A stretch of DNA of 64,000 nucleotides from Azolla caroliniana (taxonomy: Eukaryota > Plantae > Polypodiophyta), in the NCBI GenBank assembly GCA_043228905.1, contig JBHGNT010000012.1:13950001-14014000 (forward strand). Reading direction: 5' to 3'. Of this stretch, positions 1 to 64,000 are shown piece after piece (the first letter of the stretch is position 1; each line of letters opens with the position of its first letter). A program made the position numbers and the translations under genes. Under the pieces are notes generated by a model. That model saw nothing but the letters and a program-made list of their open reading frames with translations, was not told the origin of the DNA and searched no databases.

Positions 1-1961
1 TGGACGAGCATTTCAGAACACATGCTGTGTCCGAAATATCGAGTAATGAAGGTGCAAGCATGAGGGAAGCTTGCGTGATCAAGGGATGTAAAGAGTGCGA
101 GCTCGACGTGATTGAGGCGGTAGCCACGAGAAACGACATCAAGTCGCAGATGGCTAAGGAAGAGTTCACGGCGGATGACCGTGTCGAGACTTTCCCAACA
201 CTTGATCTAGAGACTTGGGAAGTTGCGTCCGAGAGCCAACATGAGACCCAAGAGACGGAAAGTGGTGGGGAAGAAAATATTGAAGACAATGCGAATAACA
301 ACATTGAGCGAAAGATGGCTACGGATGAGAAGACGGTGACCGATGGTGTCGAGGTTCTCCCCACATTTCTTCCTGAGACTTCGGCAGTTGTGCCCGAGTA
401 TCAACGTGAGACCGGAGAGACGGAAGGTGACGGCAAGAAATCGAAGGACCAAAGTGGCAATGAGGACGATAACCACAGACGAAGGGATCCCTCCACACTG
501 GTTCCGAAGACTTCGGCAGTTGTGCCCGAGAGCCAACGTCAAACCGGAGAGATGGAAGGTGGCAGCGAGGAGATGAGGGTCGAAGCCGGCGCATACAGAG
601 GAACGGTTGCCAACAAGGAGGCCAAAAACAAAGCTACAATAGAGTTCGATGAAGAGCCAAAGAGCGGCAAGAAAGGAAGAACCGGAATACAATCCGGATG
701 GAAGATGACTCGGTTGGTATTCCGACCCGAACGGAAGCCGACCCGGACGAGAGTTGATCAACCAGGCCCGACCCAACTGAAAACCGGACAGAAACTAACC
801 CGGACGAAAGTCGATCATCTAAGTCCAATTCGGCCGAATGTGAATCCGAACGAAGGCCGACCAAGCCAGAAGTTGATTGGTCGAGATCGATCCTGACAGA
901 AGTTGAGCCGGCCGAGACAGAGGTCGAAGCAAACGAGCCACGACATCCAGTCAAGGTTGTTGAGCATAAGGAAAGGCAAGCATGAGACGAGAAAGGATGA
1001 TAAAGGAAAGTTAAGTGACCAAGGAGATGGCCGAGATGAAGGTGGCACATGCACGAGGCATGAAGCGTTATGCTCGGGAGTAGCACAGGGAGCCATGACA
1101 ACTAGACATGGCAATAAAAAAGGTGAGCGAATGATATGGTGGATCGGATGGCAACGACAGTTCGAAGTAGACGACAAAAAGACGGTGCAGACGAGGCACA
1201 AGAAAGGAGGAAATCAAACACCAACCACCTTTGACCCTTCCACATCACTCTTTTCTTCTTGGCACATACCGGAGGATGTGCGGTTTGGTGGGGGTGGATG
1301 TCGTGATGTGGCATGTCTAGTGCGAGAAAAACTCAAAAATTGAGGATCCACACACATTTCACGAATACTTGTAAAAATGAAAATAAATAAACCTAGGTCA
1401 CAATGGCATTGAGTGCATGTAGAGGGTTGCAAGTAGGATTTGAACCTTGCACCTCTAAGGTAAGAGGCAATTACCTTACCACTAAAGCTACTACTAAGTG
1501 CTTTAGATGTTCTATATTTCTTTCTCATATTCAGTATTCCGTAGGAAACGAACGAACAAAACCGTGTACACAAAACCACGGTTTTAAGCCCATGGTTTCC
1601 TACATGTCACAAAGAAAAACTGTGTGCACAGAAACCATGGCTCCAAGCCCATGGTTTTGTGCATGTACAAACCTATAAAACCCCTAGTACGGCTTGTGTA
1701 AGGGGGGGCTCAATATGATATGACCATCATCATCACCATCAATAATATAAGCTTCTATTTCTTCTTCTTCGCATCTATCTTGTAATTATTTATCTACTTC
1801 TGAAAGTGTACAATCTTCAATCTTCTCAAGTGTAATAGGTCTTCCTCCAATCTTACATTCACATCGTCCTCTTCTCAATACCTTGACGGACATCCTCCTT
1901 GGTCCAAGACCCCAGTGATCCCGCTCAAGCGAAGCACGCTCGCACGCGCATCTTCGTGACA
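1..1961 (+). mobile_element. 3' part of a family-A-related Gypsy element (A0): low-complexity 3' ORF region, PPT and 3' LTR (1299-1961)
   Basis: Hairpin+PPT GCACATACCGGAGGATGTGCGGTTTGGTGGGGGTGGA abuts TGTCGTGA at 1299, as before the family-A 3' LTRs at 28007, 38141 and 53787. The LTR ends GGTCCAAGACCCC...CGTGACA at 1961 and interrupts the RNase H of element B1. Confidence 0.8.
27..896 (+). CDS. Acidic low-complexity ORF inside element A0, with imperfect peptide repeats; function unknown
   Basis: ORF track 289 aa; repeated motif PTxxPETSAVVPExQRxTGExEG; no recognisable domain. Confidence 0.35.
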   Translation: MSEISSNEGASMREACVIKGCKECELDVIEAVATRNDIKSQMAKEEFTADDRVETFPTLDLETWEVASESQHETQETESGGEENIEDNANNNIERKMATDEKTVTDGVEVLPTFLPETSAVVPEYQRETGETEGDGKKSKDQSGNEDDNHRRRDPSTLVPKTSAVVPESQRQTGEMEGGSEEMRVEAGAYRGTVANKEAKNKATIEFDEEPKSGKKGRTGIQSGWKMTRLVFRPERKPTRTRVDQPGPTQLKTGQKLTRTKVDHLSPIRPNVNPNEGRPSQKLIGRDRS

Positions 1962-3740
1962 ACGGAACGGGAAGCTCTAGGGATGATCTACAGTGTGACA
2001 AAGTTTCGGCATTATTTATTTGGAAGGAAGTTTTCCTTCCATATAGATCATTCGACACTCCTCTACCTGGTGTCCAAGGCATCACTCACCGGTAAGTTGG
2101 CCCGGTGGACCTTACTGTTACAGGAATTCGAGTTCAAAATATTCCACTGACCCGGTATACAGCATGCCGTAGCGGATTATTTAAGCCGATTAGAGTCTGG
2201 AGAGACGGGCGACGGAGTAGCGGACGAGTTTCCGGATGCGGAGTTGTTTCGAGTCACTACAGAAACGGCAGCAGATAAAATGGTGGCATAGGAAGACAAG
2301 TGGCTCACAAATATGCACCAGTTTCTGAGCACAGGACTGCCTCTGGAGGAGATGAACCGGGACGAAAGGAAACGCCTGGCGGTGCAAAGCCAACATTTTT
2401 GCTTACTGTGAGACACACTTTACCACAAGGGCGCAGACGGCATATGGAGACGAGCTGTGCGCAACGATGAAAAGGACCTCATACTGAGGGAAGCCCACTG
2501 CGGAGTTGCCGGAGGTCACTATGCCGGAGATGCGACGGCCAGGAAAATATGGCAAAGTGGCCTATGGTGGCCAACTACATTAAGAGATGCTGTACGGTAC
2601 GCAAAAGAATGTGACCTATGCCAGCGAATGGGCCAGCCAACGGAGCAAGCTCAAATGCCACACCAACCTGTACTACCACTCGAACCATTCCAGAAGTGGG
2701 GGCTGGACTTTGTTGGACCGTTCAAACCACCGACAATGAGAACAGGTAATTGGTACGTCATCGTCGCGACGGATTACTGCACGAAATGGGTGGAGGCCAA
2801 AGCCTTAAGAGACAACACCGTTGCGTCAATGGCAAAATTTCTATATGAATACATCTGGTGCTGTTACGGATGCCCAATCGAATTAATAAGCAACCAAGGG
2901 GGGCAGTTTCTCGACCAAGTAGTTGAAAGCCTGACGACATTCTATGCCGTTGTCCATAAACGGAGCACACCGTACTATCCGCAAGCAAACGGGATAATTG
3001 AGTCGATGAACAAAACGCTCCAGAATATCCTCCAGAAGATCGTCAACGAAAACCAAACGGATTGGGATACCAAGCTACATAGCACGCTTTGGGCATACCG
3101 GACAACATACAAAACGAGCATCCGAACAACACCGTTCCGGTTAGCGTTCAGACTAGTGGCGGTCATGCCGGTGGAATTCCAAGTACCAAGCTTACGGATC
3201 CAGCTACGGGAACGGCTGAACGAGAAGGAGTCGGAGGCAATACGGTTAACAACGTTGTGTGAACTCGAGGAACAACGACTGGCAAGCATCCTGCACTTAG
3301 AATTGGAACAACGGTGACGGAAAGCATTTGTCGACCGGCACAGGAAAGGAAATGAAAAAATGTTCAAAATCGGCAAGCCGGTGTTAGTATTTCAGACCTG
3401 GATGGGCAAGATGCCGGGTAAACTACGGTTTAGATGGACCGGCCCGTATTGGCTGACACGTTAGTATAATGGGTCCTACTAGTTAGGGACACTTGCCGGC
3501 GAAGTGCTAGGCAAATGGGTCAACGGATTCAAATTGAAGCCATATAGAGGACCGATGCCCAAGAACCCATTTGAGCAAAGGACCGACACCGGATCGGGAA
3601 CCGGTATGGAAACGGCAACCTATGAGGGAAACGGCAACCACCAAGACGGAGGAGACGGAAAGCCGGTAACTGGGGAGAATGAGGCGACGACAAACTGTAA
3701 TGAGGCCGGTAAGGGTCCGATAGGACCAACGGACAAGTAA
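1962..3740 (+). pseudogene. pol: pol remnant (RNase H + integrase) of B1 with in-frame stops
   Basis: ORFs 1899-2150, 2457-3317 and 3504-3740 lie in one frame, broken by TGA/TAG stops. Confidence 0.9.
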
Positions 3741-4095
3741 CCTCACACTACATTAAAAAAAAAAAAAACGAAGTAATCATGCAAAAGCGAGGTATGAACG
3801 GACAAGAGAGCGAGGAGCGAAAAGGTACGTAGTGGGCATTTAAGCGCCGCCACAGGACATAATGCTATTTTAGTACACGACGCTCGAAAAAGGCGCCTGA
3901 ATGCATAGAGAAAAACCACAGTGCATGGAGACCCTCTCCTTTCGCGAACCCAAGAGCACAGAAGCACCAAGGCGTTGGAAGATCATCAGACGAGAACCTA
4001 CGCACAGAGAACCCCCACTTTCTGAACTCTCTCTCTCTCACTCTCACTCTCATCACCATCCAACCTCGCCACCACAATCCGACCTCGACACAGAC

Positions 4096-6899
4096 ATGGA
4101 CCCGCAAACGCTGTCGGAAGCCGCCAAGAAATGGCTAAAGCAACACGGGCTCGAGGGCTTCTTGACGATTATGGAGGCACCGCCACACAAAGAAGCCGAC
4201 AAGGTGATCAAAGAAATCGACACAGAGGTCATAACGGAGGAGGCGATCCGTGCGTTAACAGGCCTTCCGGAGGGAGGCATATTCACGATCGACAATCCGA
4301 CCTCGGAGCAACTCATCAAGTATTTTGGTGAGTACTCCCTAGCCAGCAAGGGCTACCGGACACAGGGCGACGGAGATATGCTGTTCCGCGAGATTGACCG
4401 TGTGCTCCACGAATACGGCCATGTGTACCCTAGACCCCCTGTCATGCCGTAGAACCGGGCAGGGATGATCATCGCCACTTATGAAGGGATCAAGGTGGAT
4501 TGGCCGGTATTGATCGCAGACGGTTTGTGTGCGGCGATCGAGATCGTCAGAGGAAAAGACAGCAAAGAAGGTCGAGACGGACGGAAGATATGGCATGTAG
4601 TAACGCAGTGGCTCACCTTGCTTGTGCCACCCGTCCAGCCCGTCTAGCCCAAGAAGCGGGGAAGAGTGGCGGACGGCACCCCAAAGACTGCTTCCAAAAG
4701 ACAACAGATGTTGGCCTCTAAGGCCACTAAGGGGAAGGCAACGGACGCAGAACAGGCGGGAAAGGAGAACGCCAGCCGGAAGCGGCCAACGGATGCGCAG
4801 GAGGAACCACCAGTACGGCCCGTAAAGATTACACTCCACCAACCGATGAATAGAGAAGTGGACCCCTTGGCGGCGAAACTCAATGCCGGGACTCAGGAAG
4901 AGGAAATAGAGGAGGAGCCTACAGAGCACCTCCAACGACGGTCGTCGGCAAGGACCGTTGAGGCAGCCGGGAAACGTTCGGACCCTCAGACGGAGGGAAC
5001 ACCGGCTCCCCATACTGAGACTCCCACGCCAAGGGAGGAACCGGAGCCAGTGCGCATGGCACCGGAATCAGAAGCCCCCGCACCACCGGTACCACCGGCA
5101 AGTCTCGTACCGCCAGAGCCGGAAAGGTCAATGCAGTCTCCCTCGGCCAACCAAGAAGAAGCGCAAGGGGAACCAGGACAGCAGGGTGGTCCACGGGCAG
5201 AAACGGAATTGCAACTCGGCGCAATCAGGCGGGACCACCCACCCACAAGCGAGCCTATCGTCAAACCTCCGTGCAAGCGCAACAACAATGCACCGGTAGC
5301 CTGTGGCTCCGGTGGATAGGCGAACAGATTGCCGGAGCAGTGGGGTATATTGAGGCGGAAGAAAGAGCGCAAAGCGAACAGTTGCTCGTCACAACCGAAC
5401 AACTAGAGACGGCCCGGTCCAGAATCCGGTGCCTTGAAAAAGACTTGGATCAGGTCTCGGCAGAAATGGCCAAAATGGCCTTAACGGCAACACAGATCCA
5501 AGCACCGGTGACTTCGGTAAGTGTACAGAATAAAGAAACAGACCAACCTATACATACTAATAAGACCCCGGCAACGGAAACCGTTCCAGAGAGAGATGCG
5601 GTGCAAGCCCAGGAGCTTGCGGAATTGAGAGATGAACTTGCCGCACAAGAAGCGCTAAGGACCCGTGAACGGGAATTGAAGATGGCGGCCGAAGCAGAAT
5701 TAAAGAAGATTGTTGAGAACCTCCGCCGGGCAGAGGAGAGCCTCCGGAAAGGCCATCAAGCTTACGACCGGCTAAGGGAGGAAAAAGACAAAGTGCTGCA
5801 GGAAAAGGACAAGCTGTGGAAGACGGCGGAAACGGAAATTGAACGGCTAAAGGAGGAGCTCCGCCAGCAGAATGACCGCAAGGACCGGGCCCGTCGACAG
5901 ATCAACGTACGGCTCAAGCATAAGACAGATGATTTTTAGCACCTGCACCGGGACTACAAACAGCTGGAAACAGAGCATAAGGAACGGATGGCCGAGCTCC
6001 GGCAGGAAGTTGATCAGGCCGCGACGAGGCTCGCCGACGAAAGAGCGGAAAATACAAGACGGTTGGACGAGGCGGAGAAGGTCCGGATGGAGCTCCAGAG
6101 TCAGCAACAGGAAAAAAGGGAGAGAGCGACAACGGTATTGCAAAAATTACAAAGCACATATCAAGGGAAATTGACGCATTACAAGGAGTAGGCGGACGAC
6201 AACGTCAAAATCATCATGCAATTGAAGGAGGAACGACAAGCTGCGGAGATCAAATCGCAGATGGGAACGGGTCGGATTCAGTGCATCCTTCGAGCATGGC
6301 TGAATCAGACAAAACGCTTGATTGACGAAAGCTCCGTAAGATGATGGACAAAGTGGGCACAAAATACGGTGGAACTCTAATTGCTACGGGCAGACGTGGA
6401 AAACCGGCGGAAGGAAGGAGATGATTGTTACACGTTGACTTCCGAGGACTTCACCGCCATACGGGACGAGCTGGCCGAAGACTTCCAAGTCCTGGCAGAT
6501 GAACAGCTGGTGCAGGTCCGACAACTCGTAGCTTAGCTAGTCGATGATAGGCCGGACGCTCAAATCCAGTTTGAGAGCTACGAGCGGTCCCAGGTTCGGG
6601 AAGAAAAAGCACGGGAAGCGACAACGGTTAACCTTAGTGATGAGGAACCGTCACCGGACGAGGACCAGGCCGGAACCAGTCAACCGGAGACCATTGTGAC
6701 GGAGGGAGCAACGACGGTAACGCTGGTGTCAGAGCAACAAACGGAGGAGCAGCCGCAGCAGCCACCAACGGACCAGTCGCAACAGCCATCAATGGAGCAG
6801 CAGCAACAACAACCACAACAACAACAACAACAACCAATTCCAGATGAACCATTGGAGACTCTTGAACAAAGCATTCTGGATATTTTGGACGAAGAATAG
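4096..6899 (+). pseudogene. Extra 3' ORF of family B (~930 codons: globular N-terminus, Pro/Glu linker, long coiled coil, poly-Q acidic tail), disrupted
   Basis: Collinear ORF pieces 3901-4452, 4465-4647, 4666-5319, 5271-5939, 5988-6191, 6696-6899; homologous pieces in B2 (39880-41096, minus). Confidence 0.75.
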
Positions 6900-6935
6900 C
6901 AAGGGTCGGAAGGTGGATTCGACGTACAAGGTTCT

Positions 6936-6952
6936 GTCCCACGGGCGTGCCA
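6936..6952 (-). other. PBS-like site (TGGCACGCCCGTGGGAC, tRNA-Arg-type) occupying the PPT position of B1
   Basis: Plus strand reads GTCCCACGGGCGTGCCA, 2 nt upstream of the 3' LTR; conserved in B2 at 39829-39845. Confidence 0.75.
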
Positions 6953-6954
6953 TG

Positions 6955-7387
6955 TGTTACCGGCCGGCAAAGGAGTCTAGAGTGTGAAACGAAGGAGTTA
7001 TTTAATTATTAAGGAATGGTTGTAAGTGAGCTATTAGTGTGGATGGACGGACCGGAATTGGTATGCCGTTCCGGATCCGGACCGATCCCGAACAGGTGCG
7101 GATGGCACCGTTTTGTACTACAAACCGGAAACCTATTTAAAGGCCCGGATACAATGTAATGTAGAGCGGATAATTAATGAAGCTTAGTGTTTTTATCTCT
7201 GTGTTAATTGCCGTTCTGCATTCATTGTTATATCTTACGCGTGTGATTATTAAGGACGATCTTGCTAAGTAACCTAATTAAGTCGGATTAATCATTGAGC
7301 CTAATCCTCTTGCCGTAACACCCCTTTGGTGAAGTGTCTTCCGTAGACACCCTGTGTTAGGCCATTGTCCAGCCCTAAGAGTTAACA
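6955..7387 (+). repeat. Family B 3' LTR
   Basis: TG...CA termini with short inverted repeat (TGTTAC/GTTAACA); TATA-like CCTATTTAAAGG near 7130. Confidence 0.85.
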
Positions 7388-9200
7388 GGAACTTCAAGGC
7401 CAAGATATTTGAAGCTTTCCACACATTCAAGTGACTCATTGTTGTACATAATGCATACTTTATCTCTTTTTTGGCTCTTCACAAGCATAATCATTGTTTT
7501 AGAGCTATTGACACTTAATTTAGTAATCCATGCAATTTTTTTCCAATGCCTTCATAAGCTTTTGTGCATCTCCTAAAGTATTTGCAAAAAGCACTACATC
7601 ATCTGCATATAGCAAAAGCATAATCACAACATTCCCAATGACAACTTCTTCAACACATTCTTCCTTTGCAAACTTGGTAACCATTTCTTCCAATTCATCA
7701 ATGCATAGACCAAATACTGTTGGTGAAAGTGGGCATCCTTGCTTAACACCAATAGTGTTTTTGAAAAAATCTGAAAGTCTATCTCTCATATGCACACAAC
7801 ATATAACCTTCTCATAAATTTAGGAAATTGCAAGCATATATTCACTTGGCACCTCAAGTTCTTCCATTCGCCTCCAAAGATGCTCACGAGGTACCATATG
7901 TTACGGGCATGACCATTTAATATCCCGTGGTGAGAATTTACCGTAGTATTCTATACACGTGGATAAGTGTGAGGGTTAAACGAGAGTGTAAAGAAGGGGA
8001 GGATTACTTTTAATCCTCGGGATTGAGACAACCCATTAGGTCAAGTGTGAACTTGCCTGGGGGCCTTGGGTATCGCTATAAATAAGAGGCCTAGCTACCC
8101 TCATTTAATCATCTTTTTGACTACATCAAGACTCTGCTCTTGTGGTGGGTCAACTCTTGTAGCGAGCGCGCCAACACCAGGTACGACTCGACGCCACGGC
8201 GGTGGTATGGGACACCGATCGAGGCTCGAGTCCGTCTCGATCCCTTCGCTCGGGGGTGGTCGGGTGGATCGGCACCCTTCTTTCTTTTTCTCCTTTCTAT
8301 CTATCATTTGTTTATCCTTATTTTAAGCTTACTTTAGTACTTAGATCTCTAATACCATATCAAAAGCTTTCTTGAAGTCTACAAAGCAACAATATAAACC
8401 TTTACCTCTAAGGCGACTTTCCTCCATTAATACTCGAAGGGTGACAAGATGATCAATGGTGCTATGGTGTTTTCGAAAGCCAGCTTTTCCGTAAGATCTC
8501 TTACCATTTTTTTCAGCCCAACCCATACACTTATCTTTGATTCCATTATACATCAAAATTGTTTTTCCATTAATGAGCCAACCATGATGGTTTGATAGTT
8601 GTTTACATTATTGACATCTCCACCTTTATGTAAAGGTTTGATCCAATTTGTAGTCCAATCGTACGTCATACCATGTTGCAACACAACATTAAACATATCG
8701 CTTATCCATACATGTGCTTCCTTTCCTATCCATTTGAGCATTTCAACCTTTATACATTGAAGATCTCTTGCATTTCGAGAGGCCAATTTCTTAAGTTCTA
8801 TGCATATATCTTCACTTGTAAAGAAGGGAGACATATGTAAAAGAGAACCATAACACATCATCTTTCCGGCAAGAGATAGCTCATATAAATTCTTACAATG
8901 CATAGACAAGTCATGAAGAGTTAAGTCACCATAACTCTCAACATGTTTCCCCTTTAGATTTCCCCAAAATTTAGCACATGCATGTGCTTTTTCTTTCGTT
9001 TGGATAAATTGTTGAGTAACTTCCCATATTCTTCTCTTTCTTTGAATAAGCCTTTTACACTCATGCAAATGCTTTTGGTATTTCTCTTTATCCTTAACTA
9101 CATCCAAAACCATAAGGCACTTTCGAGCTTCACGACATTCTTTATCAAACCATTTTTTCCTAAGTTTCTTGGTGCATTTTCTAGAGTCTTCTAAGACCAA
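7388..9200 (-). mobile_element. Degenerate non-LTR retrotransposon (RTE/RTEX-like LINE) RT
   Basis: WFDKEC, AGFRKHHSTIDH, FVDFKKAFDMV, GVKQGCPLSP, LYADD and FKYLG motifs in order; interrupted by a solo LTR and by B1. Confidence 0.85.
7899..8354 (+). repeat. Solo LTR of chromovirus family E, TSD CCATA
   Basis: Homologous to the LTR at 58809-59264; CCATA at 7894-7898 and 8355-8359; removing it restores LINE peptide AFDMVPREHLW. Confidence 0.9.
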
Positions 9201-9737
9201 ATTTGATCAATGAGACAATTGGTCACAACAAAATGGGATGTATACCCAATCATTGAAAAATAAAAATAAAATAAAACTTAGATAAAAGAGTTCTAGTATT
9301 GTACAAAAGGTGTTATGGTGTAAAATATTCCATAAAGGAAATGGCTATATGCTAGGCCTAGTTTCATTTCCATCCAAGTCTCTTGAAAAGGAGTGGGAGG
9401 TGAAAGGGTTTCGATGTGGGTATGGCCTGTGGTCCCGATGTAAAAGGTACCCCAACCATAGGTTTTAGGCAATGTAACTCACGTTCCCTTATCTTCTTAA
9501 TTTCTTCTACACAATGAGTTACTTTGAGACTCGGCATCTGAGGGTGTTAGGTTGTTCTTTGGTTTTCTACTTTAGTGTGGGAGAAGTGGAGTGGTGCAGT
9601 ATGTCCACGCTCATCGTACCATCCTGTCCTTGAAATATTTCATTGGTTACATGTTGGTGAATATTAGAAAGATTATGGTTTGCATTTTGTAGCTTATTCG
9701 ATGTATGTTGTTTTTGCTTGAAGATATATCTGCCTAG

Positions 9738-12700
9738 TGATAGGGTGTATAAGATAATAGATAGTTATACACTATATGAGGGTTTGACCAAACCGATTAG
9801 ATGGAGTTGAAAATCATAATATATTATATAGCTCTAGGTAATTATGATTAGAGAGTATAACTCAAGAAACTAAGAAAAAAGATAGAGAAAGCGAGCAAGA
9901 AATAAGAATGTTCTGATATTCCAACATCAAGAGAATACAAAGGAGACAAACTCCACATTGAACTAAAACCAAAGACCTTCCTCTTCTAAGACACTTCCTC
10001 TTCCACAAAGACACTTCTTCCTAACACTCCTCATCCACTCTTTGACCTTCACTCTTAACCCCCCTCCTCACTAATATCACTTCTTCTTTTATAACCTTCC
10101 TCTTCTTATCCACGTTCATGCTATTTTTAGAAGCTTTTTATCTCCCTATTTTTAGCTATGACACATCGACCTTCTAATCGTCATATCTCCCTCATCTGAT
10201 ATCCAAATTAAGCGATTTAAAAAGCTATAGAAAGCTCTTTTTACAGGCTTTCTAATCCATATTTAAACGTGATATTTGGATAAAAAACCAGGGAGTTATG
10301 ACCATTCTATTTTTACTGTTTTTTATAGTCTGCGTTTTCTCTTTTTACTTTTCTCTTGGTCTCGTACTTTTACTTTTGACTTCTTCCCTAAGGTCTTAGT
10401 TCGTGTTCTTATCCTCAAAAGGTGAATTATCTATACTTTATATTCTCCTAATGTTCAATGGCTTAGATTCTAAAAACACTTTCACATTTAGCCCTCCCCC
10501 TTGTTAGAGGCTAAGCCATTTATGGCGAAGCACTTATTGGCAGTACTTAACAAACAAAAGCTCTCTCGCCAATCTCTTGGCTATAGACAATGAGAGAGAT
10601 ATAATAAAATAAAAAGATGTGAGTAAAACCCCCGCTAATCGGTAGGAAAAACCTCACATTCTCTACAAATAAAAAAGATAATCACTATTACCATCTTCCT
10701 CTTTGTTAATAGAGAGAAAGATGGGTCTACAATATGGACTATTAAGAAAATAATGTATGGGGAAACAAGTCCACTTCTTGCTCCCATCCATCCGTATCAA
10801 CAATATCATTAGTAACTTGGGGAATATAAGTAGGTCCCCGAGTTACATACTTTTTAAGGCGCCATCCGTTCACTCGATAAGAATGAAGTGCTCCATCCAC
10901 ATCTTTCAATTGGTAACTTCCGTTGTCATACTTTTTGTGAACCACAAAGGGTCCTTCCCACTTATTATCAAGCTTTTGTCCTTGAATATAATCATATCTA
11001 TTATCATACCTAAGAACCAATGATCCTTCTTCAATGTGGTTGCCCTTGTGTTTTTTGTCATATGCCTCCTTTCTCTTCATTGCTTGATTTAAGTAATGCT
11101 CCACAGCTTCTTCTCTTGAATATTGTAGTAGATGGTTGCTCGCTAAACGACTCATCACATCATTTCCTTTTGAGCGATGCGATGCCTCCATTAGTCTATT
11201 ACTTTTGATCTCAAGTTCGATCGGAAGTAACGCTTCTTTTCCATAAACCAAATAAAAAGGAGTAAAACCTGTGGAGGATTTATAAGAAACTCTATAAGCC
11301 CAAAGAGTATCATCCAAATACCTATCCCATGTTCTTACTTTGTCTTGCACTAACTTTGTCAAATTCTTCACTATAAGCCCATTCACTTTCTCAACTGCAC
11401 CATTTGCTTGAGGATAATAAGGCGTTGAATATCGATGCTTAATCTTCAACTTGCTTAATAGACAAGCTAACATTTCACTCCTAAAACCGGGTCCATGATC
11501 GGATACAATCTCCATGGGAACTCCAAATCTAGTACAAATATTCTTATACACAAATTGGGCTACATCTTTGGCTTTAATCGAGGAAGTTGCTATAGCTTCC
11601 ACCCACTTTGTCATGTAGTCAATGGCCACCAAAATAAACTCTTTACCATGTTGAGTTTTCGGAAGAGGTCCTACTGCATCAATTCCCCATTTCTCGAATG
11701 GAGCAAACACCACAATGGGTTGTAAAGGTCCACTTTGTAGATGTCTTATTCCCGCTTTTTGACATGCATCACAAGATCTACACCAATCATGCACATCCCT
11801 ATGGATAGTAGGCCATGTAAAACCAATTAGTAAAATCTTTCTTATCATTATATCATGGGCTAAATGCCCACCACAAACTTCTTCATGCAACTTAAAGAGT
11901 ATCTTTATAATCTCGCTTTTGTTAGGAACTCTTCGTAAAACTCCATCTTTCCCTTTGTTGTACAAATCTTCACCCACCAAATGATATTGTGAAGCCTTTG
12001 CCACCAAACGCTTTCTTTGCAAAGCATTGAGGTTATTTGGAAACTCTCCTTTATTAAGAAAATTATGTACTTCCTCTAGGGAGTCTACATCTTTGCACGT
12101 CTCCAAAACACCAACGAAACCTTCCTTGATCTTATCTAATTGGGCTTGAGCTAATGCATCTGCTTCTTTATTGTATAATCTCCCCACATGCTTAATCTGT
12201 ATCTTTTCAAAAGACCTTAGTAGACTCATTGCTTCTTTATAAAAATTTCTAAGCCCATCACTTTGACATTTCCAATTGCCTTGAATTTGTTTAATTACCA
12301 ATAAGGAATCACCCTTAAGAATTAATCTTTTTATCTTCATAGCTTTACCTAGACGAAGACCATAACACAAGGTAGCATACTCCGCTTCATTATTTGAATT
12401 CACACCACTTAATGTAATACCTTCACTTTTTACTCTGTCTCCTTGAGGATCCTTGAGAATAATCCCACCCACGGCTATGTTTGTGGCTTTGCGAAATGCC
12501 CCATCAAAGAATAAGGTGAATGCATCCTCCATATCCGGCTCGGGAAGTGCCTTTCGTAGCTTTACCAAGTCTTCTTCATGAAAGGTTTCTCTAAAGGTGA
12601 GAAGATCCGCCAATTCGGCACGCATAGTTGATTCCAATTTGACTTCAAAATCAAACTCCGCCAATAGTAGAGCCCATTTAGCAATTCGTGCTGAAATGCT

Positions 12701-15700
12701 CACATGTTGGAGTACATATGGGAGTAATGACATGCTAGTGATTATTACAAAATGATGAGGTAGTAGAAAGCTTCTAAACTTTTTACAAGCATATATAAGA
12801 GCTAACATCCACTTTTCTACTTCTAAGAATTCTTTCTCTACATCAGACATGGCTTTACTAATAAAATATATAGGATGCATAAGCCTATTTTCAGAATCTT
12901 GTTGCATAAGAATGGCTCCTATAGCATGAGATCCAACACTAAGAGAAAGAAAGAAGGTAGATGTTCTATCAGGTGGCTTTAGAATAGGAGCATTACATAA
13001 TAGTTCTTTTATTCTTACATATTGCTCTTCAGTTGTAGATGTCCACAAGAAGTTGTTGGTGCGAAGAATAATGCGAAAAGGATAGAGAATTTGGGCCAAC
13101 ATATGAATGAATCGTTCAAAGTAACGAACTTTTTGAACAAATACCTCCAAATCTTTGATACTCGTGGGTGTTGTCATCTTTTGAATTGCTTCAATCTTTG
13201 AGCTATCAACTTTGATTCCTTCTTGAGACACCACATGACCAAGCATCACCACCTCCTTTTCACCTATGTGACACTTCTCTGGGTTGAGTTGCATTTTGCA
13301 TTCCTCCAATCTTTTGAATGCCAAGCGAACCTTTTCCAAATGGTCTTTCCTGCTACTATAAATTGCAAAGTCATCCATAAAGACTCTAACAAACTTTCCA
13401 AAGAATGGTTGGAATACATGAATAGCAAGACGATTAAATGTAAAAACAGCATTTGTGAGTCCAAAGGGCATGCATCGATATGCAAAGCATCCCCATGGAG
13501 TGATGAATGTCGTCTTCTTTTGATCCTCTTCCGCAATACGAATTTGAAAATAACCTGAATAGCCATCACAAACAGAGTACATTTCATGACCCGCAATTTC
13601 ATCTAATATTTCATCTTGGAAAGGGAGAGGAAAGTGATCCCTCTTGGTAGCCGCATTTAGAGGTTTGTAATCAACACAAACCCTCCATTTTCCATTCTTT
13701 TTAGGTACCACCACAATGGGCGAAACCCATTCAGAATCTTCCACTGGGTAAATGAATTGTGCACGCAACAAAGCTTTGACTTCCTTTAATAAGGCCTCCT
13801 TTTGCACGTGACCTAGCCTTCGCAACTTTTGCGCAACGGGAGTTGTACCCTCCTTTAGATTTATGTGATGTTGGATGACATCTACACCCCTAATATGAGC
13901 ATAATCACTAATGAAAAGGTTAGGAAATTCAGAAATCAAATTAATAAATTGTTGCCTCTCTTGCCCTTTAAGATCTTTAGAAATCATCTTCTCTTTTTGC
14001 TCCATAGTAATTAAACCTCCTTCATCATCTTCTTCCTTCAAAACGGCATATGATGTGGTCATTTCCCATTCTGACGAGGAATCTTCACTTTCATCACTTT
14101 CATATGCGGACCCACTATCATATTCAGTTATTCCATCTTCTTCTTTCTCAATAAGTCTTTGTTGCCGCATATCATAATGTATGCTCACTCCTTTTGATGG
14201 CGTTATGGTCATCAAACCTTTGCTCCAATCTTGGACAACATTGAGTTCTTGCATCCATGGTCGTCCTAGTACCAAAGAATATGACGGTCCTTTTAGTGGT
14301 ATTACATGAAAATCCATGGAAATGCTTACCCCAAAACACTTGATGACAACATCCTCCACTATGCCAATGCAATGGACCACTCCACCATCGGCTACAGCCA
14401 CTCTTGCCGAAGATGACCTACTTATAGGAATTCCCACTTTGTTTACCACAAATTCAGAAATCAAGCCTACTCTAGCACCACTATCAACCAACGCATCTTT
14501 GATGTGAAACCCTTTGATGGAGACGGGGACGGTGGGTCGTATGTCCTTTCGATCTTCTACTCGCACGATTCCCACATAATGCACAGTCTTCCGACTTTGG
14601 CGAATACTTGCAAGTCGCCCCCACTCCTTTCGTAATGTGGGAGATAATTGGAGAAGTTGCGGCCATGTTATCCTTGGTCCACTTGAAATCAACTCATGCT
14701 TCAAATTGAAAGCTTCTACACCTTCACCCATAGGAATGTCCTCCATCTTGATCTTTCTTCTAGAGTGTCTCCTTCTCAATTTTTCCTCTTTCTCATTCTC
14801 CTTAGACTTCTTCTTTTGTCTTGAGGCACTAGATTCTCCTTCAACTTCTTTCTCCTTTTGCGAGGACCTTGTCCTTTTCACAGGAGCTACTTCAAAAGAA
14901 TTATCACTATCATCAATAAAATTAAGAAGATTCACATTATGAGGAATTGTAGGAACCTGAGCCATAGGGAGTGTTACGTTTCCTTCGACTTCATTGTTGT
15001 TAGGTCGTTGTCCATTCCTTTGCACTTGATAAATGCCTCTTCCCATGACTCTTTGTTGTCGATGAGGACATCTTGTTGAGATGTGTCCCTCCTCTTGACA
15101 AGAATAACAAATTACACCGTGATGCCCTCTAGAGCCACCACCATCGGGAATAGTGTTGTGAATTGCTTGGGATTGTCGCAAGTGGGTCATCACTTCATCA
15201 AAGCGCCGATTTACCAATGCCATGGTATCTTGTTCACTCCTCACTTGTTCAACTTCTTGGGATATACTTGTTGGGTTTATTGTTGTGGTGGTATACACAT
15301 TTGGAAACACTTGTCCCCCATGCACAATTGAAGATGAGGCTTGAAAGTTGGCACGAGGCATCAAATTTGCACCCAAAGCCGTCATTTGGGGATCCCCCAA
15401 GGAGCTCATCATCTTCACTTGTCGATCATAAGCTTGACAAACTTGGATAAGAGCTTGAAACGATGTGGGATCCTTCAAGTTTGCTTCCAAACGGAAATAC
15501 ATATCAAGACCCATCTTGAATCGTTCCATTTTAAACCACTCGTCTTCAGTGCCGCCACGAAGACGAATCCATGTAGTCCACAAATCCTTGAAATTTCTTT
15601 CATACTCAGTGAAACCAATTGGTGATTCCATCTTTAGTCGAAATAGCTCTTCCCTTACTTCGGTTGCACTTCGTCGTTGAATATATTTGGCACGAAACTG

Positions 15701-16738
15701 GTGCACCAACAATTGATATGCTCCCTGTTGGTTTGGAGGAAGAGAGTCATACCAATCTCGAGCTCGACCATAGAATGTAGCTACTAATAAAGGTAACTTC
15801 TCATTGTCGGTGATGCGTCCAATAGAGACAGCATGATGCTCAAAAGATGCCAAAAAGGCACCCGCATCTTGTGTTCTTTCACCTGAAAATGCAAATTGCA
15901 TAGCTAAGTTAATGTAATATAGTAACACAATTAAATGATAAGTTCTCCCTCCTATACGGAAAGGGTCCACCCTCCCTGGAGCGCCAAAATGATAGGGTGT
16001 ATAAGATAATAGATAGTTATACACTATATGAGGGCTTGACCAAACCGATTAGATGGAGTTGAAAATCATAATATATTATATAGCTCTAGGTAATTATGAT
16101 TAGAGAGTATAACTCAAGAAACTAAGAAAAAAGATAGAGAAAGCGAGCAAGAAATAAGAATGTTCTGATATTCCAACATCAAGAGAATACAAAGGAGACA
16201 AACTCCACATTGAACTAAAACCAAAGACCTTCCTCTTCTAAGACACTTCCTCTTCCACAAAGACACTTCTTCCTAACACTCCTCATCCACTCTTTGACCT
16301 TCACTCTTAACCCCCCTCCTCACTAATATCACTTCTTCTTTTATAACCTTCCTCTTCTTATCCACGTTCATGCTATTTTTAGAAGCTTTTTATCTCCCTA
16401 TTTTTAGCTATGACACATCGACCTTCTAATCGTCATATCTCCCTCATCTGATATCCAAATTAAGCGATTTAAAAAGCTATAGAAAGCTCTTTTTACAGGC
16501 TTTCTAATCCATATTTAAACGTGATATTTGGATAAACAACGAGGGAGTTATGACCATTCTATTTTTACTGTTTTTTATAGTCTGCGTTTTCTCTTTTTAC
16601 TTTTCTCTTGGTCTCGTACTTTTACTTTTGACTTCTTCCCTAAGGTCTTAGTTCGTGTTCTTATCCTCAAAAGGTGAATTATCTATACTTTATATTCTCC
16701 TAATGTTCAATGGCTTAGATTCTAAAAACACTTTCACA
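9738..16738 (-). mobile_element. Intact Tat-like Ty3/Gypsy LTR retrotransposon, 7001 bp, TSD CCTAG
   Basis: 749-bp LTRs 9738-10486 and 15990-16738 (about 3 mismatches by eye); CCTAG at 9733-9737 and 16739-16743; PBS TGGCGCTCCAGGGAGGG (tRNA-Arg-type) at ~15970-15986; PPT AAGGGGGAGGG at ~10492-10502. Confidence 0.97.
10742..15901 (-). CDS. gag-pol: Uninterrupted Gag-Pol polyprotein: Gag-CCHC-protease-RT-degenerate RNase H-additional RNase HI (aRH)-integrase
   Basis: CYSCQEEGHISTRC knuckle, LVDSGA protease, FMDD RT, FFDGA...SNNEAEY...GDS...NKEADALA RNase HI, HHCC/WGID/WEGPF integrase. First ATG after the PBS is at 15901 (the track start 16024 lies in the LTR). Confidence 0.95.
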   Translation of the reverse strand: MQFAFSGERTQDAGAFLASFEHHAVSIGRITDNEKLPLLVATFYGRARDWYDSLPPNQQGAYQLLVHQFRAKYIQRRSATEVREELFRLKMESPIGFTEYERNFKDLWTTWIRLRGGTEDEWFKMERFKMGLDMYFRLEANLKDPTSFQALIQVCQAYDRQVKMMSSLGDPQMTALGANLMPRANFQASSSIVHGGQVFPNVYTTTTINPTSISQEVEQVRSEQDTMALVNRRFDEVMTHLRQSQAIHNTIPDGGGSRGHHGVICYSCQEEGHISTRCPHRQQRVMGRGIYQVQRNGQRPNNNEVEGNVTLPMAQVPTIPHNVNLLNFIDDSDNSFEVAPVKRTRSSQKEKEVEGESSASRQKKKSKENEKEEKLRRRHSRRKIKMEDIPMGEGVEAFNLKHELISSGPRITWPQLLQLSPTLRKEWGRLASIRQSRKTVHYVGIVRVEDRKDIRPTVPVSIKGFHIKDALVDSGARVGLISEFVVNKVGIPISRSSSARVAVADGGVVHCIGIVEDVVIKCFGVSISMDFHVIPLKGPSYSLVLGRPWMQELNVVQDWSKGLMTITPSKGVSIHYDMRQQRLIEKEEDGITEYDSGSAYESDESEDSSSEWEMTTSYAVLKEEDDEGGLITMEQKEKMISKDLKGQERQQFINLISEFPNLFISDYAHIRGVDVIQHHINLKEGTTPVAQKLRRLGHVQKEALLKEVKALLRAQFIYPVEDSEWVSPIVVVPKKNGKWRVCVDYKPLNAATKRDHFPLPFQDEILDEIAGHEMYSVCDGYSGYFQIRIAEEDQKKTTFITPWGCFAYRCMPFGLTNAVFTFNRLAIHVFQPFFGKFVRVFMDDFAIYSSRKDHLEKVRLAFKRLEECKMQLNPEKCHIGEKEVVMLGHVVSQEGIKVDSSKIEAIQKMTTPTSIKDLEVFVQKVRYFERFIHMLAQILYPFRIILRTNNFLWTSTTEEQYVRIKELLCNAPILKPPDRTSTFFLSLSVGSHAIGAILMQQDSENRLMHPIYFISKAMSDVEKEFLEVEKWMLALIYACKKFRSFLLPHHFVIITSMSLLPYVLQHVSISARIAKWALLLAEFDFEVKLESTMRAELADLLTFRETFHEEDLVKLRKALPEPDMEDAFTLFFDGAFRKATNIAVGGIILKDPQGDRVKSEGITLSGVNSNNEAEYATLCYGLRLGKAMKIKRLILKGDSLLVIKQIQGNWKCQSDGLRNFYKEAMSLLRSFEKIQIKHVGRLYNKEADALAQAQLDKIKEGFVGVLETCKDVDSLEEVHNFLNKGEFPNNLNALQRKRLVAKASQYHLVGEDLYNKGKDGVLRRVPNKSEIIKILFKLHEEVCGGHLAHDIMIRKILLIGFTWPTIHRDVHDWCRSCDACQKAGIRHLQSGPLQPIVVFAPFEKWGIDAVGPLPKTQHGKEFILVAIDYMTKWVEAIATSSIKAKDVAQFVYKNICTRFGVPMEIVSDHGPGFRSEMLACLLSKLKIKHRYSTPYYPQANGAVEKVNGLIVKNLTKLVQDKVRTWDRYLDDTLWAYRVSYKSSTGFTPFYLVYGKEALLPIELEIKSNRLMEASHRSKGNDVMSRLASNHLLQYSREEAVEHYLNQAMKRKEAYDKKHKGNHIEEGSLVLRYDNRYDYIQGQKLDNKWEGPFVVHKKYDNGSYQLKDVDGALHSYRVNGWRLKKYVTRGPTYIPQVTNDIVDTDGWEQEVDLFPHTLFS

Positions 16739-19200
16739 CCTAGTTTCTTTATATTTGGGGTATCTAATAGTTTGGAGAGGGCCCTAGTATGTCTTGGTAT
16801 TTTTCCCTTATCTTGATGTAAGTTGGACACTTGGATGTAAAGTGATACTCATCCTCTATCTCTATGTGACATAATCTACATGTATCCTTTCCTCTCCCAG
16901 GACTCCATTAGCATGACCACTATCAATTTCAAGTTGGTGAGATGATACCCTAAGTTGTCTAACGGCAACCCTTAGTGCATTTGGTAATCTAACGTATCTA
17001 GATATTTTGATCATATAATAAAACCTAACTTAGAGAAGTGGATGAAGTGTTCCTTATAGTACTACATTTTAGATGGTAGTGGCTCTAGTGGGTTGATCCA
17101 TTTATGTTGAGTGTAAATTTGCCATATTTCTTGGTGTGTTACTTTATTATGGTCCTCATGAGAGATTAAAGGTCTATCGATCTCATGGTTGTACCTAAGA
17201 GGAGGTAGGTTATTCATGTCTAGGTTGTTTGCAAAAAGCCAACTTAGATTTTTGCCTTAAGCATGACTCCTGAACTCACTTAGATATGAACCATATGCCT
17301 TAATCCTTTTCCTCATCATTCATGAACATAGTTCTCCATCACGAGTCTCTTAACGATGTTGTGGAGTTTCTTCCATTAATCATTGTAATAACTCAGATAT
17401 GAAGCGTCTGTGAACACCCATCCTCCTATCTAAGATTTGATGTTTCTTTAGACACTAATCGTCTTACATAAGATTGAAAGTGTCTAGTGTGTGAACACAC
17501 CATGAGAATGTATGAACACTCAAAGGTCAAAAGTCACCACTACTTTTGTAGCATTAACTATGTGTCATAGAATCATATTCTATGACACATAACTAGTGAG
17601 TTTCCACATTCCCCATGACCGATGAGCTTCGGTAGTTAATGAAGAGAGAGGGTTACTATATAAAGCACCCTCCTACTTTGTAATGGGTCGGTTAATCTCC
17701 TTAGTAATATTGTAAAGAAATGGAGCTGGTGGTGTAATGCAACGGAAGATAATTGACCCTTCAAGTTGAAGTATCGTATTTGACCTGTATTTAATCCATC
17801 GTACCACCGGCGTACCGAAGTACCCTCTTAGCTCAGTCAAGATGAAGGTTTCGCGGATTCTGCATGAATTGGCTCAGTAGGCTGACCGAATAGTTGAGGT
17901 CGGGTCGCGTAATGGTTAGATAGATGAGGCTGTCGATCAATAGGCGATATTGAGTTGGCTTGTATCGGCTATGCCAGAATCAACATCAAGCTTGAGATTA
18001 CGGTAAAGCAGGGTGGACACAGGTTTGCACTCCATCATCCCGAACTTGTAGAGTAAGTTGAGGACGTAGTATCGTTGTGAGATTGTTATCCTGACTGGTG
18101 TCTGAATTACTTCGATACCTAAGAAGTAATGTAGCTCGTGCAGGTCTTTCATTTCGAATCTGCCAGAGAGAAGTGATTTGACCTTGTTAATCTCGGCGAG
18201 CTCCTTTCCTCCGATGACCAAATCATCAACGTATAGGATGATGACAATCAAGCTATCTGACTCGTTTCGGATGTATAGAGAGTTATCAGATTTTGACATT
18301 AGAAATCCGATTTGATGAAGATACTGCGTGATCTTCGAATGCCATGCAGGCGGTGCTTGTTTGAGGCCGTAGAGTGGCTTCTTGAGTTGACACACGACGT
18401 TCGGATGATTGCGCGATTCAAAGCCGGGCGGTTGGGTCATGTACACTTCCTCCTCTAGTTCCCCTTGGAGGAAGGCGTTCTTCACGTCCATCTAACGGAG
18501 GTGCCACCCTTTTGCTGCTACGATTGCAACCACGGTTCGCACAGTTGTCATCTTTGCCACTGGGGCAAAGGTCTCTTCGTAGTCAACTCTGTGCGTTTGT
18601 GCGTATCCTTTCGCAACGAGCCGTGCTTTGAAGCGATTTATAGAGCCGTCAACATTGTGTTTTACCTATGTAAATACATCGGCAACCAAATGCTTTCTTG
18701 TGCAGAATGTGAGGAACAAGATCCCATGTCTCATTTTTGCATAGGGCTTGCATTTCCTCATGCATCGCGTGGAGCCATTGTGGATCCTTTACGGCTTTAG
18801 AAAGCATTTCCGGCACACGTACTGACGCTACTTTCATCATAAAGGCGTTGTGATATGCCATGTACTCATTGTAGCCGTAACGGCTTATGGGGTTCTTCTC
18901 TCGGGTGGATCAACGTAGCTTTTCGTTCGCAGATACTAACGCTTTCTTCGCTCCATTTGTCCGGATATCGAGGCTATCGAACTCACTATCAAGGGAGTGA
19001 GTCGATTCGTCGCCGTCGAAGTGATTGTCTTCATACTCCGTCATTTTCGCCTTCCCTTTGTCCAGCTTCAGACTCGGCCGAGATGTGCTTTGATCACTCG
19101 GAGGTTCTTATGGTCCACTTAATCAGGTCGTGATTGGACTTTCGTCAAACATGCGCGTAACTCGATCTTCGGCTTCTGCTTCTATTTCGGCGTATTCCGG

Positions 19201-19894
19201 TGTCACGTTGTTACGCGCGTGTGTGTAGAAGGGGCGGGACCACGGGGGTCTCAGACTAGGGAGTAGAGGAGAAAGAATAAGATATGATTTGGAAGCTTAG
19301 CTCAAGAGGAGAAGAAGAAAGAATAAGACCATGACATAGAAGGAGAGATCGGCCGAGGCAAGATGCTCAACAAGTTATATTAAAACAAACGAATGATTAC
19401 AACAATGGTGGCCGCATGGGCTGCACCAAACGACTATGAGAAAACCCTAACCGAGGATGAATAAGGAATCCCTAAACGAAACCCTAACCCTAAAACGGTA
19501 AGAACTCTAGACTAAGTGGTATACCTTTCATACGCAAAATAGGCAACCCTTCAAAAGGGACCCCTCACTCCCTTTTATAGTGGTAAGGGGTGAGGCACAA
19601 TACAATAGGAGCGGTCAATTCCCCTTTTCATTCAAAGGAGAATATTTGCCCCAATCTCGAGATTGATGGGCCTTAACTCTCTCTCCTCTAGCCATCCTAC
19701 TCAATGCCCATCACTCTTACACTCATTCTCTATGTACCTCCATCTAGTCCACAAAGTGCACATCACATTCACACTTAACAACTTTGTAGAGCACCTTAAC
19801 TCCTTACACTTTACAAGTTCATGTGCAATGTTGCACATCTCTGTTTTCTCTATCTCGCTCGGTTTTCTCACCATGGGCGAAAAACATCATGACA
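19201..19894 (-). repeat. Solo LTR, family-A-related, 4-bp TSD CCGG/CCGA
   Basis: Terminus matches the A2 LTR end (CCCCGTGGTCCCGCCCC...ACGCGCGTAACAACG); TG..CA ends; flanks 19197-19200 and 19895-19898. Confidence 0.85.
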
Positions 19895-21822
19895 CCGAGT
19901 TGAGCAGAGTCGGAGCCGAAGTTGTCTCTGGTGCGTACCAGGATGCGTATTCGTCGAAGACTACGTCTCGGCTTGTTCGAACTTTTCGGGTAGATGGGTT
20001 GTAGCATTTGTACCCCTTTTGTTCGAGTGAGTATCCTACAAGGATACATTTCTCCGACTTGGGTCGAGCTTTTGTCGCGTATCATCGGGAATATGCACGT
20101 AAGCGATTGTGCCAAAAATGCGGACATGTGATAAGTCCGGCTTCTTTCCAAAGAACTTCTCATGAGGAGTTACGTCGTGTACTGCCGAGGTTGTGCACCT
20201 ATTCATGAGGTATACAGCCGTATTCGCCACTTCTACCCAGTACGATTTCGGCAGGTTCTTCTCATTCATCATGGCCCGTGCGACTTCTACTATGTGTCGA
20301 TTTTTATGCTCAGCTACGCCATTCTATTGAGGTGTGTGACGACATGAGAATTCTCGTCAGATTCCTTCCTTTCGGAGATACGCCATAAGCTCCTCAGAAA
20401 AGTATTCTTTGCCTTCATCCGATCGAAGGCAACATACATGCCGATTCGTAGCTTTTTCGACTTCGGCTTTGAATCTCTAGAAGTATCTGAACACTTCGCT
20501 CTTTTGTTTCATCGGGTAGATCCAGGTGTTCCTAGAGAAGTCATCGATGAACGTAACGTAATATCGGCATCCGCCGAGTGTGCTTGTCTAGGCCGATCCC
20601 CATACATCTGAATGTATGACATCCAGGATCCCTTTGCTCACATTCCATTCTTTCGGGAATGGGTGTTGACATTGCTTTCCGAACTGTCACGCTTCGCATA
20701 TGCCCGTAATTTCCTTTGCGGTAAAGTTCGAGAGTCCGATTACGACTCCTTTCGATTGCATGTTTTGAAGTTTTTGGAGATGGATGTGGCCGATTCTTTT
20801 GTGCCACAAATTTAAGTCCGTTTCGACTTTGAGGCCCTTTGCGAACATGGCTGACTTTACCTCGTTCGATTCGAGGATAAACATATGGCCTTCTCGTCGA
20901 CCGTGAGCTATGACTTGACCGCCCCTTTCGATGGAGCACCTGTCATTGTTGAATCGTACTTGCATTCCTTGTTCAACAATCTGGCCTCAATGGGACGTTC
21001 CTGATATTCTGTATTGGATGAGTCATGTCATCTCCTGTTTTGACATATCCGGGATGTTCGAGCTTCCGTAGTTCCCGAAACCAATCTTCATGAGAGGTCA
21101 TGTGTTTGGATGCTCCCGAGTCAACAAACCATACGTTGTCATGAAGAAAACCGTCCACGAGCGGAATCGGTGCGCCGGAGCATAGGAACCGGCTCTTCAT
21201 GCACGCGCGCCTTGTGTTGTACATAGGAGAGAATTAGGGACATGGAAGATCCTAGGTAGGTAGATTCGGTAGGTAAGAAGTTAATAGGAAACGGCTCCCA
21301 TCTTGCCTAATAAAAGGAGGGGGACGAGGAGGAGGAAGGGATCGCGGAGAGTCGAGGACGAAGTGCTGTCGGTTTGTGGGCGAAGGCTTCTTTCTCTCTC
21401 TGGCTCTTCCAAACTCCATAGCTTCTTTCTGCGCAGGTTTCGGGAGGCTCGCGCTGCTCTAAGGAATGCCTGAGTGCTTCCGGCCGCACCTCCAACCTAC
21501 TCTTTCCTTTCTGTGCGTTTATGAACAGGCATCGGCATCTGTTCGCCGGCCTGTTCGGTTGTAACCGACTTCGTGTTTTGTTGTTTGTTTTTGTTAATAC
21601 ATACATACATTCGTGTCTCTCTGTGTCGCTATCCCACTCGCGTCTTTGTGTCGAAGGGCCGTGTCCCTGTGAATCTGCTCTCGCCCGTAGCGGGTCTCTT
21701 CTCCTTTCTCTCTTGCCCTTCGGTACAGGACCCCCGAGGTCCCGCCTCATTCCACGCATCCGCGAGGAATACCTCGACATCTTGGTGAACCCGACGTGAA
21801 AGAGGCGGCAGAAGAGCAGAAG

Positions 21823-23949
21823 ATGAAAGGGTCAGATCTTGCGGAGGCCATGGCTTCGGCCGTGGATCGGATACTGAGCGCACGCGAGGGCTCCGGCGCC
21901 CTCAACAGAGCCATTGAGGCGGTCGTCGGTACGATCGGCAGGATCAGCGGAAAGGATGCCACGAAGTATTTGGCGTCCTACGGGGCAGAAATGCTGATGC
22001 GGGACATTCCAGAAGAGAGGCGTCTTGCCGGGTTCCCTCGAGTGGCGATGCCGAGCATCCATGCGGAGGTGCTCGAGGTGCGGGCGGAGAGCCGTACCTG
22101 GGAGGAGTTCGAAGGTCGACTCCTAGAAAAATACGGGCTGGACGACGTGCTCCGGCTTTCGAAACGGGACTTCATGGAGTGGGTGGAGTCCCCCGGCAAG
22201 GGAAGAAACGCGTCGGCACTCCGCCGGGAGTTTGAAGAACGCTTTGCGCGCCTTTCCGCGCTTGACCGAACCATTCTGGATACGAGTCGGGTCCTACTGT
22301 TCGTCAAGTCGGTGGACGAGCGGGACCGGGATCAAGTCGGCTCCTTGCTGGAAACCGAAGACGGGCTGACGACCGACTAGGCTGCGGTTAAGAGAGTCTG
22401 TGGCCGTTTCGACAAACGGCGAGAATGGGCTGATAACGGGGCGGCCGGTGCGGGCTCTGTCACAGCAAGGAGGCTTGAACCGGAACCACAAGAGCGAAGG
22501 ACAGAAGCCCGGGAGTGGCTCGAAACCGGGTCGGCTCCGACCGGCATGGTCAGTGGCTCGTCCGAAGGAGTAGCGCTAGAGGAGTTGACACGGGCGATAA
22601 AGGATCTCCAGATCGCCCAGACTCGAAGGGAAGGCGGCGAACCGGCTCGTGACCGACGGCCGGTAGCAGGGAACAGGTGCATGTGGTGCGACGAGGTCGG
22701 CCACATCCGGAAGGACTGCGGCGATTTCGCAGAAGCGTTGAGGAACCGGGTGGTATACCTGTGGGAAGGCCGGGTTCACGCCGGCGACACCAGAAGGGCC
22801 CTGAACGGAAACGACGGGCGAGGAGGAATGAAGAGACTGATGGAAGAGGCAGCGGCCCGACATGTGGAGGCCATCCACTACTTGGCGTCGGCCGGCATTC
22901 GGGTCGGGGGCAGCGAGGCCCGAAAGGAGGGCAAAGACGGATTTTGGTCGGCAATGTTGGAAGGTCTTGCCGGCGCACGGCTAAGGAAAGATGAAACGGA
23001 CCGCGCTGAGAGACGGGTCCGGGAAATAACCGGGTGGAGCGATCCGGTTGAGGAGAAGACGGGCTTCGTAGAAGCCACCTGCCGGAACTACGAGGCTTTG
23101 GTAGAAGACAAACGAGTGGGGAAAGCCGGAGCGGCCGGGCCCTCACAACGGTACGAGACACGATTCAGGCAACGATGGAACGATGCCGGTGGGTCCAGCT
23201 CGCAAGATAACCCCAGGAAGGGCAGATACTGACTGGGGACGGAAATAGAAAGGACTACGGACCTACGAAAGGTCCTAGAAGAACGGATCCTCGACAGCAA
23301 AGTGGAGCTGTCATTGCGAGAGGTGCTAGGGATCGCCAAGAAGAAGTTCCACGACTCCATTGTGGACTTGGTGAAACGGAAGAGGCTGTCGACGGAGACA
23401 GAATCGGAGAGATCGGTGGAGGTGCGGACGATGCACATCGACGACTCGGCGCTGGCAGATGAGTGAGCGGAGAGCCACTATTCGAGGCCACACTGAGCCC
23501 GAGCGACCACGGAGACCCCGGTGAAGATCGGAGATGTTCAGGAACCGGTGGTGGCGTTGGTGGACCACGGTTCGGAAATAAACCTAATGTCCATGGACTT
23601 CTATAAGAAGGGAAAGTGGCCGATCAACACCAGGCACGGGTGGAAGATACGGGCGGCGACGCGCGCCACCGAGGAACTGCACGGGGCCTGCCCGAACGTG
23701 CGAGTCAAGATCGGCGACGTCGAGATTGACCAGCACTTCTTCGTACAGGAGACGTCCTCGCACCCGGTCATATTAGGGGAACCATACATCACGGCGGCGC
23801 AAATGGAGACCAAGGTGCATGACAACGGTTCGGCCTACGCGAGGGTCAAAAGCCAGGACGGGCGCCATTCGGTCCAATTTCTGACGGTACGACCGAACCA
23901 CGAGCGAAACCGCGAATCCCTCGGTGGTGAGAACCGGGAGGATTTTTAG
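21823..23949 (+). pseudogene. gag: A1 gag-protease ORF with premature stops
   Basis: CMWCDEVGHIRKDC knuckle and LVDHGSEIN protease; collinear with the intact 719-aa ORF of A2. Confidence 0.9.
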
Positions 23950-26900
23950 AGAGGGTTGCCGAGGCGTGGGGCCGAGACAGCCCGGACACTCCGGAAAGAC
24001 CCCACAGCTGTACGATAGAACCGAAACCGAAGGAACCCTGTACGATAGGTAGGAAATTTTGCTTCTCCGACAACGGAGGATGTATGATAGTCGGCATCGT
24101 TGGCCGAGAAAAGACAAGGGCGGAAGTACGACTTCGAGCGTGCGGAGTTCTCGGCCCGAACGAGGAAATCAACGGAGCCGTGGAGGCGGTCTCCTTCGAC
24201 GACACCTTGGGGATGCCGAGGAAGGTAGCCGGAGAAGACCTTAACGAAGACCGGACGATACCGGTATGTTCCGAAGAGATGCACGAAGTCATCGCGAACT
24301 TCAGCCAAGGACTCCGGTCAGATCAGACGGCCCGAGTCGGCACGAAGTACAAGACTGTGGACCGGAAGGTAAGGCCAGTCGCGGCACCCTTACCGGAGGG
24401 CAGCGAGTCCCGAATCAGAGGGGTTGCGTCGGACCCCAGTTTACGAGATCCGGCCTGCATAGGACACACCTTCACCGACGGGACGCTCCGGGAGCTCAAG
24501 ATCGGTGGGGGCGGGTTCCTACTGCCGGCGGAGGAAGACCGGTTTCGGAGAATGCTCGGAAGGCACAGGAAAGCCTTCGCATTTTCGCCGGAAGAGATAG
24601 GGTGCGTAGACCTGACAATCGTGGAGCCGATGGTGATATTCACGGTACCGCATGTGCCGTGGAATCTCAAGCCGATTCCGGTACCAAGAGCTCACATCCC
24701 GGAGTTGATGGAGCTACTGAGGCAGAAAGTCGATATGGGTATTCTCGAACCGTCGAGCGCACCATACTCGAACCGATGGTTTACCGTACCAAAGAAAAAC
24801 GGAACATTGCGCTTCATTCAAGACCTGCAGCCGGTCAACAGAGTGACCATTCAGAACGCAGGGATCAGACCGACCATAGACGAGTTCGCGGAGGCCTTCG
24901 CCGGAAGGTCGATTTATTCGGTCGGTGATCTGTACTCGGGGTACGACCAGTTCCAGCTAGCCGTGGAGAGCAGGGACATTACGACGATGCGAACTCCCCT
25001 CGGCCTAGTGCGAATGTGTACCCTGCCACAAGGAGGGACCAACTCGGTGGCCCACATGGTGAATGCAATGAACAAGGTACTGAGGGATTGCATTCCGAAC
25101 ATCACCATGCCATTTCTAGACGACATCCCGATCAAGGGGTGCCCGGTGGAAGAGAAGGACGCAACACTCGGACCGGACGGATGCCGGCGATTCGTGGCAA
25201 CACACATCGACGACTGCGAGAAGGTGCTACAGAGGCTAGAGGATGCGAGGCTCACCTTCTCCGGGGAGAAATCGGCCTTCGGGCAATCAGAGATCCTGGT
25301 GGTCGGACACCGATGTGGACCATATGGCCGGAAGCCGTCTCCGGCAAAGGTAGAAGCCATCTCCGCGATGAAGACCGACTGTAGCTCGGTTACGGAAGTT
25401 CGGAGGTTCCTGGGGGCGTGCGCGTTCTACCACATATGGATCCCGCATTACGCCCACGTTGCAAAGCCGCTATACGGGTTGCTGAAAAAGGGGCGAAAAT
25501 TCGAGTGGCGAGATGACCACACGGAATCGGTCCGGAAGCTAAAGGAAGCTCTTGCGGCAGCACCGGCGCTCCGGAAGGCTGTCTACGAGAAGGACCATGC
25601 CATTTCTAGACGACATCCCGATCAAGGGATGCCCGGTGGAAGAGAAGGACGCAACACTCGGACCGGACGGATGCCGGCGATTCGTGGCAACACACATCGA
25701 CGACTGCGAGAAGGTGCTACAGAGGCTAGAGGATGCGAGGCTCACCTTCTCCGGGGAGAAATCGGCCTTCGGGCAATCAGAGATCCTGGTGGTCGGACAC
25801 CTATGTGGACCATATGGCCGGAAGCCGTCTCCGACAAAGGTAGAAGCCATCTCCGCAATGAAGACCGACTGTAGCTCGGTTACGGAAGTTCGGAGGTTCC
25901 TGGGGGCGTGCGCGTTCTACCACATATGGATCCCGCATTACGCCCACGTTGCAGAGCCGCTACACGGGTTGCTGAAAAAGGGGCGAAAATTCGAGTGGCG
26001 AGACGACCACACGGAGTCGGTCCGGAAGCTAAAGGAAGCTCTTGCGGCAGCACCGACGCTCCGGAAGGTTGTCTACGAGAAGGATACCCCGGTATACATA
26101 ACGGTGGATACGAGCCCGATCGGGATCGGATGGGTCGTCAACCAAGAAGACAAGGACGGCATTCGGTTCCCGATCCGATTCGGCGCGAAGGTCCTCAGTG
26201 AGCAACAACAAGGGTACGCCCAGGTTAAACGCGAACTCTGGGGTATCGTTTCGGTAGTAAAGGCCGACAAAGACTACCTGATCGGGACGGAAGTGATCAT
26301 CGAGACGGATTGCCTGCCAATTCTCGGCATGGTTTCCGGATGCGCGACACCGGACCTGGCGATGCTCAGGTGGATAGCATACATCAAGTCCCTGGACCCG
26401 GAAATACGACACATTTCCGGAAAGGACAACGCCATGGCCGACATGCTTTCGAGGGCGAGGTTTGATGACGAGGGCGGCATGGTTTCGGAGGACGAAGAAG
26501 TCGGCGTGGACTTCTTCGAGGCAGCGTACGTGACGACCGATGGGACGAGCACTCCGGCGCTTAACGGCTTCGACGAGATTAAGTACGACGGCGAGTGGCT
26601 CCAGATCGGTGGGTTTCTAAGGACAATGATGCCGGATGCGTCATGGACGAAGGACGAGTCCAACCGGATCCGGAAGAAAGCTTACCGATTCTTTCTCCGG
26701 GACGGATACTTATGGAAGCACCCGAAGAAGAGGAACGGCGTCCCGCTCCCGGTGGTGGCGATGAAGGAAGAACAGGAGGAGCTGCTGATGGCCTACCACG
26801 ACAGCCCTTGGGCTGGTCACCATGGAACGTGGGCCACGTTCGAGAAGATAAAGGGGAAGTACTGGTGGCCGGGACTGTACCGGGACGTGCATCGGTTCGT

Positions 26901-27933
26901 GACAACTTGCGAGAGCTGCCAGATGCACTCCATAGTTCGGCATTAGGACGAGCTTCACCCTACGTACCCTCCGACCATCCACTTCAAATGGATGGTAGAT
27001 CTGGTGACGATGCCGATGGGCGTAGGACAGATGCGGTATCTGGTCCTGGCTCGGGAAGATCTGACGAACTAGGTGGAAGGCCGAGCCCTTCAGAACAAAA
27101 CGACCGCGGCCGTATGTTGGTTCCTGATCGAGGACGTGATATGCCGGTACGGGTGCGTCAGGGAGATTGTGGCTGATCGCGGGGAGTTGGACGCCGAAGA
27201 GGCCGAAGAGTTGTTCGACCGGCTAGGAGTCAAGCTCTCGCTTACCACTGCGTACAATCCGGAGGCGAATGGGAAGGTGGAGCTCGGACACGGACCGATT
27301 GTCAAGGCGTTAGTTCGGGCATGCGGGGGGCAAGTCGGGAACTGGCCGCGGCTGCTGCCTTACGCGTTGTGGGCTGACCGAACTACGCACAGTTCGGTAA
27401 CCGGATTCATGCCGGCAGAACTCATGTTTGGGCAGAAGCCGGTCATGCCGATGGAACGTACGATCTCCTCATGGGCAACCGTAGGCTGGAGAGACGAGAT
27501 GAGCCGGGAGGAACTGTTGGCGGCGCGTATACGACAGCTCGAGCGAAGACCGGAGGACGTGGAGCAGGCTGCGGAAAAGCTTCGGGAAGCAAGGATGAGG
27601 AACAAAGCTCGGTTCGACCGAACGCATCGGCTCCGACCGAAGAAGATCGAGGAAGGCGACTGGGTGCTAGTCTACGACAGCAGCCTCGACAACCAGCACC
27701 GAGCGACACGGAAGTTCGCAAGAAGGTGGTTCGGGCCTTACGTGGTACAAAGCGCCAACGACAACGGGACATACCATCTGGCGGAACTCGACGGCACGAG
27801 AATGGCGATACCGGTATCTGGGAAGCGGATCAAAGCGTTCAAGAAGCGTCACGACGACGAGCCGGATCCGGTTAACCTGGACCGGAACGACGAACGATCC
27901 GAAACCGAGGAAGAACCGACGGGCAGGGAATGA
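23940..27933 (+). pseudogene. pol: A1 pol (RT-RNase H-integrase) in the -1 frame, disrupted by a 490-bp duplication and stops
   Basis: LPQGGTNSV, PFLDDIPIKG, VDTSP/KRELWG/ETDC RNase H, HHCC, WFGPY. Confidence 0.92.
25104..26083 (+). repeat. 490-bp direct tandem duplication within A1 RT
   Basis: ACCATGCCATTTCTAGACGAC starts at both 25104 and 25594; ~10 substitutions between the copies. Confidence 0.95.
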
Positions 27934-30805
27934 AGGCTGGACCGGTTTTCTCCATCCCAACTCAGTTTGGCGCATGCCGGTGGATGCGCGGTTAGGTGGG
28001 GGCGGATGTCGTGAAGAAAACCGTCCACGAGCGGAATCGGTGCGCCGGAGCATAGGAACCGGCTCTTCATGCACGCACGCCTTGTGTTGTACATAGGAGA
28101 GAATTAGGGACATGGAAGATCCTAGGTAGGTAGATTTGATAGGTAAGAAGTTAATAGGAAACGGCTCCCTTCTTGCCTAATAAAAGGAGGGGGACGAGGA
28201 GGAGGAAGGGATCGCGGAGAGTCGAGGACGAAGTGCTGTCGGTTTGTGGGCGAAGACTTCTTTCTCTCTCTGGCTCTTCCAAACTCCATAGCTTCTTTCT
28301 GCGCAGGTTTCGGGAGGCTCGCGCTGCTCTAAGGAATGCCCGAGTGCTTCCGGCAGCACCTCCAACCTACTCTTTCCTTTCTGTGCGTTTACGAATAGGC
28401 ATCGGCATCTGTTCGCCGGCCTGTTCGGTTGTAACCGACTTCGTGTTTTGTTGTTTGTTTTTGTTAATACATACATACATTCGTGTCTCTCTGTGTCGCT
28501 GTCCCACTCGCGTCTTTGTGTCGAAGGGCCGTGTCCCTGTGAATCTGCTCTCGCCCGTAGCGGGTCTCTTCTCCTTTCTCTCTTGCCCTTCGGTACAGGA
28601 CCCCCGAGGTCCCGCCTCATTCCACGCATCCGCGAGGAATACCTCGACAACGTTATTTGAGTCAGAGGCACTAGTTGAATGATTTGCTGACATCGAGTGT
28701 GCTCACTACGAACATTCTGCTACGATCATCGTAGTCGGAATTCGTAGCGTAATTCGTAAAAATTCCACTATGATTGTTGTAGTCGGAATTCGAAGCGTAG
28801 TTCGTGAGCTGTTGGCTAGTTGAAGCCAAGTCTCATACTTTTTTCCGGCACTCCTCTTCATAGTGACCGAGTTTTCCGTAGTATCCGCATTTGATTGGGT
28901 TATTACGATTGCTTGGTCCGGCATGATGACTCCCCCTTTTTCCGAACTCTCTTGGATTGTTCTTGTCCGCTTGCCATTGGTGAGAGTTACGCTCTTGAGT
29001 CTGCTGACCATGACGGCCTTGTCCGAGCCGACCTCTATTTCCACGGCCGAAATTTCTTCTGTCATCCGACTAGGAGTAGAGCATCTGACCCTCTGGTGCA
29101 TTGCTCCTCTATTGGGTGTGATTTTCCTCAACCAACAATATTGACGGGAGATCGAAAAAGGTGGGAGGATTCTCTCTTGCGAGGACGGCGGATCTTATTG
29201 CGTTGAATCGAGGTGCCAAGCCTCTGAGGCATATCTGTGCCATTTCTTCGTCGTCAATGCCAACATTGATCGACCCGAGGGCATCGCACAACTCCTTGAT
29301 CTTCAAGGCGTAGCTGCCGATTGACATGTCCCTTTGTTGAATGCCATTCAACTCTTGACGAAGCTGGAGCTTGTGGGCAGCCGTATTGGCCCATGCTTCT
29401 TTCGGTGGTTTTGCCTCTCGAATATAGCCAAGCATGTGATCATGTAGGCATTATGCATGGCAGTACAACACACGGCTTGCAGCCTGCTCCCACGCTGGGT
29501 AGTCGACGTGTGTTGGGTTGGGTTGCGTTTCGTTAGTTCCTTCAATATAGCTCCAATATCCTTGTTCAACAAGGTACTCATGCATCTTGTACTCCCAAGA
29601 TGCGAAATTTGTCTTGTTGAGCTTCTCTGTAGGAAGAGTGCTTCCCATATGAGTATTCATAGTGATTTCTTCTCTATTAATAAGCCGGTTCTGTTGATCG
29701 TCAGCGTGTACCACAACACGGTCGAATAGATTCAATTAAGCAACCACACGCTCTGATACCATGTAAAGAAATGGAGTTGGTGGTATAATGCAATAGAAGA
29801 TAATTGAGTGAGTGAGTGAGTGTGTGTGTGTGTACACAACAAACAGAGAGAGAGAGGGGGGGGGGGAGCTCTTAACAAGAAAACTGTATATTATGTCCAA
29901 CAGTAACTAAGTTACAAGGGGTTGGTTTAAATACCAACTAAACTAGGGCAAGTGCCCTTTCTACTATTTACAAAACTAGCCTGGTATGACCATAAGCTAG
30001 TGTGAAACCTATTACTATGGGAAGTTGAGTTCGACTCTCAACAAATATACATCTTCTTGAGTATTCTATTTTCTATGCTATCTATCTTGTGTCTTTCTTC
30101 TCTCCTCTTCTCAAACACACACACAACACACACAACACACATCTCTAACCTATTCTGCCGCACAGAATCACCATCAATTCTTTACATGGTATTAGTGCAC
30201 TTTGGTTGCTCGATCTAGCCCATCCTCCTGTGTTGTGTCTACGCCGACAATTCAAAGAAATCCGACTCATCGTTATCGTAGTGCCGTTACATAGCTCGTG
30301 TTCGAAAGAGACGGAGAAGAAGAAAGAAATCAACATTGGCAAAATGAATACTCAAATGGAGAGCACTCTCCCTAGCGAGAACTTGGACAGAAACAACTTC
30401 ACATCTTGGGAGTACAAGATGCACCAATACCTTGTTGGTCAAGGTTATTGGAGCTACATCAAAGAAGCACAAGAAAATCGACCCAACCCAAAGGACGACG
30501 ACTACTCAACATGGGAGCAAGTAGCGAGTCGAGTAATGTATTGCTTGACGACATGTATTCATGACCACATGCTCGACCACTTTCAAGAAGTGACGACGCC
30601 AAAGGAAGCATGGGAGAATCTAAGGAAGATTTTCACAATCAACACAACCGCAAGAAAGCTTTAACTCAGCCAAGAGTTGAACAATATTGAACAAAGAGAC
30701 ATGTCCATCACAAGATACACCTTGAAGATCAAGGAGCTTTGTAATTCACTCGGCTCAATAAGAGTCAATGTGGAGGATGATGAGACGGTGCAAATATGCC
30801 TCGGC

Positions 30806-31460
30806 TATCACGGATAGATCATAAGCTCAAGAGACTACAAAGAAGATAACCAAATGGTTGAGTGGTATTAACTGAAAGACTCCATAACTGGTGTTGTTCA
30901 CCTTGAATTCCTTCAAGGTGAACTCAACTATTTATACTATGTGGCATGCATACCTGTTGCACGCATGAGAATCTACAATAGAGCATGTAGGTACGCATGC
31001 ATGTGCCAAGTGTAAATAATACAAGGGAGCAACTATGCACAAAATGCTAGTGAAAAACTACAAGGAGAAATTATACACATGATTGTATACTAGATATGTT
31101 GGTTAACCCATAACATTTGATTATAACATGGTTATGTCAAGAGTTCGAATCTTGACATTATCCCCCCTCCTACGTCGCCTTCCCAAATTTTGCGATGGTT
31201 CCCACGTGGCATCACACATGGGGTAACCCTTCTACAAGAAGAGGTATTGCAACTGTCGACGGTGCCAATTCGAGTCAAGGATTTGGTTGACCTCGTAGTA
31301 TTCCTCCCCTATCATCAATTGCACAGGTGGTGGTGGTGCACAGGTGGTGGTGGTGGGGCCTAACATCCTGGGAGTTGCGAAGCATAATGGGGTTTGAGGA
31401 GGGAGACATGAAAAACATAGTGAATCCGGAAGGGCAAGCCGGAAGGTCTGGTGGGTACAC
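30806..31460 (-). mobile_element. Chromovirus 3' remnant: integrase tail, chromodomain, PPT, 3' LTR (30806-31157)
   Basis: IHYVFHVSLLKP, PPPP...YEVNQILDS...QYL and ATWEP motifs; PPT GGAGGGGGGATAA adjacent to TGTCAAG. Confidence 0.8.
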
Positions 31461-32546
31461 ATCTTTGTTTGTTCTGTACATGCGGTTGTGATTCATTCGG
31501 CCGGTAAGCGCCACTTGCCGGAAGCAAGCATTCGCCGGCTCGACCCTCGCGCTCTCTCTCCCCTTGATCTCTTGCACTCCTCGGTCCAAGGCCCCCGCGG
31601 TCCCGCCTTAGTCTCTCTATGTAAGAGAAACAACACGACATTAATTTGGTGAACCCGACGTGAAAGAAGGTGGCATAGGAGTTGAAGATGAGGGGATCAG
31701 AGCTTGTTGAAGCCATGGCGACAACCGTTGATCGGATAGTAAGTGCTCGCGAGGGCACGGGCGCCCTCGACAGGGCCATCGAAGCGATTGTCGGCACAAT
31801 AGGTTGGTTTGGTGCGAAGAACGCCACGAGCTATTTAGAGGCCTACTGAGCCGAGATTGTGATGAGGGACATCCCAGAGGACAGGTGACTGGTCGGATTG
31901 CCTCGGGTGGCAACACCGGCATTCACGCAGAGGTGCTCAAGGTACAGGCTGGGTTACGAACCTGGGGAGAATTCGAAGGTCGGCTCCTCGAGAAGTACAG
32001 GCTCGATGATGCGCTACGGTTGTCGAAGCAGGACTTCATGGAGTAGGTGGAGACCCCTCGGAAAGGGGAGGAACACGTCGGCGCTCCTCCGGGAGTTTGA
32101 GGAAGGAGGAAGCGTTGCTGCAGAATCGAGGGCGGAGCTCTCTCTCTTCTCCTCCAACCGTCGTTCTCTGCGGGCGTCGGGAGTTCGCTACCTCTGCTTC
32201 GGGGCCAGCCCGTGTGCTTCCAGCAGAGTCTCTCCTTTTCCCCCTTTGTTTTTGGGAGTCGTGTGACTGTCGTCGGTGTGCGTGAGTAGGGTCCCCGTGT
32301 CGGGTCCGTCGCCGCCTTGTCGGTTGTAACCGTCGGAGTTTGTAATCTCTTGTCATTGTAATTAAGTGTTACGTTCTATATCTCTCTTTCTCGCTTCTAC
32401 GTGTCTGTGAATCTCTCTCTCTGTCTGTCTCTCTCTCGCTCCTCGGTCCAAGACCCCCGTGGTCCCGCCCCTTTCTACACGTACGCGCGTAACAACGCAA
32501 CATATTTGGTAAACTCGACGTGAAAGGGCGGCAAAGGAGTCGAAAG

Positions 32547-34679
32547 ATGAGGGGATCGGAGCTAGCAGAGGCAATGGCGGTGGCCGTCGACCGACTGGTG
32601 AGCGCTCGTGAGGGAACGGGTACCCTTGACAGAGCCATTGAATCGATCGTCGGCTCTATAGGCCGTTTCCGAGGGAAAGACGCCACAAGTTATTTGGAGG
32701 CTTACCGGGCCGAAATGATCATGAGGGATATCCCGGTGGACAGGCGGTTGTCCGGATTCCCTCGGGTGGTGACGCCAGGCATCCATGCGGAGGTGCTCGA
32801 GGTGCTGCCCGGATGCCAAACTTGGGAGGCGTTTGAGCTGCAGCTCCTCGAGAAGTACGTGTTTGACGACTCGCTCCGACTATCGAGGCGGGACTTCATG
32901 GCATGGGTGGAAAGCCCCGGAAAAGGGAGGAACACGTCGGTGCTCCTCCAGGAGTTCGAAAAACGGTTCGCGCAGCTGTCGACGTTGGACCGGACGGTGC
33001 TCGAAACAAGTCGAGTACTGCTGTTTGTCAAGTCGGTGGATGCGCTCGACAAGGAAAAGGTGGGCCCCCTATTGGAAACGGACGAAGGGCTCACGACGGA
33101 CTGGGCCGTGGTAAAACGGGTCTGCAGCCGTTTCGACAAACGGCGCGATTGGAGCGACGGAAGCACGTCGGGGTCGGGGCCGGTCTCGAGGAGGAGGCTT
33201 GAGGAGCCGGTTTCGGTGCCGGCTGGGAGGAAGGAAGAGACCCGAATCTGGCCGGAGTCGGGGTTGGCATCGAACGACGTGGTCAGAGGCCCATCCGGAG
33301 GAGCGGCTCTGGATGAGCTAACACAGATGTTGCACGACCTGCAGATCGCACAGGCCCGGAGAGACAGCGGTGAACAACCTCGCGACCGGAGGCCGCCGGC
33401 TGGGCAGCGGTGCATGTGGTGTTACACGATCGGTCACATTCAGAAGGATTGCGCGGATTTCGCCGACGCGTTCAGGACCAACATGGTGTACGTCTGGAAT
33501 GGACGGGTGCACGCAAGCGAGACCCAGAGAGCCCTAGAACTGAATACGGGGCGCGGCGGAATGAAGAGGTTGATGGAAGAGGGTGTGACACGGCATGTCG
33601 AAGCCGTCAACTACTCAGTGTCGGTGGGAATTCGGGTTGGGGGTGATGAGACCCGGAAGGCGAAGGACTCCAGATTCTGGCCGCTAGTGCTAGAAGGCCT
33701 CTCTGGAGTTCAACGGAGGAAGGAAGAGGCGGACCACGCGGAACAGCGGGTCCAGGAGGTCACCGGTTGGGACGATCCGGTCGAAGAGAAAACGGGCTTC
33801 GTAGAAGCCGCTTGCCAGAATTACGAGGTTCTGGTGGAGGACAAATGGGCAAGAAAGGCCGAAGGGGTCGGCCCCCTGAGGTATGAGACCCGGTTCGGAC
33901 CGAAACCGACCGGTGCCGGCATCCCAGGCGCGCCGGACGGAAAGAAGCAGGTGGGGTTTCGGTTGAGCACCGAGATCGAAAGGACCACATACCTGCGAAA
34001 GGTCCTGGAGGAACGTATCCTCGACAACAAAGTGGAGCTGTCATTGTGGGAGGTGCTGGGAATCGCCAAGAGGGAGTTCCACGACTCCATCGTAGACTTG
34101 GTGAAGCGCAAGAGGCTCTCGACGGAGCTGGAACCGGAGAAGTCGGTGGAGGTGCGGACCACGCACCTGGAAGACGAAGCCCTGGAAGACGAGCTGGCGG
34201 GAAGCCACTACATGAAGCCACATTGGGCTAGGGCGACTATAGAAACCCCTGTACGGATCGGCAACGTTCTGGAACCAGTGGTGGCGTTGGTAGACCATGG
34301 ATCCGAAATCAACCTGATGTCCATGGATTTCTACAAGAAGGGTAAATGGCCGATCAACACCAAGCATGGCTGGAAGATACGAGCAACGACACGCGCCACC
34401 GAAGAACTACATGGGGCCTGTCCGAACGTACGGGTGAAAATCGGCGATGTCGAGATCGACCAACACTTCTTCGTGCAGGAGACGTCCTCGCATCCGGTTA
34501 TACTAGGAGCGCCATATATCACGGCAGCACGGATGGAGACCAAGGTGTTGGACAACGGTTCAGCCTATGCAAGAGTCAAGAGCCAGGACAGGCGTCACTC
34601 AGTCCAGTTCCTAACGGTGCGACCAAACCACGAGCGTAACCGCAAGGCCCTCGACAACGAAACCCGAGGGGATTTTTAG
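32547..34679 (+). CDS. gag: A2 Gag-protease polyprotein (open frame)
   Basis: ORF track 719 aa; CMWCYTIGHIQKDC knuckle; VDHGSEIN protease; ends at GAT TTT TAG slippery site. Confidence 0.85.
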   Translation: MRGSELAEAMAVAVDRLVSAREGTGTLDRAIESIVGSIGRFRGKDATSYLEAYRAEMIMRDIPVDRRLSGFPRVVTPGIHAEVLEVLPGCQTWEAFELQLLEKYVFDDSLRLSRRDFMAWVESPGKGRNTSVLLQEFEKRFAQLSTLDRTVLETSRVLLFVKSVDALDKEKVGPLLETDEGLTTDWAVVKRVCSRFDKRRDWSDGSTSGSGPVSRRRLEEPVSVPAGRKEETRIWPESGLASNDVVRGPSGGAALDELTQMLHDLQIAQARRDSGEQPRDRRPPAGQRCMWCYTIGHIQKDCADFADAFRTNMVYVWNGRVHASETQRALELNTGRGGMKRLMEEGVTRHVEAVNYSVSVGIRVGGDETRKAKDSRFWPLVLEGLSGVQRRKEEADHAEQRVQEVTGWDDPVEEKTGFVEAACQNYEVLVEDKWARKAEGVGPLRYETRFGPKPTGAGIPGAPDGKKQVGFRLSTEIERTTYLRKVLEERILDNKVELSLWEVLGIAKREFHDSIVDLVKRKRLSTELEPEKSVEVRTTHLEDEALEDELAGSHYMKPHWARATIETPVRIGNVLEPVVALVDHGSEINLMSMDFYKKGKWPINTKHGWKIRATTRATEELHGACPNVRVKIGDVEIDQHFFVQETSSHPVILGAPYITAARMETKVLDNGSAYARVKSQDRRHSVQFLTVRPNHERNRKALDNETRGDF

Positions 34680-37600
34680 AGAGGGCTATCAAGGCGTGGG
34701 GCCGCGATAGTCCGGACACCCGGGAACAACCCCACAAATGTACAGTACGGAAGAAGACTTGTACCATGGGTAGGAAGTTTTGGTTCTTCGACAACGGAGG
34801 TTGTACTATAACCGGCGTCAGCCGGGAGAGGAATCGAGCGGAGGAGCGGCTCAAGGGATGCATAGTCCTCTTCCCCGACGAAGACATCAGCGGCGCCGTG
34901 GAGGCGGTCTCTTTTGACGACACCTTGGGCGAACTACGAAAGGTGATCGATGAAGACCTTAGAGAAGACCGGACCATTCCGGTAGGATCGATGGGAATGT
35001 ACGAAGTCATCGCGGACTTCAGGGAAAGGATCGAGTCGGATCAGACGGCCCGTGTGGATACAAAGTACAAGACGGTGGACCAGAAGGTGAGGCCAGTCGC
35101 GGCACCCTTGCCGGAGGGTAGTGAGGGGCGGATAAAAGGGGTCGCGTCGGACCCAAGTTTACAGAATCCAGCCGGCATAGGGCACCGGTTCACCGACATA
35201 ACGCTACGGGAGCTCAAGGTCGGTGGGGGCGGCTTCCTACTGCCAGCGGAGGAGGACCAGTTTCGGAGAATGCTCGGGAGGCACAGGAAGGCTTTCACAT
35301 TCTCACTAGAGGAGATCGGGTGCGTAGACCCGACAGTTGTCGAACCAATGGTGATCTTCATGGTACCACATGTACCGTGGAATCTCAAGCCGATTCCGGT
35401 GCCAAGAGCTCACATCCCGAAGTTGATGGAGCTCCTAAAGCAAAAGGTGGAGATGGGCATCCTCGAACCGTTGAGTGCCCCGTATTCGAATCGGTGGTTT
35501 TCCGTGCCGAAGAAGAACGGCACGCTGCGCTTCATCTAGGACCTACAACCGGTCAACAAGGTGACCATCCGTAACGCAGGGATCAGACCGACCATAGACG
35601 AGTTCGCGGAGGCCTTCGCTAGAAGGTCGATCTATTCTGTCGGTGATCTGTACTCGGGGTACGATCAGTTCCAACTAGCCGTGGAGAGCAGAGACATTAC
35701 GACGATGCGGACTCCTCTCGACCTAGTGCGGATGTGTACCCTGCCACAAGGAGGGACGAACTCAGTGGCTCACATGGTGAACGCGATGAACAAAGTGCTC
35801 AAGGATTGTATCCCGGACATCACCATGCCATTCTTAGACGACATCCCGATCAAGGGATGCCCGGTGGAGAAAAGGGACGAGGCAATCGGGCCGGACGGAT
35901 GTCGTAATTTCATGGCATCCCACATCTATGACTGCGAGAAGGTGCTGCAGAGACTAGAGCGCACGAGGCTCACCTTCTTCGGGGAAAAGTCGGCCTTCGG
36001 ACAGTCGGAGATCTTGGTGGTCGGACACCTGTGCGGGCCTTACGGTAGGAAACCGTCTTCGGCAAAGGTAGAGGCCATCTCCACAATGAGGAACGATTGC
36101 GGGTCGGTCACGGAGGTCCGCAGATTCTTGGGGGCATGCGCGTTCTACCACATCTGGATCCCGCACTACGCACATGTCGCGGAACCCCTCTACGGACTAT
36201 TGAAAAAGGTGCGTAGCTTTGAGTGGAGGATGGAGCACACTGAGTGGGTTCGGAGACTAAAGGAGGCGCTTACGGCAGCGTTGGCTCTCCGTAAAGCGGT
36301 TTACGGAAAGGATGTTCCCATCTGCGTAATGGTGGACACCAGTCCGACCGGGATCGGGTGGGTAATCAGTCAGGAGGACAAGGGCAGCGTACAATTCCCG
36401 ATCCGGTTCGGGGCGAAGGTATTGAGCGAGCGGCAGCAAGGGTACGCCCAAGTTAAGCGCGAACTTTGGGGTGTCGTTTCGGCAGTCAAGGCTGACAAGG
36501 ATTATCTGGTCGGGACGCAGGTGATTATCAAGACGGACTGCCTGCCGATACTCGGCATGGTTTCCGGATGCGCGACGCCGGACCTAGCAATGCTCCGGTG
36601 GATAACGTACATTAAGTCCCTGAACCCGGAGATACGGCACATCTCCGGAAAGGACAACACCATGGCCGACATGCTTTCGAGGGCAAGGTTCAATGACGAA
36701 GACGGCATGGTTTCGGATGACGAAGAAGTCGGCGAGGACTTCTTCGGGTCGGCTAACGTAATGACGAGGAAAGGGAACACTCCGGCGCTTAACGAATTTG
36801 ACGAAAGCAGGTATGACGGGGAGTGGCTCCAAATTAGGAGGTTCCTACGGACGATGACGCCGGACGCAGTATGGGCGAGAGAGGAGGCGAGCCGGATACG
36901 GAGGAAGGCGTACCGATTCTTCTCGCGGGACGGGTGCATATGGAGGCACCCAAAGAAGAGAAGCGGCATCCCACTCCGAGTAGTGGCAAAGAAAAAAGAA
37001 CAGGGGAAACTATTGGCGGCATTCCACGAGAGCCCATGGGCTGAACACCGCGGAACGTGGGCCACATTCGAGAAGTTGAAGGAGAAGTACTGGTGGTCGG
37101 GGCTCTACCAGGACGTGCATCGGTACTTAACGACTTGCGAAAGTTGTCAGGTGCACTCCGTAGTCTAACACCGGGACGAGCTACACCCGACCTACCCGCC
37201 TACGGTCCATTTCAAGTGGATGGTGGACTTGGTGACGATGCCGATGGGGGTAGGACAGATGCGATACCTGGTTGCACGGGAAGACTTAACGAACCAGGTG
37301 GAAGGTTGTGCACTGCAAAGCAAGACAACCGCGGCGGTATGCCGGTTCCTGATCGAAGAAGTAGTGTGTCGGTACAGGTGCGTCGGGAGGATCGTGGCGG
37401 ACCGGGGAGAGCTGGATGCGCGGGAGGTCGACGAGCTGTTCGACCAGCTAGGCATCAAACTCTCCCTCACCACGACGTACAATCCGGAGGCGAATGGAAA
37501 GGTGGAACGTGGGCACAGACCGATTGTAAAGGCGTTGGTGCGTGCATGCGGTGGGCAGGTCGGGAATTGGCCGCGACTCCTTCCTTACGCATAATTCGGT

Positions 37601-38071
37601 GACAAGGTTTATGCCGGCGGAACTAATGTACGGACAAAAGCCGATCATGTCGGTGGAACGGACGGTTTCTTCGTGGGCGGCAGTAGATTGGAAGGACGAA
37701 ATGAGCCAGGAGAAATTGCTAGCGGTGCGGATTCGGCAACTCGAGCGGAGGCCAGAGGACGTGATACAAGCGGAGGCCAGAAGATCGAGGAAGGCGAATG
37801 GGTCTTGGTATACGACAACAGCCTCGACAATCAGCACAAGGCGGTGCAGAAGTTTGCTAGGAGATGGTTCGGGCCCTACACGGTGACGAGCGCGAACGAC
37901 AATGGCGCGTACCACCTCGCGGAACTCGACGGGACATAGTTAGTGGTGCCGGTGGTCGGAAAGCGGATCAAAGCGTTCAAAAAGCGGTTCAAAGACGAGC
38001 TGGAGCCTGCGAGCGGGAGCGACAACGACGATCAGTTCGGGTCCGGCAGAGAATCGGAGAGCAACGAATGA
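34670..38071 (+). pseudogene. pol: A2 pol with stops and small deletions
   Basis: ORFs 34766-35539, 35561-37168 and 37220-37594 are in one frame; FLDD, RNase H and integrase motifs. Confidence 0.9.
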
Positions 38072-40724
38072 GGTCGGGTTTCTTCGATATCTACCCGTCT
38101 CTGGCGCATGCCAGTGGATGCGCGATTTGGTGGGGGTGGTTGTCGTGAAGAAAACCGGCCATAGGCGGAATCGGAGAGAAAGCGCGTAAACCGGCCCTTA
38201 CACGGATGGACGCGTGACTTGATATTTTGTACACGAACCGGTGGATGTAAATACTAAGCCGCGCACATTTATTAGAGGGGGATTGTGCATATCCCTGTCA
38301 AAGGGACAGGGAATAAAGCGAAGGGACAGGAGAAAAAGAAGAAAAGGGGGAAGAAAAGAGTCGGGGGGGGGGGGGGGGGGATCGCGCGAGGAAGGAGGAA
38401 GCGCTGCTGCAGAATCGAGGGCGGAGCTCTCTCTCTTCTCCTCCAGCCGTCGTTCTCTGCGGGCGTCGGGAGTTCGCTACCTCTGCTTCGGGGACAGCCC
38501 GTGTGCTTCCAGCAGAGTCTCTCCTTTCCCTCCTTTGTTTTTGGGAGTCGTGTGACTGTCGTCGGTGTGTGTGAGTAGGGTCCCCATGTCGGGTCCGTCG
38601 CCGCCTTGTCGGTTGTAACCGTCGGAGCTTGTAATCTCTTGTCATTGTAATTAAGTGTTACGTTCTATATCTCCTTTCTCGCTTCTACGTGTCTGTGAAT
38701 CTCTCTCTCTGTCTCTCTCTCTCTCGCTCCTCGGTCCAAGACCCCCGTGGTGCCGCCCCTTTCTACACGTACGCACGTAACAACGCGGTGATACTCGGCG
38801 AGCCGTATATTACGGCGGCATGCATGGAAACAAAGGTGTTGGATAATGGTTCCGCGTACACATGCGTGAAGAGCCAAGATGGGCGACACTCCATCCAATT
38901 TCTGACAGTGCGACCAAACCATGAGCGTAACCGCGAGACCCTCGACAGTGATAGGGATTTTTAGAGAGGGCTATCAAGGCGTGGGGCCACAATAATCCGA
39001 ACACCCCGGAGGAACCCCACACATGTACCATGGGTAGGAAATTTTGTTTCTCCGACAACGGAGGTTGTATGATAACCGGCATTAGCAGCTGGGAAAAGAC
39101 GCGGGCAGAGGAACATCTCAGGGCGTGCGGAGTCCTTGGCCCCGACGAGGAGATTGGCAGCACCGTGGAGGCGGTCTCTTTTGACAACACCTTGGGAGAA
39201 TTAAGGAAGGCGCTCGAAGAAGGCCTCAGTGAAGACCGGACTATTCCAGAGCTCACATCCTGAAGTTGATGGAGCTACTAAAGCAGAAGGTGGAGATGGG
39301 CATCCTCGAGCCATCGAGCGCCCCATATTCGAATCGGTGGTTAACCATGCCGAAGAAGAACGGCACGTTGTGCTTTATTCAAGACTGTTAATCCTTAGGT
39401 CCGGACAATGGCCTAACACAGGGTGTCTACGGAAGACACTTCACTAAAGGGGTGTTACGGCGAGATAACTTAAGACACAATGATTAATCAGAATTAATTG
39501 GCTACTTAGCAATATGGCATTAAATTTGATACGCGCGTATGATAGAACAATTAGTACAGAACGGTAATCAACACTTAAAGATAAAACAAGAAGCTCTATT
39601 AATTATCCATCAAAGTTTTACATTGTAACTAAGCCTTTATATAGGTCATCGGTGCTGAGTACAAAACGGTGGCAACCGGACTTGTTCGGAACTGGTCTGG
39701 ATCCGGATCGGCATACCGATTGCGGTCCGTCCGTTCACGTCCCACTATTCAACTTAATTAAAATAGATTCCGAATAACAATCCCTTTCACATTCTGGTCT
39801 TTAACTCCTTTGCCGGCCGGGTAACACATGGCATGCCCGTGGGACAGTACCTTGTACGTCGAATCCCATTATCCGACCCTTAGCCTTCGTCCAAGATATC
39901 CAGAATACTCTGCTCCAGGGTATCCAATGGTTCTTCGGAACTCTGTTGTTGTTGCTATTGCGGTTGTTGTTGTTGTTGTGGTTGTTGTTGTTGTTGTTGT
40001 GGCTCCAGCTCCTTCGACTGTTGCTCCTTAGATGGCGTATGTTCGGCTCCCGGTACCGGCGGTTGTGGCGGTGATTCCTCCATTAGCTGCTCTGCCGGAT
40101 TTGACCCTAGTTGACTCGCCCCAGCCTTGTCTCCATCCGGTCCTTGCTCCGGCGATGATTCCTCATCGCTGAGGTTGACGGTCGCTGCTTGCTTTGCGTC
40201 TTCTTTCCATAGCCTGGTTCGCTCATAGCTTTCAAACTGGATTTGAGCATCCATTCAATCATTGTCCAGTTGTGCTACCAGTTGCCTGACCACTGATGAC
40301 TGTTCCTCTGCCAGAGTTACAAAATCTTCGGCTAACTCATTTCTAACAGCGGTGAAGTCCTCCTTTGTTAGCATGTAGCAGTCGTTGCCATCCTTCTACC
40401 GGTTTTCCACGTCTGCCCTTAGCAACTAGAGCTCGACTGTGTGTTTTGCCCTATTTGTCCCACCATTGCGCGGAGCTTTCGTCAATCAAGCGTTTTGTCT
40501 TGTTCCTCCATGCCTAGACAATAAACTGGATCCGCTCCAATCCCATATTCGATTTGTCCTCCGCGGCTTGCTGTTCTTCCTTCAATTGCTTGATAAGCGC
40601 CACCGTGCTTGCCTCCTGCTCCCGGTAATGTGACAATTGGTGTTGGTAGGTGTTCTGCAACCTCTGCAATACCATTGTCGCTCTTTCCTTCTCTTCATAA
40701 TGCTGCTTATGGAGCTCCATACGT

Positions 40725-41078
40725 TCTTCCGCGGCCTCCTCCAGTAGCGTGGTTCTTTCAGCCCGTTCCTCCGCTACCGCCGTCTCCGCTCGATGCACCT
40801 CTTGCCAGAGCTCTGCCATCTTCCCTTGTTGTTTCTTATGCTCTTCCGCGGCCTCCTCCAGTAGCGTGGTTCTTTCAGCCCGTTCCTCCGCTACCGCCGT
40901 CTCCGCTCGATGCACCTCTTGCCAGAGCTCTGCCATCTTCCCTTGTTGTTTCTTATGCTCTTCCGCGGCCTCCTCCAGTAGCGTGGTTCTTTCAGCCCGT
41001 TCCTCCGCTACCGCCGTCTCCGCTCGATGCACCTCTTGCCAGAGCTCTGCCATCTTCTCCTGTTGTTTCTTATGCTCC
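40725..41078 (-). repeat. Three near-identical 120-bp in-frame tandem repeats in the B2 extra ORF
   Basis: EHKKQQxKMAELWQEVHRAETAVAEERAERTTLLEEAAE x3 in ORF 40514-41272. Confidence 0.92.
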
Positions 41079-41096
41079 GTAACCAAGTGCTTGTAG

Positions 41097-41364
41097 TGTT
41101 GGGAGATAGGTCCCTCCGGATGGGAAGGGAGAAGAACAGTGTTGATGAGAAAACTCGGTCGAGGCCGAAACCGGATGAGGAGTACCCAGCTACGGAGAGC
41201 CGGATGGTGCAGACCCGGTGAGAATCGGATGGGGAGTACTCGGCTACGGAGAGCCGGATGGTGCAGACCCAATGAGAACCGGATGACGAGTACCCGACAA
41301 GTGCCAGATGGTGCAGACTCGGTGAGGAGTGCTCACCGGATGAAGAGACATATTCGTAAATATG
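41097..41364 (+). repeat. Partial LTR of Copia family D, opposite orientation, cut by the next D element
   Basis: TGTTGGGAGATAGGTCCCTCCGGATGGG is the reverse complement of the D LTR ends at 42177 and 44798. Confidence 0.85.
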
Positions 41365-44057
41365 TGATGGGAACTGAAACGCTCCTTATACGCAACGCTC
41401 GGCCACAACCGAGCTTAGAATCATACACAGAAACGGGAAATAATGAACAACACGAAGAAGAGAAGTGTACACAGGATGTTTACGTGGAAAACCCAAACTA
41501 AGGGAAAAACCACGGCAGCCCACAGACTACAAACTATCACTATGCTAGAATGTACAACAGTGAGTTCACGGAGTCAACGACCTCATGCTCACAATCCTCG
41601 CCACAGGCAGCGGTTACAACAGAGGCAACGACCTCGTTCTCTCTCTCTCTCTGTACACAGTTCCGCGCTCTCTCTCTCCTTGCGCCAACAAGAATAACAA
41701 CAACAACAGTAAACAAAAAAGGTTTGCCCTAAGTCATATTTATACTAATATGACTTTTCGGCTATATACAAATATAACCTCGATGGACTCTCAGAAACAT
41801 ATTTACGAATATGTATCTTCATCCGGTGAGCATTCCTCACCGGGTCTGCACCATCCGGCTCACCGTAACCGGGTACTCCTTATCCGGTTCTCACCAGGTC
41901 TGCACCATCGGGGTCTCCGTAACCGGGTACTCCTCATCCGGTTCTCACCGGGTCTGCACCATCCGGCTCTCCGTAGCCGGGTACTCCTCATCCGGTCTTC
42001 ACCGGGTCTGCACCATCCGGCTCTCCGTAGCCGAGTACTCCTCATCCGGTCTTCACCGGGTCTGCACCATCTGGCTCTCCGTGGCCGGGTACTCGTCATA
42101 CGGTTTCGGCCTCGGCCGAGTTTGTTCATCAACACTGTTCTTCTCCTTTCCCATCCGGAGGGACCTGTCTCCCAACAAACTCCCCCTTCACTCCGGCATG
42201 GGATGTCTTACTAGTCCGATCCTCTTCCGGCATGCATCCAGCTTGTCGGGTATCAAAACTTTGGTCAGCATGTCTGACCCATTCTCGGCCGTGTGGATCT
42301 TCGTCGGTGCGAACTCCTGGTCATCTACTCTTTCACGGATCCAGTGATATCTTCGCTGGATATGCTTCGTCTGGGAATGGTAGGCTGCATTCTTAGCAAG
42401 ATGGATGGCACTTTGACTGTCGCAATAGAGTCGGTATTCATCTTGTCGGATACCAAGCTCTCCGATGAAGTCCTTCATCCATAATATTTCCTTACCGGCT
42501 TCCACAACCGCCATGTACTCCGCCTCCGTGGTTGACAATGCAACCGTCTTCTGCAGCCTCGACTGCCACGAAACAGCTCCCCCTGCATATGTCATTTCAT
42601 ACCCGGATGTAGACCGGCTGGTATCCACATCAGCCGACATGTCCGAATCGGTGAAGCCGTCCAGTTGAGGTTTTCCGGAGCCGAATCGGAGACACATATT
42701 TGAAGTGCCCTTCAAATACCGGAGTATCCATTTGACCGCGTTCCAGTGCTCCTTGCCGGGATTGCTCATGAACTGGCTCACCACTCCGACTGCGTATCCT
42801 ATATCCGGTCGGGTACAAACCTTTGCGTACATTAAGCTCCCGACGACAGAGGCATATGGAATCTTCATCATATCCGCCTTCTCTGCTTTCGTCTTCGGGC
42901 TTTGCTTACCGGATAACCTGCAGTTTGCCGGAAGTGTCGATCCGACCGGTTTCGCATCTGACATGTTGAACCGGTGAAGCACCTTTGTCACGTACTTCTC
43001 CTGTGACAACCATAATTGCTTCGTTGACCGATTCTGGATAATATGCATCCCCAACATCTATCTTGTCGGACCCAAGTCTTTCATTCAGAAGGTCGGGTTG
43101 AGAGCCTTCTTCAGCATCCGTATTTTGACTTGGTCCCGTCCAACGATCAACATGTCATCCACGTACAGAAGGAGTATCAGGAAGTCGCCTCCTTCGAACT
43201 TCTTCACGAACACGCAGTGATCGGCCTGCGTCTTGTGGTACCCTTGATCGGTCATGAAGGAGTCGAACTTCTGGTACCATTGCCAGGGGGCCTGCTTCAA
43301 CCCGTAGAGGCTCTTCTTCAACCGGCATACCAGGTGCTCCTTCCCTTTCTCCACGAATCCCTCTGGTTGCTGCATGTAGATCTCCTCTTCGAGGTCGCCG
43401 TGAAGGAATGTCGTTTTCATGTCTAGCTGTTCTACCTCGAGTTCCATGCTTGCCGCTATACTCAGCACCGTCCGGATGGAGGTCATCTTTACTACCGGGG
43501 CAAATATCTAGTAAAAGTCCACGCCCTTTTTCTGTTGGAACCCCTTCACCACGATCCTAGCTTTGTATCTCGGGGGGTTGCCGGCATCTCCCGGTTTCTA
43601 CTTGTACACCCACTTGTTTCGGAGTGCCCGCTTTCCTTTCGGCAACTCCACCAATTCGTACGTATGGTTCTCATGTAGGGAATCCATCTCATCCTACATG
43701 GCACTTAACCATTTGCGGCTGTGGGTGTCATCCTTCACTTCTTCGAAGCTTTCCGGCTCCCCCTCATCGGTCAACAGAACATGCTCTGCATCCGGAAATC
43801 TCCGGGGCGCCCTTCTCTCTTTGAGAGGATATCTCCGTCTTCGGGCTTCGGTAACCGGCTCCTCCATATGCTCTTCAAGGGAATCCGATTCAGGGTCTTG
43901 GCCAGTTCCGGTTTCAGCTAACTCTACTTCTTCTTCAGCCTGTTCGGTATCCTCACCGTAACCGGCTGGTTCCTCGAGTGTTAACCGGCCTCTTGCTGGT
44001 TGGGTCTGCTCATCGTAGAGTCGATCCTTACCGGTCGACTCAGAGTTCATTATCTTC

Positions 44058-44328
44058 TGACGGGAACTGGTCGTTCCTTATGCGCAACGCTCGGCCACAA
44101 CCGAGCTTAGAATGATACACAGAAAATGGGAAATAAGACGCGACACAAAGAAGAAGAAAATACACAGGAGGTTTACGTGGAAAACCCCAAACTAGGGGAA
44201 AAACCACGGCAGCCCACAGGCTGCAAACTGTCACTATGTAAGAATGTACAAAATAGTGAGTTCACAGAGGCAACGACCTCGGACTCACAATCTTCGCCAC
44301 AAGCGGCGGTTACAACAGAGGCAGCGAC

Positions 44329-44367
<39 letters not shown>

Positions 44368-44798
44368 CAACGTTACGTACTCTCTCTTCTTCTTGCACCA
44401 ACAAGAAAATGACAACCACACCTATTAGTTTGCCCTAACTCATATTTATACTAATATGACTTTTCGGCTATTTACAAATATAGCCTCGATGGACTATCAA
44501 AAAACATATTTACGAATATGTCTCTTCATCCGGTTCTCCGTAGCCGGGTACTCCTCATCCGGTTTTCACCGGGTCTGCATCATCTGGCTCTCCGTAGTCG
44601 GGTACTCCTCATCCGGTTCATACCGGGTCTGTACCATCCGGCTCTCCGTAGCCGGGTACTCCTCATCCGGTCTTCACCGGGTCTGCATCATCCGGCTCTC
44701 CGTGGCCGGGTCCACCTCATACGGTTTCGGCCTCGGCCGAGTTTGTTCATCGGCACTGTTCTTCTCCCTTCCCATCCGGAGGGACCTGTCTCCCAACA
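44058..44798 (-). repeat. Family D solo LTR inserted in a family D internal region, TSD TCTTC
   Basis: TCTTC at 44053-44057 and 44799-44803; full-length homology to 41365-42177. Confidence 0.93.
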
Positions 44799-47700
44799 TC
44801 TTCTTTTCCAACTCCCAGTCGGCAATCGTCTTGTCCTCCATGAAGATAATATCTCGACTCCGGAATACCTTCTTGTAAACCAGGTCCCACACTCGGTAGT
44901 CAAACTCATCATCACCGTAACCGAGGAATATGCATGGCCGGGTCTTTGGATCTAACTTTCCTCTCCGGTCCTTAGCTACATGCACGTACGCGAGACACCC
45001 GAACACCTTCAGATGCCGGTAGGATACTTCCTTACCGGTTCACACTCTCTGTGGCATGTCTCCGTCCAAGGGTACTGAGGGTGATCTATTTATCACATAT
45101 GTCGCCGTCGACAATGCCTCAGCCCAAAACTTCTTGGGTAGTTTTGCATGAGCTAGCATACTCCGGACCCTCTCCATTATGGTCTGGTTCATCCTCTCGG
45201 CCAGTCCGTTTAGTTCCGGCATCTTCGGCACGGTAAATTCGAGCCAGATTCCCTTCGAGCGGCAGTACTCCTCGAACTGCCCCCGGTATTCTCCTCCGTT
45301 ATCTGCTCGAACCGCCTTCAGCTTCCGGCCGGTTTCTCTTTCCACTCTCGTGTGGAGCTCTTTGAAGACGGATAGCACCTGATCCTTCGTCTTCAACGGT
45401 GTGGCCCACAACTTCCGATTGTGGTTATCTATGAATGTCACGAAGTACTGCGCTCCGGCATGTGACTTCGTGTCTACCTGACACACATCCGTATGCACCA
45501 ACTCTAGTGGTGCAGTACCTTTCATCGGTGGCCTTGGTCGGAAGGAGGTCCGGTTTTGCTTACTGGCCAGACAATCAGTGCACTTCTCCAAGTGCACGTT
45601 CTTCACTGGAATGAGGTTGTTGTCTGCAAGCCTCTTCATCCCCTTCTCACTCATATGACATAGCCTCTTGTGCCACAGCTCACTGGCAGTGTCGGATGCA
45701 ACATTCACTTCTTCCGGACATAACCGAGCATTCATCAAGTACAGTGTGTTGACCTTCCCGGCCCGAGCCACAATCAGGCTCCCTTTGCTGAACTTCATGA
45801 CACCGTTCCGGATGCTACCCGTGTAGCCTTCATCATCTAGCCGACCGGCTAATATCAGGTTCAGACGAACCTCCGGAACATGTCGGACATCCTTCAGCAG
45901 CAACTTGCATCCGGTTGGTGTTGTCAGCCACACGTCTCCTATGCCGACAATTCGGCATGTACCTTCATTCCCCATCCGGACACAGCCGTGATCACCGGCT
46001 GAGTAGGATGAGAAGCATTTCCGGTCCGGGGTAAGGTGGAATGACGCTCCGGAGTCTACCACCCAGGTCATCTCATCGCCGGCAAGGTTTATCTCACTCT
46101 CCTCGGTGATGAGCATCAACTCTTCTTCACTTGCCGCGATTGCCGTCGTTCCCTTCCGGTCCGGCCCCCTCCGGTCTTTACCGTTCCGGTCCGGGGTCCG
46201 CTTCGAATCGGTACCGTCGGTCTCCTTATCCTTTCGGAAATGCCGACAGTTCTTCTGGAAGTGTCCCGGCTTGCCGCAATAGAAGCAAGTGGGTCTTCCC
46301 CTTGACTTTGACCGCGTCCCTGACTTTCCCCGGTTCTGGGGGCTACGGTTCCTTTGTCTTCCGCGTTCCGATTCGGTAAGGAGCGCTTTGGAGTCGGAGC
46401 TCGTATCTTTGTCTTTCCAACGCGCCTCCTCATCTAGCAAGCTCGACTTTACTCTTGCTAGGGATAACCGCTTTCCTTCCGGCCCGGCGTTGCCCAAAGT
46501 GACAACCAACGTTTCCCAGCTATCCAGGAGGGAACCGAGCAGGAGTAGCGCAAGTACCTCATCAGCGAGAGGTACTTCCAATGAAGTTGCCTGGTGAATC
46601 AGCCCCTGGAAGGCATTCATGTGCTCCGCCATGCTGGAGCCATCTTGGTACTGGAGTCTTACTAGCTTCCGGAACACCGAAACCTGATTAACAGCATTTT
46701 TGTTTTGAAACATAATGCCGATCTTCTCCCAGAGCTCATGAGAAATATTTACGGTCTGGGGTAAGGTGGAACGATGCTCTAGAATCAACAACCCACATTG
46801 TCTCGTCGCCGGCAAGGTTCAACTCATTCTCCTCGGTGATGAGCATCAACTCTTCCTCACTTGCCACGATTGTCGTCGTTCCCTTCTGATCTGTTCCCCT
46901 CCGGTCTTTACCGTTCCGGTCCGGGGTCCACTTCGAATCGGTACCATCAGTTTCCTTGTCTTTTCGGAAGTGCCAACAGTTCTTCTGGAAATGTCCCGGC
47001 TAGCCGCAATAGAAGCAGGTAGGCCTTCCCCTTGACTTTGACCGTGTCCCCGACTTCTCCCGGTTTTGGGGACTACAGTTCCTTTGTCTTCCACATTCCG
47101 ATTCGGTAATGAGCGCTTTGGAGTTGGAGTTCATATCCTTGTCTTTCCGACGCGCCTCCTCATCTAGCAAGCTCGACTTCACTCTTGCTAGGGATAACCG
47201 TTTCCCTTCCGACTCGGCTTGCCCAAAGTGACAACCAACGTCTCCCAGCTATCTGGGAGGGAACCGAGCAGGAGTAGTGCTATAACCTCATCGGCGAGAT
47301 GTTGCCTGGTGGATCAGCCCCTGGAAGGCATTCATGTGCTCCGCCGAAATACCGAAATACCGAAACCTGATTAACAACATTTTTGTTCTGAAACAAAATG
47401 TCGATCTTCTCCCAGAGCTCATGAGCCTTGCTCTCTTCATTGAGGTTGTTGTATAGACTCATGTCGATGAAGCACCGTATGTACGCCGTTGTCTTCATGT
47501 GCATCACCTCCCATATCATGGCATCGATTTTGTCCGGTCTCTTGTTCCCGAACTGAACCGGCAACCAAAGATCTTTAACCACGAGCATGTCCCTCATCTT
47601 CGACTTCCACACTGAGTAATTGGAGCCGGTGAGCTTGAACATGCCTCCCAACGAATCGTCTATTTTTCTGTGTCGTTTAGCTCTTATACCAGTTTGACGC

Positions 47701-47877
47701 GAAATACGCGGATTAATCTTCGGCCACAACCAAAGCTTAGATCACTAGATGACAATCAAAAACACAGACAAGATGGGAATGGAGGTAAGTCGACAAGACA
47801 GAAAGAGAATACACAGGATATTAACGTGAAAAACCCTGAGAGGGAAAAACCACGAGAGTCCACAGACTCCAAACTAT

Positions 47878-48585
47878 TGTCAAGAACTACACGCTCTCAA
47901 TGAACAACACTCAGCAACAACCGAGTCTAAATCAAACACAGAAAACGGATAATGAGCGCATGACACAGTGAAGAGAAGAGTACACAGGATGTTAACGTGG
48001 AAAACCCAAACTAGGGAAAAACCACGGCAGCCCACAGACTGCAAACTATCACTATATCAGAATGTACAATAGTAGAGCACCGAGGCAACGACCTCGAGCT
48101 TGCTATCTTCGCCACAGGTGGCGGTTACAACAGAGGCAACGACCTCATCTTCACTCTCTCTCTCTCTTTGTACACTGTTACGCGCTCTAATCTTGCGCCA
48201 ACAAGAATGACAACAACACCCTTTCTAAGTTTGCCCTAAGTCATATTTATAATAATATGACTTTTCGGCTATTTACAAATATAGCCCCGATGGACTCTCC
48301 GAAAACATATTTACGAATATGTCCCTTCATCCGGTGAGCACTTCACATCGGGCCTTCACCATCCAACTCTTGCCGGGTACTTGTCATCCGGTTCTCACCG
48401 GGTCTTCGATAGCCGGGTACTCATCATCCAGTTCTCACCGGGTCTTCCATAGTCGGGTACCTGTCATCCGGTTCTCACCGGGTCTTCCGTAGCCGGGTAC
48501 TCCACATCCGGTTTCGGCCTCGGCCTAGTTTGCTCATCAGTACTGTTCTTCTCACTTCCCATCTGGAGGGACCTATTTCCTAACA
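47878..48585 (-). repeat. Family D solo LTR inserted in a family D LTR, TSD ACTAT
   Basis: ACTAT at 47873-47877 and 48586-48590; removing it restores the LTR consensus AAACTATCACT. Confidence 0.9.
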
Positions 48586-51500
48586 ACTATCACTCTGTAA
48601 AGTAATACAACAGGGAGCACAGAGGCAACGCCCTCTTGCTCACAATCTTCGCCTCGCGGCGGTTACAACAAAGACACAATCTCTGTATATCACTCTCTCT
48701 CTTACGCACTGTACAGAGGTTACACCAATAACTCTATCATCATCCTATTAAGTTTGCCCTAGATCATATTTATACTAATATGACTTTCGGGCTATTTACA
48801 AATATAGGGCCCCATTGGGCTCTCTGGGACATATTTACATATATGTCCCTTCCATCCGATGAGAGGTTCTCACCAGGCCTGCAACATCCGGTTCTCACCG
48901 AGTCTTCCTTGCCGGGTACTCGTCATCCGGTTCTCACTGGGTCTTCCGTTGCCGGGTATTCCACATCCGGTTCTCACCGGGTCTTCCGTTGTTGGGTACT
49001 CCACATCCGGTTCTCACCGGGTCTTCCGTTGTCGGGTACTCCACATCCGGTTCTTCTCACTTCCCATCCAGAGGGACCTATTTCCTAACATCTAGTTGGG
49101 ATGCTTTTACACGCTGCGACACCGCCATTTCCCTTTCTAGTGCCTCTTGTGCTTGCCGTAACTCCCGGATCGCTTCTTTATCTGATTCCCCGTCGGTCCC
49201 GTCCGGTTGCAGCATGTATGGTGATACTGCTTCGGCTACATCAATTTCGAACAGTGGTACGATCTTCGGATTTTCTTGTAAGTATTGATCAACCTCTTCG
49301 TCCGCTAATCCTTCCAACATGTTGACACATTCCGCATATAGCGGCGTCAATTCCTTGCCGGTACCGGACCGTGGTTGAGTTGGTACTCGTACTTTCGCTT
49401 TTCCACACCGAAACGTAATTATATTGTTCCTCCAGTTTTGCTTGATGTGTGTTGTTTTTAACCAAGGGCGTCCCAACAATAGTGGGTAAGCTCCCTGAGC
49501 CTGTAGCTAGAGAACTACTGTGGAAATGCGAAATGTGTGACCCCCGATGGTCACTTCCAGATCATGTATTAACCCGGTCGGCCGTACTGAGCTTGTGTCT
49601 GCCATCCAAAGTCAAAACGGGCATGGTTCCCAGTCATGGATTCCTAGAGTGTTACACATTTGGACGTTGATCACGTTCACGTTGGATGCTCCATCGATAA
49701 TCGTGTCGGGTAGCTCTTTTCCTTTCACGATGGCTGTGATTGTCGGACTGCTCGTGTCTACCACTGCCAGTCGTTCCTCCGAATTTGAAAAGAATGCTGG
49801 AGCCGGTGGTGTGTCGGTTGCCGTCCTTCCTGTCTTCAGTCCTTCCGTGAAGCATGGTACCAGTTGCAATAGCCGGCCTAACAGCAACGTTATTTGGCAT
49901 TCTTGTAACACCTGCCATGTTAGGTTTTCGGGCTGCCCCGGGCCGGTGAGCTCTTTGGCATTCTTCTTTTGTTGTTCGAGATCTGCCGCATTCCGCTCGT
50001 TTGCCTTTTTCACCCATTCGGTTGCCTACTTCCGGATGGCTTCTTGAGTTTCCCACTCCGTCTCTTCGATCGCTATACCGGACATCTTGTGCCGGCCGGT
50101 AGCGCTCCTCTCGCCTCCAATGTTCTTCTTCTTCCTCTCAGTTTCTTCGTGGTTCAATTTTCTAAACCGGTGGTGTTTGCCGATTTAACAAGTTATACTC
50201 ACCCCATTCCATTGTGTGACTTCTAGAGTGGCAAAGCAAGCATTGGGAACGCATGGTGCATTCCAACGCCAAATGTCCGGCATTCATGCATGTCATACAA
50301 TAAATTGCTTGCCGGAAACAGAGGTCCACATTTGTTGGTAGCGCACGCTGAAGTGCGCCCATGGTTAGCCATGAACTTGAGTTTTCCATTTCCCGAACTC
50401 GGTCGATCACTTGATCTATGTTGCTGGTGTGGAAATCAATGACGGTGCACACCGTTCGTAAGGGTTCCCGGAGTGCTGCTAAGAATATGGCCTTTGTTTC
50501 TTCCTCCAGTGGTGTCCGGCTGAGCTCACTGTGGATCCGCTAGAACCGGATGACAAATTGTTGAATGTTCTCCGTTGGTTCCTGTCGGATATTGTAAAAT
50601 AAGCTTACCATTTCCCGTTGTTCCATATCCTTGTGAAAGAGATGCAAAAACTTTGTCTTTAATGTTTCAAACGTGGGGATGGTGTTGGGATCTTGTGTTC
50701 GGTGCCATCTAGCGACCGGTCCCTCTAGGGTCATGCCGAACTCTGCCCTTTTTGAGGGTTTCTCTTCAGCCGCATTTAAGCGTTGGGACACATGGTTTGC
50801 CTCCCAGGTCTGCTGAAACGCATGGACGTGAGCTTCCGCGTCCAGATCATCCCGGTATCTGGGATATTGGAACGGCATATCGTCGTCTGGTGTTGGTACG
50901 CGGCCTGGTGGTGTTGGTGGTCGTTCCTCCTCCTCTGTCGGTGTCGGAGGTCTTTCCCGGTCCTCTGTCGCCGTCGGAGGTCTTTCCTGATCCTCTTTCG
51001 GTGTCGGAGGCTTCTCCTCCTCGACTTCCGGTGTCGGAGGGCTCTCTTCCTCGACTTCTGGTTCCGAAGTGTGGTCGACTTCCGGTCTGTTTGGGGTGTC
51101 GTTCCTGCTCCGGTAGTTTGTCTGCGCGCTGTATTCCCCTTCCAAATCCGATTCAAAAGCCGAAATTGCTTCGGATTCGCCTTCGCCCGTTGCCAATGCC
51201 TGGAGAAGGGATTCTGCTTCCCGAAGGCTGCTTAGGCTGCTTCCTTCGTCCGGGTAGTCATTTTGTGGTAACCGAAGTGACTCCTTGGCCACTCTCCGGA
51301 TCACCTTGGAAAATGAGCGATCCGCTTTGATTTCTTCTGCCACTTGCTGGAAAGCCTCTCGCTTCCTTAGTTGTTCAGCCAGTCTCCTTGCTCGCTCCAT
51401 AACCGGGTCGTTCGTTGGTCTAGTCATCCATTCCCGCCGATGTTCGTTGCGATTGTGCAGGAGTCGTGGTCGTCAAAAACTGTGTTAATCCTTAGGGCCG

Positions 51501-54003
51501 GACAATGGCCTAACACAGGGTTTCTACGAAAGACACTTCACACAAGGGGTGTTACGGCGAGATTATTAAGACACAACGATTTATCAGACTTAATTGGCTA
51601 CTTAGCAATATGGCATTAAATTCGATACACACGTATGATAGAACAATTAGTACAAAACGGTAATCAACACTTAAAGATAAAACAAGAAGCTCTATTAATT
51701 ATCTGTCAAAGTTTTACATTGTAACTGAGCCTTTAGATAGGTCACCGGTGCTGAGTACAAAACGGTGCCAACCGGCACCTGTTGGGAACTGGTCTGGATC
51801 CGGATCGGCATACCGATTCCGAATAACAATCCCTTTCACATTCTGTTCTTTAACTCCTTTGCGCTTATCGTGGCACTGGCACTCCGAAAAGCGGTTTACG
51901 GTAAGAAGGTCCCGATTTACGTGATCGTAGACACGAACCCGACCGGGATAGGATGGGTGATCAACCATGAGGACAAGAACGGCGCGAGGTTCCCCAACCG
52001 GTTCGGAGCAAAGGTACTTAGTGAGCGACAGAGAGGATACGCCCAAGGCTGACAAAGACTACTTGATCGGGACGGAGGTGATAATCGAGACGTACTGCCT
52101 ACCAATCCTCAATATGGTTTCCGGATGCGCGACGCCGGACCTGGCAATGCTCAGGTGGATCACATACATTAAGTCCCTGAATCCAGAGATACGGCACATC
52201 TTCGAGAAGGACAACGCCATGGCCGACATGCTTTCGAGAGCGCGGTTTGATGAAGAAGAAGACATGGTTTCGAAGGACGAGGAAGTTGGAGTGGACTTCT
52301 TCGAGTCGGCTTACGTGACGACGAGGGACAGGAGCACTCCGGCGCTTAATGAGTTTGACGAGGGCGAGTACGATGGGGACTGGCTCCAGATTGGCAAGTT
52401 CCTAAATCGCTGACGTCGGACGCGACGTGGACGAGAGAAGAGGCTAACCGGATCTGGAAGAAAGTGTACTGGTTCTTCCTACAAGACGGAAGCATATGGA
52501 AACACCCGAAGAAGCGAGGCGGCGTCCCACTCCGAGTAGTGGCGAAGAAGGAAGAGCAGGAGGCGTTGCTAATGGCGTATCGTGAGAGTCCTTGGGCCGG
52601 ACATCGCGGGACGTGGGCCATGTTCGAAAAGCTGAAGGAGAAGTATTGGTGGTCGGGATTGTACCAGGACGTTCATCAGTTCATAACGACTTGCGAGAGT
52701 TGCCAAATGCACTCCGCGATCCGACATCGAGACGAGCTACACCCAACCTACCCGCCAACCGGCCACTTCAAATGGATGGTGGACTTAGTGACGATGCCAA
52801 TGGGGGTAGGGCAGATGCAGTACCTAGTGCTAGCGCAAGAGGACTTGACGAATCAAGTGGAGGACCGCGCATTGCTGAACAAGACGACTGCAGTCGTGTG
52901 CCGGTTCCTAATTGAGGAAGTGGTGTGCTGGTACAGGTGCGTGGGAAATATCGTGGCTGACCAGGGGGAGCTAGATGCGCAGGAAGCCGACGAGAACCCT
53001 AAACCAGCTAGGGGTCAAGCTTTCCCTCGCTACGGCGTACAATTCGAAGGTGAACGGGAAGGTAGAGCATGGGCACGGGCCGATTGTGAAGGCGTTAGTA
53101 CGGGCTTGCAAAGGACAAGTCGGGAATTGGCCGCGGCTACTACCTTATGCATTGTAGGCGGACCGAATTACGCATAGTTCGGTAACCGGGTTCATGCCAG
53201 CAGAGCTGATGTATGGGCAGAAGCCGATCATGCCGGTAGAGCGAACGATCTCCTCGTGGGTGGCGGTGGACTGGAGAGACGAGATGAGTCGAAAAGAGCT
53301 ACTAGTTGCGCAGATTCGACAACTTGAACGAAGACTGGAGGACATGGAATGGGCAAAGGCGAAGCTGCATGCGGCAAAGGCAAGGAATAAAAGTTGGTTC
53401 GACCGAACTCACCGGATACGACCGAAGAAGATCAAAGAAGGCGATTGGGTACTGGTTTATGACAGCAGCCTCGACAACCAGCACAAGGCAACACGCAAGT
53501 TTGCGAGAAGGTGGTTCGGGCCTTACGTCGTAACAAGCGCAAACGACAACGACACCTACCATCTCGCAGAGCTCGACGGAACAAGGATACTTGTGCCGGT
53601 GGCCGGGAAGAGGATTAAAGCATTCAAGAAGCGGCACGAGGACAAACTGGACCCAAGGGGCGTAGACGATGACTAGACCGGAGCAAATACAAATTCGGAG
53701 AGCGAAGGGTGAACACGAGCCGGTTTTCTCCGGCATTTGTCCCTCTCCGGCACATACCAGTGGATGCACGGTTTGGTGGGGGTGGATGTCATGAAGAAAA
53801 CCGGCCTTAGGCGGAATCAGTGTAAAAGGTGCATGAACCGGCCCTTACGCGCGGGCACAAGGATTGATAAGTTGTACATAATTAGGAATAGGTCGTCTCA
53901 TGTAAATGTATTAGGTAGTACACATTTAGCACATTGGCACAGTGCCGAATCCTCAGTCTTTCGGGGTTTGGCTCAAGGGGGTTGTGGTCAGGAATGCGGG
54001 GTA

Positions 54004-54473
54004 TGTCGTAACCATATTACGGATGACTATATACTGAGCATGTGGTTGTTAACTCAATTGTGGATATTGTGGATATTAGGAAGACTGCTACAACTGACCT
54101 CTTACGCAATAGCATGTGCAACGTATATGACTCGACACAGAAAATGAACTCCACAAGAACAAATATGAAGAGTTACAAGAACATGAAGTCAGGCAAATAG
54201 AAATTATATTGCAGATGCTTGGATACAAAATTATCTCTAGCTATTACAAGTTGTCCATGCCCTTTATATACACAGTTGTGGTCGGTTATGCTCGGCACGT
54301 GAGCCGTTTCTCTTTCTAAACATATTAATTACACTTCGGTTATCCCTACACTATGACTGTTACTCCCTCTTCATTACGCTACGGCCCCACATGTCGTCTT
54401 CCCTAGCCGTAACTGTCCCTTTTTCTTTTCTCCTTCTCGACCTTTCTCACTTGGTCGTCCAAGGCGGCCAACA
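54004..54473 (-). repeat. Probable LTR of an unassigned family
   Basis: TG..CA-type termini and TATATAAAGGG on the minus strand; no TSD found. Confidence 0.45.
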
Positions 54474-54862
54474 CCAAACATTTACGTTTATAATAAGAAT
54501 AGTGTCTCGGGTCATTTATCATATTTTTAACAACAACTCGATGAAATCTTAAATGATTTCATGATGTTTTTCCGAGTGAACTACAACATGGGTTACCTCC
54601 TAAATGTAATATAGAACATCGTATAGATATTGTACCTGGCATTGCACCATTGAGTATACCTTCGTACAACTTAAGTCGATTTGAAGAAGATGAGGTATCT
54701 ATGCAACTCAATGGCTATTTATGAATAAGTTATATATATTATGTTCCCTTGGTAAAAAAGAAAGAGGGCACATGGCATATGTGTATTAATTACCAACACT
54801 TGAATAAAGTGACGATCAAGAATTCATATCCATTGCCCGGGGCTGACGATCTGATTGACCGT

Positions 54863-56215
54863 TGTCGTGTGATTCTTCACACACTATATAAAAAATAATG
54901 AAATAATTATTTTAGATTAGATTAGTGGCTTGGTATAAAAAGATAGACATCTTCAAGAGCTTCAAAATGCATTTTACTACATATAAAATGGACAACTACA
55001 TATCAAGTTATGTGAATATAAAGTTTGAAAAGATAAGGAAAATAGAATTGTTAATTATCCCACATAGATAGGAAACCTTAGGATCCAGCTATATAAGCAG
55101 ATTGAGAACGATTAGTTTTCATCTATGTGTTAAGAGCACAAAAGGAATGGTTGGAGTTGGGCCACTTTGTCTAGATGGATAGATGTCGCTAAGTTGCCTA
55201 AACCGGCCAGCGATGGAACTCGAACTGGTCGGCGAAGGAACAGCAACTAGTCGGCGATAGAGCTGACAATTGGCAACTGAAATGAACCTGGAAACTGGCG
55301 ATCGGCGGAACTGGTGACAGGACAGAACCGGCATCTAGACGAAGTTGGAAACCGGACGGCGACGAGACTGGAACTGGAACGACGACCGGACGAAGCCGGG
55401 AACTGGATGGAGCCGGCAACCGGGAGTCGACAACCGATCGAACCGGTGACGGAACGGAACCAGAACCGGTTGGCGATGGAACCAGCGATGAAGTCGGGAA
55501 CCGGACGGCGACCGGAATCGGAACTAGAACCGGACGGCGACCGAACCAGGCTAGACGGAACCGGAACTGGACCGAAGTGGACTGATCAGGCTAGATGCAA
55601 CCAGATGGATCATGCGGTGAACTAAAGTAAAGTAAAGTTTAATATGTGAATGCATGCAACTAAAGTCAAACTTTATGTAAAGTAAAGGTCATGTGGATGC
55701 ATGAAATTGAACCAAAGATGGAAACTAGAGTTTCTTCATGCAAGTGCAAGAAGGGAGGAGAAAAGCTAGCTCTCGATGATCCATCTATAGAGAAGAATGG
55801 TCCTTAGGGGATGAAAACCATCTTTTGGGGGGGAAACCCCTAATTTCCTTACAGAAGCCAAAAACCCTAATTTCTTTACGGAAGGCAAAAACCCTAATTT
55901 CCTTATAGAAGCCATAAACCCTATTTTCCTTACGGAAGCCATATCTCTCAAAAGCCCTAAATTTCTTATCTAAGCCATATCTTGGAAAACCCTAACCCTA
56001 TTTTTTTTTCTTATCGAAGCCTCATAATTCCTTAACTTTTATAATCCCAATCTCGAGATAGATTGTAATTTTTCTCTTTCTTTACTAATAAAGTTTATCA
56101 AACTTTGTCATATCAGTTAATTCTTAATACAATAACACATGAATTTGATATCCTCTGGTCAAAGGCCCCGGGGTCCTACCTCAAGTTCACATATCCTTGT
56201 CATATTTTCGCGACA
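54863..56215 (+). repeat. Long solo LTR, family-A-related, 4-bp TSD CCGT/CCAT, with internal tandem arrays
   Basis: TGTCGTG...GGTCAAAGGCCCCGGGGTCC...CGCGACA; removing it restores the host RT frame (DDLIDR|L*GARYF). Confidence 0.85.
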
Positions 56216-56733
56216 CCATCTATAGGGAGCTCGATATTTTACAAAACTTGATCTCCGTACGAGCTACCATCAAATTCGTATAAGTGAGGAAGATGTTCCT
56301 AAAACGACATTTCGTACACGCTATGGCCATTATGAGTTTTTAGGCATACCTTTTGGTTTGACCAAATTTGCTCTAGCCACATTTCAACAAGAAATGAATT
56401 ACATCTTCCGAGAACAACTTGGAAAATTTGTCGTTATTTTCTTGGATGATATTCTAGTTTATAGTTGTACATTAGAAGAACATATTAAACATGTCCACTT
56501 TGTTTTACAAACATTCCGCGACAATCAAGATCTCAAATCTTGCACATCTCATAACCGAACAAGGAGTTGAAATTTTCCTTCTATCACATCGAGAAAGTCA
56601 AACTTTGGCCCACTCTACGAATATTCGAGAAGTTCAATCATTCCTTGGTTTTGTCGGGTTTTTGCGAAAATCTTTTTGCAATTACTCTCAATTGACAACA
56701 TCATTTACTGATCTTCTAAAAGGTCAAACACGT

Positions 56734-57499
56734 TGTCGTAGTGTAATTCATACACTACGTGAAAAACATATAAAATAACCAATTGAATAAATATGAAGAA
56801 AAGGAAAGAAATATTAAAATATATATTACATGCATAGGGCAAGATTCGAACCTTGTACCTCCATGTTAATAATTTAAAGGCTTACCGTCACACTAACAAG
56901 CCAGTTAAAAAAGTAGATATCCCACATAGAAAGGGTATGTCACGCATATTTTCTAGGAAAAAGGCCTTAGTTAGAAGAAAAATGCATGGTAGAAAAAAAA
57001 GCTACACATGCACATTTAGCGTGCATAAACACTATAGTCGATAAAAAACGCATGAGGTTAAAAAAAGCATGTTAGAGAAAGCATATAGTCTATAGATAGA
57101 GAAAGAATGGAGTCCATAGTTAGAGATAAATCATGGATTGCTAAGACTCTCATATCACTATATATGTGGAGCACAATATAATAAGGGAGAAAAAAAAAAC
57201 AAAATTGGGGTGATTATTAGGGTCTAAATATTGATTAATATAATACTCTTGGGATTCACGAGGTTTTCGATCTCTCTTTTCCAATCTATTCTTATCGATT
57301 CCAATCGAATCCAAAGAATAATTAGGGTTAAATATTAATAAAACTAAAAAACTATATTCGTGGGATTCACGAATTTCTATCTCTCTTTCTCATAATCTAT
57401 TCATAACTATACTCGTCTCAAATTCTTCCTCCTCCTAGTCCAAAACCCCAGCGGTTCCCACCCGACTCACGCAACGATCCGGCGCCGAAAGGCATGACA
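56734..57499 (+). repeat. Solo LTR, family-A-related, 4-bp TSD ACGT/ATGT
   Basis: TGTCGTAG...AGTCCAAAACCCC...CATGACA; host reads KGQTR|KSTKP after removal. Confidence 0.82.
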
Positions 57500-59264
57500 A
57501 TGTAAGTCTACAAAACCTATTATATAGAATGTTACACTAGACCTCGCCTTTAAGGAACTTAAGGCCCAGGTGTGCAAGGCTCCTTCGCTTCTTTTACCAG
57601 ATCCTTCAAAACATTTTCAGGTTGAAACCAACGCAAGTGATTATGCTACAAGTGTCGTCCTATATCAAGATGGTAAACCAATAGCATTTGAGAGTAAAAA
57701 ACTTGATTCTGCTCAAAGTTAGTATACCGTGCAAGAAATGGAATTATTTGCAGTTATTCATGCATTAAAGTCATGGCGCCATTATCTTTATGGAAATCGT
57801 TTTGTGGTAACTACGGACCACGAGTCCTTGAAATATTTTTGTGACCAACAAGATCTGAAGGGTCGTAAGGCACAATCAGCAGATCTCGCCCAGGACTTTG
57901 ATTTTTCCATACAATATCGTAAAGGTTCCATGAGTACTGTCGTTAATGCACTAAGTCGCATCCAAAAAGTTAACATGCTTAACTTTACTGAAATAACATC
58001 AAATCTTTATTATCACCTTCAAGGAAAGTATCCTAAAGATAATTATTTTGGAAAATATTGGGCAAGATAACAGCTCCTAGATTGGCTTACGTTGGTGCAA
58101 AACCAACAAAATTGGAATGTTATCTCCCAATTTTGGATTTTACTTATAACAGCTCCAAACATACATCGACGGGATATAGTCCTTTTATGTTGATATATGT
58201 ATGGTTTTCAGCCACGAGCCACGATTGATGTTAATATACATCATGATGAATTGCGAAGTACACAAAACTTTCTTCAAGATATGCAAGATATGTTGTATAT
58301 TGCACGAGATAATATGATCATAATAGGCCGATCATAATAGGCAACCTCGTGTATTCAACCCTAGACAGAAGGTATTTTTACATGTACCTCACAAATCTAA
58401 GACATTGGCTATGGGTAAGTGCGTTAAGTTAGCCTCACGGTTTTGTGGACCTTTTACAATCCTCAAACGCATTGGTTCATCAGCTTATCATCTTGCTCTT
58501 CCTGATGGCGTTGAAATTCATCCAGTTTTTCATGTAAGTCATCTAAAAGAACTTCTTGGTTCTTGCAACAATATAGTCACAATTGAAACTCTGATTACTT
58601 CTTAAGAATTAACTTCTAAACCGCATGTACTAGAGAGAATTCTCAATGTTAAAATGAAAAAATTGTGTTCTAAAATAATCCGAGAATTTAAAATTAAATG
58701 GACGGATAAGTCTATACAAGATGCTACATGGGAACAAGAAAATACTCTTAAAAACTAACTTACCTAACTTTTCATTGCAAGTGTGCAATGTTTTAAAGAG
58801 GGGGAGTATGTTACGGGCATTACCACATAATATTCTATGGTAACATTGTACCGTAGTATTCTATACACGTGGATAAAGCGTGAGGGTTAAACGAGAGTGT
58901 GAAGAAAGGGATGATTACTTTTAATCCTTGGGATTGAGACAACCCATTAAGGCTAAGTGTGAACTTGCCTAGGGACCTTAGGTCTAACTATAAATATGAG
59001 GCCGAGCTACCCTCATTTGACACATGAACAACTACGTTGAGACTCTGTCCTCGTGGTGATCAACTCTTGAAGCGAGCACAGTAGTACTAGGTACGACTCG
59101 ACGCCACGGCGGTGGTATGGGACGTCGATCGAGGCTCAAGTCCATCTCAATCCCTTCGCTGAGGGGTGGTCGAGTGGATTGGCACCCTTCTTTCTCTCTC
59201 TCCTCTCTATTTTCTAATAATATATTTCCTTATCTCATGCTTACATTGGGAACTAGCTCTAATG

Positions 59265-60457
59265 ATTACCTTATGTAGCACAAAGAAATGCTTGGATTGA
59301 TATCCTTTCCTTTAATAAGTGGTTTGATCAAGTGTTTGTACCTTTTGGTCATTCTCGAACTTATCGCAAAGTGTTTTTAATCCTTGATAATGCACCTAGT
59401 CATGCCGAAGCATTTGAGCATGATGCTATCAAAGTGATTTTTTTCCCAACAAATGTCACATCTTGGAAGCAACCAATGGATATAGGAATCATTGCAACTT
59501 TGAAAAGGAGGTACAAATATCATTTTATAAGAGAAATATTGGCATATCATAATAGTCCAGATTATGTTAAGATTCATTTGGAATATGTCGCTAAACTTAT
59601 GAGAAGAGGCTCTATTGGTCTAGCTTTTGGAAAGTTTGCACATTTCCTAGATGCTGCCAATCTCATTGTTACTGCTTGGAATGAGATCAAGCAAGAGACA
59701 ATTTTTAATTGCTATAGAAAGGTAGATATTATTCCATCATTTCGTGTTAATGATGTTGAAGTTAGTGAAATGGAATAGCAATGCATTGATGATCTTGTTG
59801 CTTTGTTATGTAACTACAGTTTGCTTGAAAATGCACATAATGTAGAAGAAATTCGAGATGAGATCATGGAATGTGTAAATGCAAATTCAAATGAATAAGA
59901 AAAACTTAATCAAAATCTCCTTGAAGAGATTGATGAAGTTATAACACAAGCTTCCAACACCAATGAACCACTTGCATATGATGAAAACATTTCAGATTCT
60001 GAGTTTGTTGAGATGCAAGACATGCATGGATGCTTAAAGGACGAAGATGTGATTATTCCTGAACTATTGAAACATATTGTTGATAGTGAACTCATGCTCA
60101 ATTCAATCATAATAACAAGTTATTTGAGGTCTAAAAAAGCAAAGCAAGCAAAATCATCTTTATTGGGTGTTCGTCGAATTATTCAAGAAGCAAATTATGT
60201 CATTGTTTCTAAGCGTATAGCTAAAAGTAGGCAAATGACCTTACATGATTTTGGTATGAAATAGAGAAAGACTTGCAAATCAGATTTTTGTTGGTCATTT
60301 TATTGTTTTCTAAATATTCGGAACAAATTTCAATTTGGTTTGATGTAATTTCATCATGAAACAATGTAATTTATTTTATTTGGATTTTGACCTCTAAAAA
60401 ATGCACTTAATAGAATGGTACACTTAAGTGGGCACGCACTTAACCGAATGTCTACTG
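59265..60457 (+). mobile_element. pogo/Tigger-like (DDE_1) DNA transposon, 3' half
   Basis: NAW, LILDNAPSH and FFPTNVTSWKQPMDIGII motifs; right end TCTACTG followed by TA; subterminal CACTTAA x3. Confidence 0.85.
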
Positions 60458-60459
60458 TA

Positions 60460-63400
60460 TGCATTCCTTGAACTATGAATTTTGTCAATAACTACTAAAG
60501 TTATGTGGAATGAACTCCCCAAGTTGCTTCCTAAACTCTAAGGCAAGCATAGCAACACATGTATCTTTATATACTTGCTTAATAGGCTTTCTAACTAGTC
60601 CCTTATTGCGAACCAAGTGATGCTTGCCACCATGTGGCACTCAGTCTCGTGCTGGATTATGAACCCTTCAGGCTTGCGCGCGGTTAAGGCTGCCATCAGG
60701 GGGTTTATATGGTCAGGAAAGGACAACCCGATGGTTGCCGCCAGAGTGTCATGGCATTGGTTAACACAACCGCGGGCCAAAGGGGGGCTTGGCCTCATAG
60801 ACCCCTTAATGCAAAGTCGAGCATTGCTAGCCAAAATGGTGGTTCGCTGCCTCCTGCCAGGTAAGGGGTGTTGGAAGGTTCTACTCCGCAATAGGTTGCA
60901 GGCAGGGACTCCCAAGTATGGTAGGCCTTGGCCCGACTCCTTAAATTGGTGTTGCACGAGCGGCATCCCACCCAAGATGGCTTGTCTTCCGGAGGAGAGG
61001 GTCACGAACTCCATCTTGCGGGCATGGTGTCACGTACGACATCATTTGGTCAAACACACGCCGGAGACACTAACCGAGTGGTCTAGACAACCATTATTTT
61101 GGAACCCTCAGGTGCGAACACGTGACAACATGATGTTAGGCCAGCTAAAGGGCCTAGCATGGGGAAAGCTGGTGCAAACAGGGCTTCACTCTTTAGATGA
61201 TTGGAGACACACGATGGCTTTAGGAGGAGCCCAGGAGGTTCCATTCCCTCCCCTCAAGGGAGCCATGAAAATGCGGAGATTGCTAGCTGAGGCAGTTGAT
61301 AGGGTTCTGATGGGGGAGGTGAGAGAAGATGCTTGGTTCAGTCTCTTTGATGAGGCTGGAAGGGTTAAGGCGCTGAAGGGCGTGAGCGGATCGGGAAGAG
61401 ACAGGATTTTTGGGGAGAGTCAGAGTAGGGGCTCTTGGCACCCTATCCGCGTGGTGGCTCAGGTTGGTAACATCTGGAAGACAGACCCGGATGTTGCTAA
61501 GGTGGAATCCCATTGGAAGTTATGGGTGTATGGTTGTCGTCCCCTCGTCGAACTAGAATGGGACCCAAGGGATTTCAAGTGGAAACATGATGGCAGATTT
61601 CACCATTTCTTCGAGTACAACACTAAACTAGGTCGAGCCTTTCAACTGCAGCTACACGACCCCCTATGCAATGGTCGGCGTACATTGGGCATCCCGGATG
61701 AGGTGCTCATTACCTTCTGGAAGGGTCTCTGGCGTCTCCACTTGCCGGAAAAGATAAAGTTTTTTTGGTGGCAAATCGGGCATAATGTGGTTCCAATTGG
61801 CGAATGGCTAGGTAAACGTGGCCGCCCGTTAGGCTGCCCACTTTGCCATTCACCTATTGAGACTCTGAGGCATTGTCTATGGGATTGCCCTCACGCTCAA
61901 AAGGTATGGGATAGGGTGACTCGCCTCCTTGCGGCATGTGAAGTGGAAGGAACAGCAGTGTGGAGTGTTGCGGCATGGCTTGATCATTCTGGTGATAGGT
62001 GAACGGATGCCTTCAATACGAATAGTTGGTGCTATGTATGCATGCAAGGAAAAATCTCCAAGATTCGATTTGAGAGAGGCTTGCAGTCCGCATCCCCTAG
62101 GTTCCCGGACATTTGGATGCTAATTGCAGGCTTCACCCTGTGGTACGTATGGAAAGCGCGTTGCCTAAAGGTCTTCTAGGATCTGGTGCAACCCCCGGAG
62201 GAAGTGATCATGGACATATGGTTTGCGCTTATTAGCTTCCTACGAGGGCAATTGGACGAGGTTTGCAGCCACTCCTCTGATGTGGATACTGCCCGTTTGC
62301 GTTTTTGGCAGAAATGGCGGAACACGCCTATGGTGACACTAGGAGGAAGTGGCCCGAGGTGGAACTACCAGCCCCCACGTTGGTTGTTTCCGGCTCACTT
62401 ACCACCCTCCCTCTATTGTCGGCCCCAAGAGTTGTCTCGTACTAGTCATCAGTACAGGGCATTGTTTTAGCTGTTGGTACTTACACTAAGTAGTTCGTCC
62501 GAAAGGCGTTGTAACTAGTCTCAATTTCTATGACTTGAGCGGAGGGGGATTCCCCGTTCTATGCTTAAGCCTCCTTGTACAATCTCTTTGTAATAATCTT
62601 ACCTAACTAATGGGAAAGTAGCTTCATTTTGGAAAGAAAAAAAAAAAAAAAAAACTAGTCCCTCGCCTATATTTTTTGTCACATACTCAAAAAAATCCAT
62701 TTCACAAATGGGAGTTTTCCACATCAAGCACAAGTTTACAAAATAATGGTTGTAGGCAAACCTTATATGTTCTTAAAAGACATGAAAGACTATCCCAATC
62801 AGATGATTGTTGCTTTACACAAACTAGATACCTCCATAACTCTGAAACTAATGCATTTGTCATATTTTGAGCATTACACAGATTATTCTCCCCATTTGTT
62901 TGACATACTACACATGTGCAATCACACTCATCCCCATGTATGCCCTTAGAATCAACATGCATGGTGTTCAATCCAAGCCTTAACAAGTCCATTTTAATTT
63001 GGTGCACACAACTCCATGTAATCCTCTCATTTAACTTTCTAAGAAAAAACGCTTTCAAACCTTGGAGCTTGCAAAATCCAATATTGATGCTTGGATGTTA
63101 TTATTTAAAGGTCATGAAGAAGTCAGCCTAAATCAACAAATATATAGTCAACATAAATCAAATTCTATAGTCAACAAATCAATATATAAAACCAAATAGA
63201 TTAAAAAGAGTCAATTACCTTTATCATCTCCAAGAAGTGTCTAAGGTGATTCTTTCAATTACCTTTACTTATTCCTTGTCTATACATATCCTTTTTATTT
63301 GGTGAAACACATTTGTTGTCTTCCAAAAAGAAATCCAATTTCTTAACAATCACGTGAGACAAGTCATCACTTCGTTGTCTATGGCCAAACCTCACCCAGT

Positions 63401-63900
63401 TAAATTATTTTAATTGTATATTTCTCCAATGCTTCCTCAAGTTTCTCCTTTGATTACCAAGGGCTAGTGGAACTTTTGTATTAACATTGTTCATTTTTGT
63501 TTTACCCCATATACAAACATGTGAAGTGTTGTTCTCTTTGCAACAAGTTTATCAACACCCTCTACCCCTTTCACGAAGTCTAAAGATGACATCATGGACT
63601 CTACAATCTCCTTCGAAACACTTTGATCCCTAAACCTTATATTCTCCATGTGTTCATTCAAATTTTGATGGTGTAATACTCTAGAAATAATATATCAACG
63701 ATTTGCCTTGTGAAATCTCTTTGTAGCCTCCAATAAGTAACGGACTATGTGAAGAACAACATGTATCTTGCTCTTTTCGGACATTAGTTTGGTACATTGG
63801 TCTATCAATAATCAAGACACGTCAATCTCATTTGTCGTACAAACATTCTACGTACTTAATATATACATTATGAATTTCCAGCCGTGCTCACACTTGTTGG
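60460..63900 (-). pseudogene. Degenerate Cys-rich DNA-transposase-like gene (possibly Sola-type), interrupted by the L1 and the pogo element
   Basis: RSDDLS...VSPNKKD...NHLRHFL (63230-63400); probable GT-AG intron ~63128-63216; GIHGDECDCTCVVC (62702-63058); LGEFIPHNF..*Q..FKEC (60460-60540). Superfamily assignment is from memory of motifs only. Confidence 0.5.
60604..62652 (+). mobile_element. 5'-truncated L1-like LINE with poly(A) tail and 11-bp TSD AACTAGTCCCT
   Basis: VSW...KGGLGL post-RT motif; zf-RVT CPLC...HCLWDC; poly(A) ~62633-62652; TSD at 60593-60603 and 62653-62663; two premature stops. Confidence 0.92.
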
Positions 63901-64000
63901 AAGACTAACAAAAACCTCGATTAGGGGAGGTAGAGACTTTGATTAAGGAGATGGATAATCCATAGTTGGAGTTATGTTATAAACTAGCAAAAATAATGAA

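Follow-up and report, generated by a model that had tools for sequence, protein, structure and literature searches.

The window (the whole 64-kb stretch of DNA that was analysed) contains two copies of an LTR retrotransposon family, denoted family B, each with a short tRNA-derived sequence next to its 3' LTR (Table 1). The 5' half of copy 1 is absent from the window. Downstream of its integrase, a nearly open frame of ~3.6 kb extends up to position 6899. This extra open reading frame (hereafter, the tail ORF) runs in frame 1 to ~5316 and in frame 3 across 5019-6899, contains a few stops, and terminates with TAG (6897-6899). A Pfam search with this region (3901-6899) yielded no family. The region is rich in coiled coils, and its second half, a long coiled coil, carries the label 'chromosome segregation ATPase' in one source. 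Beyond the tail ORF, 17 nt that correspond to a tRNA 3' end in the sense orientation and terminate in CCA (block S) are separated by the dinucleotide TG from the LTR, which starts with TGTTAC and ends with GTTAACA.

Table 1. Features of the two family B copies, in window positions.
Feature	Position	Strand	Basis or remark
Integrase of copy 1, zinc-binding and core domains	2457..3317	+	Pfam PF17921, PF00665
Extra (tail) ORF region 3' of the integrase, copy 1	3901..6899	+	Homologues on plant-derived contigs
Stretch like tRNA positions 49-58 (T-stem 5' half and T-loop start), with one extra base	6912..6922	+	Comparison with tRNA-Arg(UCU) genes
13-nt insert at tRNA A58, small hairpin	6923..6935	+	Comparison of the families
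Block S, sense tRNA-Arg(UCU) positions 59-76 with CCA, without C66	6936..6952	+	Comparison with tRNA genes
TG spacer between block S and the LTR	6953..6954	+	Comparison of junctions
3' LTR of copy 1	6955..7387	+	Start boundary backed by the nested copy in contig L001
3' LTR of copy 2	39386..39826	-	93% identity with what remains of the 5' LTR
tRNA-derived module of copy 2	39829..39869	-	Block S at 39829-39845, one G-to-A change
End of the extra (tail) ORF, copy 2	39870..40822	-	Homology to copy 1
gag ORF of copy 2	50540..51427	-	PF03732; starts 55 nt inward from the 5' LTR
Decayed 5' primer binding site, copy 2	51464..51475	-	One G-to-A change relative to TGGCGACCACGA of the relatives
5' LTR of copy 2	51483..51864	-	Outer ~13 nt cut away

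Copy 2 retains the site, as stated in the earlier note: its block S differs by one mismatch from the 17-mer of copy 1 and is again located 2 nt away from its LTR. The two copies are homologous only across ~5985-7388 (copy 1 coordinates), at 73-78% DNA identity, and thus represent separate insertions; the LTRs of copy 2 are about 78-80% identical to that of copy 1. With up to three mismatches allowed, the 17-mer occurs at only two sites in the 64 kb, against a chance expectation of 0.10, and none of 100 shuffles reached two. The interior of copy 2 is rearranged, with tandem arrays of 54 and 40 bp periods, each present twice (41798-42231, 44473-44852; 48329-48553, 48868-49092); one of these arrays, when translated, is a repeated coiled-coil segment of the tail ORF. 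A Ty1/copia element with gag, integrase and RT domains is nested in this copy (~43085-47729, minus strand).

Relatives of these elements were found by protein searches with gag and the tail ORF, on contigs from one ENA assembly series. The layout, which the earlier note proposed to look for in related species, is present in six related plant contigs, which together with copies 1 and 2 provide eight junctions. The contigs L001-L003, L124 and L126 are evidently plant DNA. Two other contigs with tail-ORF matches (L125 and L127) were rejected, being low-complexity sequences from which the junction is absent, and no further copies were found in a search of viral contigs. In L003 and L124, long intact ORFs encode, in collinear order, gag with a zinc knuckle, protease, RT, RNase H and integrase (Pfam). 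The related copies contain an intact gag-protease ORF of 1028 aa and a pol ORF of 1003 aa, and such long intact ORFs indicate that the layout belongs to recently competent elements. In four of the contigs (L002, L003, L124 and L126), a single LTR is flanked by the end of the tail ORF and the block on one side and by gag on the other side. This structure is probably due to the assembler looping through the LTR, and as a result, both junctions of one subfamily can be read together.

The element is a Ty3/gypsy LTR retrotransposon, with the canonical domain order, flanked by direct LTRs whose termini are TG and CA, and a primer site beginning with TGG just 3' of the 5' LTR. Its lineage appears to be that of a non-chromovirus with an extra 3' ORF. 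The second, archaeal-type RNase H of the Tat type had no Pfam match in the pol ORFs of L003 and L124, where ~110 residues lie between RNase H and integrase.

The orientation of the elements is normal. The integrase and tail ORFs of copy 1 point toward the block, gag of copy 2 follows the opposite LTR, and in four contigs gag, pol, the tail ORF and the 5' TGG site are collinear. The combination of a normal 5' primer site with normal sense excludes inversion, and mis-orientation was accordingly rejected. The earlier note had reached the same conclusion on orientation by invoking the ORFs and the TATA box of the LTR; this motif is nearly palindromic and by itself leaves the orientation unfixed, so that it is gag, pol and the 5' site that decide. 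The LTR boundary was fixed by contig L001, in which a family B copy is inserted in the integrase zinc-finger coding region of another gypsy copy (L001:560-716) and the LTR starts with TGTTAAC directly at the interrupted coding sequence. This start (TGTTA) coincides with the one initially proposed and rules out the block as part of the LTR; the tRNA-like block lies outside it. Given this fixed boundary, the plus strand, by definition, starts within 1-2 bases of the CCA of the block.

No polypurine tract directly precedes the 3' LTR in any of the eight junctions. In both copies in the window, purines make up 45% of the 20 nt that precede the LTR, compared with 70-80% in the ordinary G-rich tracts of the two neighbouring elements (9738-16738 and 21137-28649), in agreement with the original observation that this family lacks such a tract. 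The former neighbour is a young LTR element on the minus strand, with 99.6% identical LTRs, a CCTAG target duplication, the primer site TGGCGCTCC... and an ordinary G-rich purine tract. The latter has 98% identical LTRs, a primer site that starts with TGGTGAACCCGACG and a normal G-rich purine tract.

A scan of metagenome contigs for the T-loop followed by the acceptor sequence, in forms that either contained or lacked one extra base, resulted in at least 120 matching stretches. Among the matches listed, ARAGORN identified tRNA-Arg(UCU) on 98 of the stretches, and the ends of these genes consist of the T-loop, CCCAC, C or T, and GGGCGTG; two of the tRNA-Arg(UCU) genes, on contigs L004 and L063, belong to the ENA series that also yielded the element contigs. 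Block S matches positions 59-76 of tRNA-Arg(UCU), including the CCA, at 17 of the 18 positions, with position 66 missing. A host tRNA without the extra base was considered and rejected: among the matches listed, none of the eight gap-free stretches is a tRNA. The site is, then, what the earlier note had recognized in copy 1, the sense 3' end of tRNA-Arg(UCU) located 2 nt from the 3' LTR, and this identity holds against real tRNA genes; the extent assigned to it does not, given that C66 is missing and the tRNA-derived module is longer, spanning positions 49-76 with a 13-nt insert exactly after A58. In one of the contigs of a sister family (L036; see below), 9 bases of the 11-nt T-arm-like stretch exactly match the tRNA. 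Neither a full nor a partial tRNA was detected by ARAGORN in the window, where an Rfam search gave only chance-level matches.

In eukaryotes, the CCA is added to tRNAs post-transcriptionally. The presence of the CCA in the block therefore points to derivation from a mature tRNA, that is, via reverse transcription. In retroviruses, methylated A58 is a stop for the reverse transcriptase when the tRNA primer is copied, and the break of the tRNA identity at A58 looks like a footprint of copying a modified tRNA. The insert itself can be drawn as a hairpin in which AAG forms the loop and 4 bp the stem; at two of these pairs, both partners differ between the families. This hairpin is tentative because only three haplotypes are involved and the folding energy is unremarkable. 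Compensatory support is confined to the inner 4-bp stem, RNAalifold returned a weak, different fold, and the DNA folding energies were no better than those of shuffles.

On minus-strand DNA, the complement of block S reads like a primer binding site. Like a canonical site, it is complementary to a tRNA 3' end including the CCA; unlike a canonical site, it is located on the opposite strand, beside U3 of the 3' LTR.

The block is better conserved than its flanks, as the earlier note required of a functional site. When contigs of four runs, from three related organisms, were placed on positions 6000-7600 (matches from 80% identity), the summed contig depth across 6918-6971 was ~5x that of the flanking bins in every one of the four runs. 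These placements also point to a high copy number. In each of the eight junctions, two nucleotides separate the block from the LTR; these are TG in seven cases and CG in the remaining one. Two contigs, L036 and L004, represent a sister family, family C, in which the end of the tail ORF, the module and the 2-nt spacer are the same as in family B and the LTR bodies are unalignable. When the junctions of families B and C are compared, alignment is restricted to ~50 nt that begin with the T-arm-like half and reach the first TGTT of the LTR. Comparison of the consensus sequences of the two families shows that the tRNA-identical stretches flanking the insert are invariant, whereas the insert, the spacer and the LTR bodies diverge. 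Differences confined to single copies inside the block are scattered transitions off an intact consensus. The T at 6933 in copy 1 is a private change, the family base being A.

The two families differ in their 5' primer sites. In five family B contigs, a spacer of 7 nt separates the LTR end from TGGCGACCACGA, and gag follows ~45 nt further on. A separate 5' site before gag is thus present, as previously claimed, but the copy 2 sequence quoted for it is a decayed version. This family B site differs from the tRNA-Arg(UCU) complement; a scan of viral contigs for a tRNA with the fitting 3' end gave only prokaryotic or phage tRNA-Asp genes, and eukaryotic tRNA-Arg(UCG/CCG) presumably has such an end. 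In family C, the 5' site of L036 is the exact complement of tRNA-Arg(UCU) over 35 nt (L036:196-235). At the corresponding place, L004 carries the complement of the whole 76-nt tRNA including the CCA (L004:1190-1265); in this contig, synthesis of the plus-strand strong-stop DNA seems to have read through the entire primer tRNA. Between this complement and the 3' block of L004 there are ~450 nt, a spacing that suggests a short non-autonomous derivative, and the upstream LTR lies off the contig. Judging by these sequence matches, a single tRNA, tRNA-Arg(UCU), corresponds to both ends in family C, and family B has a different 5' site. The retention of the block in family B despite the different 5' site indicates that the block is independent of pairing with the 5' site. 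The distance between the LTR end and the 5' primer site is 7 nt in family B (L002:884-940, L124:1037-1090) and 5 nt in family C. On the linear DNA, the right end would consequently bear more than the two usual extra bases; at the 3' LTR, the tRNA-derived site leaves exactly two extra bases.

It is most likely that the block sets the start of the plus strand, either through tRNA-Arg annealed to minus-strand DNA or through an RNA primer acting in cis. Priming at the block and the nature of the primer molecule are what we infer from the anatomy of the junction. Our preferred reading, to which we assign a probability of roughly 0.4, is that mature tRNA-Arg(UCU) gave rise to the block, which as a cis element would have replaced the polypurine tract and would set the plus-strand start by recruiting a host tRNA. 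In its complete form, this reading holds that host tRNAs prime both strands, one at the usual 5' site and the other, tRNA-Arg(UCU) or its 3' fragment, at the edge of U3, with the polypurine tract lost; we consider this possible, if marginally less probable.

Under this scheme, minus-strand DNA synthesis would copy the block, after which RNase H would clear the template RNA. The exposed complement, TGGCACGCCC..., followed by CA and the LTR, would constitute a second primer binding site, to which tRNA-Arg(UCU) would anneal with its 3' end, either as the intact molecule or as a 3' CCA fragment, to be extended via TG into U3-R-U5. The second tRNA primer would be removed by the same RNase H activity as the first one, and the two leftover bases would be trimmed by the integrase. 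The module could have originated when the reverse transcriptase switched templates to a packaged mature tRNA during minus-strand synthesis, stumbled at the modified A58 and then returned to the genome, in an ancestor that already used tRNA-Arg(UCU) at the 5' site, as family C apparently still does.

Several observations favour priming by a host tRNA. The block occupies the very position at which a plus-strand primer has to end, no purine tract is present, and the match to the tRNA extends over 17 of 18 positions including the CCA. Seen from the minus strand, every one of the eight junctions has the textbook arrangement of a primer site, LTR-CA-TGG, with 2 nt as the spacer. The tRNA-identical stretches are fixed while the insert, the spacer and the LTR bodies drift; family B keeps the block independently of its 5' site; and the tRNA identity breaks exactly at A58. 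Other considerations weaken this reading. Because C66 is missing in every copy, perfect pairing would be limited to the last 11 nt, followed by a bulge, and this loss is fixed. Conservation also includes the T-arm-like half and the hairpin, which are not needed for simple annealing of a tRNA 3' end. The related copies come from one plant group, mostly from short or circularly assembled contigs, and we know of no precedent among LTR elements for in vivo tRNA priming on a DNA template.

The same anatomy can be accommodated, with fewer new assumptions, by a primer of tRNA origin that acts in cis: the RNA of the genomic block itself would survive RNase H and prime the plus strand, without participation of a host tRNA. 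We regard this as somewhat unlikely. Such a primer would alter only the sequence within a known mechanism, and its position and 2-nt spacer would be the same as with a host tRNA. The RNA-DNA duplex of the block would resemble the duplex between the tRNA-Arg(UCU) primer and its copied site, where RNase H already cuts at the CCA end. The loss of C66, which is fixed in both families and never restored, suggests that an exact match to the tRNA is not required, and the conserved hairpin and T-arm-like half would fit an element recognized by an enzyme. However, at 45% purine, the block is unlike known RNase H-resistant primers; the family B 5' site fits another tRNA, which makes a shared cutting specificity less neat; and fixation of the tRNA-identical parts alongside a drifting insert is left unexplained. 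The block could also be a fossil, a scar of a past template switch to a tRNA that has no role of its own and is kept within a constrained junction, in which case some faint or overlooked signal would direct priming. That the block has not been refreshed from the tRNA is indeed indicated by its missing base, its insert and the extra base of the T-arm-like stretch, but this explanation appears quite unlikely, considering that the block is the sole part of the junction still alignable between families with unalignable LTRs, that it shows the highest depth across three organisms, and that the changes in single copies are scattered transitions off an intact consensus. Furthermore, a primer must, by definition, end at the LTR edge, and nothing else is present there.

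An alternative role for the block, as a mimic of the tRNA 3' strand, would be long-range pairing. Its partner would be the 5' primer site or else the 5' acceptor strand of the primer tRNA, which is freed once that tRNA has annealed; such contact would bring the genome ends together and aid strand transfer, in the manner of the two-part primer site of yeast Ty3, the plus strand being started from another primer. In family C, the complements at the 5' site (35 nt in L036, 76 nt in L004) make the two sites mutually complementary, as such pairing would demand. In family B, the 5' site differs and this pairing is missing, and neither the lack of another plus-strand primer nor the exact 2-nt distance to U3 is explained; we consider this role improbable, slightly more so than a fossil. 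Finally, an annotation artefact, that is, a wrong LTR boundary, an inverted interior or a chimera of nested elements, could be suspected from the state of the material: copy 1 is without its 5' half, copy 2 is interrupted by the Copia element and has a cut 5' LTR, and four contigs link the tail to gag via a single LTR, which may be an assembly loop. The boundary is nevertheless confirmed by the LTR start behind the interrupted integrase in L001, gag, pol, the tail ORF and the 5' site are co-directional in four independent contigs, and the same junction recurs in eight sequences from two families, so that such an error is hardly credible.

What these elements present, then, is an LTR retrotransposon with a non-purine, tRNA-derived candidate start site for the plus strand, one that is real, well above chance, family-wide and conserved, and for which the proposed mechanism is plausible. 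To our knowledge, a purine-rich, RNase H-resistant primer is treated as universal in retroviruses and LTR retrotransposons and serves as a hallmark for annotation tools. Here, an abundant and apparently successful group of elements lacks the purine tract and carries a conserved piece of a mature tRNA instead. Whether the primer is a host tRNA or a cis-acting RNA, this would be a second solution to the problem of plus-strand priming, and C66 is a single base that would distinguish between the two. The break at A58 may be a record of reverse transcription across a modified tRNA base. Viewed on the opposite strand, the 3' junction mimics an ideal 5' LTR with its primer site, and for this reason such families may be mis-scored or assigned the wrong orientation by LTR annotation pipelines in which a purine tract is mandatory.

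In the literature and the REXdb supplements, we found no case of a sense tRNA 3' end replacing the purine tract; an older description in a subscription journal is possible. The REXdb survey reports tRNA-Arg primer sites for Ogre, Retand and TatIII, with purine tracts as the rule. The Athila elements (preprint) have an extra ORF after pol, a tRNA-Asp/Asn primer site and a conserved purine tract junction; family B shares the extra ORF but differs in the primer site and in the absence of the purine tract, which sets it apart from that lineage. In the Helenus elements, which retain a normal purine tract, a tRNA-like sequence with A and B boxes inside the LTR has been interpreted as a promoter for RNA polymerase III (PMC10886601). 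These elements resemble ours in that a tRNA-derived sequence is built into an LTR element, whereas the block described here lies outside the LTR, lacks the tRNA 5' half and has an interrupted B-box region.

One counterpart of the block is the polypurine tract of retroviruses and LTR retrotransposons, with which it would presumably share the job of fixing the plus-strand start, and with which it does share the place before U3 and the short spacer trimmed by the integrase. In contrast to that tract, the block is 45% purine and consists of a mature tRNA 3' end with CCA, and its primer may come from outside the genome. In sequence, the complement of the block is instead similar to a canonical primer site, with the TGG start, the match to a tRNA 3' end and the CA that connects it to the LTR end. 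The canonical site lies on the plus strand beside U5; the complement of the block lies on the minus strand beside U3 and would yield plus-strand DNA. It further differs in that one base is missing and the match resumes past A58, across the 13-nt insert.

Yeast Ty3 reportedly has a two-part primer binding site, the 3' part of which is complementary to the primer tRNA. Ty3 thus resembles the families described here in combining a 5' site with a tRNA-related sequence close to the 3' end of its genome; unlike that sequence, the block is in the tRNA sense rather than complementary, and in family B the block and the 5' site correspond to different tRNAs. Hepadnaviruses have no LTRs, and their plus strand is primed by the capped 5' end of the viral RNA, which is translocated from DR1 to DR2. 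The common theme is a plus-strand primer other than a purine tract that anneals to a short matching site on minus-strand DNA, but in the elements analysed here the role would fall to a host tRNA or to a tRNA-like segment of the genome.
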